From NCBI RefSeq assembly GCF_001194135.2, contig NC_068982.1:32326627-32390626 (forward strand): DNA of 64,000 nucleotides, written 5' to 3'. This DNA is from Octopus bimaculoides (Eukaryota). The stretch's first letter is position 1. Every line of letters starts with the position of its first letter. A program made the translations under genes and the position numbers. The notes below the pieces were generated by a model. That model had not been told where the DNA came from, did no database searches, and saw only the letters and a list, made by a program, of their open reading frames with translations. This document shows, in pieces, positions 1-64,000 of the stretch.

Positions 1-94
1 AAAAAAAAAAAAAAGAAAGAAAAAGAAAATTAACACCAAATATACAGTGCGTGTGTTTTTATTGGCTAAACTGGCAACATGACCATCCCCAAGT

Positions 95-125
<31 letters not shown>

Positions 126-126
126 C

Positions 127-173
127 CCAGATACAGTCTTTACAGTTGAGTGGCTGCTGTATGCAAATGATAC
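127..173 (-). other. Candidate 47-nt micro-exon (unverified)
   Basis: The minus strand reads ttccatattctacag|GTATCATTTG...GTATCTGG|gtatat. It is open as xIICIQQPLNCKDCIW (phase 1 to 0) or VSFAYSSHSTVKTVS. The donor is weak and I recognise no family. Confidence 0.15.
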
Positions 174-699
174 CTGTAGAATATGGAAATATTCAAGAAA
201 ATGTGTAATAAAAATGCAAACCTTTCCATACTATTAGCAGAGTGCCTGGAAGTTGGTAAATGTCATCAGCTCCCATGATTCCACCAACTTCCTAAAGTTG
301 TATATCTTATCCTACCAAACCAATGTAGAACTTCTATAAGCTCAAATTGTACCTTACCATCTTAAGAAAGTAGAAAAGAAAAATGTAGAACACACCATAT
401 TACATAGTTCAGTATAAATACAATGTCTGATGAATATAAATGACTTGGTCATAGCTTGACGATGCATGACTATAGTTCAGCTAGATCAAGATTGACCTGA
501 GGTCAGCCATCAACAACACCAAGTAGAAAAATCCTTGTTCTAATGGTTTTCCAAATCACCATATTTCAAGAGATGATTTTGCCTTAAATAGAAAGTTATG
601 TAAACATTCTAACTGTATTTTCAGTATTCTAGAAGCAAATTATGGCCTATAAGATTATATTTTACAATCAGCATTCAAAATGTTATTCTGCTGTGAATA

Positions 700-1830
700 G
701 TAATGGTGTCTGGAAAGGGCACTCAAGTGTTCATATTATTCTCTAGTGTCTGGTTAAAATGCCTTATTCCAAAGATACTTGTTCTAAATTCGAAATTATT
801 CTTCCAGTATCATTTGATATGAAAAAATGTTTTTGTGGCCATATACAAAATACAAATGTCAATATTCAAATTGTAAATTAGTTTTAAAAGACATCTTATA
901 AGAAGGGTGCAATTTCTAAAACTGATTAGCTTCAGATCTCTTCAGTAACAAGTATCTTCAGTGGATTTCCCATAACTCGATACTTGGACTGTTTCATATC
1001 AGAATGTACATAAATGATATAAATTATTTTGAAATCTATTCTGTTTTGCTGATGATACATTTCCTTTTCTCTGAAAGAATGACATTTGAAATACTATATG
1101 AGAAACTGAATAGTGAACCAATGAATGTATTACATTATGTTAAAGCTAAGAAACTTATTGAAAATAGTAACATGATTGAACAGCTTAATTATTAATGAAT
1201 ATCAATTCCACTGTCTTATTCTCTAAATGTAAATGTTGTAATATCAAAACTAAAGAGTACAAATAACATTCTGTCATGGGTGTAAAATTTGGCCATAAAT
1301 TTAAGTAGAAACATTAGGGCCATTCCTATATACACTGCCTTGTCAGATTCTGCATCATGTTGAATCTCATTGAGAACCATATTAAAGGTATGTGCATCTG
1401 TGTTGTGTTCAGTCACTTGCACCTTAATTTCACAAGCAGGCTGTTCTTTGATTGGATCGGCTAGAACACTCATCAACATAACTGACAGAGTGCAAGGATA
1501 AAAAAGTCAAGAACATTTGAATTAATAAAATGTAATTAACCTTCAAATGTGATGTGAAGTAAATCTGATCTATCTCAGTTCAGTGACAACTTCAAACATG
1601 TTTTAATCAAATTAGATTTCATCAGTGAGACATCGTCTAACAGCAAATGCACACTCGTTGACTGGTTGGAGAAATACAAGCTTTTTCTAAATGGAAACTA
1701 TTAGAGATCATGCTTGTTGCATGAAGCATAATAGTAAAGTCAGTGCAAGCCCTATTAATACAATAAACCAAGAAATCTAGACAAATTAAAATTACAACCA
1801 TTAAGATGAGATTAATCATTATGTAAGTGA
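700..1830 (+). mobile_element. Degenerate L2/CR1-group LINE reverse transcriptase remnant
   Basis: Frameshifted RT motifs occur in order: SGFP..SILG..MYINDI (about 960-1025, cf. GVPQGSILGPLLFxxYINDL), FCFADDT (about 1040-1060) and KLNSEPMNVLHYVKAKKL (cf. LNxELxxVxxWxxxNKLxLN). There are many stops. Confidence 0.7.
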
Positions 1831-1865
1831 CTAATTGTGGTATTTATTAAAAATAAGTATATAAA

Positions 1866-2280
1866 GGTGCAGGCATGGCTGTGTGGTAAGAAGCTTGCTT
1901 CCCAACTACATGGTTCTAGGTTCAGTCCCACTGCATGGTACCTTGGGTGAGTGTCTTTTACTATTGCCTCAGGCCAACCAAAACCTTGAGAGTGAATTCA
2001 GTAGACAGAAATTGAAAGAAGAATGTCATGTATTTATATATATAGATTTATTTATTTGTGTGTGTGTGTGTCTTTGTGTCTGTGTCTGTCGCGCCACCAT
2101 CGCTTGATGACTGATGTTGGTGTGTTTATGTCCCTGTAACTTAGCAGTTCATCAAAAGAGACCGATAGAATAAGTACTAGGCTTGCAATGAATAAGTCCT
2201 GGGATCGATTTTTTCTGACTAAAACCCTTTAAGGTGGTGCTCCAGCATGGCCACAGTCAAATGACTGAAACAAGTAAAAT
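1866..2280 (+). mobile_element. tRNA-type SINE, family A (head GCAGGCATGGCTGTGTGGTAAGAAGCTTGCTTCCCAAC)
   Basis: It has A/B-box-like head motifs (TGGCTGTGTGG; GGTTCAGTCCC), an internal (TG)n and the tail GACTGAAACAAGTAAAA. Related copies lie near 3188, 9915, 25800, 33365, 35930, 41685, 50600-51090 (-), 58270 and 61800. Confidence 0.85.
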
Positions 2281-2978
2281 ATATACATATGGCAGTCTAC
2301 TTCTGGATATCCTTCTTCAGGCTTGAAGAATTTTGGCCATACCTCTAACCCTTTAATGCCACCACACAAACTTGACATTGAGTATGTGCTTTGTCAGTTA
2401 CAATATTCATTTGACAGCTGTTTGCTATTTCTAGCCAACCACATAACCACTATGAGACTACCAGGTTGACTGTCTCTTATATTATTAACAAAGTTATAAC
2501 AGGAGCTATAATAACAGATGTAAGTATTGTATAAATGCAATAAAGATACACCAATCCTCAGAAAGAAAACTATACACCCAGCACAGCCAAAAAAAAAAAA
2601 AACCATTAATAACTAAATGAGATCAAATAATAGGCGAGTTATATAGAATTCATAGAGCCAACCCTTTCTATCAGTTCATTTTTATATTGCCTATCTTTGC
2701 AAAATAAATAAAACTACTTCTATTTAAATGAAAATCACTTTTCAGTAGTTTCCTTCTTTTATATCAGAAATGTCTAGAACACAGATTAGATCTTTTTTTT
2801 TGTAATATTGTTATTTCTTTTATAGTCCATCTACCTCAACGTATGAATATATAGGTTTCGTGGTTTTTCTCTTTCTTAATTTCATTGTATATCCTACCAA
2901 GTTACATTCAATTTGTTTTGAAAACCAATACAGTTATAGATATGTGTGTGTGTGTGTATGAGTGTATGTGTATATAGA

Positions 2979-3033
<55 letters not shown>

Positions 3034-3187
3034 GTAAGATACCTCATAATCATATAATAAAATATGTATATCTATCAATATACACAAACATCATACATAT
3101 TCTTTCACACACACACATATATATATATACACATATCATCGTATATATATGGAAAGAGAGCGACAGATGGATAGATGATATATATAG

Positions 3188-3975
3188 GTGCAGGAGTGGC
3201 TATGTGGTAAGTAGCTTGCTTACCAACTACATGGTTCTGGGTTCAGTCCCACTGTGTGACACCTTGGGCTAGTGTCTTCTACTATAACTTCAGGCCAGCC
3301 AAAGCCTTGTGAGTGGATTTCATAGAAGGAAACTGAAAGAAGCCTGTCCAGTGCGCCCTAATTGGCTCCCATGCCAGTGGCATATAAAAACCACCATCTG
3401 AATGGGGTCAATGCCAGGTCCACCTGACCAGCTCCTGTGCCAGTGGCACATAAAAAGCACTAACCAAACGGAGCTGATGCCAGTATCCCCTGACTGGCTC
3501 TTGTGCCGGTGGCACATAAAAAGCATCATCCAAACGTGATCGATGCCAGGCCCACTTGACTGGCTCCTGTGCCGGTGGAACATAAAAAGCACCCGCTACA
3601 CTCTCGGAGTAGTTGGCATTAGGAAGAGCATCCAGCTGTAGAAACATTGCCAGATCAGATTAGAGCCTGGTGCAGCCACTGACTCTCAGACCTCAGTCAA
3701 ACTGTCCAACTCATGCCAGCATGAAAAACAGATGTTAAACGATGATTATGATATATATATATATATGTCTGTGTGTCTGTGTTTGTCCTCCCATCATCGC
3801 TTGTCAACCAATGTTGGTGTGTTTACATCCCTGTAACTTAGCAGTTCAGCAAAAGAGCCGATAGAATAAGCACTAGGCTTACAAAGTATAAGTCCTGGGG
3901 TTGATTTCTTCAACTAAAGGCAGTGTTCCAGCATGGCCACAGTCAAATGACTGAAACGAATAAAAGAATAAAAAG
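3188..3975 (+). mobile_element. Family A SINE interrupted by a family C element carrying ~60-bp tandem units
   Basis: The SINE A head (3188-3345) is followed by a family C insert (3345-3750) with 3-4 repeats of GGCTCCTGTGCCGGTGGCACATAAAAAGCA..., and SINE A resumes at about 3765. Confidence 0.75.
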
Positions 3976-4291
3976 AATATATATATGTATATGTATATAT
4001 GTTAGTATGTATGTATTTTTGTGAATGTCTGTCTCTCCTTGGCTTGACAGTGTGTGGTAGTTGTAAATGAGAGACATTGTCACAGAAGCAATGTCATTCA
4101 TTTCCAATGTACTGTAAAAATATGTCTTGTGATAAGAAAATACTACTTTGCTTGTAAACGGATGTGGGCTGGTGTCAGGAAGAGCATCTATCCATAGAGA
4201 ATCTGCCTCAATAAACTAATAAGATCCATCCGACTCATGCAAGCATGGTAAAATTGATGTTAAAATGATATTTATTTGCACATAATTATGT

Positions 4292-4333
<42 letters not shown>

Positions 4334-4443
4334 TTATACATACATACATACACACTTGCACACACACATATGCATGCACAAACGAATACACAACAAAAAT
4401 ACATTCATACATACACACATACAAACACACATACCTGCATGTA

Positions 4444-4477
<34 letters not shown>

Positions 4478-5699
4478 CATGTGTTGATTAGTGTCTGTCT
4501 TGAAATGCCATGACCATCTCTGAATAAAACTGTTCCAAACTTTGCACAAAATTTCAAAATCAACGTAGAATAATAAATACAGGAAAAAAACCATTTTGTG
4601 TCGGTTCTTGTTGATAAAACAGGAGTATATTCAAAAGACTGATAATAGTGGTAACAGATTAGGAGGCTTAGGAAATGTGTATTTCGTATTTCTTTAGTTT
4701 TTCTTTAATCTTTCCCTCTTACTTTTTTCAATTCTCTCCTCCTTTCTACATCATCATCATCAACATTTAACATCTGTTTTCCATGCTGGCATGGGTTGGA
4801 CAGCTTGACAGGAACTGATTTGAGAGAGAATTTTGCTGCTATTTTGAGTAGGTTGTGATTATGTAGAAGCTCTATTTTAACTCTTACAGAATTTGTTCAA
4901 GAAATGCTGTTGAAAGAGTAGCCATGTTCTCTAAAACTAAAAGACTGACCTGAGAAAGCACAAGGCATAGAATGTTCAACCAGTCCAATACAAGGTGGTG
5001 GCCTTTCACAATATTAGGCAACTCATTTCATTTGAATTCAATAACATATGTTCAGTGCTAGAAAAATAGTTAAAAAATGAGACAAATAAGTTTTTGATAA
5101 AATGTCAGGTAAGCAGAGTCTCATAAACCAGCTGTGTAGCAGAAGTAAGCAGCAGAGATATCCTTTACATGAATTCAATAAACTCTTCATGTTAGTTAAG
5201 TTTTTGGTAACCTGCAAAACTAACACAGCTGGTGGTGTTTTAAAAATATAATATCCACAACAAGAAAGAGTAGAAAATATTTTAGAAAATATTAGTAGCA
5301 ATGGGATTTTCTTTTTATGTTTGCTCAATGAGGCATAGTAGCACATTAAGTTCACTAAAGATCTTCAAAGAGACATGGATTGAGTATGAAATGTTAGATC
5401 TATTCATCTGACTGACATAAAAGATAGAATGAAAGTTATTTGAGAAAATAACTACACATTAAGGATATGCACAATAAGAAATACAATCAGTTAATGGAAT
5501 AGTGTCTATAGTAAATGTAGACTAAGGAAGACATCTATTGGTATAGTTTGAAATGAGAATGCTAAACTTCAAAGACACAATGATACATTGTTCAAATGTA
5601 TATCATATTGTACACCTGACCAAGACACCATGGATAAATGGAACTTTAAAACAATATGACGCTACTACCACAAAAATTTTTTTATATATTGAAATAGTT

Positions 5700-6300
5700 T
5701 AAGATATTAAAAAGATTTTATCATTCATTTTGATAATGAAGTGGGATATTTGTTGATCACTGTATATTTTTTTTTTCTTTTTGTGTATACATTTACTTTG
5801 GTTAAACAATCTTGTTGCCAAATCTCTATGATATTTGTCTATCAAATTTTTGAAAAGCTTATATCTCATTTTTATCAAGCCTGCAAATCATGTTGATTAA
5901 AACATTCAAGTTCAAATCACCTTTATTTATTATAGGTGTCAATAACTTAGCTTATTTTTTTATTGTATGAGTTATGTTATATGACAATATACTGATAATA
6001 TCAATTCCCAATCTGTTAAAAATTACAACAATTTGAAAAAAAATTTTAGAAACTCAAATCTATTTGATATTGTATCAATGTCAATAATATTTCTAAATGA
6101 GAAAACAAACTTTTATCGCAGTGTGTCTAACTCAATCAATTATTTAAATATATAATGAAAATATCTTAATTAATCCATTTACATATCTTACTATTGTACT
6201 TGATGAACACAATTGCCTGTCATCAAAGATTTAGCTGCAGAATTAAGTACGTAATTGAAAATATCATGATATTTGTATCCCATGCCTCATATAATTTTCA
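5700..6300 (+). mobile_element. Very old LINE RT remnant (L2/CR1-like)
   Basis: Only scattered motif remnants survive: GIFVD (about 5745) and FTYLTIVLDEH (about 6178, cf. FKYLGVxLDxxL). Confidence 0.3.
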
Positions 6301-6483
6301 AACTATAAGGACAGAGGTATGAAGGTATATTTGACTATGTGTCTTAAAACTAATAAAGCTTTCTTATTTTTGTCACTCACGCTCAATCTGCTAATCTAAT
6401 ATTTTTAGATAACAATAACCATATCTCTTGTAATCCACAAGTTTTTATATTCTTAATTACGATTATGAACATTATTTCTCTTA

Positions 6484-7165
6484 TATCAATGGATTATATT
6501 AGTGCTTTAAATTTTCAAGGAATTAATTACCAGTCATTCTTCTTATTTTTTACCTTTCACAGAAACTGAAATGCAAAACTGAAATGCAAAATCAAAATAA
6601 AATACATTAATAAATTAACATGATTTTTCCACTTAAACTTATGTTAGTTATTTTTACAATAGAAGATATTCCAATAATATGATCCTCATCATCTGCATCA
6701 TGGCAAATTATACTGAGGAATTTCTTTAGAAGCATTCTTTTGGAAATATATCTTGTTATAATTATTTAAAAAATATATAGAATGTAGTTAGATCTTGAAA
6801 TGTATCATCCATATATTTCAATTTTGTCATTCCCAGGGTAATCAGTACTTTTTAAGTAACCTGTGGCAATCTCTCAAATATGTACAGCAGATTATTGATA
6901 CATTTGTTAAGCATTGTCAAGATGTAGTTAATGTAATGATGTACCTAATACCACAAAAAATTGTTTCTTTCTCATATATTACAAAAAAAAGAAACAGCAT
7001 AATTTGATGTTACTTTTTAAACCAGTTTTAATCAATGGATTATATTAGTGCTTTAAATTTTCAAGGAATTAATTACCAGTCATTCTTTTTTTTCCTTTCA
7101 AAATAACTTATATGTTTGCAAAGAAACTGAAATGCAAAAACAAAACAAAATATATTAATAAATAT
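6484..7165. repeat. Local direct duplication of ~130 bp (6484-6620 and 7033-7165)
   Basis: ATCAATGGATTATATTAGTGCTTTAAATTTTCAAGGAATTAATTACCAGTCATTCTT and the following AGAAACTGAAATGCAAAA occur in both copies. Confidence 0.85.
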
Positions 7166-7989
7166 AAGAGTTTCTAAGAAGAGAGAAATTAGTAGCCTTC
7201 TTCGAAGTCTTCTAAAAATTTAGTTTTTAATTTGGCAAAATTGAAATTATTGTAATTCCCCATTTTCTCTTTTACCTTTCTTTTTTAGTTATTATCTTAA
7301 ATATTTTTTAACATCAGTGAACTCTATCATATTATATATATATATATATATATATGCACACACACACCTTAATTCCATAATATAAAATATTGGAGTATTG
7401 AATAAAATAAAATATTAGGAAAGTTCCATTTAGAGTTTTTCTCCATTTACAAGCTTGTCTTATATGTATTATGATGATTTTTAAGTACATTTTATAACAC
7501 ATTTTTGCCAAGCTAATTAATGGTTTGTTATACATTTTCATGTTTATGAAGAAGAAGAGTGTAAACAGGGATGTTGTGTAAAGTTTTTACTTGCTTAAAT
7601 TTGATGTATTTATATATTATTATTAAGACTACTCTGCCGGTTTAAGACACAAATTTTACTAATTCTTTGAAGTTAAAAATTAAATTAATGCCGCTATAGA
7701 ATATATCTTGATATCAAAATAACTTAATAGAATTCAAAATAATTTCTTTTAATGTTAATTCACTAATTTAGGAGTTCAAAAAGCATAAAATATTATGAAG
7801 ATGATATTTTAACTAACTGTCTTTAATGTATATGATACTTCAATAAAAAAAAAAAAGAAATATTTAAAATATAGAAAAAGATACTCAAATGCAAATTACA
7901 TTTCAATTCTAAATTTTTAAATTCCTCATAATTTTAAGAAACACAAAATGGTTTTGAGAAAAAAGAAAACAAATAATAATTTCTTACAT

Positions 7990-8760
7990 AGACACAGGGC
8001 CGGAATTTGGTGGGGCATAAACTGTTGGTTATATTGAATCTGGTTCATGATGAGCATTTTTTAATGACTCCCCATCAGAATGAAAAGTAGTTTTGTTCTC
8101 TTGGAGAGATTTGAACTCAGAATGTAAAAGCCAGAAGGAATATTGCAAGGCATTTTGCTAGACACCCTGACAATTTTACTGATGTGCCACATTTTGTGAT
8201 CATTCTTTCTAAGCTTGGCACAAAGCCAGTAATTTTAGGGGAAAAGATCAAGTTGACTACATTGACCCCCAGAACTAGTTCCTTATTTTTATCAATCCCG
8301 AAAAAGATGAAAGGTTAAGTCAATTTTTGTGGAATTTGAACTCAGAATGTAAGGTTCCAGAAGAAATACCACTCAGCATTTTCCCATACCACCCTTGTAA
8401 AAATATTTCTAATTTAAGTACAAGCCAACAATTTTAAGAAGAGATGATAAGTAGATACTGTTGACCCCAGTATTAGACTGGTACTTCTTTTTCTTAAACC
8501 TAGTGAAATGAAAAGTGAAGTTGATCTTGGCAGGATTTGAATTCAGAATGTAGAAAGATAGAAGAAATACTGCAAAGCATTTTGTCTAATGCTTTCATGA
8601 TTCTGCCACCCCACCACCTTAAGTCTTTGATTCTAATTTAGGCACAAGGCCAGCAATTTTGATGAGAGGGGTCAGTCAATACCATCAACACAGTATCTGA
8701 CTAGCACTTTATTTTATTGACTTCCAGAGGGATGAAAGATAAAGCTGGCCTCAGCAAATA
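7990..8760 (-). mobile_element. Cluster of about four family B SINE copies
   Basis: The core GGATGAAAGGYAAAGTTGAYCT..G.AGGATTTGAACTCAGAATGTA recurs near 8080, 8305, 8505 and 8730. Confidence 0.8.
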
Positions 8761-8968
8761 ATGCATAATATGTACACACATACATACTTACATACATACA
8801 TACTTACATACATACAATGAAGCCTTGTATCTTTGTTGGAAACTGGCTCCCTCCTCAGTGAAAGATTTATAATAATTAAAAATTAGAAGAGACATACATA
8901 CATATATGAGTGAGTGTGTGGACAAATGAAAGAAAATGACACTGAACATATTTGATTGGAATTACATA

Positions 8969-9106
8969 TATTATTTAATAACAGTTAGACTCAGCTCCAT
9001 ACAAATTAAAGTTTCATAGGCTCATAGCCTTGGTACCTGATCAGATGGGATCTTTCTATGAGCCTACAAAAGCTATGGAGATGAGTCAAGCTGCTATTAA
9101 ATAATA
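8969..9106. repeat. ~138-bp foldback element (tiny MITE or hairpin)
   Basis: The outer arms TATTATTTAATAACAGTTAGACTCAGCTCCAT and ATGGAGATGAGTCAAGCTGCTATTAAATAATA are near-complementary. There is also a perfect inner stem TAGGCTCATAG / CTATGAGCCTA. Confidence 0.75.
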
Positions 9107-9818
9107 CACACACATTTACTAGATAGATAGATCTAGATAGAGAGCAAGATACGTACAAGCTGAATGAAAAGATGCATGCGTATATTATACACACACACGC
9201 ACGCACGTGTGTATGCATGTATGTGTGTGTGTGTGTATGTAGAGTTTATTTCATTTATTTATTTTCATTGTAATCGAAAAAATTAAACTAAATAATAACC
9301 TAATACAAAGGCTAATATCACTATGAAATGTGCCATCAATAAGATAGCACATATACTGTAATATACATACATGTGTGTGTGTGTGTTTGTGTGTATGTAT
9401 GTGGTTATGTATATATAATCATATTCTGTTATCTGATCATCATTATCATCAACATGTGCTTCGTTTCTATTAACTGTTTCTTCTTTTTAAAGTTTGTGTA
9501 TTTAACTACCTTTTGTGTTAACATTCCTGACATTTAAGATGAATATTTCCAATTCACAATAGATTTTCACAAACAATGACTTATAAGTAGTTATTGGAAA
9601 AGTGGCCTTTCTTTTTTTTGTTTCACTTTGAAATATTTTAATATTCTATAAATTTTGTTTCTGAACAATTAAATTTATCAAACTTCTCTGAATATCCCAA
9701 ACCAATCCAATAGTGAACTGAGACTGTAGAAGAAAAAATATGCTATTTATGCTGCTGAATTTGAAAAAATTCTGATCTCTTTCTCATTGTGTAGATATGT
9801 ATACATGTTTGTGTGTGT

Positions 9819-9885
<67 letters not shown>

Positions 9886-10994
9886 GCTTTGTTTACAACA
9901 CTATATACATACAAGTATTGCAGTTAAGAAGTTTGCTTTCCAATCAAAATGTTTCAGGTTCAGTCCCACTGTGTGGAACTTTGAGCAAATGGCTTTTGCT
10001 ACAGTTCTGGGCCAACCAAAGCTTTGTGAGTGAGTTTGGTAGGAGGAAACTGAAAGAAGCAAGAGAGACAGATTGTGTGTGTGTATGTCTGTGTCTCCTT
10101 GTCTTGACTTCTCATGATTGTTGTAAATGAATGTCATTTATTTCAAATCTTCCTTGAAACCATATCTAGTGTGGAGGAATATTACTTTGCTTGGAAACAG
10201 GTAAGGATTACCAATAGTAAGAGCATCCAACCATAGAAAAATCCTCCTAAATAAATTCCATTGAACCTATGCAAGCATGAAAAAGTAGACATTAAAATGA
10301 TGATGATGATGAGTATCTACTTAACTATATACATACATGCATACATATACATATAAGTTATATATATAGCAATACCTTAAATTTTAACTATGTATGACAT
10401 TACTATTTTTATCACTCTCAAAAGATAGCAGGAGAGTGATGGTGGCAAAGTACCAGGATATACCCTCGAGGTACAGGGATCAGAATATAAATGAGATTGT
10501 AGAATAGAATGAGAGAGAAACAGATGGTGGCGAAAATGCCAGGATATACCCTCAAGGTATGGGGATCAGAATATAAATGGGATGGTAGAGTATTGCCAAG
10601 GGTGTATGAATAGAGAGTAAGGACTTCATGTGGATGCAAAGATTGTAGGGGTTGGAAATGCAGTTACTGGTGAAACTTAGGTATATAGAGGAGATGGGAG
10701 ACAACAGGATAGCAATGATACAGTGAATAGGGAAGAGATAAAAGAATTGGTGAGGGATAAGCATAGTGCATGAAAAAGAAGAAACGTGAAGAAGAGAGGA
10801 GATGTAGTTTGGTTTGTTAAGGTAGGGTGTGTGAAAAAATTTATTGTTACTTGTAGGTAAAACACATAGTGTTCCCAGAATTCAGTTTTGCTGAAGTGGG
10901 CAGGTGTTCTATATATCACCAAGAAGCATATATCACCAGACATTTCAGTCCATTGTCATCTCCTCTGTGAGGCCCAACACCCTGAGATTGGTCT

Positions 10995-11025
10995 CACTAC
11001 ATAATATTTATGCATAAATATGCCC

Positions 11026-11056
<31 letters not shown>

Positions 11057-11398
11057 NNNNNNNNNNNNNNNNNNNNNNNNNNNNNNNNNNNNNNNNNNNN
11101 NNNNNNNNNNNNNNNNNNNNNNNNNNNNNNNNNNNNNNNNNNNNNNNNNNNNNNNNNNNNNNNNNNNNNNNNNNNNNNNNNNNNNNNATACAATTAAACC
11201 TTGGGAGAGGCATTATGCCGGTAATAAACACACGCACTGGTTCAGTCCTTTATTAATTTATATAGTTTTTTGTTAAATTATTTCATTGCACTCTTGCAAT
11301 CTCTTCAGTAACTTGTCTCTCCACTTCCATTTATTTAATTGTATTTCTTTCAACACACGTATCCACATCAAGAATCTTGCACACGAAATACACATACG

Positions 11399-11429
<31 letters not shown>

Positions 11430-11614
11430 CATGTATACACATACACATAATATTTATGTATAAATATGACCACACATATATGTGTGTGTGTGTATGTATG
11501 TATACAGTCATACACATAATGTTTATGCATAAATGCCTATAAATATGTCCACATATATATATATATATGTGTGTATGTATGTATACACACATACATATAA
11601 TGTTTATGCATAAA

Positions 11615-11677
<63 letters not shown>

Positions 11678-11780
11678 ATATTTAGATGTGTGTGTGTGTG
11701 TGTGTATGTATATTTAGATGTGTGTGCATGTATGAATGTATGTATACACACATACACATAATATTTATGCATAAATGTCC
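10995..11780. repeat. Composite minisatellite: CATAATRTTTATGYATAAAT module x5 in (TA)n/(TG)n
   Basis: The module recurs near 11000, 11455, 11515, 11597 and 11758 and contains the palindrome TTTATGCATAAA. Confidence 0.75.
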
Positions 11781-12062
11781 ATCAGAACACACACACACAC
11801 ACACCACATATATGCATACGCATTTATATATGATGATGATGATAGACACATATTTACACAAGTGCATTAATATAACCTGATGTACATATTCATGCATAAT
11901 CAAACACAACACTACCTCCAATTAATGTATTATTTGTTTTTATTTTTTATTTTGTTTTCTTTACACTGATCAAATGCTCCACGTTCACTGTGGGACATCA
12001 ATCCACTATTTGTAAACAAGCTCTGTCTGATACTAGTGAAAATTAGCAAAACATCAACTTAC

Positions 12063-12106
12063 AGCAATGTAATTCCATTTGTTTTTCATTGTAAAGGAAG
12101 GATTGT
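12063..12106 (-). other. Candidate 44-nt exon (unverified)
   Basis: The minus strand reads atactgttttccag|ACAATCC...CATTGCT|gtaagt, with canonical sites. It is open as (D)NPSFTMKNKWNYIA, phase 1 to 0. Confidence 0.3.
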
Positions 12107-13861
12107 CTGGAAAACAGTATTTGATTAACCTCACCTATTATTAGACATTTTGCTTTTTGTTGTTGTTGTTGTTGTTATTTAGGAAGAGTTTTCTTCTCAG
12201 AGTATTTTTGTTTGTTTGTTAGTGCATGTCTGTATGGTGCTGTTTTTAATTTTTTTTTTTTTTTATTTAATGAGAAGTTTGGAATAGTTTTGTCAACAAC
12301 ATAAGAGATAAAAATAATTTCCTACAGCAATGATAAATTAATCGTTTTTTTTAATATGGCGAGCTGACCAATTACTCTATTTGTTTTAATACCACAGCAC
12401 CTGGTCCTTTGGTTGTCTTTGGCAAAGTTCATTTAACTGAAAGCAGAAGGTCCAGCCCCTCTCTCCTCCGGATTCTTCTCCACCTGTATTTATTGTCATC
12501 TAGAAATTACTCTGTTCAGGCTGGACATCAGCAGCATCATTCTGGTGGAACCTGTTACTTCTCTCTTATTTGACTTATGAAAACAGAAAAATAGTTTTTG
12601 CTTATCTTTGAACAGCTAAAACTTAATTCTTCAAAGCATTTAAAATGACTGAATTAATTTATCATGGGCAATTTGTCCATCCTTTTATCAGTTCCATCAC
12701 CCTTTGCTCTTTTTTGACAAATAATTGTCTGTTACAGTGGCATGAGGATAGAAATATAGGAGCAGTCTATAGGTAATTGGATAAACACATTGTATGCTAT
12801 GGATATTTATTTTTATCAACCTTAGAATATTCGATGGAAAAGTTGAATTACACACAATTTGAAATAGAAAATACAGTATATTTTCTGGCATACAAGGCAA
12901 ATTTTTCAGACCAAAATTTACAGTAGGGCAATGCAGGTCATCTTATACATCAAAATGACTTTGGAACACCAAAACTTTCATGTGAAATGCACCAGGATTT
13001 GAAAAGATAGTGATGATGTTTTAATGTTAACTCTATATACAAGGCTGACTTGTATGCTGGAAAATACAGTAAAGAGAAATAACTGCATGCTGCAAGCCTT
13101 TAGTTCAAAATCTTACTGTTTTCTTTTTTTTTTTTTTTTACCAAATTCCATGGCTCTCTAAATAATGATATTGGTCATAGTGATTCCTAACATTGATATA
13201 AGGTCATAAATTTTCTGGTGAGGGTATAGTTACTTAACCCAGCATCAGTATACTGATGGTAATTATTTTGTTACTCTTGAAGTGCAAAAACTGGAGTAGG
13301 TCTTGATGTAGTGGATTTGAAACCAGTATGTAAGGAGAAATATAAGGTATTTTTGTAGTGTTCAACTATTTCTGCTTTTCAGTTATGAAAATAATAATCA
13401 ATTTTCTCATAAGCACTAAGCTAAAAATGTATGAGGCAGAAAATAACCAATTAAATTTATTATACAGGCAGAAGATCAGAAATTTAAGTGTAAGTGTTGG
13501 TTGATTAAATCTTGATTTCTATTTTATCTTATCAATTCCATGAGAATAAATGGTAAAGTTAACTTCAATAAGATTTGAAGTGAACACAAAGAGACAGAAA
13601 AGATATTGGTTTCAAATTCTGGAACAAGGCCAGCAATTTCAGGGGTGGGGCTAAGTCTATTACATCAACCAAAGTGCTCAACTGGTACTTATTTAATGAC
13701 CCTCTAAAGGATGAAAGACAAAGTTGACCTCAGCAGAATTTGAAGTCAGAACATAAAGACAAGTGAAATACTGGTAAGCATTTTGCCTGACATGCAAACA
13801 ATTTTGCCACTTGCTGCCATAGTAACAGAATAAAGATTACAAAGTATTTCGTCAGACACTA

Positions 13862-14452
13862 AAAGTTCTAAGAGGTAATGTTTATTGCCACTTAAACATA
13901 GTTGTTCCATAGGAACCAATGTTACTGCTATTTTTAACCACAGGAGAATACCTCCTCAGGTTTGGTTGTTTGATGCAATCTGCACCCAATATATATTGCA
14001 AGCAGAGGAGCATCTTCTATCCACGTGACCACCTGACCATGGTCATCTTCAGTGGTGGATACTCATCCACTAGAGATAGCAGTAGTTCACAATGAGTGGT
14101 CTCATAGCTGAATCTATTTCAAATTGTGTGTTATTCAACTTTTCCATCAAATTATTCTATGATTGATAAAAATAAATACACATAGCATACAATGTGTTTA
14201 TCCAATTATCTATAGACTGCTCCTATATTTCTATCCTCATGCCACTGTAACAGACTATTATTAGTCAAAAAAGAGCAAAGGATGATGGAACTGATAGAAT
14301 GATGGACAACTGTCCTGCCTGCAATATATATCAGGTGCTGATTGCATTGAATAACCAGCTGGAGGTCTTCTCCTGGGGTTAAAAATTACAGTAACATTGG
14401 TTCCTATGGAACAGCCATGTTCAAATAGCAATCAATATAACCTCTCAGCTTT
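13862..14452. mobile_element. MITE with ~140-bp terminal inverted repeats
   Basis: GTTCCATAGGAACCAATGTTACTGCTATTTTTAACCACAGGAGAA (about 13904) is the reverse complement of TTCTCCTGGGGTTAAAAATTACAGTAACATTGGTTCCTATGGAAC (about 14368-14412). An inverted copy of its internal part lies at 12673-12868. Confidence 0.85.
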
Positions 14453-16764
14453 CATCTCTTATAGAGATTTTCTAGCTAGCTAATTTACTAAAAGTTTTAT
14501 TCTACAAAGTTACCACCTTATTAAAAATAATAACTATAATAATTTTACTTTATTACTGAAATAACAATATTGACAATGATGACTTGAGTACAATATCAAG
14601 ATTTATAAGGAAGAGGTATAGTGTACTGAATCAACTATAGTGTTTTACAAGTATTTATTGAATCCTGCTATACGATAAGCAGACAGGACTTGTATGTGGA
14701 ATCATCATCACTCAGAAAGGTGTTTTTTATGTGCCACCTGCACGGGAGCCAGTCCAGTGGTACTGGCAAAAACCTTGCTCGAATGATTTTCTAATGTGCC
14801 ACCAGTACAAGTGTTAGAAGGCAACGTTGGTAACGATTACGTTCTAATGGTGCTATTTACGGGCCACTAGCACGGAAGCCACATACATATTTATTTATTA
14901 TGCATACTCAGTGGTCCATCTACCAAATCCACTCACAAGGCTTTGATTGGTCTTCTGCTATAGCAGAAGACACTTGCCCATGGTGGAACGAAACAATGTT
15001 GTTGGAATGCAAACTTCATTCCACTTTGGAATGATAGAGTTAATTACAACCAGGCATTTAGTTTGACACTGTAACATTTCTACAAAATATTCCTTTGAGA
15101 AGGGGATAAATATTCAATGATAAAATTTCATTTGACACTTTAAATTTGCAGATAATATCATTCCACATTACTTATATGATTCCTTCTCTTGAGAATGGTT
15201 TGCACATCACAAACCATGTTTTCATAAGGACCTTAACAACGAACTTGAAATGAATAGACAACAATCAAGAACTGAAATGGAGCAAATAATAATTTCTGTT
15301 ACCTCAGCATGAAACAAGTTTATGCCTTGAATCAATATAGGCAATCAACTATTCATTTATTCTTTTATGGGTTTCAGACTTTGGACTTTAGCCATGTTGT
15401 AGCAGCATGTTATTGAGGTTTTAGTAGATTTTATCAGTCTCAATACAAATTCTGGCACTTATTTTGACAATCTCTATTTATCAAATGGCTAATTCATGTC
15501 ATAGGATGAAATTCAATATAAAGTATCTTTGTTTGAAACACCTATTTACACACGTTCATACACACAGATCTATGGATATACATACATATGTAAGAGGTTT
15601 CTGTACAGGTGTTGTCTTATAATTTTTAACTCACAAGACAGAAGCCAACCAAAGTTATGACAGAGAATGCTGAACCAGGAACCACATGATGACACAGTAA
15701 ACGTCTTAACTATATGACCATCCTCTCCCCACTGAATAATTATAAATTTAAAATTTTGGCACAAAGCCAGCAATTTCAGGGGAGGGGTTAAGTTGATTAC
15801 ATCAGTTCCAGTGTTCAACTGGTACTTATTTTATAACCCCAAAAGGATGAAAGGCAAAACAGACCTTGGTGGAATTCAAACTCAGAATGTGAAGATGGAC
15901 GAAATTGTGCTAAACATTTCACCTTGCATATTAACAATTCTGCCAACTCACAGCTTTGCCCCACCCACACCACTTTTTCTCCCAGAAGAACAAAAGAGCA
16001 GATTGACTATTGCAAAATTTGGACATGAAAGTAGATATGGTACTAAATATTGTAAAATTTGTCTTTTCTTTAGCTCCCAATTAACAGTAACAATTTCTTA
16101 TATCGGCACCAGTCCACATAATTTATATGGAAGAGGTTTCGTTCCACTTCTGGAAGAATGAGAACCACTGAGTATAGAAACAATAGTTTTGCTTCACCAG
16201 TGTTATTTACGGCTTCTATCTTGGGCCAAAGAGAGAGCCTTATATGTATTCACTTGACTTGACAGAAATAACAAAAACTCTGTCAAATCACATCCTACTG
16301 TTTAAAAAAGAAAAGGTGGTTCTATATACACCTATCACAAGAAAAAATTGGAATCATCCAAGCTGAAAAACTTTCATCATAGGCTTGTTCAAGGTGACAC
16401 TGGTCTGGGACAAAACAATATCTGTTTCTATTGACATCACCTTGTTAATTAATTATATCAACTAAGTAATAATTACTTAATGACAAAAAGGCAATGATTT
16501 GGCAGAATTATTAGAATGTCAGAAAAAATGTCTTACTGATATTTGTTCCATTTCTTTAGATTCTCCTTTCAAATCCCACTGTGATCAACTTTTGCCTTTT
16601 GTCTCTCTGGAGTTAATTAAGTGAAGTAATAGTCATGTGCTGGGGTCAGTATAAGTGACTAATCTCTCCCCTCAAAATTACTATATTGCATCTAAATCCA
16701 AAACAATAATAGTTTCAAATATTTTGGCATAAAGCCAGCAATTTTAAGAAAGGTAGGAAGTGAA

Positions 16765-17140
16765 GGTGCATGGCTCAGGGATTAGAGCATCAGGCTCACA
16801 ATCATGAGGCAGTGAGTTCAATTCTCAAATCAGGTTGTGTGTTGTGTTCTTGAGCAAGACACTTTATTTCACTTCACTCAGCTGTAGAAATGAGTTGTGA
16901 TGTCACTGGTACTAAATTCTATCAACCTATGTCTTTCCTTTGGATAACATTGGTGGCATGGCTGGCGTNNNNNNNNNNNNNNNNNNNNNNNNNNNNNNNN
17001 NNNNNNNNNNNNGGGGGGGGGGGGGGAGGTTGATATGCATGGGCGACTACTGGTCTCCCATAAACAAACTTGCTCAGACTTGTGCCTTGGAGGGAAACTT
17101 TCTAGGTGCAATCCCATGGTCATTCCTGACCAAAGGGAGT
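16765..17140 (+). mobile_element. tRNA-type SINE, family D (head GCATGGCTCAGTGGTTAGAGC)
   Basis: It has a tRNA-like head and the body GTTGTGTTCTTGAGCAAGACACTTTATTTCAC. Homologous copies lie at 43680-44020 and 55805-55950. Confidence 0.85.
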
Positions 17141-17539
17141 GTTTGGGAAGTAGATTACATTGACTGCAATTCTCAACTTCAAAAGGATGAAAAGCAATGT
17201 CAGCCTCAGTGGAACTTGAACTCAGAACACAAAAAGCAAGAAAATATGCCACTAAGCATTTTGTCACAGATGCTAATAAATCTGCCAGCTTGAAACCTTA
17301 GAGAGAATAATCCTGAAATTTGTGGGGAGGAGACTAGTTGATTTCATCGATGCCAGTGTTTCACAGATACTTAATTTATCGACCCCAAAAGGATGAAAAG
17401 CAAAGTCGACCTTGGCAACATTTGAACTCAGTACATAGCAACGGAGGAAATACCACTAAGCATTTCGTCCAGCATGCTAACAATGACAACATCAATAGAA
17501 TTTTTATATTAGGATTAAGTCTTTGATTTTATCAAATAG

Positions 17540-17850
17540 TATTTGTGTCTTGCAAACAACTGGCTACCAGTCAAGAACTCCGCATACCGGAAGCCAGCAA
17601 GTGTATGGGGGTCATCAGGAGAGAATGCGCGCCATTTCGGGGCCTACCTCTCGATGGCATCAATGCGCACCGCCCCCCCCTCACTGATATGAGGCCCCGC
17701 TTGCTAGATCAACTGGTTATTAAAAACAAAGCTCAATATTTCTCTAGTCATCTCTCATCGTCTCTTTTTAACCAAATCCAGTCTCAGTGCACCACTTGTA
17801 CTTGCATTGTGATGTACTGCACACACCGAAACGTTTTTCAATCATTTTAA
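17540..17850. other. Isolated CpG/GC-rich island of unknown function
   Basis: CpGs are dense (CCGCATACCGG, TGCGCGCC, TTCGGGG, CACCGCCCCCCCC) within very AT-rich DNA, and the segment does not match any repeat family seen elsewhere in the window. Confidence 0.5.
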
Positions 17851-20228
17851 TCTGCAAACATATACTTAATAGGCAGCATAGCTTTGAATTTAAAATATTT
17901 TTGCTTAAAGCATCAAATACTTGGGGAAAATTTAGAGACAAAGTTGCTTGCAGCATATTATCATTTTCTTATCATCCAGTCAACATAAGGTGTGTAATAC
18001 AGGAAAGGAGTGGATGTTGGACAGGGATTTTTCATCTAATCCATTTTGGTAATATACACAATTTCTTATTTATATCACTTTCGACTTAGAGGCATCCTGC
18101 AAATTACCTGGAGCTTAGCACAGTGTTGATAATATTAAAACGTTCACAGCCATTACACCACTACAAACACTATTTGAGGTTGGTTGTTAAACCTGTGAGA
18201 AATCACACATCTTATAATGTGTGATGTTTTAGATGTTGTTTCAGGTATACTGAACCTGAACCTGAACAAAAGAGATAACATGGTCATGGTTAGCGTACCT
18301 TTCATCATAGGTCTACTCAAGTAGGCATGAGTTGGAGTTAAATGACAGCAATATACTAATAATCCTGACTAGTCTAGGCACAAAGCCTGAAATTTGTGGG
18401 GAGAGGATAGCTGTTTACATCCACTCCAGTATTCGACTGGTACTTTAGCCTCATGCTGGCAATGACAAGCGACTGAGACCTTTGGCAATATGCCATGCTT
18501 GAGAAGACCAATCAAGTCAAGTGAGATCGTAATCATGGCCGATGCCAGTGTTTTGTAATTGGCACCTGTGCCAGTGGCATGTAAAAAACACCTACTACAC
18601 TCTTACAGTGGTTAGCATTAGGAAGAGCATTCAGCTGTAGTAAACAGGCCAAATCAGATTGGAACCTGGTGCAGCTCCCCAGCTTACCAGCTTTCAGTCA
18701 AACTGTCCAACCCATGCCAGCATGGAAAACAGGTGCTAAAGGATGATGATGAATGTAAAGACGGGTGAAATACTGCTAAGCATTTTGCCTGGTGCGCTAA
18801 CGATTCTACCCACCTACTGCCTTCTGCAATATACTAATCATAATAATAATGGTAATTTCTCTTCTAGGAGACAGGTCAGAAAAATGTGTTTGGGAGCTAT
18901 GGAGTGCTTCAATATGAGGGTTTTGCTCTATAAGAGGACCTGCATGCTCCCTAACTACCTTGTTTTAGTCACATGTTCAATATCTGCCCATATATCTTTG
19001 AGGGCTCATTCCACTTGGGTGTATGTTGCTGTTTCCAGACATCAAGTTTTTACCAATGCACAGTAATACAGTACCATTTTCCAGGCAGCTGTTGCCAAAA
19101 TCTCAGCTGAGCCTTCTTCCCTTTTCCTTTCACAAGTTTTCCTACCTGATTAGGCATGCTTCTTATTAAGATGAGTGTGAAGTATTTTTATTCACTTTAC
19201 CACATTCCCAGCAAAATACTACCTACACATGGAATCACACCCACCATTTACTTTCTTGTCTTCATTATTGTTGCTTTGCTGCTGTCATTTTGTTGCTGCT
19301 GTTTTTATTACTACTGCCATGTTGTTACTGCTGCTACAGCTGCTGTTTTTGCTATAGTTGTTGTTGTTGTTACTGTTGTGATTGCTGTTCCAATATTTGT
19401 CAGTTTTGCCATTTTCACTGCTTACATGTGGCAGTCAAGTTGGTCGTGTTTAACTTGAGGTAAGAGGATCTACCATTAATCAATCTCTTCGTCAGAGAAA
19501 TTATTTCCCCCTCCCACCACTTCATACAGTTTAGTGGGTGTGAATTAAGCATTAAACAATTATGCTATGATGAAATTATTGCTGTAAGTGAGGTGCTCTT
19601 AAGCCCTACACTTACTGCCCCACCCCTTTTCACAGAGTGAAGTAGGGTTCTCCATTGAATGAAATATGAGAAAAAAACATTCAAACAAAAAGTATTTCCA
19701 ACAAAATCAACTAACCTTTTACAAGACAAAGACAAACACATCCAACAAATAATATTAATAATAAACGGAACAATAACAATGATAATAACAGGGATATTTT
19801 TAATGACAATATCATAGCTATTTATTTGCAAGACAGTAATGTATTGTAGCAACTGCTTTGTCAAATTGTTTGTAATTTTCGCCACCAGTTAAAGTTTTAC
19901 TTCAGGAATACAATGTCTCTTGTTATGGATGCATTCAGTTCCATAGCAACATCACCAGTTGCTGCTGTGTTATATGGCCACAACTAAAACAGTCAGTCTT
20001 CCACCAGAATATTATGTTCTTGCCACAATTGTTTTAGGTGCTAATTTTGCTATTAATAAATACATACATACATACATACGTGTGTGTGTGTGATTATTCG
20101 GTCTGAATTGAAACAAATGTAGGATTATAATATTCATGTTATAAAATAATAATAATGGTAGTAATAATATAATGCTATGTTAATAAATTAAAATGTGTCA
20201 ATCGTAAATCTCCATTTCTTTTTTCATT

Positions 20229-20260
<32 letters not shown>

Positions 20261-20322
20261 AGTACATATGTATGTGTGTATATATATATATGATCAATAA
20301 ATATAAGTATATATGTATTTGA

Positions 20323-20363
<41 letters not shown>

Positions 20364-21929
20364 TATATGTATGTAGGTGTATGTATGTATATATATATAT
20401 ATATATATAGTCATTTAATTCAATTGTACCTGCACTGAATCAAAGAGTTTACTATGATTGTTGACTCTCTTTAAAACATTCCTCTTGAAACAAACAAGTA
20501 AACTAGAGCAGCGGAGAATAATGGTCCTTCTTGACTAGACACATAGACTGATGATGTTTTATTCACCAGTTTGTGGCTCTAAACATTTCTTTAGCTCATC
20601 AAACATTGGAAACAGTTGATTGATCAATCAAAAGTGGTATTTCATTGGTCTATCGAAGTTTGTAAATATTCCCTTGGTTTATGACTTAAAACGTCAATTC
20701 TTTGTTGGTTTTGACATTATTTTAAAGACTGTTAAGCAACTCACTTGTAATGCTTTTCTTTTTTATGTTCTAGCAGAAAATATAAACCTACACACACACA
20801 CACACATATAGTCACACACATACAAAAACAGATATATGTTTTACCCAAAAAGCTGAATTACAATTAAAAAAATTGGTAGGTGTTATTGCCAGTAATATTA
20901 CACAAGTGAATTCAAAGACCTAGCCTCGAATGATGTAACAGGGCTATTAATAATGACAACAATTTGATGGTTGCAAACATTTCATTGATTTGTTGATAGT
21001 TGTAGACATTTTATTGGTCTCTGGGTGATTCTAGCCATTTGATTGTCTGAACATTGCTCTGATCATTTCCTTCCTTTATGGATGGCTAAACATATATTCA
21101 TATTTCTACAGTGCACCAGCCAATATTTTTGTACATATAGTAATGATATTTCTATAGCATATTTTCAATGAGTTTCTTTGAGTATTGAGACTTGTCAGTG
21201 TGAGCATTTTGTCAATGCTCACAAATGTTCGTGCATTTTACAATTCTGTTTATAAATGTAGTCTTTAGATTAGTTTGCTCATGGCTTTAGGTATATTTAT
21301 TTTGATATTGTTATATCTTCAACTGTTTCTCTGAGTTTATACGTATTTATACATGTGTGTATACTTGAGAGACATCACATCATCTTTTTTCTTTCATTTT
21401 GTCTTCTTTTATTTTCTCCTAGACATTATTCTACTTGATATGTTATTTCAAGCTCTAAGTGGACAATTATCAATATTTTAGTTGCTGTATTAAAATCAAT
21501 GAGAATATTTTGCAACTTTCAAGTTATATATCATACATGTTATGGTTATTTTCAAAGCTACATTGTTTCAGTCATTTTTGCCATCTCTTTGCCACTACAT
21601 ATAATAATCACATTGGTTGGTAATCTTTAATTGTTTTGCTAAGATAGCAGTGTTAAAAAAAGAGTTATGGTGAATATAAGGATGATTGTATCAGGATTGT
21701 TCTCTTTAGACAAACCATAAAGTAAAATTACACATGTAAGCTTGTAGCATATAGGACTGACTTCAATATATTACAGCCTAGCAGAATGAAAATTCGAAAT
21801 AATTTAAACTTAAACCTGCAAAGCTGTCAAACTTTGGATCTTGTAAACCACTCAGTATAACTTTATTAACACAATCAAGGCCAACTATCATTCTAATGGC
21901 AATGAATAATAATAATAACGATAACAATA

Positions 21930-22700
21930 ATTCAACTCTAGGCACAAGGCCTGAAATTTTGGGGAAGGGGGCTAGTTGATTACATCGGCCCCAGTGCACA
22001 ATTGGTACCTATTTCATCGACTCTCAAAAGGATGAAAGGCAAAGTTAACCTTGGTGGAATTTGAATATGATAATAATATTGTAACTTTAACATCGCACTA
22101 TCATCTTATAATCAAATTACTTTTTAGAACAAACTTCTAATTGTCTTATGTTTTTACCGACATCCTCTAGAACAATACTTTATGCAAAACCAAAAATATG
22201 GCTCCCTAGTCATAACACCAACTTGAAGTCTTTGGCCGAGACTTCAAAGCAAAAGCCAAACATATAATGATAATAATAATAATAATGATTGAAATTTTGG
22301 CACAAGGCCAACAATTTTGGGGGAAAGGGTAAGTCAATTACATCAACCCCTGTTCTCACCTAGTACTAATTTTATCGACCTTGAAAGGATGAAAGGCAAA
22401 GTTCACCTCAGCCAGATTTGATTTCAGAATGTAAAGATGGACAAAATGCTGCTAATCATTTATCCTGGTGTTGTAACAATTCTGCCAGCTCACCACATAA
22501 TAATAATGATAACAGTAAATATAATAATTTCTTTCATATTGTCTAAAACCACAAATTTCAAAGAGGGGTGTAGTCAGTTTATTTAACCCCAGTACTTGAA
22601 GCACAAGTATGAAAGGCAAATTTCAACAACAGCGTCCAAAGATATAAAAGCATTGAGACATAACTGTGTATTGCAAAGCATATTTATCCAGCACGGTACT
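21930..22700 (-). mobile_element. Three head-to-tail family B SINEs separated by (AAT)n
   Basis: The segments GGCACAAGGCC..AATTTTGGGG and GGATGAAAGGCAAAGTT recur at about 21940, 22300 and 22560. Confidence 0.8.
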
Positions 22701-22959
22701 GATTCTGAACCATCACATGTCTAATAATAATTAATAATAATAATAATAATGACTAAAAATAATAATGACAACAGCATTAATAGTATCAAAAACAATTTCA
22801 ATAATAGAAGAAAGGAAAATGTGAGATAAATGTGAGACAATACATAAGGAGCAAAAGAAAATGACACCTATATACCAATGCTGGATGTAGTGCCAGAGCA
22901 TGCTTACTGTATATATTGTGTTAATACAGTGCTAAATGCATGTCAACAAAATAAAATTA

Positions 22960-22972
22960 AATGTAAAACAAA

Positions 22973-23022
<50 letters not shown>

Positions 23023-23158
23023 AATGAATGTGTATATTATACACATTCTTTTGCTGGATACAGGCAACTAGCTGTGCATATATATATGTATATGTATCAA
23101 AAGTATATATCTGTGTGTGTAGAAATATATATATATCAAATGTTTATATATATGTATA

Positions 23159-23201
<43 letters not shown>

Positions 23202-23640
23202 ATATATATTATAAAATGTGCATATATAATTGCTTATATAATGTGTCTGTATATATACCAAATTTACATATATATATATGCATGTATGTATATATATATA
23301 TATATCAAATGGATGTATATATATGTGTGTGTGTATAAATATATGATGTATATTATATATATGCTATATAGATATATCAAATGTATATGTATTATATGTA
23401 TATAGTATATATTATATATGATATATATATTATACATAGTTATATGATATATACTATACACATATATATGATATATATTATACACATGTATATTATATAT
23501 ATCATACATATACATATATTATATATATAGTGTATATTTTATGCATATGTATATTATATATACCTTATACCCACACACACATACATACACATGAGAAAAC
23601 ATGTTTAAATACATATGTATGATGCATATGTATTTTAGTG
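22960..23640. repeat. Complex (TA)n/(TG)n/(CA)n microsatellite
   Basis: Low-complexity dinucleotide tract that produces the YIYI/CVCV pseudo-ORFs. Confidence 0.95.
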
Positions 23641-24037
23641 TTTATATCTGGATTGCTCCAAAATGCAGTCCTTTATTGGAGTCCTATCTCATTCTCTATT
23701 TCCTCCATTTTTTCTCCAATATTTAACTTATTTTTGACATGACATTTACTTTAGCAATGTTTCTATAAATAGACATTTTTCTTTTTTTTTTCCTTTTCCA
23801 TTTTGCATCCTAAAATGATTTCGTCAATTGTTTTTTGTTTCCAGTGTTTTCAATTTTTTGTTCACATTTTGTCTGTGATATAGTGAATATTATATATTTT
23901 TTTAATTTAAGAATGATTTAATTTTTTTTTTTCGATTTTATATTTTAACTTTTTAAATATTTTTTACTAATTTTTTTGCAATAAATCTGTGACAAAAACA
24001 AATTGAAAATTAAAAAAAAAGGAAAAAGGTTGGGCCA

Positions 24038-24201
24038 TCATGACCGTATACGGTTGCGCTTTCTAGAATTTATACTGATTCCTTGACATGTATTACAGCA
24101 GATTTGGTTGACGAAGACATGCTTGCAGCGACCTCTTTCCCTGAGCTTGCGACATAAGTTAAGATTTTCGTTTTCAGGTTTCCCACATTTAAAAGAATTG
24201 C
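24038..24201 (-). CDS. Terminal coding exon encoding a PLAC domain (ADAMTS/ADAMTS-like/papilin-type C-terminus)
   Basis: The acceptor ttctctttctttattaacag| is followed in phase 1 by NSFKCGKPENENLNLCRKLRERGRCKHVFVNQICCNTCQGISINSRKRNRIRS*. The spacing C-x10-C-x8-C-x8-CC-x2-C-QG matches PLAC (cf. the ADAMTS6/10 end ...CCKTCQGH, recalled). The ORF track missed it. Confidence 0.85.
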
Positions 24202-24469
24202 CTGTTAATAAAGAAAGAGAAAAGAATATACAGAAATGGTCTTAATAAATTAATTAAATTATAAATAAAACAGTTTTTGTTTGAGGGTCAGAAGGAAATG
24301 TTCTAAATTAATTTCAATGATTTTCAGAAAAAGAAACACAATTAGCTATTACTTTCTTAGTTGTTTTAAATGATTTGATGTAAAAAGCAAAATTTCAAAT
24401 GTCTCTTCACTAGATTTGATCATTCATTTAGTTATTATTATAATAAGTATAATTATTATTATTAAGGCA

Positions 24470-24880
24470 ACAAAGTCAGCAAGCTGACAGAATCATTAAC
24501 ACACCAGGCAAAATGCTTTGTGGAATTTCATTTGTCTTTACATTCCACTGATATCCACTTTGCATTTCCTCCTTTTGGGGTCAATAAAATGAGTACCAGT
24601 TGAGAATTGGAGTCGATGTAATTGACTCCTTCCCTTCCCTAAACTTACTGGCCTTTGCCAAAATTTGAAATCATTATTATTAAAGTAGTACACTGGACAA
24701 ATTAACTTAGCAGCACTTTACATTCTGAGTTCAAATTCTACCTAGGATGACATTGCCTTTCATCCTTTTGAGATTGATAAAATAAGTACTAGTTGAGCAC
24801 TGGGGCTGATGTAATCATCTAGCCTCCCTCTCCCTTAAAATCCTTAAAACTGCTGGCATTGTGCCAAAATTTGAAACAAT
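24470..24880 (+). mobile_element. Two tandem family B SINEs
   Basis: Both contain TTCTGAGTTCAAATT...GCCTTTCATCCTTT.G and end in GCCAAAATTTGAAA(ATT)n. Confidence 0.8.
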
Positions 24881-24904
24881 TGTTGTTGTTATTATTATTA
24901 TTAT

Positions 24905-25435
24905 CATGAGAGCAATTCATGTCATCAAAGTGACACTGTGGTAGAAATATACAAAGCCCAATATACCCATCATGACTACCCGTCTGATAAGGGTACACCA
25001 GGCACATGCATATGTGTGTGCGACATGGTGATCTCATATCAAGATAAACAGCACATTACCTTGCAGGTAGGATCCCGTTGGAATTTTCTTCAGGTCGAGT
25101 AGCCCATCCCAATCAAAAGGTCTCTAAATAAGGTTTGTTTAAGGGTGATGAATAAAACACCAATTTTTCCAGGAGTGAATTATTCAAACCACAACGAATT
25201 CCTCCCAACATGGCTATGATACCCTCCCACTACTCCTACTCATGATCAGAGATGCACATATCATCAGCCACTGATGGACATGCTCAACTAGTTATGGTCA
25301 GGCAACTGACAAGCAAATCTGTGGTACTACACAGAATATTTGTTGTAGCCCATCTTTTATAAGGAGACAAATCCTGTGCTTTATAACACTCCCAATTAGT
25401 TGAGATCAGAAGCCATGAGAGCCACTGCCTGGTAT
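24905..25435 (-). mobile_element. ~520-bp retroposon-like repeat, family E
   Basis: It is the reverse complement of the copy at 54794-55310 (CAGTGGCTCTCATGGCTTCTGATC...TCTGCTCAATACCACAGATTTGCTTGTCAG) and ends in (AAT)n. Confidence 0.8.
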
Positions 25436-27085
25436 CAACATTTTATTTGAAAGGTAAAGTTTCTAAACTAGATAAGGAAATACAAAAAAATGTAAGATAT
25501 GCAGATATTCACTTGATTGCTCTTTTTTTTTTAAAAAAAAAAAGGGTAAGAGCATATTACATAGTTTATCTCACATTTCACTTTGTCTGAAAATATGGAA
25601 TGGTCATAGCTGAAATGTCTTTGATCATAGAAATTCAAAATGAAGAGAAATCTTAAACTAAACAACAGCAACAACAACAAATTTAATATCTTCCAGACAT
25701 TGAATAAATTCAGGCAAAAGGGTATTAGTTTCTCACGAGACACAAACTAAGGAAATGAGAAGCATAATACCTATTAGCTTTATCAGCATACAATTGAAAT
25801 ACAGGCGTAGCTGTGTGGTTACAAAGTTAGCTTTGAAAATGCATGGTTCCAGGTTCGATCTCACTGCAAGACACCTTAAGCAAGTGTGTTCTAATATAGC
25901 ATTGGATCAGCCAAAGTTTTCTAAGTAGAACCAATAGGTAGAAACTGAAAAGTAGCCTACATACATGCATGCATGTATGCATGCATACATACATACATAC
26001 AAATCTGCGCATAAATACATATGCACATGCCTAGACATGAAAATATATACATAAAAACGCATCCATAAAACAAAAATACAAATCTGCGCATACACTAACA
26101 CCAAATACTGCACACACACACACACACACACAAATACCTAGATGATATTGATAAAAGTTCCAATGAAGGAGCCTTGAATCTATGTTAGAGTCCGGCTCTT
26201 TCTCTATGGACAAGAAATACAGAAATGAAACTGATTGATAACATACATACATACATGTGTGGTTGGGGTACATGAAAATCATCCTGAAAGTTCGCATTCA
26301 CATCTCCTGATCAAAGGAGGTTTCTTTGTTTACAATTACCACCAAGCAAAGACACGTGTAGTTTCAGTTTTTAGTGTGCAAAGAGTAGTGGAATAAAAAA
26401 AAAAAGATACCTTGGAAAACAGGTATGGATTGCCAAAAGGAAGACCATCGAGCCATAGAAAATCTACCTCAACAGATTTCATCTGACAGCTGGTAGCATG
26501 AAAAAATGGACACAAAACCACAAAAAGAAATAAAATGGCTTCAAGTGCAGACTGAAATTACTTCACAATCTTGGTTTTTGCAGAATCGTAGCTCTTACTC
26601 TGCTCGCATATGTTTCCTTCCTCAAGAAATATTGATTTCTAATACTGACACACAAATCTAAAAAATACTTCTAGTGAAAATATATAATCAATTGAATCTG
26701 ATACAAACTCAGTACATGTCTGATATATTTTGTTTGCTTTTGAGGCATAATATCTGAAGTCAATCATAATGGGGTTTGAAACTTTGAACACAGAATGTGG
26801 AGAGATGAAATTGAATACAATAAGACATTAATATAGCATTCTCTCTCTCTCATTTCCTTTTCTACCACTCTCCTGTAATGATATATTATATAGGGTGGTA
26901 GGAAAGACAGGTGCAGACATAACTGTCTGCTTAAGAAGTCTGCCTTGAAGTCACGTGGTTTCAGGTTCAATTCCCAAGTGTGGCACCTTGGAAAAGTGTC
27001 TTCTACTATATTCTCAAGCAAAGCAATGGCTTGAGAGTGAACCTGGTAGAGAGAAACTATGAGGATACCCTATATATATATATAA

Positions 27086-27124
<39 letters not shown>

Positions 27125-27341
27125 NNNNNNNNNNNNNNNNNNNNNNNNNNNNNNNNNNNNNNNNNNNNNNNNNNNNNNNNNNNNNNNNNNNNNNNNNNNN
27201 NNNNNNNNNNNNNNNNNNNNNNNNNNNNNNNNNNNNNNNNNNNNNNNNNNNNNNNNNNNNNNNNNNNNNNNNNNNNNNNNNNNNNNNNNNNNNNNNNNNN
27301 NNNNNNNNNNNNNNNNNNNNATACCCTATATATATATATAA

Positions 27342-27383
<42 letters not shown>

Positions 27384-27885
27384 GTACATACAGAGTCCAC
27401 CCAAAATATATATACAAGCTTCAGGTAAGGTAAAACATGTATAAACATTTTCATTCAGTGTTATGGCAGTTTGATAAAACATTGAAGGAGGTATCTGTAT
27501 TTATAGAGGTACTTATACAAGTTAAATATTTATACAGATTTTTCCTTTCCTGAACTGTGTATACATTTTTTTGGCATATTCTGTATATATTCATTCTACA
27601 GAAGATAAAGGAATTCTTGAATGCAGGATGGCTGTGAAAATCAAGTAAATACTCTTTAGAAGATGGAAAAAAATTGGCCAGCAGGCATCTATAGAGAAGT
27701 GAACTCAATACCTTGTAAACAGGTTTTAGAAGTGCTGAGTGAATTGATATTCTACAGAAAATAAAGGAGTTCTTGAACACAGGATGGCTGTGAAGACAGC
27801 TTAGAAAATCAGGTAAATACCTTTTAAAAGATGAAAGAAAGTGGCCATCAGGCCTCTACAGAGAGAATATATACACACACACACA

Positions 27886-29390
27886 CACACAACCACACTA
27901 ATAACTTAGGAGTGAAAAATTTAGGATTCTTGGTTTTCTGTGAATTAATTTTGATAAAACTTTTCTCAGTTGGTTTGCACACTATGGCAACACCATCATT
28001 ATGTTTCCATTATTTTGTGTAATGTCTTTTCTTTTTTAATTCAGATTCTTCAGTTTTTGGATGAACCATGCTAATAGCTTTTGAATGGAAATAGCCCATC
28101 TAGACATTTTATTTCAGAAAATGAAGGGTAATGATACATATTAAGCATACGTTGAGTATATATCTAACAGAAAACCATAATAATATTCTAACATTTATTG
28201 ACATCATGAATTATTTATCCACATGAGCACCAAGAGAAAAATGATCCGATTGCGAGACCTCCAAGACTGTGAAAGCTAGAGATCTAAGGAATATTGGCCG
28301 TGAGTTACAAGGGAAACCTGGACAAACAAGCAAAGACATTTTCACCATCTCTGGAATTTCTCATGTACCAAAAATCACAAGAAATTGCATCCTCAAGACC
28401 ATGGCTTCCATGCGAAAACTGCCTCCTCACAGGAGTTTGTGGCTTCAATGGCTCCCAAAAGTACATGACATTAGACTTGAGTTGTGTTCTGTTCACCAAC
28501 CAAACCAGGGCAAACCTTGACAAATCTGACAGTTTGACAAATGGTTGAGACTGTTTTGGAGATGAGCATCACCAATATTTATGACATCAACAATAGTATA
28601 GAGGAGTCAAGTTGTGGGCTGGTATCATTGGGTACAGACTTGTTGGCCCAGTTAGGGTGTCTGAAGAGGTTAAAGTGACCGCAGCTGCCTACTGCAATCC
28701 CCTGAAGGAGGTCTTAGATCCCTGACTTGATCACATACAGCTGTCACTTCTAAAGAATCTCATATTCGTGCATGACAATGCTCCCTCCAACTCTGCTAGA
28801 ATCACCCAAATATTCCTAGAGTCTAATGGCATACAAGGTGAAAGGTTGATGGTGTGGCCACTAGCATCTCCAGATCTCAACCCTGTCGAAAATCTTTGGT
28901 CCATCATTAGACAAAGTGTTTATGCTGATGGATGCCAATTTACATCAAAAGATGTCTTATGGACGACCATCAAAAGCTGTTGCAGAAGCAGTCTTGCCTG
29001 CTACTATTAAGAAATTGATGGATTCCATGAGTAACAGGGTTTTTGAAGTTCTCCCTCGAAATGGTACTCATGTAGCTAAATAATTCATTACATCAATAAA
29101 TGTAATAATATTATTATGGTTTTCTGTTAAAAATATACTCAATGTATGCTTAATATCTATCATTACTCTTCATTTTCTGAAAAAAATGTCTAGATGGGCT
29201 ATTTTTATTCAAAAGCGTGGTTCACCCAAAAACTGAAATAAAAAGGAGAGGACGTTAAACAGAATAATGAAAACATAACAATGGTGTTGCCATAATGTGA
29301 AGACCGGCCGGGGGGAAGTTTCATCAAAATGAATTCACAAAAAAACAAGAAATCCTAAATTTCACTCCTAAGCTGTTATGGTTCTGGGTA
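27886..29390 (+). mobile_element. Tc1-like DNA transposon, DD37E (TRT-type), internally deleted and defective
   Basis: Inverted repeats of about 320 bp lie at about 27890-28214 and 29077-29385. The transposase remnant includes VLFTNQTRANLD, GVKLWAGII, HDNAPSNSARITQIFLESNGIQGERLMVWPLASPDLNPVENLW (37 residues between D and E) and SMSNRVFEV, with stops and frameshifts. Confidence 0.92.
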
Positions 29391-30418
29391 TATGTGTGTG
29401 TGTGTGTATATATACATATATATGTATATATATATTTGAGTGTTGTGTTTGTCCCCCAGCACCAATTCACAACCAGTGTTAGTTTGTTTACATCTCCATA
29501 AATAAGTACTTCAGCTACTAGAATAAGTATCAGACTTAAAATTAAGTACTGGAGCCAGTTTGTTCAACTAATTTCCTTCAAAGATGTGCCCCAGTGTGGC
29601 CACATTCCAATAACTGAAAAAAGTAAAAGACACAACATACATACACATATCTATACATATATATATAGATTCTATAGGAACTAGAAGCTGCTTAGATTGG
29701 TGCATGGTATGTGTGGGTGTGTGTGAATATGCATGAGTCTACAGAGATTGACGTTCAAAGCTACAAACTCAGTAACAAACAACACTAAAAACAAAACTAA
29801 TTATAAATAAAGACATATGCAAGCCCCATGCAGCTTAATTACCAAGCAGAAAAGTTGACAGTTTCTGGTTACTAATCAGAGAGATCATTTAACAAAGCTA
29901 TAGTAAAGACCTTGGGAAAAAATTTACTCGTTTACTTTGTTTCATTCATATTAATTAACTTGTTCATATTTCTATTCTCTCAGACCACCTTATCACTCAC
30001 TTTCCCTCTCTATCTTTGTGTGTGTGTGTGAGAGAGAGAGAGAGATACATGCTTTATCTCTCTCTCTCTTTCCTAAACATATCATCCACACTTCCTTCTT
30101 ATTACTTTCCTCATCCATCTTTACTGTTCATTATTGTAGTAAATACAATAATGAACAGTGAGAAAATAGCTCAGCTACATCTTTTTTTTTTCTCAATTAC
30201 AACTGTATTGAAAGAAACTGCTAATAAACGTCGTCATCATCATCCCCACAACCATTACCATCTTCAATAACTATCATTACCACCACCACAATCACTTTCT
30301 TCATCATTATTATTACTTTTAAACACACATGTAAAATGTATACAGCTAGCTCGCTTCAGCTTTGTTTTATTTAGGTCTCGTTCGTTTGCTTCGGAGAGAT
30401 TAAAAACTNNNNNNNNNN

Positions 30419-30900
30419 TTAACATCCGCTTTCCATGCTGGCATGGGTTGGACAGTTTGACAGAGGATTGGCAAGCCAGGAGGCTGCACCAGGGTCCAAT
30501 CTGATCCGACAAGGTTTCTACAGCTGGATGCCCTTCCTAACGCCAACCATTCCAAGAGTGTCGTGGGTGCTTTTTACATGCCACCAGCACAGGTGCCAGT
30601 CAGGTGGTACTGGTATCGACCATGACAATGATTTCACTTGACTCAACAGGTCTTCTCAAGCACAGTATATTGCCCAACGATTGAAGGGTACTCTTAAATG
30701 GCCCGGTTATGTGACACTGGCATAGGCCACGACTACGGTATCATTTGGCATGCTGGATCTTCTCAAGCACGGCATATCTACAAAGGTCTCAGTCACTTGC
30801 CATTGCTTCCATGAGGCCCAATGTTTGAAGGTTGTGCTTCACGACTTCATCTCAGGTCTTCCTGGGTCTGCTTCAACACCTCATCCCAGGTCTTAAAATG
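30419..30900 (+). mobile_element. Family C retroposon (CCATGCTGGCATGGGTTGGAC...CAGCTGGATGCCCTTCCTAACGCCAACC)
   Basis: The same motifs recur at 18440-18750 (-), 33830-34200 and 53120-53490. Confidence 0.8.
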
Positions 30901-31153
30901 CAATTGAGATGCAGTTGAATTAGGTACTTAAATTAAAGCACCTTATTAGGTCAAAATAATTTGCACACCCAAACAATATCAGGTGAATATCAAACTCAGT
31001 GCAAGAGTAGTTGCACCGGATATTCTTGCAGTGTATGCAGACAACAAGACCCAACTTAGGGATGATATCCTCTCATGAATATTCAGACATGTACTTTATA
31101 TAAAAAATACTTTCTATAATATTTCCAAAGTGCAGAATGCAGGGTATGTGAAT

Positions 31154-31225
31154 AAAACATAAATGAGTAACAAAGATGTACAGGTGTCAATATACCTGTA
31201 CATCTTTGTTACTTATTTATGTTTT
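31154..31225. other. Near-perfect 32-bp stem hairpin
   Basis: AAAACATAAATGAGTAACAAAGATGTACAGGT-gtcaatat-ACCTGTACATCTTTGTTACTTATTTATGTTTT, with a single G:T mismatch in the stem. Confidence 0.9.
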
Positions 31226-31250
31226 TTATAGATATCTTAATAATACTAAA

Positions 31251-31801
31251 GTTGAGGCGCAATGGCCCAGTGGTTAGGACAGCGGACTCGCAGTCATAGG
31301 ATCGCGGTTTCGATTCCCAGACTGGGCGTTGTGAGTGTTTATTGAATAAAAACACCTAAAGCTCCACGAGGCTCCGGCAGGAGATGGTGGTGAACACTGC
31401 TGTACTCCTCCACCACAACTTTCTCTCACTCTTACTTTCTGTTTCTGTTGTGCCTGTAATTCAAAGGGTCAGCCTTGTCACACTGTGTCACGCTGAATAT
31501 CCCCGAGAACTACGTTAAGGGTACNNNNNNNNNNAGGCTCCGGCAGGGGATGGTGGTGAACCCTGCTGTACTCTTTCACCACAACTTTCTCTCACTCTTT
31601 CTTCCTGTTTCTGTTGTGCCTGTAATTCAAAGGGCCAGCCTTGTTGCACTGTCACGCTGAATATCCCCGAGAACTACGTTAAGGGTACACATGTCTGTGG
31701 AGTGCTCAACCACTTGCACATTAATTTCATGTGCAGGCTGTTCTGTTGATCGGATCAACTGGAACCCTCGATGTCGTAAGCGACGGAGTGCCAACAACAA
31801 C
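31251..31801 (+). mobile_element. Young tRNA(Arg)-like SINE with 12-bp target-site duplication
   Basis: The head GGCGCAATGGCCCAGTGGTTAGGACAGCGGACTCGCAGTCATAGGATCGCGGTTTCGATTCC has A and B boxes and a TCG anticodon-like loop. The tail is (CAA)n. The TSD AATAATACTAAA lies at 31239-31250 and 31802-31813. The internal duplication across the 10-N gap is probably an assembly artefact. Confidence 0.88.
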
Positions 31802-32097
31802 AATAATACTAAAACTCTAGATGTTTGTTTGTTCCCAAAATATCTCAGAAATAGTATGTTTTATCTTAATTTTTTTTTTACATATATATTTTCATACTTA
31901 CTTTATGCAGTGCAGTGTGAGGTTTCATGATATTTGGATCTCTATTTATTAATGAAATCGGTTAAACACAATTTTTATTTGTTATTTCTTGACAGAAACC
32001 TCCCCCCCCCCCAGCTTCCATGACATCAACACACATTACAAACACATATAATGAATGTCATGGCGTGTGAATCAACACAAACACACACATGGTATCA

Positions 32098-32318
32098 AGG
32101 CGGCGAGCTGGCAGAAACGTTAGCACGTTGGGCGAAATGCTTAGCGGTATTTCATCTGCCGCTAGGTTCTGAGTTCAAATTCCGCCGAGGTCAACTTTGC
32201 TTTTCATCCTTTTGGGAGTCAATTAAATAAGTACCAGTTACACACTGGGGTCAATATAATCGACTTAATCCGTTTGTCCCCTCTGTGTGTAGCCCCTTGT
32301 GGGTAGTAAAGAAATAAC
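32098..32318 (+). mobile_element. Young family B SINE (CpG-intact)
   Basis: AAGGCGGCGAGCTGGCAGAAACGTTAGCACG...TTCTGAGTTCAAATTCCGCCGAGGTC...GCCCCTTGTGGGTAGTAAAGAAATAA. Confidence 0.9.
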
Positions 32319-32450
32319 ACATACGCTATCTGTGACATATACATACACATAATCTTCATGATTTTACTCTATCAACTTTTTTACATACACACACACTGAC
32401 ATAAAGAAACATCTTTTTTGCGAAGATTACTTATCGTTTCATCATTTCAG

Positions 32451-32519
32451 ATTTTATTCTATTTCATTCGACATTTGTAATCTCTTTGTTGTTCTGTCTA
32501 TCCATGAGTACTTTACCAG
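32451..32519 (+). other. Candidate 69-nt exon with signal-peptide-like reading (unverified)
   Basis: It reads cgtttcatcatttcag|...TTACCAG|gtaacg. The phase 1-1 reading is (D)FILFHSTFVISLLFCLSMSTLP(G). No partner exons were found. Confidence 0.2.
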
Positions 32520-32545
32520 GTAACGCTAGGTAGTAAGTCTAGTAT

Positions 32546-33284
32546 NNNNNNNNNNNNNNNNNNNNNNNNNNNNNNNNNNNNNNNNNNNNNNNNNNNNNNN
32601 NNNNNNNNNNNNNNNNNNNNNNNNNNNNNNNNNNNNNNNNNNNNNNNNNNNNNNNNNNNNNNNNNNNNNNNNNNNNNNNNNNNNNNNNNNNNNNNNNNNN
32701 NNNNNNNNNNNNNNNNNNNNNNNNNNNNNNNNNNNNNNNNNNNNNNNNNNNNNNNNNNNNNNNNNNNNNNNNNNNNNNNNNNNNNNNNNNNNNNNNNNNN
32801 NNNNNNNNNNNNNNNNNNNNNNNNNNNNNNNNNNNNNNNNNNNNNNNNNNNNNNNNNNNNNNNNNNNNNNNNNNNNNNNNNNNNNNNNNNNNNNNNNNNN
32901 NNNNNNNNNNNNNNNNNNNNNNNNNNNNNNNNNNNNNNNNNNNNNNNNNNNNNNNNNNNNNNNNNNNNNNNNNNNNNNNNNNNNNNNNNNNNNNNNNNNN
33001 NNNNNNNNNNNNNNNNNNNNNNNNNNNNNNNNNNNNNNNNNNNNNNNNNNNNNNNNNNNNNNNNNNNNNNNNNNNNNNNNNNNNNNNNNNNNNNNNNNNN
33101 NNNNNNNNNNNNNNNNNNNNNNNNNNNNNNNNNNNNNNNNNNNNNNNNNNNNNNNNNNNNNNNNNNNNNNNNNNNNNNNNNNNNNNNNNNNNNNNNNNNN
33201 NNNNNNNNNNNNNNNNNNNNNNNNNNNNNNNNNNNNNNNNNNNNNNNNNNNNNNNNNNNNNNNNNNNNNNNNNNNNNNNNNNNN

Positions 33285-33286
<2 letters not shown>
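32546..33286. other. Assembly gap (741 N); other gaps at 11057-11187, 16969-17012, 27125-27320, 30409-30418, 31525-31534, 58889-59419, 62719-62746
   Basis: Runs of N, most of them bordered by microsatellites or duplicated flanks. Confidence 0.99.
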
Positions 33287-33353
<67 letters not shown>

Positions 33354-34446
33354 AAACAACAGAGGCACAAGTAAGGCTCTGTGGTTAAAAAGTTTGTTTC
33401 TCAACCACATAGTTTGAGGTTCAGTCCCACTGCGTAGTACCTTGAGCAAGTGTCTTCTACTATAGCCCTGGGTCAACCAGTCTTGCAAGTGGATTTAGTA
33501 GACAGAAAGAAACCGACAGAAGCCTGTGATATTAGTGTGTGTGTGTGTTGACTTGTCTTGATATTGCACGAGTTATAAATGAATGTCACTGTCATATAAG
33601 CAGTGTCATCCCTTTCCAATATTCTGTGAAAGCATATCTGGCTGTTGGGGTGGGAATATTATGTTGCTTAGAAACATATGAAGGTTGATAACAAGAAGTG
33701 CATTTGGCTTTAGAAAAATCTGCCCCATTAAATTGTAATACATGCAAACAAAAATTTGAAAGCTAAAATGATAATATATACACACACAAACATGTATACA
33801 TGTATATACACATATGCACATACAAGATCATCCTTTTATGCTCATTTTTCATGCTGGCATGGGTTAGACAGTTTGACCAGAGTTGGCAAGTAGGAGAGCT
33901 GCACCAGGTTCCAATCTGATTTCGGTTGGTTTCTATTGCTGGATGCCCTTCCTAACACCAACCACTTTACAGAGTCTGCTGGGTGCTTTTAACTGGTAAG
34001 AGCACTTTTACGTGTTACCAGCACAAGTACTTTTTATGTGGCACTGGCATGTGACTCTTGCAGGCCAATCTTCTTCATCAGGAGGAGTGGCATTAACACT
34101 TCTGCCATGGAGGATGAGTCTTTTTGCTTGAGTACAGCAAGGCACCAGATATCTCAGTTCTTTGCCATCTTCCTCCATAGGGTTTAGTGTACTTCGTCCC
34201 ATGTCTTCCATGTATACATGTGTATACACATGCGCAAATATACATACACACATGTCCACTGAGTTTTAGCACAGTTTTTCTCTACAAAATTTCACTCGCA
34301 TGTCTTTGGATAGTAAAAAAAACCCATGGTGGAATGCCATGGAACTGAGCCTAGGACCCTGTGACTGCAGACAGAATTTTAATAAGAAAGAGACAAGGAA
34401 GAGAGAAAGAGAAAGATAAATGGAAGAATTGAAGAAGTCTACTTAC

Positions 34447-34744
34447 GATTTTCTTCTTGTTTCATGCCACAGACATAACAAAGGTTTTGTACCCAGGTGA
34501 TCATGTCTTCTTCTGTCTCGGTGGCCAAAAAGTACACTCTTTCTTTTCCTTTGTGGATTGTCTTGATCGAGAGTACATTCGGGTATTCTCCGACATCCAG
34601 CGATTCGATTATCTGTTCACATTGCTCCAGATCAATGTGACCTTTCCGTTTGCGGCACTGCTCATCTCCGTAGTAGTTTAGTACAAACTGTTCAGGTAAG
34701 CTAGCTGCTGGCTTGAACAACACAAAAAAACGCCGCTTCCATTT
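34447..34744 (-). CDS. Gab: Internal exon encoding most of the PH domain of a Gab/Daughter-of-sevenless (GRB2-associated binder) adaptor
   Basis: It reads atattttccag|AAA TGG AAG CGG...GAA AAT C|gtaagt (298 nt, phase 0 to 1) and translates to KWKRRFFVLFKPAASLPEQFVLNYYGDEQCRKRKGHIDLEQCEQIIESLDVGEYPNVLSIKTIHKGKERVYFLATETEEDMITWVQNLCYVCGMKQEEN. This matches Dos (PEQFCLEYY..RKLKGVIDLDQCEQ) and GAB1 (WKRRWFVL, IDLNLCEQ, FYLVADSEEEMNKWV), recalled from memory. Confidence 0.93.
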
Positions 34745-36085
34745 CTGGAAAATATAAAAAAAGGAGGTTAGATATTATTATTGTTGTTGTTATTTCATAT
34801 ACACACAACAGATTAAACTGTTGGAAAAAGAAAAATTCCTAATATCAGGTTACAACAAGTAACCTTAGATGCCAAGAACCTTCCTATGTATCCTGGCTGT
34901 CTCTAATAATACTGTCTTCTGGAGCAGCACTAAACTAGGTTTTATGCATATTTCCTCTATGCACCAACTGAAATTTTTAGGGATAGTTCCTAATGCACCT
35001 ATAACTACAGGGTGCTTTTAACATTGCATTTGGTACTTTGTAATTTTCTCTCTACCTCTCACACTGACTTTCTCACCATTTGAGACCGTAAAGTCAATTA
35101 CCTGGCACTTTCTGTTCTCTTTGTCTATTATTACTATGGCAGCAAGCTGGTAGAATCGTTAGCACACTGGATGAAATGTTTAGCGGTATTTCACCCATTG
35201 CTACGTTCTGAGTTCAAATTCCGCCCAGGTTGACACTGCCTTTCATCTTTTTGGGGTCAATAAATTAAATACCAGTGGAACATTGGGGTCGATGTAACCG
35301 ACTCATTTCTTCTCCTAAAATGGTTGCCCTTGTGGCAAAATTTGAAATTATTATTATTATAATTATTATTATTACTATTAAAGTAATAACTTTACTTTTG
35401 TTGCATGTTTTCACTGCACACCAAAATGCAGCTTTGTTTGCTTTGGATATGTGCAACCTTTCATTTTGTTTTGTTAATATGAAGACACTTCCTGTTTTCA
35501 ATCACTACATCCAAATATTATTAAGGGAGCTGTGAAGGTAGAAAGAAAGATACAGCACCCACCTCCCCCTTAAATGCTTTGAAAGTTGGATAAAGTAGTG
35601 GAATTGGGCCAACTTATGTATGCAATTGTAGGTTGGTGGTAAGAATTAGGAAAAGGTACCTGCTTCTGATGTATCTAGGTATTCCTGTGTTGTGTGTGGT
35701 GTGCTCCGAGTCACCTTTCTATTTTGAAGATCCTTCTCTCTTGTTATATTGGATCTTTATTATTACTACATTTATTGTTTTCTGGTAAGGATGTCTTTAC
35801 AGCTACATTGTTAATCTCCCACTGTTTCCTGTTTCTTTTTCTGCTTAACCTATGCACTCTACTCCTGAGCCCTTGTAGCGAATAAAAGAAATCATTTATT
35901 ATTATCATTGATTTGGTTCCTATTTCTAGCCGGTTGGGTGACCATGGTTGTGTGAGTAAGAAGTTCACTTTGCAACCATCTGGCTTCAGGTTTGCCTTGT
36001 GTTTGTGTCTTCTATACTGTGTCTTGAGGTAATCAATGTCTTGCAAGTAAATTTGGTAGACAAAGACTGTGTAGAAGCCAAGCCT

Positions 36086-36129
<44 letters not shown>

Positions 36130-36532
36130 AATGAGAACTGGTGTTGGTTTGTTCATATCCTTATAAGTTAGTGGTTCAATAAAAAGACACTGTTAGAACA
36201 AATATCAGACTTAAGTATTGGGTAGATCTGATCAACTGAATCCGTCATGTTAGTGCCCCAGCATGGCCATAAGAATAAAATATGTCTTTTACAATGAACA
36301 AATGAAGACTAAAGAACATACAATCAGAATACTGAAATGTAAAAGACCAGGTTTCAAACTTTTCTGGCAGTTAAAATTAGAATTAAATGACACTTTGAAG
36401 TCTCTTTTATGTCTGATCAGAAGACACAAAAGTTCAAGTACATATTTTTATAAACAACCAGTGAAAATCTATTGAAAGGAATTATAAATAAATTTGAAAT
36501 GCATTTATATAGGTAGCAAAAACTATTTACTT

Positions 36533-36577
<45 letters not shown>

Positions 36578-37199
36578 ATGTGCAAGCATGCGTGTGTGTG
36601 TGTGTGAATGAGTGAGTGAGAGAGAGAGATGTGTAATGAGATAGTATTGTCCAATTCATGCTAACATGGAAAAACATGTTAAAATGACAGAGAGAGAAAG
36701 AGAGTGTCTTGCACTGAAGACTGGTAATAGAAACTGGTTTTACTACTTATCAAGGAGCCTACACATGCATGCGAATGTGTAGGTGATCATGTGTGCATAC
36801 ACACACACATGCCAGACATTTATTCCATAAAACACACCGATATAATTAGAAGGAAAAATTATGAAATGATTACTGAATAAACTGCTCAATGAAAGCAAAC
36901 AAAAATATCTTACACACACAGACACTCCCCACTCTCTCTAACTTAAGTTCATGTGTGAGTGTGTGTGTGTGTGTTCTTTTTTACACCCATTTGTTCACAC
37001 TAAAATAGTTTGCAGAAAGGGTGTAGACATCAATAAAACCAGATACTCTCATAGGAAACATACAAGATATTAAAGCATATACAGATTCAAATTCACATTT
37101 CTTGTATTTTGGAGAATTTTCAAACATATTTGAACATGAAAAAAATTATGGTTGTAAAAGAAATATAACTTTTAAGCTGAAAAAGTTTAAAATGTTTGT

Positions 37200-37900
37200 T
37201 GTTGCTGTGTAACCCTGGGATAGAGTCACTTGTATCTTGCAAACACATTATACAAAGCCATTAATGCAGATCCAGTTGCATATTGCCCTTATATCATGCA
37301 GATCATTTGCACATTGCCCAAGTATACATTGTATATTTGGTCAATCGCTTTACCAACTCTCACCCTCTATGTCATCAGTTTTCACTATCTTTTACATTAT
37401 TTTAATGCTTACTAATTGCTGGTTCTCAATCTAAAAGGAAGCTAATGTAGTGATTCTCCAGCTACCAGATGAAGTTTGCTTTCCACCATTTTCATTGGTT
37501 TATTGAATGAGAGCAGCAGTATCTCTCAGCCATATATTGGCAATATCAATAGAACTCAAGGCTTTCGTCTGTCTCTTATAGCCACAACTCTGCCTGAACA
37601 AGGACTCAGTTGTTTACTTTTGTTTCAGCTAGTCTTAATAACGACTCTTTTCAGCTGAACAAGACATTAATCTACCATATCTCAATTCTGCCAATTGACC
37701 TGCAATCTTCATTGAAGTTTTATCTCAGCAATATTTTCCATTCACTAGCAAAACTATTTTTACAACAAAATTCAAACTGTCTTTTCATACATATTGTAAT
37801 TAGAAAGTTTAATTCTTTTTTTCTCTGTGAATTACTGCCTTATCTAAATCTTCAAGCCTGTACTCCATGACCATTTGGAAGTAAATGTATTGGGCACGTT
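37200..37900 (-). mobile_element. Old degenerate LINE fragment, probably Tx1/L1-like
   Basis: A stop-riddled frame contains WKANFIW*LENHYISFL, loosely parallel to LDNFQKxLAW in the 63-kb Tx1 copy. Confidence 0.35.
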
Positions 37901-38579
37901 GAATTAATATAATTAATAGGCCAGCAAAGGTTTACCTTCAGGTGGCTTACAGGAAATAAATGAGAATTTATATATATTTTTTATTGTTCTCACATCAATA
38001 TTTTCTAGAACCTTAAGGCAGTGAGCTGGTAGAATCATAGGCAAAATGCATAGTAGTATTTCCTTCATCTTTACATTCTGGGTTCAAATGCCATAGGGGT
38101 CAGCTTTGCCTTTCATCCTTCTGAGGTTGATGAAATAAGTACCAGTTGAGCATTGGGGTCAATTTAATCAACTTAGCCCCTCCACTAAAATTGCAGGCCT
38201 TGTGCCAAAATTTGAGACCAATATTTTCTGCAACCTTTTTACCACAAATTTTATACCTTACTGTAGATATTTCAGTTTAAGCTTTAATGAAAGCCATATA
38301 ACTTGGCTTGTAAATTTACCTAGTGACCAGTCAACTACTGATGACTGGTCAAATACCATCAAGCCCTTTATTTCACAGTTTAATGGTTTCATAAAAGAAA
38401 GGTCCTTCAGCTGTGAAAATATTCAGAAATTTTAAACTGATGAGAATACTCTCTTACTGGTTCCAACTAATAGTCTGCAGCCATGCTGTGTCACTGCTAA
38501 CACAATAGAAATGGAGTAATTAGCCTGCCTTAAGCACTATATTGAAGGCAATTTTTATTGCCAACTTAAAGTGGATGTA

Positions 38580-38985
38580 TTGTTAGAGCACCAAATACTG
38601 TATTATATATCTTGAGAGGACCTCTCATATAGCCACATGGTAGATAAAAGCACACACATTTGTATTTTTGGCAAACGTAAATCATCTACTACAGGCATCA
38701 AAACTGCCATATCATGTGATTTCAACATGCTACATCTCTTCAGTGGCAGATGTCCGGTAGCTGCATACCAACCAAACCTTACTGCCATCAATATAGGGAA
38801 TTTTAGGGTGTATTCAGGCACTGATGTTGCAAATAGCCAGCAGGTTTATCAAAAAATAATTATTAGTGACAGAAAGTAATTCTCATCTGCTAGTGATATA
38901 AACATGTGTGCTTGTATGCACCATGCACCCACATAAGAAGTCCTCTTAAGGTAAATAACACAATATTCAGTGCTCTACTAATACA
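38580..38985. mobile_element. MITE family F
   Basis: The inverted ends are CTTGAGAGGACCTCTCATAT and ATAAGAAGTCCTCTTAAGG. The internal GTATTCAGGCACTGATGT is shared with the second copy at about 41470-42291, which is split by a SINE A. Confidence 0.7.
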
Positions 38986-40664
38986 TCCACGATAAGTTGG
39001 ATACAAAGATTGCCTTTTGGTATTAATACTGCTTCTTTTGCTAATAATTACTATATTAAAGAGTTTAACCAATCTATTTTACAGTATATCAACTATCAAC
39101 ATCGTCTAGACTTCCCATGAGTTAATGTGTTATAAATGTTCTGTTGGTTAACTAAACATTTTTTTCTTGCATGAGGAATCTTATTTTCTTTAACACTCCA
39201 CAAAACTCTATCAGTCAACATTAATAAACTCAAAAGAATTCAACAATAATCCATCTAAGAAATATGACATAAAAATAGAAGTTAAATTACTACAGACTCT
39301 TTTGTAAATTTTTCTGAAAAACAGATTGTTTTTTTTTTTCTCCCTCCTTGCGTTATACTTTTTACGCCAAAGGCAGTACAGAAAAGTTGGTACATCTTTA
39401 CCAACAATCAAAAACACTAGTTCATATCCAAGATCAAAGCATGGTGGAATTTAAAAATCCCAAAAGGTCTATTTATAGAAATTGTCAAAGAAAGAGTAAA
39501 TATTAAATATAGCCTCCCAAAATAGAAAATCAGGAAATTGAAGACAAAAGGAATCTGGAATAAAGAAAACAATTTCTTAAAAGTTTGTATATACAGCTGT
39601 TACTTGCAAGTGAGTATGGCTTCATAAAATGTCATGCTTTTGCTAATTGTTTTTAGATACCTATGAAGATATAGACAATCTCTAACCCCATCATTCACCT
39701 TTAACCCAGCAGGACATCTAAGAAATGTGACAGCTAGAGGGAGAGAGGGCTGATACTCATTTACAGTTCAGCAGACTAGAGCAATATAAAGTGAAATAAC
39801 TTGCTCAAAAACACAACATACTGCTTGATCCAAGAATTGAACCTATTACTGTGATCATGAGCCAAACATGCTAACCACTAGGTCACATGCTGATAAATTC
39901 TCAAAACATCTGTTATATTGCTCATGTTTTACAATATTACCATGGGTTGTTCGTTGATGCAAATTTTGATATTTGCAAATTAATAACAAACCTCTGTAAC
40001 TAAGAAATTGTTGTCCTGCCTCAGTTTCTTCTAACCTGATCCTGTGAAGTGTCCTTTACAGGAACCTAATCAATGCATGTATCTTCAGTTTTTGTGTTCC
40101 CTTGTGCATCCAACTTGTTGAGCAACCCCTCCCTTTCAAAGGACAGTATCAAAGATTTTTTACAGGGTCACTCAGACTGGCAGAAGTTAGGGACAGGACA
40201 GTATCCTCAAACTGGAGACCTGGCCTGAAGGCTTACAACAGAGTTGACCTTGCAAAGGTACTTAAAAACCAGGTGGTGGTGTTCAACTACGGAACTCGAT
40301 AAGTTACCAAGTAAACCATGACAGAACTTGAACTCTAGAACATAAAGAGCTGTAACAATTACCATATGGCATCTCATCTGATGCTTCAATAATTCCACCT
40401 CTCCATCACTGAAGTATGAGGGTACTTTATCAACCCTGGAAGGACAAAAGGCAAAGTTGACCTTAGTGGGACTTGAACTCAGAACACCCCAGAGATGAAA
40501 TAAATACCATAAGGCATTGTGTTCAACACACTAACAACTCCCTAATTTGTGAGTGTGTGCGCACATGCACTTGTGTGCATATACATGTGCACACTAAATG
40601 CATGACAGAATTATGGTATGTTAGTTGAAGTTCTTAATATTCATGATAAACTCCCACTGCTGTA

Positions 40665-40882
40665 GGAGGCGGTACTGAAAAGTTCTTGGCTTTAAGGGAA
40701 TCAAGAAAGGCCTGGTTGGCAGCCCAACCTTCCGAGTTCTTTTGCAGGGCTTAGAAAAACAGAAGGACCACTGCAATAAGTGTGTGAATCTGAGAGGTGA
40801 ATAGGTTGAATAAAATCATAATTAACTGAGACCCTCCTGTATTTTCTTTTACTCAAAGCCAGGAACTTTTCAGTACCCCTTG
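40665..40882 (+). mobile_element. mariner-derived MITE
   Basis: It has TA flanks and TIRs GGTACTGAAAAGTTCTTGGCTTT / AAAGCCAGGAACTTTTCAGTACC. It retains a mariner C-terminal remnant DHCNKCVNLRGE*VE* (cf. RWxKCVxxxGxYVE). Confidence 0.88.
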
Positions 40883-41469
40883 TATGCAATTATTATAGGG
40901 CATTATAATTTGTCATCATTGAATGTATGTTATAGAAATGTGCATTAACAAATGTGAAATAAAAGAAATATCAAATTCCTGCTTTGTGTGTGTGTGTGTG
41001 TATAATTCTATACATGAAGATAGAATAATATAGAGATTAAAATCTCTTGTAGGAACAAACACAAAGGTTAATAATCAAGGCAAGACATCAGTATAAATGT
41101 AGTATTAAATACAGAGGAAGTGAAAAGAGAGGTTAAAACACTAGACTATTCAACAAAGGTCAGCAGTTCAAACTTTACCTAATCCATCTCCCCCAGGGCA
41201 CCCCTCCCTCTCTCTCTCTCTCATTTCCTTCAACCTTTAGTCTGCAGCATTTCACACAAAACATTAGCAGTGCTAACTTCTTTCAAGTTAATTTTATTTC
41301 CCAGTCTGAGAAATCCTAACAAAGAGATGTACTTTCATCCTATTCTTGTAGACTTATTAAAAAAAATAGAAAAAGAAGGAGTTACTATCAATTTAAAGAA
41401 AATGTACCAGCAAAACCCTATACAAAACAATCACCTCTTGGCAACTTTTATCTCCAGTGTAGCATGGAT

Positions 41470-42291
41470 GTAATTTAAAAACACAGAATACTATGTTGTT
41501 TACCTTGAAAGGACCTCTTACATGGTCATGCAGTGTATAACAGCACATATAACAGTACATATATCGTTGACAGACAAGAACCTTTTGCTATGGCCACCAG
41601 AACTGCTAGATCACATGATTTCATTTTGTTTTAGGCTCCTCAGTGGCAGATATCCAGTAGCAACATAACAGCCAAATCTCCTGTGAACGATAGGCTGTGT
41701 GGTAAGTAGCTTGCTTACCAAACACATAGTTCCAGGTTCAGTTCCATTGCATGATACCTTGGGTAAGTGTCTTCTATTATAGCCTTGAGCCGACCAAAGC
41801 CTTGTGAGTGGATTTGGTAGACGGAAACTGAAAGAAGCCCTTCATATATATGTATGTATATGTTTGTACCCCATCACCATCACTTGACAACAGATGTTGG
41901 TGTGTTTACGTCACCACAACTTAGCAGTTTGGCAATGGATACAGATAAAATAAGTATTAGGCTAACAAAGAATAAGTCTTGGGGTCGATTTGCTCAACTA
42001 AAGGTGGTGCTCCAGCATGGTCACAGTCAAATGACTGAAACAAATAAAAGAATAAAAGAAAAAGAATAATATCAGTGTCTATTCAGGCACTGATGTCACA
42101 AATAATCAGTGGGTTTATTAAAAAATAATTAATGTCACTGAATAGCCCCAAAACAGAACAAAATCACATGATCTGACAGTCATAGTGGACTGTTCTCATC
42201 TGTGAATGATATAAATATAAGTGCTTTTATGCACCACAAGTCCATATGAGAGGTCTTATCAAGGTAAGTAATGCAGTATTCTGTGTCCTAA
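41470..42291. mobile_element. MITE family F copy with nested family A SINE (41685-42065)
   Basis: The inverted ends are TTACCTTGAAAGGACCTCTTACATGG and CCATATGAGAGGTCTTATCAAGGTAA. Confidence 0.75.
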
Positions 42292-43419
42292 TAATGGCCA
42301 CCTTACTTTGGAGATTGCCGTTTGGTGCTAATACTACTGCTGTCATTATTAATTATATTTTAATCACCTTCTGGTTGATAATTAACCCTTTAGTATTCAA
42401 ATTATTCTGCCAAATGCAATGCTTTTTAATTCACATTGTCTTGAATTAATCATGCATTATCTTGTAGCTTTGAAATCTTGATGATGTAATTTGTATATTT
42501 TTACAATGACATTGAAGGGTATGTGTGATAGGCTCGATCTGGGTGGTTTCAACATAAAACATGAATATTTGGGCCATATACAGCCAGTTTAATTGTTAAA
42601 GGGTTAAGGTGTGTTAGAACTCAACAGCTAATTAATAACTATTGATCATTTATAATATTTACTATTTTAATTTCTTCTCCATCCCATTTGAACATCCTCT
42701 AGGGGCTTGAACCTTCTCAGTTGAAGTAAAGCAGATACATTTATACGTTTGTTGTTTAAACCCAAGACAATCTTAATCAAACAGACCTTTATAAACATTG
42801 CCATTCCACTTGTGATTATTCATGTCTTTTTACAATAACAGATATCTTGGACTACATTATCTAACGTGCACTCATATTTTAAGATACTATGGTGTAATTT
42901 GAGGGATGTTTTGCTGCTGTTTCTATCAGAAGGAAAGTCTCACCCAAAGAGGCTCCTTCATTGGCTTACAGACAGATACATTTAAACACATATGATGTCT
43001 GAGACTAGGGTTTATTTTACAATGTAAACAAATAAACTAAAAAAGTAACAAGTACATAACGAGGTTACGAGGACATTGCCCTAATAATATAGTACAGTGC
43101 TAAATAGAATAGAAAGTGAGACAAGGAGAGCAATGGCAGCATGGGATTGGAGGGGGGGGTCTCTTGTATATTGATATGAAAACTAAAAAGCAAAAAAAAA
43201 AAAAATGAAATAAACACCAACATACATCTACAACTAAATGAGAGAATACTTGTTTAGCAGTAAATGGGTGTTGGTGGTGGAGGAGGGGGAATTGAAATAC
43301 TAAACACTAAACAAAAACAATAGTGAAAAGCAAGCTGAAGATAATTAGAAGAAATAGATATATTAATAAGATCTCTTTTTTTTAGATTAGGTTCCTCTCT
43401 CTTTAATACATGCACTCAC

Positions 43420-43494
43420 TTCCATTGAAACCAGATACAGGAGTTTAATTAAAATAAAACCCCAAACTGTATCCAAAAGGTTTGCATCAAAAAT
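43420..43494 (-). other. Candidate 75-nt upstream exon, in phase with the Gab PH exon (unverified)
   Basis: It reads ttcttcttcaagcag|ATT TTT GAT...TCA ATG GAA|gtgagt and is open as IFDANLLDTVWGFILIKLLYLVSME (phase 0-0). Confidence 0.2.
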
Positions 43495-43679
43495 CTGCTT
43501 GAAGAAGAACAATTTCTGATTTAAGCACAAGGTCAGCAATATTTGGAAGAGAAGTGGGTTAGTCGATACTATTGACCCCAGTACTTGACCCTCCTCCTCC
43601 CCCCACCCGATTCAAAAATGGAAGAAATGTAGAAGGAATTCCATCCAATGCTCTATCAATTCTGCTGATCCACCCACTA

Positions 43680-44020
43680 CCTCTGGTCACATGACTCAAT
43701 GATTACAGTGTTGGGTTCACAATCATGAGGCAGTGAGTTTGATTCCTTGACCGGGCTGTGTGTTGTGTTCTTGAGCAAAACACTATTTTATGTTGTTCCA
43801 GTTCATTCAGCTGTAGAAATGAGATGCTATGTCACTGGTGCCAAGCTGTATTGGCATTTGCCTTTCCCTTGGATAACATTGGCAGCATGGAGAGGGGAGG
43901 CTAGTATGCATGAGTGACTGCTGGTCTTCCATGAACAACTTTGCCCAGATTTGTGCCTTAAAGGGGAATTTCCTAGGTGCAATCCCATGGTCATTCATGA
44001 CCAAAGTGGGGTCTTTACCC
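43680..44020 (+). mobile_element. Family D SINE
   Basis: Homologous to 16765-17140 (GTTGTGTTCTTGAGCAA..., TTCCTAGGTGCAATCCCATGGTCATTC). Confidence 0.85.
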
Positions 44021-44665
44021 TTTTAAAGTCATAAGGCCTGAAATTTGGAAGCAAAAGTTAGTTGATACTATCAACACCAATATTTCTGATTGGTGCATTA
44101 TCAGCCCTGAAAAGATGAAAGGTAAAACTGACCTCAGCAGAATTTGAACTCAGAAAGTAAAGAATCAAAATATATATAACAAGACAATTTTATCTAATGT
44201 CCCATTGATTCTGACAAAGGCATAAGGTCATTAATTTCAGAGGAATGGATAATTGCAATTGTGATATATAGGTCAACTTCTTGAGCTAAACTTTTACACC
44301 TGTAATTACAGAATTAAAAACACCCCAAGTCTCCAGATATTGCCTAGGCCCTGAATTTTTATTTATCCCAAAATCATATCTGTATAATGCTTGATCCCAA
44401 CCCCTAATTATAAGTTTAAAAATTCATCTAAAAAAGTCAAACCTACACATGACTAAATATGATATACTATTTAACAGGGTGGAGGTGCTTGTTTCCACTT
44501 TGAAAACATAAGGACACAGGAAATGTGTCAAGTCCAACAGGAAACGGTGTTTCCTAGAGCTAAATAACAGTAGCATTCTTCCCTTTCATAGGACTGTCAT
44601 ATTAAGTTGACAACATACTATCACTTTATCGTGCTGCTACTGCATAAATCTCTCTGAGAGATTTA

Positions 44666-45345
44666 GAAATGTATTATTTCTTGTGGGGTTATGTTGAACA
44701 GCTGCTGTCGCATGTGGGACAGATCCATCTCTCGGCCGAGTCTGTAGTGATGATTGCACTGCCACCCTCCTTCAATCGGGCAAGCAAGGCAGTTTTCCTT
44801 TGCCTGGTGGCTGTGGCGAAAGAAGCTGTTTGGTGGACAAGGCTGAAAGGTATGAAAACAGATACATTCCTCTTTGGTAGATCTCTCTTTGACTTCTTCA
44901 AGTTTCACTTGAAAAGGAAGTTGAGAGTGGAGAGAGAAGTGCTGTACTCAAGTGAGTTTCTTGAAAGGTAGGTGAAAGTTGCAAAAATGGCAAGAGTGGA
45001 TGGTACCTCTCTAAGTGTAGACCTGTGAGTTAGAGAGAAGGAATTAGCGAGGGCACTTGGGTTTCAGGGAAATCTCGGATAGTGGAGTTCCTTGGTTAAC
45101 CCTAGAGGTGTTCCTGTATCAGGAGGGCCACATCTCTAGCATCCTCCCCCACCCTTTTCTTTTTACCTTTGTATGCTATGCATATGTTCTTTCTTTTCAA
45201 GTGTACACCGTGTATACTTTTTTTTTTTTTTTATCCTTTCATTACTATATGTAAACGCCCAACACTTTATGTCTGTCTCTGTATTGTCCCCCTCATCCTT
45301 TGCCCTTGTGGCAAATAAATGAAATCATTATTATTATTATTATTA
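44666..45345 (+). mobile_element. 5'-truncated Tx1/L1-clade LINE 3' end
   Basis: The ORF2 C-terminus reads LWGYVEQLL...AKEAVWWTR...KRKLRVEREVL..EFLER(W>stop)VKVA. The 3' UTR ends GCCCTTGTGGCAAATAAATGAAATC(ATT)n. It is homologous to the 62930-63830 copy, which shows the CCHC knuckle. Confidence 0.85.
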
Positions 45346-45799
45346 TCATCATCAAGGTGGTGAGCTGGAAGAATCATTACCACACTGGTCAAAATGCTTA
45401 GTGGTATTTCATTCATCTTGACAGTCTGAGTTCAAATTCTGTCAAGGTCAGCTTTGTCTTTCAGGGTTGATGAAGAAAGTACAAATTGAGCACTGGAAGG
45501 GGGTGGGGTGATGTAAAAGACTTCCCATCCCCCAAAATTTCAGGCCTTGTGTCTATAGTAGAAAGAATTATCATTATGAAAAAGCAAGGCAGTGAATTTG
45601 ACAAAATCTATAAAACACTGGAATTGCAGTTGTGCCTTATATCAATTTAATAAAATCGATAAAAAATAATTTGAGATCAACTTTGCCTGTCATCTTTTAT
45701 TTTAGGGGTGATGAGGGCAGTGGATAGTAAAATAAGTACTGGTCATTTACTGATTTTAAGGAAATCATTAGAAGACAATTTAGGGAAAACAGACAAATT

Positions 45800-45845
<46 letters not shown>

Positions 45846-46411
45846 GCCATGTAAAGTATTGAGATCACATTTTTTTGACTTTGGGCCTCATAGGAAAGAT
45901 GATGACAGACCAAAACAATGAGGTGAAGAAAAACAAAAACAACAAATCAGACCTTGAAAATATTAATGATGATGATGGTGATGGTGATAGTGGTGGTGAT
46001 TATGATGAAGGGATGATGATGACTGTGAGGAGGAGGAAAAGGAGGAGGCTGGTATGTTTGGATTTTAATATGTTCTTATTCAACCTCAAGTCAACAAACA
46101 CACAGAAACAGGTATTCCAGCTGTAGCCCTTCAATCATTTTTTTTTTACAGACCCAGTGTATACAGAAGTACATTATCCAATATGTCATTTTGTTTTAAA
46201 AATTATAGAACATTTTGAAGGAGATGTAGCTGTTATTTCTAGCATGTCAAGTGACATGTAGCAGTTCCTTCATTGGCTTGTTGATGTGGCTGAAATATTT
46301 GTAAATACTCAAGATCTAAAAATAGAAAGTAAATAGATCAGGAGTAGAAGGGAGAGGAACAGGAGGAGGAAGAAGAGTGAGAAAATGTTAATATCAGATC
46401 ATTATTAACAA

Positions 46412-46935
46412 CAACAACAATAATAATGATAATAATAATTGTTTCTACAATAGGCATAAGGCCTGAAATTTGGGGTCAGGTGGATAGTTGATTATATCAA
46501 CCCTAGTCTTTGAGTAGTACTTATTTTATTGATCTTGAGAGGATGAAATGCAAAGTTGAACTTAGGAGATTTGAACTCAGAATGTAACGAGCCAGAAGAA
46601 ATACCACAAAGCATTTTTACCCTGATGTGCTAACTGCCCTATGAGCTCACCACCTAAATCATCATCATCATCATTTAATGTCCATTTTATGATGATGATG
46701 ATGATGATGATGATGAAGGTGGTGAGCTCATAGGACAGTTAGTGCATTAATGTAAAAATGCTTTGTGGTATTTCTTTTGGCTCGTTACATTCTGAGTTCA
46801 AATCTCCTGAAGTCAACTTAGTACCAATCAAAGACTAGGGTTGATATAATCAACTATCTACATTGCCCCAAATTTCAGGCCTTATGCCTATTGTAGAAAC
46901 AACAATAATAATAATGATAATAATAATAATAATAA
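46412..46935. repeat. Inverted duplication of a family B SINE forming a ~230-bp foldback
   Basis: The two arms share private variants (GATAGTTGATTATATCAACCCTAGTCTTTGA; CCTATGAGCTCACCACCT). The right arm lacks about 35 bp. The spacer is TTTAATGTCCATTTT between (ATC)n and (GAT)n. Confidence 0.9.
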
Positions 46936-47706
46936 ATTTCAGTACAAAGTCAGTAATTTTGTGGGAAGGGACCTAAGTCAATTCCACCATCCCCAGTACT
47001 TTATTTTATTAGCCTGAAAGAATAATAAAAAATAAAAAAACAAGCTAACTACAGGATGATTTGAATTAATAATAATAATCCTTTCTACTATAGGCACAAG
47101 GCCTCAAATTTTGTAAGGAGGGGAGTAGTTGATTACATCGATCCCCAGTGTTTCACTGGTACTTCTTTTATCAACCCGGAAAGGATGAAGGGTAAAGTTG
47201 ACCTCCGTGAAATTTGAACTCAGAACATAAAGACAAACTAAATGCTACTAAGAAATTCTGGCATTTTACCTGGATAATAATCTTTTCTATAGTCACAAGG
47301 TGTGAAATATTTAGGGAGGTGGCTAGCCAATTATATTGATCATAGTGATCGACTGGTGCTTATTTTATGGATTCCCAGAAGGATGAAAGGCAAATTAGAC
47401 CTCAGCAGAATGAAAATGTCAATACCAGAAATATCCAAACAGAAAACAAGTCGCATAACAAAACTAAAGTACAATCCACCATCTAACCAACTCTGTAGAG
47501 CTTTGTGACTAAAATCTACTCCACCACTATGTGAAACAGTAAATGGTAAATAAATAGTTTCTTAGTACGCCAGGAGGGATACAAAAAGACAACATTAAGA
47601 CACATACATTGTGATACACAGACCCTGAAAAGTTACAGATGTGACTCAAGAGCTGAGTTTTATGCTGGTAACACAAATGTCATGAGTTCAGGTTTCATAC
47701 TGGCCA

Positions 47707-47747
<41 letters not shown>

Positions 47748-47994
47748 GTGTGTGTGTGTGTGTGTATATATATATAGTCAAATCGTCCAACCCATGCTAG
47801 CATGGAAAGCGGACGTTTAACGATGATGATGATGATATATATAAATGTATATAATTATATATATAATCTAATGTGAACAATATTTAAAATATGAGGTATT
47901 AATAGTTCTTTTGCTAGAGACACTGAGATTAGACAGATTTATATAATGTGCCTTGTCTCCAAGCAATCTTTCGTTTATATAGTTTACAGAACAC

Positions 47995-48037
<43 letters not shown>

Positions 48038-48127
48038 TACATACATACATATATAAATATATATATATACACACACACACAAACATGCATGTCTACATAG
48101 ATCTATACACATCTATGTCACCATCTA

Positions 48128-48172
<45 letters not shown>

Positions 48173-48537
48173 GTATATATATATGTATATATATATATAC
48201 AAGTGTGTGTGTTTATTTATGTGTAAAAGCTTACCTTGTATTCCCTTTCAAATAACAGTTGTGATTAATCCCAAACACACACACACAGTCGTTTAGTTTG
48301 TGGTTGCCTGCATGGAGAACGATAGCCATGATTTGGAAAGGTTGGGCAGGGAAAAATGTTTCAAGCAGGTTTGATGTAGTTGCACTCAGGAAATAGCTAG
48401 AGATATAGAATTTTCTTTTAAAATAAACTTGAAGGAGGGAGAGAGGGGGGAGAATGTGATTTGAGATTTTTTTGTATTCTTTTTTTTTTTGTGTGTGAGT
48501 GATATCTGCCTGATTGTCTGTTTCTATGAATGTATGT

Positions 48538-48576
<39 letters not shown>

Positions 48577-48932
48577 AATGCATGTATAACATACACGATG
48601 TGAATGAGTGGTTATGTTTGTATATACACCCACACCTGTGTGCGTGTGTGTGTGTGTGTATATTTATGAGCGTGGTAGCTGTCTGTTTGCCCAGACTTGT
48701 GTGAGCAGCCCCCCCCCTGTTTATTTATATCTACATACACCCACCCACATATACATACATATAAACACACACACATGTATATAGATATATGCTCACACAC
48801 AAACACAAACATTTATACAAACCCACAAATGTATAGATTCACATATACTTGATCATATAAGCATATTCACACACACTCACATTCACATATACAGCTGTGT
48901 ATAATCACTCACACACACACACACACACACAA

Positions 48933-48980
<48 letters not shown>

Positions 48981-51900
48981 TCAGGCAAGCAGTCAGTCAA
49001 CACAGATCAGTTTCTAATTTATATATTTATTTACATATTTTTATAAATATTTATTTATATACCTTTTAAAGACTGGTAATTCAAGGAATGTAGTAATATT
49101 GGAGTTTTTGGAATTTTAAGCCTCCCTTTAAACCCCAACCACCATCATGAACATCACCACCAAAAATTCATATAAAAACAAAATTATAGGCATACATACA
49201 TTTGAAACAAAACCCACAAATTTTATGGTCAACAAAAAGGAATTCCTAAAAGAAACTTTACCATTTTCTTTTTCAGAGTCGCAAGGCTTAAAACCTATAC
49301 GAGGTGGTGTGAAGGATGGGACTGCATGAGAATCATGCCTTTCTCAAGAAGATTAGTGATAGAAGTTAATTGGTTTTCTACAAGCAAATTCGGGTGTGTG
49401 TGTGTTTCTGTATATGTGTGTGTGATTGGGTGTGTACCCATGAGCAAGTGTTAGCGTGTATGTATTCTACATCATTAGAAAAGTGTGTGCATGTGAGTAT
49501 TTAAGATACCAATATGTTAAGTGAGATATTAACAGATATCAGATATTAATTATCATTTGCTGTTTTATAACACACACACATATGTGTGTGTGTGTGTACA
49601 AACAAACACACTAAATATATGATGGGTACAGGATAATGTTAGATTTATTCGTTGAATATAATCACAAATTCTATCATCATCGTCATCACCATCAACTCTA
49701 ATACTGCAGATGTTCACTTATAGTAAAGATAAATACTGTTAGAAGCAAATAAATTTTCAAAATTTTGTATTTAAAAAAAAATTTCTTAACACTTCTATAT
49801 CACATCAGAGACCAACTAACAAGTAACGATTCACAACACTGACCAATTAACAATACTTTTATATCACAACAGAACTAATTAACAACTGTTTTTATCACTG
49901 TCATTTAACTTTCAGAAGATGGCAAGCTAAAAGACTGCTCCAAATCTCAATATCTGTTTTAGTATGGTTCCTACCCAACCACTAATGTCTACTTGTTTCT
50001 GATCATGATTTCTAATCATGAGAGATTGATTATTAACCCTAATATTGTGATAGAGACAAACTGTTAAATAAATAATTTTCCTATTGAGCATCAACTCACA
50101 TTAATCTCAGTAGTTCTGATGTCACAGTAAAATGCACAGAGTACACTCTGCATAGGGTTTGGCAAATCACCAAGTAAATCCTGGAATTGAGAGGAGCCTA
50201 CATTACATTGTCGAAGACATGAAAACCTCATGACAACCATTGGTGTCACAGTAAAATGCACCCAGTACATTCCATGAAGCTGTCGGCATTAAAAAGGGAA
50301 TTCAACCATGGAAACCCTGTCATTTTGAAATATAAGAACGAGACATGCTTTCCTGATCCTAACCCTAAGAGAGAAGTAAATTTCAAAAAAGGACTTACCC
50401 AAATTGTGACCTATTCTTACCAATGCCAACACTGAGAGTGGACATAAAATAATGATGCACAGACAATTCATCTTTTACTTGTTTCAATTATTAGACGGCA
50501 TCCATGCTGTGCCACTCCTTGAAGAATTTTAGACACATGGATCATACCCTGTACTAATTTCTTAAACCTGATACTTATTCTATTGGTCTCTTTTGCTGAA
50601 CCACATACACACGATATATATGAGGGGTTTCTTTCAGTTTCCATCTACCAAATCCACTCACAAAGTTTGGGTTGGCCCAAAGCTATATAGCAGAAGAGAC
50701 ATGCCCAATGTCCTACACAGTGGGACTGAACCTGCAACCATGTGATTGGAAAGCAAACTTCTTGCCAGTCTTTAGGCTATGGCAATGTTGGGGCACCACC
50801 TTGAAGAGTTGAACCAATTGACTCTACTACTTAGTTTTAAACCCGGTACTTAGTCAATTAGTCTCTCTTGTCAAACTACTAACTTACAGGGAATGTAAAC
50901 AAACCAATCACCAATTGTCAAGTGATGGTGGGGCATCAAACACACACACGCACACACAGACACAAGTATACATACAACAGGCTTCTTTCAGTTTCCATCT
51001 ACCAAATTCCCTCACAAGGCTTTGGTTGGCCTGGGGCTATAGAAGACACTTGCTCAAGGTACCTAACAGTGGGACTAAAGTGATGACTACATGGTAATGA
51101 AGTAGGGAGGCAACCTATATACAGAGTTATACAAATTCACAAAGGCACCGATAGTCTTTCAAAACACATCCTGATATATTTTTTATTTATATAGTTTTCT
51201 TTTTAAATAAAATTCTATTCATTTATAAATTCCTTTATTTCACTAATACATAAAATTTATTTTTCATTTAGTTTAAATTTCGTCTACCCTACAGTTTATA
51301 AATCCCTTCAAAAGCAACTCCATAATTCACAACTTATAATCAACTTTAATCCTCATTAAGACTGTTTAAATTAGTCTGCTGATTATAATACTTAGTTCAT
51401 TAATAACATTATTAAAACAAAATACTAATTTACATATTTAGACAGTCAGTCAGACAAACAGGTCTTTTTTTATTGGTGCAAGGTCATTATATCATTTCCA
51501 ATTATGCACCTAAATAATTCTACATTTAAAACTCTTTGTCCTTCTCTGCCCTTGTATTTTTTTTCTCTCTCTCGAAATGTTTGATTGAGTTTGACTTATG
51601 AAGTACAAGATGCGGCAGAAAAACATCCCACATTTTACACAGCCATTGGATTGGCACTATTGAAGTTAAGCAGATGGTAACTGTGTCTTCATTGAGCCGA
51701 TGGTTTACATTTTATCTTTTTTTTTTTTTTTTAAGTTACCATCATGGTTTACATACTTTTTGTATGATGTTGGAACTTTTGTCATCCTATAAAATGTTGG
51801 GTTTTTGTTTTTACTTTTGGTCGTACCCTGTATTAGCAATCGAAATAGTGAAGATTGAACTTGCTTTCTCATCAAACAACATACAATTTAGGTACATATT

Positions 51901-53119
51901 TGGCAATTATAAACGTCTAGTAATGTTAGATTTGATAAGTACTCCATAGCAAAAATTTTTTAAAAAAAACAAAAACAAAACTGCTGCCATGACTACTGAG
52001 AAGATGGCTGAGATATAACTAGGCTGAAGTAAAGATTTACTTGATTAATTTCAGTTTGTCAGGCCCACATGTTCTCCCTAGGGACTACACTCTGAAATGA
52101 CTTTCTCATCTCATAATCCAAACACGTTTTATAAGAGACATTAGCTAATCATTGTTGTAAATAGAGAACATACTTTTAGCGAACATTCAAGGAAAAGTAA
52201 ACATCGAGACAGTTAGCAGCTAATAATTGATATTTTGTCACAATCTTCAATGGTATCCTTAAAGGGTGCTTTTAAATGATTGTTTGATGTGCTAGAAATA
52301 GCAGCTAAAACTTCCTTTGATCACACCCAACTAGCTTTAAAAAAAAAAAGAAGAACATTGGGTAATGTAGTCCTAGATGTACACTATTTTTTAAAAGAAA
52401 GTTGGGATGGCCACAATTGGAATGTATGTTGGGTTAGAAACTAACTTGTTAAATAACAACACCAGGTATTGAGAGATGATGTAAATGATCAATTGGTATT
52501 TTTTTGTTTCAGATTGTTCATTAAATATCCTGCTATTTTGGAAGAGTCATCTTTTATAATTAAACATATGCACTGATATTTTTCTTTTCATTAACAATAC
52601 TGTGAAGGTATCTGGTTTAGTGGAGTGGTGATGAAAACTTCCGTCTATTGTATCTCCAGCTTGCGGATAGGGGAATGGCTTGTAGATATACAGGTTAGCT
52701 GTGGATACTTGATAAGCAGTCCCAGACAAAAATCAAAGGTTGCCCCTTGACAAGGCATAACACCCATTAGCCACCCTGCCAAGGTTATGGTGAAATCCTG
52801 AAGCCCTGCAAAGAGCTGAAATGCCATTATCATTGGAAAGCTGGATAGTAGTAGGGAATGAAAGATGAAGCATAAAAAAGGATATTCTGTCTTTGGACTT
52901 CATTCCAGAACAAATTAGACATCCATGAATCTTGGTCTGGGAAACTTGTCAGTTTGACTGGCACTGCAATCACCTTTAGGATCTGTGACCAATGACAAGA
53001 AATTAGCAATCAAAAAACATTCTATGTCTGAGCAGGCCCGAGTAGATGATGATGATCTGGCCTAGTGTTTACATTCTTTGGTTAAAATCAACTTAGCCAT
53101 TCATAGTTTTGGGGGTCCA

Positions 53120-53490
53120 TTATCATCATCATCATTTAACGTCCGCTTTCCATGCTAACATGGGTTGGATGATTTGACTGAGGACTGGCAAACCAGATGG
53201 CTGCACCAGGCTCCAATCTGATCTGGCAGAGTATATACAGCTGGATGCCCTTTCTAACGCTAACCACTCCGAGAGTTTAGTGGGTGCTTTTACGTGTCAC
53301 TAGCACGAGGGCCAGTCAGGCAATACTGGCAACAGTCACACTCAAGTGGTGTTTTTATGTGCCACCTGTACAAGAGCCAGTCCAGCAGCACTGGCAACGA
53401 CCTTGCTCGAATGTCTTTTTAGGTGCCACCGGCACAAGTGCCAGTAAGGCGATGCTGGTAACGATCATGCTCAAATGGTGTTTTTAATGT
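53120..53490 (+). mobile_element. Family C retroposon
   Basis: CATCATCATTTAACGTCCGCTTTCCATGCTAACATGGGTTGGATGATTTGACTGAGGACTGG..., followed by the internal tandem units. Confidence 0.85.
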
Positions 53491-53629
53491 GCCACTGGAG
53501 TCAATGATAAGCTCCTTCACTCAAAATCTTCCTGGATTTTGAACTCAAAGCGAAGAGCTAGATGAAATATTGCAGAGCATAATTTTCTGGTACTTAAAAA
53601 ATTCTGCAACTTTGCTATCTTCACCTCCT

Positions 53630-53863
53630 ATAACAACAACAACAATAATGGTTTCAAATTTTGCCACAAGGGCAGCAATTTTTTGGAGGAAGGGATGAGG
53701 TGATTACATCGAACCCAGCTTTTCACTGGTACTTAATTTATTGACCCTGAAAGGATGAAAGGTAACATTGACCTCAGTGGAATTTGAACTCAGAACATAA
53801 TGGTGGGCAAAATACTGCTAAGCATTTTATCCAGCATGCTAATGATTCTGCCAGCTTACTGCC

Positions 53864-53902
<39 letters not shown>

Positions 53903-54493
53903 TCTATCATAGGCACAAGGCCTGAAATTTGGGGAAGGGGGATAGTCGATTACATCAACCCCAGTATTTAACTGGTACTTAATTTATTGACTCTGAAAGG
54001 ACGAAAGGTAAAGTTGACCTCGGCGCAATTTGAACTCAGAATGTAGCGACGGGTGAAATACTGCTAAGCATTTTGTCCAGTGTGCTAACGATTCTGCCAG
54101 CTCACCACCTTCTTAATAACAATAACAATAATTATTATTATTATTTCAAATTTTTGTCACAAGGGTAGCTTGGGGGAGGTGGGGATGTGTTGATTACGTC
54201 AATCCTCAGTGTTCAACTGGTACTTATTTTATCAACCCTGAAAGGATGAAAGGCAAAGTTGACCTCAGCAGAATTTAAACTGAGAATGTAGCGACAGGTG
54301 AAAATAATAATATAGGCACAAATTTTGAAGTCGATTAGATCAACCCAGTGTTTCGCTGGTACTTAATTTATTGACCCTGAAAGGATGAAAGGAAAAGTCA
54401 ACCTTGACAGAATTTGAACCCAAAGTGTGAAGACCGATGAAATATCACTAAGCATTTTGCCCAGTGTGCTAACAATTCTGCCAGCTCACCGCC

Positions 54494-54537
<44 letters not shown>

Positions 54538-54790
54538 CCTTTCTATGATAGGCATAAGACCTGAAATTTTGGGAACAAGGGGCTAGTCAATTACATCAAC
54601 CTCAGCAATCAACTAGTGTTTATTTAATGGGCCCTGAAAGGATGAAATGCAAAATTGACTTCAGTGGAACTTGAACTTAGAACGTAAAGAGCCAGAAGAA
54701 ATACTAAGTATTTTGTCCAATGCACTAACAATTCTGCCAGCTCACCATAAGAACAATAATAATAATAACATTAATAATAATAATAATAAA
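53630..54790 (-). mobile_element. Head-to-tail array of five family B SINEs joined by (AAT)n tracts
   Basis: Units start near 53650, 53900, 54140, 54310 and 54535, each with CCCTGAAAGGATGAAAGG and ...AACTCAGAA. Confidence 0.9.
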
Positions 54791-54793
54791 TAC

Positions 54794-55310
54794 CCTGATG
54801 CAGTACCAGGGAGTGGCTCTCGTGGATTCTGATCTTAACTGATTGGAAGTGTTATGTACATTGCTTTGTCTTGGTATAAAAGATGGGCTACAGCAAATAT
54901 TCTACTCAATACCACAGATTTGCTTGTCAGTTGTTTGACCTTAACCAGTTGAGCATGTCCCTTTAGTGGCTGACGATATGTGCATCTCTGATCATGAGCA
55001 GAAGTAGTGGGGGAGCATCATAGCTATGTGTTGAGAGGAATCCTTTGGGATTTGGATAATTCACCTTTGGAAACATGTGTTTTGTTCAACATCCTTAAAT
55101 AAACCTTATTCAGGGACTTTTTGCATGGGATGGACTACACGACCTGAAGAAAATTCTAACTGGGGCCCACCTGCAAGGTCATGCACTATTTATCTAAATA
55201 TGAAATCACTGTGTCGTGCACACATGGTTGTGATGCGTGTGTCTGGTGTACTGAGCTTCGTATATTTTTACCCCAGTGTTACTTTGATGGCATGCACTGC
55301 TCTCTCAATA
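54794..55310 (+). mobile_element. Family E repeat
   Basis: It starts TACCCTGATGCAGTACCAGGGAGTGGCTCTC inside (AAT)n and ends CTCTCTC(AAT)n. It is homologous to 24905-25435. Confidence 0.8.
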
Positions 55311-55399
55311 ATAATAATAATAATAATATTGGAGATGATGATGGGTGAAAGGTAGAGTCAATCATGGAGGCATTTGAATTCAGATCTGGCAGATCACAA

Positions 55400-55800
55400 T
55401 AATTATGATAATAATAATGGACATTACTGGGTTACAAAAAGGTGTACAGAAAGGAAGGTTAAACGAATGAAAAAGTGATAGTATACGATATGTGATGTGT
55501 CTCAAGAAGAGGATTGCCACCCAGAGCCAGATAAGGAACATCAAAAATCCTGTATTACCCTGACTGTCAATATTATACACCCTCTCTCCTCATTTTATTT
55601 CTCAATCTATAGGTACACATTGAAAGTCAAACTCTTCACTCAGAGCCATACTTAGAACTCTCACTCACACCACTCCAACTTGAGAAGGTCAATGAGAGCT
55701 TGACTAAAGATAAAAGTATGTCCCCTCCATTCCAGTCACATCCACTACACAACTTCTTTTGCTAGAGCCACCAGATAAGAAAACATGCTGCCTGGCCTTC
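55400..55800 (-). mobile_element. Tx1-like LINE 3' fragment
   Basis: GTCAATGAGAGCTTGACT and its flanks match 63350-63370. A family D SINE begins at 55805. Confidence 0.65.
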
Positions 55801-56663
55801 CAGGCAAAAGCACATGGCTCAGTGGTTAGACTGCCGGGCCCACAATCATGAGGTAGGGAGTTCGATTTCCAGACCAGGTTGTGTGTTGTGTTCTTGGGCA
55901 AGACACTTTATTTCACGTTTCTCCAGTTCACTCAGCTGTAGAAATGAGCTGCAACATCACAGGGATATGTTCAGGGCAGGAAGAAGAATATAGGCACAAA
56001 GCCTGAAATTTGGGTAAGTGGGTAGTTGATCACATCAACCCCTGCACTTGTGTAGCACTTTATTATATCAACACTGAAAAGATGAAAGTTGACCTTGGCA
56101 GGATTTGAACTCAGAATGTAAATAGCAAAACTACATTTTAACTAATTTGGCTGCTGCTACTGTTGTTACAATCCTGTTTATGATCTTTACTTTTTTTTTT
56201 AATAATCATATTCCACCCCACCCATGCACACTCCTCTCTTCTCAGTTCCTTATACCCCCCTCCATCATGACTTAGAATATAAAAAAAAAATGCCTTTCCA
56301 TCATTATTCTATACGATAAGTTAAATAAAGTTGTCAGTGGGGGCAGGGGTAGACAATGTAAAAGAAGACGATATTCTTTGAAGGTAATTATGAAGATTAA
56401 TCACATCCAGAAAAAATCTGCGACCCACTGCCAACCACCACCACTACCACAATTTCTCTCTCTGCATCCCACCACACTTGTTCCAGTGTACAATAAAAGA
56501 CACACACACACACACAAAACTACACCTAAACAGTCACACAGACATGCAAGTATTGCACTATGGCAAAACACTCAGAGGCATAATTTCTATCTGCCCCTTA
56601 CTACAATCTAATATAGGGTAAACACACAGACTTCTACTCCTTCCATATCACACCTACACCATC

Positions 56664-56700
56664 ACTCACCTGTAGAAAAAAAAACAAAAAAAAACATACA
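56664..56700 (-). other. Candidate recursive splice site (zero-length exon, AG|GT) at 56670/56669
   Basis: The minus strand reads TGTATGTTTTTTTTTGTTTTTTTTTCTACAG|GTGAGTGAT. Confidence 0.35.
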
Positions 56701-57059
56701 TTTCACCTGTTCTTGTATAGTGCAACGCACACATGCACACACAATGCATTCAAATACACAAAGTAAAATTTTAATGGAAAAGATTAAAAGTTAAATAAAC
56801 AAAAGAAATGCCTTAAAAAAATAAACTGAAACTGTATTTAAAATAGTGTGTTGTTGACAGAAGACACAAACTAAATATTTAGGAATTATTCATTAAACTA
56901 CTCCACCACCCTTAGTCTCAGACACGCACTTTTCTAAACAGGTTGATATTGGTGGAATATCTGATATTTGTCTCTAAGGAAGATGATGAGGTTGTGTGTG
57001 TTTTATGAACAGTTATGATGATGTCTGTCTGTAAATGAAGATGGTCATTTTATGAGAGG

Positions 57060-57290
57060 ATTGTATTGAAGAGAGAGAGACAGAGAGACAGAGAGATAGA
57101 CAGAGAGATTGACAGACAGACAAACAGACAGATAGACAGAGAGATTGACAGACAGACAAACAGACAGATAGACAGAGATTGACAAACAAACAAACAGACA
57201 GAGAGATTGACAGACAGACAAACAGACAGATAGACAGAGAGATTGACAGACAGACAAACAGACAGATAGACAGACAGACATATGCATAGA
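57060..57290. repeat. (GACA)n-derived 36-bp higher-order tandem repeat
   Basis: GACAGAGAGATTGACAGACAGACAAACAGACAGATA occurs about five times, some copies with variants. Confidence 0.85.
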
Positions 57291-58620
57291 CAAACAGCTA
57301 ACTAGAATGAGAGAGAGAGAGAGAGAGTGAGGTGGAGATGAAATAAACAAATGAGATAGAAATACAGAGAAAAGTGAAAGTAATGCCTTGTTAAAATGTT
57401 TTTTTTAAAAAAAAGAACAAAATAACCATTTACAAAGAGAAGTAAAAGAAATTTAATTTTCAGACATTTTTTTTTTAATTGCTGTTGTTCCTCCACACAC
57501 ACACACACACAGCTGCAAAGAATATGAAGCAAATGGTTGTGGTGGGGGCACCATGAATGTGGTGGTGGTGGTGGTGGACCAGGATGAACAGCTGGGAGGG
57601 AGGTGGAAAACTGGAATACTGGCAGAATGACAGTGGAAGAGGGAGGGGCCATTGGAACAGATAGCAGGGTGCTGTGGTGGTAATGGTGGTAGTGGCTATG
57701 GCCTTGAGGAAGTGGGGGGGTGAAATTTGTAGTGTATGTCGTTGGGTGTTGATTAAGGAACATTCTAAAGGTGATGTAGAATCACATCACAGAACTATTT
57801 GAGTAGAGGTGAAGTTTAATAAACTGGAGGTGAGGGATACAAAAACTAAGAGAGAACAAGCACGACAATGTAATAATAATAAAAATAATAATAATAATTA
57901 TTATTATTATTATTATTATTATCATTATTATTAGAGATCAGGTAATAGAGTGGAAAGAGGGGAGAGAGGACCTAGAGAGGAGGAGGAGGTGCAGTGAGTG
58001 CAGAATTTCGTGGTGGTGGTGGTGGTTGTGACAACAATAATACTGGTAATGAGAAAGGTAGTGTGAGAGAGAGAGAGTGAAGAATTGGTTGGTGGAATAA
58101 TACAAGAGTGGTAGACATTTCTACAAGCCCCACTTCTCATGGTTGGTATTTTAATCAGCCCTGGAAGAACGAAAGGCAAAGCTGGTATCAGTGGGAATTG
58201 AACTTCTGAACAGCTACAACAGTCAGTTGTGTTAGAGAAGAACCGTTTCGTTGTAGTCTTAGAGGTTGAATATAATCTTGCACAAGCGTTGCTGTGTAGT
58301 TTGCAGCTATGTAGTTTCAAGTTCAGTCCCACTGCATGGCACCTAGCGTGTCTTCTACTTTGGTTCTGGGCCAACCAATGCCTTGTAAATAAATTTGGTA
58401 GACAGAAACTGTGAGAAGCCAGTTGTGTGTATGCGTGCGTCTTTGTGTTTGTTCTGACTACTTGAATAAAAGTTTTTGTTTACATCCCCATAATTTTGCG
58501 ATTCAAAGTACCACACTTTAAATAAGCAACGAAATCAGTTTGTATGACTAACTCTACAAAGTAGTGCTCCAGCATTGCTGCAATCCGACTACAAACACAT
58601 GTAAAAGAATATAAGAGTAA

Positions 58621-59784
58621 TCTATATATATAAAAATGAGAATGTGTGTGTGTCTGTCTGTCTGTGTGAATCCCTAAAACTCGAGAACTACGCAACCAAT
58701 TTCATTCAAATTTTACACATACCTTACTTAGGGTTCCAGTTGTGTTTTAGTCAAAAAAATTTTTTAACTTCTTGCAGAGTTCGAGCCCACGGCAACATAA
58801 TATCTCCTCCACTATTTAAGTATTACGTGTCAAAAGTGAAACAAAAACACTCCTGTCAAATACTTTCACTTTAAAAATGAAACTATTCNNNNNNNNNNNN
58901 NNNNNNNNNNNNNNNNNNNNNNNNNNNNNNNNNNNNNNNNNNNNNNNNNNNNNNNNNNNNNNNNNNNNNNNNNNNNNNNNNNNNNNNNNNNNNNNNNNNN
59001 NNNNNNNNNNNNNNNNNNNNNNNNNNNNNNNNNNNNNNNNNNNNNNNNNNNNNNNNNNNNNNNNNNNNNNNNNNNNNNNNNNNNNNNNNNNNNNNNNNNN
59101 NNNNNNNNNNNNNNNNNNNNNNNNNNNNNNNNNNNNNNNNNNNNNNNNNNNNNNNNNNNNNNNNNNNNNNNNNNNNNNNNNNNNNNNNNNNNNNNNNNNN
59201 NNNNNNNNNNNNNNNNNNNNNNNNNNNNNNNNNNNNNNNNNNNNNNNNNNNNNNNNNNNNNNNNNNNNNNNNNNNNNNNNNNNNNNNNNNNNNNNNNNNN
59301 NNNNNNNNNNNNNNNNNNNNNNNNNNNNNNNNNNNNNNNNNNNNNNNNNNNNNNNNNNNNNNNNNNNNNNNNNNNNNNNNNNNNNNNNNNNNNNNNNNNN
59401 NNNNNNNNNNNNNNNNNNNTTCAACGGTACAGATTTCTGCAATGTGGTGCATAAATTGTCAAGTAAATGAGACGCATCTTTGCCTCCACTGATTCACTTG
59501 CAAAGTGTTGAGTAAAATTATTTCGTTGCAGACCTCCTTTGGGTCTTTTTATTATCACTGCGACACACATAGTCCCCAGTTGGTAACATTGATTTCAAGG
59601 CCCTCCTAGATGAGAGACTGGCATTCCACTTAATGTCTATGTTCCATGCTGGCATGGATTGGAGAGTTATTAATGTAGAAATATGGTATCGTAGCTACTA
59701 ACAGTTGCGGGTTGCGTAGTCTAGACGGCGTTTTTAGATTTCATTATTCTCTTTAACCCGGGCAAAGCCGGGTATTTCTGCTAG
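58621..59784 (+). mobile_element. Non-autonomous Helitron (spans a gap)
   Basis: It is inserted A|T. The 5' end is TCTATATATATAAAAATGAG, the subterminal hairpin is CCCGGGCAAAGCCGGG (59757-59772) and the 3' end is CTAG at 59781-59784. Confidence 0.85.
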
Positions 59785-59978
59785 TTAATAATAAAGTTAA
59801 GTTAAAATTCTGCTGGGATCAACTCGAGTTTTAATGTTTAAAAGTAACTGGCAGCTGTTTCATCTTCGTCTTTATGAAATTATTTGTTAAAAGAGAAAGA
59901 TCAGAGACATTATTTGTGATGAAGTCAACTAGAATCAACTAGTGAAGACTGTCACTGGGTTAGAAGGAAGAAGGCTAT

Positions 59979-60128
59979 TTACGTAACAGAAATACACACT
60001 TCATACATCTGTCTATCTATATTGTGTTTGTGTGTGTCAAGGAGAACCAGCATAGTGTGTGTGTGCATATATATATATGTATATATATATGACAGCCAGA
60101 GCAAAATAATGATTGTTTTCTTTTTTTG

Positions 60129-60175
<47 letters not shown>

Positions 60176-60724
60176 CACTTTGTCATTTCAATAAGTAGTT
60201 TGTTGTTCACTCGCTCTTGTTGTTGTTGTTATTTACGTAACTGAGACCTGTCAAGTATATATATGAGGAATTTTTCATAAGATACCAGCAGACAACATGC
60301 CAAGCAACTGGTCATGGTCTATTAAGTCAGGCACTGAGAATTATTTTGACCTGGTGACCTTTGTATTAGATGAGTAAGATAAGTTAGGTCCAGAAAGTGG
60401 TTGCTTTATTTTATTTTATTTTATTTTATTTTTTCATATGGGGGTTGTTGGTTTTTTTTTGTTGTTGTTTTTTTAAGCCCTCAAAAAAATCTTTAAATAG
60501 AAACTAATAATATAGCTGTTGAGTGAAGAACAATAAAAAGAAGAATAGCATTAACAGTGGGTAGTAAATAAATAAATGACGATGTTGAAAAAAATTTTTT
60601 TAAGGTTTTAGCTCAGTCCCCATTACCACGAAGTAGAGGACAAAAAAGGAGACAATATATTTTAAAAAATGATTAAAAAAAAAGTTATGTAAACAAGTCA
60701 ACAACAACAACAACAATTACGTAA
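59979..60724. promoter_or_regulatory. Cluster of PAR-bZIP/NFIL3 D-box-like motifs (candidate enhancer)
   Basis: TTACGTAA occurs at 59979, 60233 and 60717 (each followed by C) and TTATGTAA at 60685, in mostly non-TE sequence. Confidence 0.3.
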
Positions 60725-62929
60725 CTGTTTTAACTTTCTCAGTCAAGCATATCAGTTGGTTTATGAAAAGGAGTTCAGTAAAAGAAAGAAATGGTGTGTG
60801 TACGTGGAGAGGAGGAGGAGGAGGGGGGATAAAGCCCATCACCCCACCCCTACCGTTACTGGTTTGGTAGTAGCACTAATCTTCATACAGTATGGGTTAT
60901 TGGAAAAGTTTTATCATAGAACCAAGTTTTATATGAAGATGTGTAGGATAATGGCAGTTGGCTACTTCTTCCGTTCTTTTTTCCTTCTGTTCTAGATTTT
61001 CAAAGTAAAGTATATTTATTTTCTGACTCTTGGAGAATAAGAGAAAGAGGGGGAGAAGTGAGAGACGAGATATGCTAACTTTGTCTGTCTGTGAGGAAAT
61101 TAAAGTATTTAGTGTTGTATTAATATTAATTTACTCTGAGCTCAAGTGGTTTCTCATTAGCCCAAATAAACTGAAGCTTAATTAATTACACAATATTACT
61201 AAATTACTGACATTTAGTAGAATGAAGAGAATTAGGTCACAGAATCTTCTTTCAAAGAATTTAACAAAAATCTTTTAAATGTTTATCAACAGTGGTTAAA
61301 TCAGTAAAACATTGGAGTAAAAAAAAACTTTGTGGTGTTTGGTAATGTCCCCTTATGTTCTAGGTTCAAATCCAGTCAGGTCCACAAATAACTTCTCATT
61401 CTCCTGTACCACAGTGCTGCTTTCGGCCATAAATGCTCCTTCTCCAAGCTAGGAGGAGCATTTATATAATTGCTCCCCCTTCAAGAAATAGCAGTCAGAT
61501 TTCCCTCAAATCATAACTTAACATTTTTAAAATAGGATACATTGGATAATGTAGTCCTTGAGACACAATATCTTAAAAAATAATAAAAAAAAGATGCTAC
61601 CCTTATGATTAAGAATACCTTTGATCATGGGTTTGTCTGTTGGATCGAGGCTGACTTAGGATTAAACAGCAACAAAACTTATTCTCAGCTGCTAAACCAC
61701 TATCCTCTCCCTTTTGCTCTGATGTTTAATTCAATTCTAGTTTTAAAAGAGGAAAGTTAGGATTCACTGCAGAGCTATGGCCAAAAGCAGCACTATGGTA
61801 CAGGTATGAAAAGAAGCTTGCTTCCCAACCACATGGTTCTCAGTTCAGTCCCACTGCATAGCACTTTGGGCTATGCAGTGGGTATGTCTTCTATAGCCTC
61901 AGGCCACCAAAGCCTTGTGAGTGGATTTGGTAGAAAGAAGCCTGTCATGTATGTGTATGTGTGTGTGTGTCTTTGTGCTGTGTTTGTCCATCAACAGCAC
62001 TTAACAACTGGTGTTGGTTTGTTTACATCCCCGTAACTTAGCAGTTCAGCAAAAAGGGACCAATAGAATAAGTACTAGGCTTACAAAGAATAAGTCCTGA
62101 TGTTGATTTGTTTGACTAAAATTCTTCAAGGTGGTGCTTAAAAAAAATTAGTACCAGGGTCGATTCATTTGACTAAAAGCTCCTCAAAGCAGTGCTCCAG
62201 CATGGCCGCAGTCCAATGACTGAAACAGACAAAAGGTAAGAGAGCAGCACGCTGGCCAAGAGCAGTGCTATGGCTGAGAGCAGAGCTATAATGCAATGAC
62301 CAACAAATAGTATTCTGGCCACAAACATTTTGTATTTTTCCCAGGCACAATGTACCTAGAACCTCATCATCTGATATAATAGTGTAGTTTGAGGGAGATT
62401 TGACTCCTATTTTTGCAGGTCAAATGAGCACACAGGGGCTCTCTCTCAACTTACTGGAGACTAGGCTGCTATTTCTAGCAAGTTGAACAGCTGTATAGTG
62501 TCTCCCTCATCACTTGTAAGATTCTCGAATATCTTATAACACACAAACACACACCCGCGTGCACATACCACATATCTGAACAGCTAAGGAAATCATGCGA
62601 CATCAATTTTCATAATACCAGTTTAACATTTATTTGGTTATTTGTACCCCCTCCTACCCCTCATATTTTACATTTCTTTCATTTTCTTTATTTCATTTTC
62701 TACACTCCCCCCCCCCCCNNNNNNNNNNNNNNNNNNNNNNNNNNNNCCTCACAACACACACGCACCCCAACCCACATTTTTGTTGAAGTCAGAGAAGTGT
62801 CAAAGTATTCTCTGATAAACTGTTATTTAGTATATTATAGTTTGCTGGGCTTCTTTTTTTTCTTCTCTTTTTGCCAACTGTCATTCTCTTCATACTCACA
62901 TATTTCAAAACAATAATAATAATAATAAT

Positions 62930-63830
62930 AATGCTGATTTATTTTATTTGTCACAGTGGCATCTGATGATAGGGACATTACAAGGACAATTTACAAATTG
63001 TGTAGGGGTTTACATAAAAAAAAAAGATGTGAAGGGTAAGTGGGAAGAGAAAGAGATGAGATAAAAAAAAGCATACAGAGTTTATAAAATATGCAAATAC
63101 GTGAAGAATTTAGTCTTCCAGATACAGGAGAACCTCTAACTAGGGCTGATCAAGGAACTCCACAGCCCCAGGATTTCCCTGACCACCAAGGCCACAAGCC
63201 CTCACCCAACTATTCTTCAATTTATAAGTATAATATGCTAAGAGTAGTTCCATTCGCCCTTACCATTTTTACCACAAACACCCATCTTTTCACAAATTTG
63301 CTGGGAGAGAGCACTTCCCACTCTACTTTCACTTTCCTCTTCAAGTAAGAGTCAATGAGAGCTTGACTGAATAGGAAGGTATCTGTCCTTGATCTCTCTG
63401 GTCTTGTCCATCACACGGCCTCTTTTGCCATAGCCATCAGACAGACAAACATGGCCTACCCTACCTTGTTAAAAGTAGGCAGTGGGGCAATCTTCACAAC
63501 AGACTTGGTTGATAGCCAAGTCCATCCTACATATGATAACAACTGTTAAACATAATTCCACAAGTCAACAATACTTGGACACAGCACAAAGGTATGCAGT
63601 ACAGTTTTTTACATTGCACACATCTTCAACAGTCTGCCTGGCAGCACCTTCTGTATCTCCAGGATTTATCTTGAACTGGTGGTGCCCCTCAAATGCACAT
63701 CCTGGCTAAGAATTTCTGGAAATTATCCAGTTCATCCTCATTGATGTGCAACATTTCTCCAAGAATGCTATTGCTCTTACACACCACTAATCCTCTATAT
63801 GGCTACAATGGCACTTCCATCAACTATATT
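62930..63830 (-). mobile_element. Tx1/L1-clade LINE 3' remnant
   Basis: It reads LDNFQKFLA...C*RCVQC.KTVLHTFVLCPSIVDLWNYV*QLL...AKEAV*WTR (CCHC knuckle region) and is homologous to 44666-45345. Confidence 0.8.
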
Positions 63831-64000
63831 GCCTGGTAGAAAGCAGGTGGGGACCTTGTTTCTAAATTAGGTACAAAGTTAGCAATTTGAGGGGCGAGAT
63901 TAGTCAATTACACTGACCCCAGTACTTGACTGGTGCTTTGTATTATTAATACCTGAAGGGATGAAAGTCAAAGTTGATCTTGGCATGGATTGCATCCAGA

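What the first reader, a model, noticed from the sequence alone, without database searches (positions are those of the whole stretch)
24038..34744. Gab PH exon and ADAMTS-type PLAC terminal exon on the same strand with no partner exons: interleaved genes or a PH-PLAC fusion
Seen: the PH exon ends in phase 1 (AAT C|) and the next recognisable exon 10.2 kb downstream, PLAC, starts in phase 1 (|GC AAT). Direct splicing would give an in-frame ...KQEENRNSFKCGKP...CCNTCQG...*. I found no TSP1-type exons in the 40 kb upstream of PLAC and no Gab Pro/Tyr-rich exons in the 34 kb downstream of PH. Established: Gab is a cytosolic adaptor with a long tail, whereas PLAC ends secreted proteins. Inference: (a) same-strand nested or interleaved genes, (b) a short membrane-binding PH plus Cys-cluster isoform (possible dominant-negative Gab) made by exon capture, or (c) scaffold mis-join or exons lost in gaps. 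Phase compatibility alone arises by chance about one time in three.
Basis: partly seen in the sequence, partly recalled or inferred. Interest (0 to 1): 0.7.

Follow-up and report, generated by a model that had tools for sequence, protein, structure and literature searches.

The report
Two unrelated exons, not a fusion
The two exons are real, but one is exon 2 of a Gab/DOS signalling adaptor gene and the other is the last exon of a secreted ADAMTS7/12-like gene, so their closeness reflects overlapping genes or a scaffolding error rather than a new PH-PLAC fusion protein.

Summary
Both exons lie on the minus strand at the stated coordinates, with the stated phases. The PH exon (34744..34447) is a clear Gab/DOS-type PH exon. 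Its acceptor and its phase-1 donor are conserved in other spiralian genomes.

The PLAC-like exon (24201..24038) fails Pfam's threshold. It is still a real coding exon: it is 76% identical to the C-terminus of a spliced transcript from another species, including the stop position. In that transcript it follows three TSP1_ADAMTS repeats and a Thr-rich mucin-like linker, which is ADAMTS7/12-like. Codon differences are mostly synonymous.

No TSP1 exon and no Gab tail exon is present anywhere in the 64 kb. In other species Gab exon 2 is followed within 1-5 kb by a ~1 kb Pro/Tyr-rich exon, with no PLAC exon.

The in-frame PH-to-PLAC junction is therefore a coincidence of two ancestral phase-1 boundaries. 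What remains is either real same-strand interleaving of two giant-intron genes or misplacement of a contig across the four gaps. I could not decide between these, because no independent assembly or same-species transcript was reachable. A functional PH-PLAC isoform is unlikely (about 7%).

The parts
34447..34744 (-). Exon 2 of a Gab/DOS-type adaptor gene. It encodes most of the PH domain (99 codons plus 1 base) and ends in phase 1.
   Evidence: Pfam PH at E=4e-15. Ten homologous single-exon ORFs from other genomes share the same boundaries. A relative shows 79% nucleotide identity confined to 34758..34442.
34745..34775 (-). Polypyrimidine tract and AG acceptor of the PH exon.
   Evidence: Sequence ...cctcctttttttatattttccag|AAA. 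The 'FQ' read-through that precedes KWKRR in nine homologous genomic ORFs shows the acceptor is at a conserved position.
34441..34446 (-). GTAAGT donor of the PH exon (phase 1).
   Evidence: A phase-1 donor sits at the same position in L001, L005 and L008.
24038..24201 (-). Terminal coding exon of an ADAMTS7/12-like (or ADAMTSL) gene. It encodes a six-Cys PLAC-like module plus a basic tail, with stop TGA at 24040..24038, and starts in phase 1.
   Evidence: E=1.4e-17 and 77% identity to the last 52 residues of P0011. P0011 comes from a spliced transcript contig in which three TSP1_ADAMTS repeats precede it. Of 54 codons, 12 are identical, 29 differ only synonymously and 13 differ non-synonymously; differences by codon position are 13/8/36. 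Pfam PLAC and ADAMTS_C match only below threshold.
24202..24240 (-). Polypyrimidine tract, branch-point-like ttattaac and AG acceptor of the PLAC-like exon.
   Evidence: Sequence accatttctgtatattcttttctctttctttattaacag|GC. Similarity to the orthologous transcript stops at this boundary.
23901..23922 (-). Two ATTAAA hexamers 116 and 132 nt after the stop. These are candidate polyadenylation signals. An AATAAA follows at 23677.
   Evidence: This is a consensus match only, in A/T-rich sequence, and is not evidence of use.
27125..27320 (.). Assembly gap (196 N) between the contig carrying the PLAC exon and the next contig. It sits inside a microsatellite.
   Evidence: The 60 nt on either side are 98% identical. 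The microsatellite type is common in the window, so this is weak support for continuity.
30409..30418 (.). Assembly gap (10 N) at the 5' edge of a SINE-like repeat copy.
   Evidence: The copy that starts at 30419 lacks only about 13-17 nt compared with four other copies.
31525..31534 (.). Assembly gap (10 N) whose flanks repeat each other.
   Evidence: 31369-31524 and 31535-31688 are 93% identical. This could be an unmerged overlap of contig ends or two copies of a dispersed repeat.
32546..33284 (.). Assembly gap (739 N), 1.16 kb downstream of the PH exon.
   Evidence: The flanks hold unrelated interspersed repeats, so there is no information on continuity.

Best explanation
The interval holds one exon from each of two unrelated genes on the minus strand.

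The PH exon is exon 2 of a Gab/DOS adaptor gene. Its exon 1 lies beyond the high-coordinate end of the window. Its long Pro/Tyr-rich exon lies more than 34 kb downstream, beyond the low-coordinate end.

The PLAC-like exon is the last coding exon of a secreted ADAMTS7/12-like gene. Its TSP1-repeat exons lie more than 40 kb upstream, beyond the high-coordinate end.

Taking the scaffold at face value, the last intron of the ADAMTS-like gene contains Gab exon 2, and Gab intron 2 contains the ADAMTS-like terminal exon. That is a same-strand interleaved gene pair with giant introns. Each exon normally splices to its own gene's partners.

The in-frame PH-to-PLAC junction arises because both boundaries are ancestrally phase 1. 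Any PH-PLAC transcript would be a mis-splicing or premature-termination by-product, not a designed protein.

Shown: the identity and reality of both exons, their natural partners in other species, and the absence of those partners from the window. Inferred: that the partners exist outside the window in this genome, and that the scaffold order is right.
For: PH exon:
- Pfam PH at E=4e-15.
- Homologous exons with identical boundaries in 10 other genomes.
- In four long spiralian contigs it is followed 1-5 kb downstream by a 318-397 aa Pro/Tyr-rich ORF. That ORF carries YDIPP repeats, a YMNL motif and a PQRPRKP motif, as expected for a Gab tail.
- The phase-1 donor is conserved.

PLAC-like exon:
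- It is the C-terminus of P0011 at E=1.4e-17.
- P0011 lies on a 1337-nt transcript contig whose ORF is open to the 5' end. The ORF reads mucin-like linker, then three TSP1_ADAMTS repeats (E=2e-29), then the PLAC-like tail, with the stop at the same position.
- A genomic exon from a third species shows the same TSP1-mucin-TSP1 layout.
- The pattern of codon differences shows purifying selection.
- ADAMTS7/12 are the only ADAMTS clade with a mucin domain among the C-terminal repeats, and they end in a six-Cys PLAC (PMC4448532).

Continuity: three of the four gaps have flanks compatible with short true gaps.
Against: - Same-strand overlaps in which an intron of one gene holds a spliceable exon of another are selected against because of mis-splicing (PMC3814207).
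- A strong acceptor plus a stop and poly(A)-like signals inside Gab intron 2 would act like a gene trap on a broadly needed adaptor.
- The 298-nt PH exon would shift the frame of the ADAMTS-like mRNA if it were included.
- The two exons sit on different contigs joined through four gaps, and no independent assembly or same-species transcript could be reached.
- The partner exons were not seen in this genome.
Confidence: 0.45

Rival explanations
1. Scaffold error. The two exons belong to two separate genes, which may be tandem neighbours. The 10-kb contig carrying the PLAC exon (17013-27124), or one of the small repeat-bounded contigs between the exons, was placed in the wrong order or at the wrong locus by short-read scaffolding. 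The genes are not really interleaved.
For: Four gaps separate the exons, and every join falls at a microsatellite or an interspersed repeat. The flanks of gap 31525-31534 are only 93% alike, and part of that sequence belongs to a dispersed family with another copy at 1355-1471. The join may therefore link two different repeat copies. The assembled arrangement is one that selection disfavours (PMC3814207). None of the partner exons of either gene is in the 64 kb.
Against: I found no positive sign of a mis-join. Three gaps look like ordinary short gaps. Most gap sizes are specific estimates (196, 739, 44, 131 and so on), which usually come from read pairs that span them. That last point is an inference about assembler practice and was not tested.
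Confidence: 0.37
2. Exon capture. The scaffold is right and the PH exon is regularly spliced to the PLAC-like exon. The product is a short Gab isoform, consisting of the PH domain plus a 54-residue Cys-rich basic tail, that has a function such as dominant-negative membrane binding.
For: The junction is in frame. The donor (GTAAGT) and the acceptor (a long pyrimidine tract plus AG) look strong. The stop and ATTAAA signals follow. I recognised no other exon between them.
Against: - The PLAC-like exon is conserved as the end of a secreted TSP1-repeat protein, and the stop position is conserved with it.
- No protein with a PH-PLAC junction appeared in either search.
- Other spiralian Gab loci have no PLAC-like sequence within 10 kb.
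- Both phases are ancestral.
- A six-Cys disulfide module would not fold in the cytosol (established knowledge).
Confidence: 0.07
3. Orphan copy. One of the two exons is a duplicated stray copy, moved by segmental duplication or a transposon, and no longer belongs to any functional gene. The working copy lies elsewhere.
For: Neither exon has any partner in 64 kb. The interval is rich in mobile-element remnants, including a mariner DDE_3 fragment and several SINE-like families.
Against: Both exons keep intact reading frames, splice sites and, for PLAC, the stop codon. Both show protein-level conservation far above nucleotide-level conservation. The window holds no second copy and no flanking duplication.
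Confidence: 0.07

Closest known systems
Gab family adaptors (vertebrate GAB1-4, Drosophila DOS, C. elegans SOC-1)
   Same: The PH-domain sequence matches, including WKRRxFVL, IDLxxCEQ and the YFLA..E.EM..WV..C..CG ending. It aligns to human GAB1 residues 26-121, starting at W26. The phase-1 donor is shared with other spiralian Gab loci, where a Pro/Tyr-rich docking exon follows.
   Different: Only one exon is present here. The exon encoding the first PH strand and the whole docking tail are absent from the window, so a complete Gab gene is not demonstrated in this sequence.
ADAMTS7/ADAMTS12 (mucin-domain ADAMTS proteases ending in a PLAC module) and ADAMTS-like proteins
   Same: The orthologous transcript and a genomic exon from related species show TSP1, a Thr-rich mucin-like linker, three TSP1_ADAMTS repeats and a six-Cys C-terminal module. 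This is the layout described for ADAMTS7/12 (PMC4448532).
   Different: The Cys module scores below Pfam's PLAC threshold. There are three rather than four repeats after the linker. The protease, disintegrin and spacer parts were not seen, so an ADAMTS-like protein without a protease domain is not excluded.
Same-strand nested or overlapping gene pairs (as catalogued in Drosophila and mammals)
   Same: As assembled, an intron of one gene holds a spliceable exon of another gene on the same strand.
   Different: Known cases are mostly complete, often single-exon, genes inside a host intron. Here the exons of two multi-exon genes would alternate, which is rarer and expected to be costly (PMC3814207).
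Gene-trap cassettes and intronic polyadenylation isoforms
   Same: A strong acceptor, a short ORF with a stop and poly(A)-like signals inside an intron would truncate the host mRNA after its PH exon. This is how the PH-PLAC product would arise if it arises at all.
   Different: No transcript evidence. The captured exon is a conserved part of another gene, not a dedicated alternative last exon.

Membership tests
Gab/DOS adaptor | N-terminal PH domain of the Gab type | tested here: met
   Pfam PH at E=4e-15. 61-88% identity to exons that sit in Gab-like loci of other genomes.
Gab/DOS adaptor | Long Pro/Tyr-rich tail with SH2 and SH3 docking motifs in the same gene | tested here: inconclusive
   Present 1-5 kb downstream of the PH exon in L005-L008. 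Absent from the 34 kb downstream in the window by tblastn and HMM. It may lie outside the window.
Gab/DOS adaptor | Upstream exon encoding the first PH strand (GWLxK motif) | tested here: not met
   No convincing match on the minus strand at 34745-64000; the one hit at 43675 (GWISR) looks like chance. It may lie outside the window.
PLAC domain (Pfam PF08686) | Six conserved cysteines ending in CC-x2-C | tested here: met
   C-x10-C-x8-C-x8-CC-x2-C, read directly. All six Cys are conserved in P0011.
PLAC domain (Pfam PF08686) | Score above Pfam's gathering threshold | tested here: not met
   14.4 bits against 26.4, E=0.063. The orthologous tail does not reach it either.
PLAC domain (Pfam PF08686) | C-terminal position after TSP1 repeats in a secreted protein | tested here: met
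   Met in the orthologous transcript L009/P0011. Not visible in the window itself.
ADAMTS7/12-like | Mucin-like linker between the C-terminal TSP1 repeats | tested here: met
   Thr-rich linker in L009 and in genomic exon L010. This applies to the orthologues, not to the window.
ADAMTS7/12-like | Reprolysin-type metalloprotease, disintegrin-like, Cys-rich and spacer domains | not testable with these tools
PH-PLAC fusion or chimeric gene | Compatible phases and an open frame across the junction | tested here: met
   298 + 164 nt gives 153 codons plus a stop. This is expected by chance one time in three, and both phases are ancestral.
PH-PLAC fusion or chimeric gene | The two parts are joined or adjacent in other species | tested here: not met
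   PLAC is joined to TSP1 repeats in L009. There is no PLAC-like sequence within 10 kb of the Gab PH exon in L005-L008. No fused protein appeared in the searches.
PH-PLAC fusion or chimeric gene | Transcript spanning the 34447^24201 junction | not testable with these tools
   No reads or transcripts of this species were reachable.
Same-strand interleaved gene pair | Partner exons of both genes flank each other on one continuous molecule | not testable with these tools
   The partners are outside the window, and four gaps lie between the two exons.

The most novel reading that the evidence does not exclude
The scaffold is correct, and the terminal exon of a neighbouring ADAMTS7/12-like gene sits inside Gab intron 2 as a natural gene trap. 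A regulated share of Gab pre-mRNA is spliced from the PH exon into it. This both lowers full-length Gab and produces a PH-only adaptor with a Cys-rich basic tail that competes for membrane phosphoinositides.
Probability: 0.07. Interest if true: 0.6.

Novelty: new member of a known kind. Interest (0 to 1): 0.28.

Why it matters
The practical value is for annotation. Automated gene models in this region could wrongly fuse a cytosolic adaptor's PH exon to the tail of a secreted protease, and this analysis shows why they should be kept apart. If the interleaving proves real, it would be a clear example of two multi-exon genes sharing giant introns on one strand in a large-intron genome. It would then be a natural test case for how splicing avoids cross-gene junctions. 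If it proves to be a mis-join, it marks a local error in the assembly.

Tried and rejected
- The word-index homologue search with the PLAC peptide returned no candidates, although the exhaustive search later found P0011. The first negative was therefore a limit of the index.
- PDB sequence searches gave nothing useful for either exon.
- Exact-product look-ups of the window's own PH ORF found no other assembly of this species.
- An exact-DNA scan and a peptide-pattern scan of metagenome contigs found nothing.
- A paper search for the run accessions, meant to name the source species, found nothing.
- A motif search for Gab exon 1 (GWLxK) found nothing convincing.
- Rfam and tRNA scans of the window were empty.
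- I considered that the missing Gab exons hide in the gaps and rejected it. The gaps total about 955 N, and the tail exon alone is about 1 kb in other species.
- I considered that the PLAC-like ORF is a chance Cys-rich ORF and rejected it, because of the E=1.4e-17 orthologue and the synonymous-dominated divergence.


Full report
**What is there**

Both features are on the minus strand.

The PH exon runs 34744..34447 (298 nt). It follows a pyrimidine tract and AG (tatattttccag|AAATGG), ends AAAATC|gtaagt, and leaves one base for the next codon.

The PLAC-like exon starts at 24201, after ctttctttattaacag, with two bases that complete a codon. It runs to a TGA at 24040..24038.

The window has eight N-gaps. 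Four of them (27125-27320, 30409-30418, 31525-31534 and 32546-33284) lie between the two exons, and none interrupts either exon.

**The PH exon is a Gab/DOS exon**

- It matches Pfam PH at E=4e-15.
- A search of 5.8 billion proteins returned ten hits at 61-88% identity. All are single genomic ORFs that begin with the read-through 'FQ' of the same acceptor and stop just past the same donor.
- In four long contigs from other spiralian genomes, the exon is followed 1-5 kb downstream on the same strand by a 318-397 aa ORF. That ORF is rich in Pro and Tyr, with repeated YDIPP, a YMNL and a PQRPRKP motif. From established knowledge, this is the docking tail of Gab adaptors.
- The exon aligns to residues 26-121 of human GAB1 at 35% identity, E=3e-16.
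- The donor sits after the first base of the codon following CGMK(Q/P)EE(N/S) in a relative and in two of the distant loci. The phase-1 end is therefore ancestral.
- A closer relative aligns at 79% nucleotide identity only across 34758..34442, that is, across the exon alone.

**The PLAC-like exon is real, but Pfam alone does not show it**

- Pfam gives PLAC E=0.063 and ADAMTS_C E=0.044, both far below threshold. With hundreds of ORFs in the window, such scores are expected by chance.
- The word-index search found nothing.
- The exhaustive HMMER search of 1.84 billion representatives found P0011 at E=1.4e-17. The match covers its last 52 residues at 77% identity.
- P0011 comes from a 1337-nt contig of a sequencing run (SRR27666078). 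Its reading frame is open to the 5' end.
- That frame reads a Thr-rich linker, three TSP1_ADAMTS repeats (E=2e-29), the Cys module and a stop at the same position as in the window. Since these modules are contiguous, the contig is a spliced mRNA.
- A genomic exon from a third species carries half a TSP1 repeat, the Thr-rich linker and the start of the next repeat, and ends at a gtaagt donor.
- Between the window and the transcript, 12 of 54 codons are identical, 29 differ only synonymously and 13 change the residue. The differences number 13, 8 and 36 at codon positions 1, 2 and 3. That is the signature of purifying selection on this frame.
- All six cysteines are kept.
- According to the ADAMTS review, only ADAMTS7 and ADAMTS12 have a mucin domain among the C-terminal repeats, and they end in a six-Cys PLAC module (PMC4448532). 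The gene is therefore ADAMTS7/12-like in its 3' half. The protease half was not seen.

**Partner exons are absent from the window**

- No CSxTCG or WxxW-C motif occurs in any frame.
- Pfam scans of minus-strand ORFs of 40 aa or more from about 18.6 to 53 kb found only the PH domain. Scans of ORFs of 58 aa or more, on the minus strand at 53-64 kb and on the plus strand, added only a decayed mariner-type DDE_3 fragment.
- tblastn with the full transcript ORF and with the mucin exon hits only 24199..24038.
- tblastn and a profile of the spiralian Gab tail exon find nothing. The longest minus-strand ORF is 182 aa, too short for a tail exon of about 1 kb.
- No exon-1 motif was found.

**Why the fusion reading fails**

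- Each exon has a demonstrated natural partner in other species: TSP1 repeats for PLAC, and the Pro/Tyr-rich exon for PH.
- No PLAC-like sequence lies within 10 kb of the PH exon in four other Gab loci, and no TSP1 sequence either.
- No protein with a PH-PLAC junction turned up in either large search.
- Both phase-1 boundaries are ancestral, so the frame match is the expected one-in-three coincidence.
- A disulfide module at the end of a cytosolic PH protein would not fold normally (established knowledge).

**What explains the juxtaposition**

Two readings remain, and I could not separate them.

1. *Real interleaving.* The scaffold is right, and two multi-exon genes with introns of more than 34 and more than 40 kb alternate exons on one strand. 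The gap flanks speak mildly for continuity. The same microsatellite sits on both sides of 27125-27320. The contig ends at 31525-31534 repeat each other over about 155 nt at 93% identity. The SINE-like copy that starts at 30419 lacks only about 15 nt.
2. *Scaffold error.* Same-strand overlaps with spliceable exons are depleted in well-studied genomes, and this is attributed to mis-splicing (PMC3814207). Here the PLAC exon would act as a gene trap in Gab, and the 298-nt PH exon would frameshift the ADAMTS-like mRNA. Every join sits at a repeat, and the 93% flanks may be two different repeat copies.

My estimates are about 0.45 for real interleaving, 0.37 for a scaffold error, 0.07 for a functional captured isoform and 0.07 for an orphan duplicated exon.

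No independent assembly or transcript of this species was reachable.

**Novelty and interest**

Both exons are new members of well-known families, and neither the families nor the possible arrangements are new in kind. The finding is useful for annotation and flags a region to check in a better assembly. I rate its interest as modest.

Noticed in passing
window 28245-29080 (+): Decayed Tc1/mariner-type transposase remnant inside the interval between the two exons. One ORF (28726-29007) matches Pfam DDE_3 at E=7e-8. Neighbouring ORFs in other frames look like frameshifted pieces of the same element.
   Followed up: partly
window 30419-30677; also 18481-18739 (-), 3537-3738 (-), 53136-53329, 33846-33993: A SINE-like interspersed repeat of about 200-260 nt, with copies 76-83% identical to one another. 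One copy starts right at the 10-N gap and lacks only about 15 nt.
   Followed up: partly
window 32098-32266 and more than 20 other places (e.g. 53944-54111, 35138-35303, 54328-54499, 13652-13818): A very abundant repeat of about 170 nt, 70-84% identical between copies. Its translation recurs as ...SSNSAEVNFAFHPFRVDK... in many minus-strand ORFs.
   Followed up: no
window 31369-31524 and 31535-31688: The two sides of a 10-N gap are 93% identical over about 155 nt. Part of this sequence also resembles 1355-1471 (74%). This is either an unmerged contig overlap or two copies of a dispersed repeat brought together by scaffolding.
   Followed up: partly
window 27065-27124 / 27321-27380, and 9800-9886, 20226-20417, 23141-23305, 47709-48201: The same microsatellite type occurs at many sites and borders the 196-N gap on both sides. 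Several other gaps also abut simple repeats.
   Followed up: no
window 57305-58479 (-): The longest minus-strand ORFs (159-182 aa) are Pro/His/Thr-rich low-complexity sequence upstream of the PH exon. The surrounding 56-58 kb has strong AT skew, and there is no Pfam match. They look like translated simple sequence, not an exon.
   Followed up: partly
L005-L008 (ENA contigs), 1-5 kb downstream of the PH exon: The Gab tail exon is well conserved among these spiralian genomes, including SQKGDSHLSQG, EPYMNLP, EHKYINA, DVYLPMDP, EVEYTDMSGKS and PPQRPRKPG. This could serve as a profile for finding Gab tails in other molluscs.
   Followed up: partly
method note: The word-index homologue search reported no candidate for the PLAC peptide. 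Yet P0011, found by the exhaustive search, shares the 11-residue run FKCGKPENENL with it. The index evidently does not hold every word.
   Followed up: no
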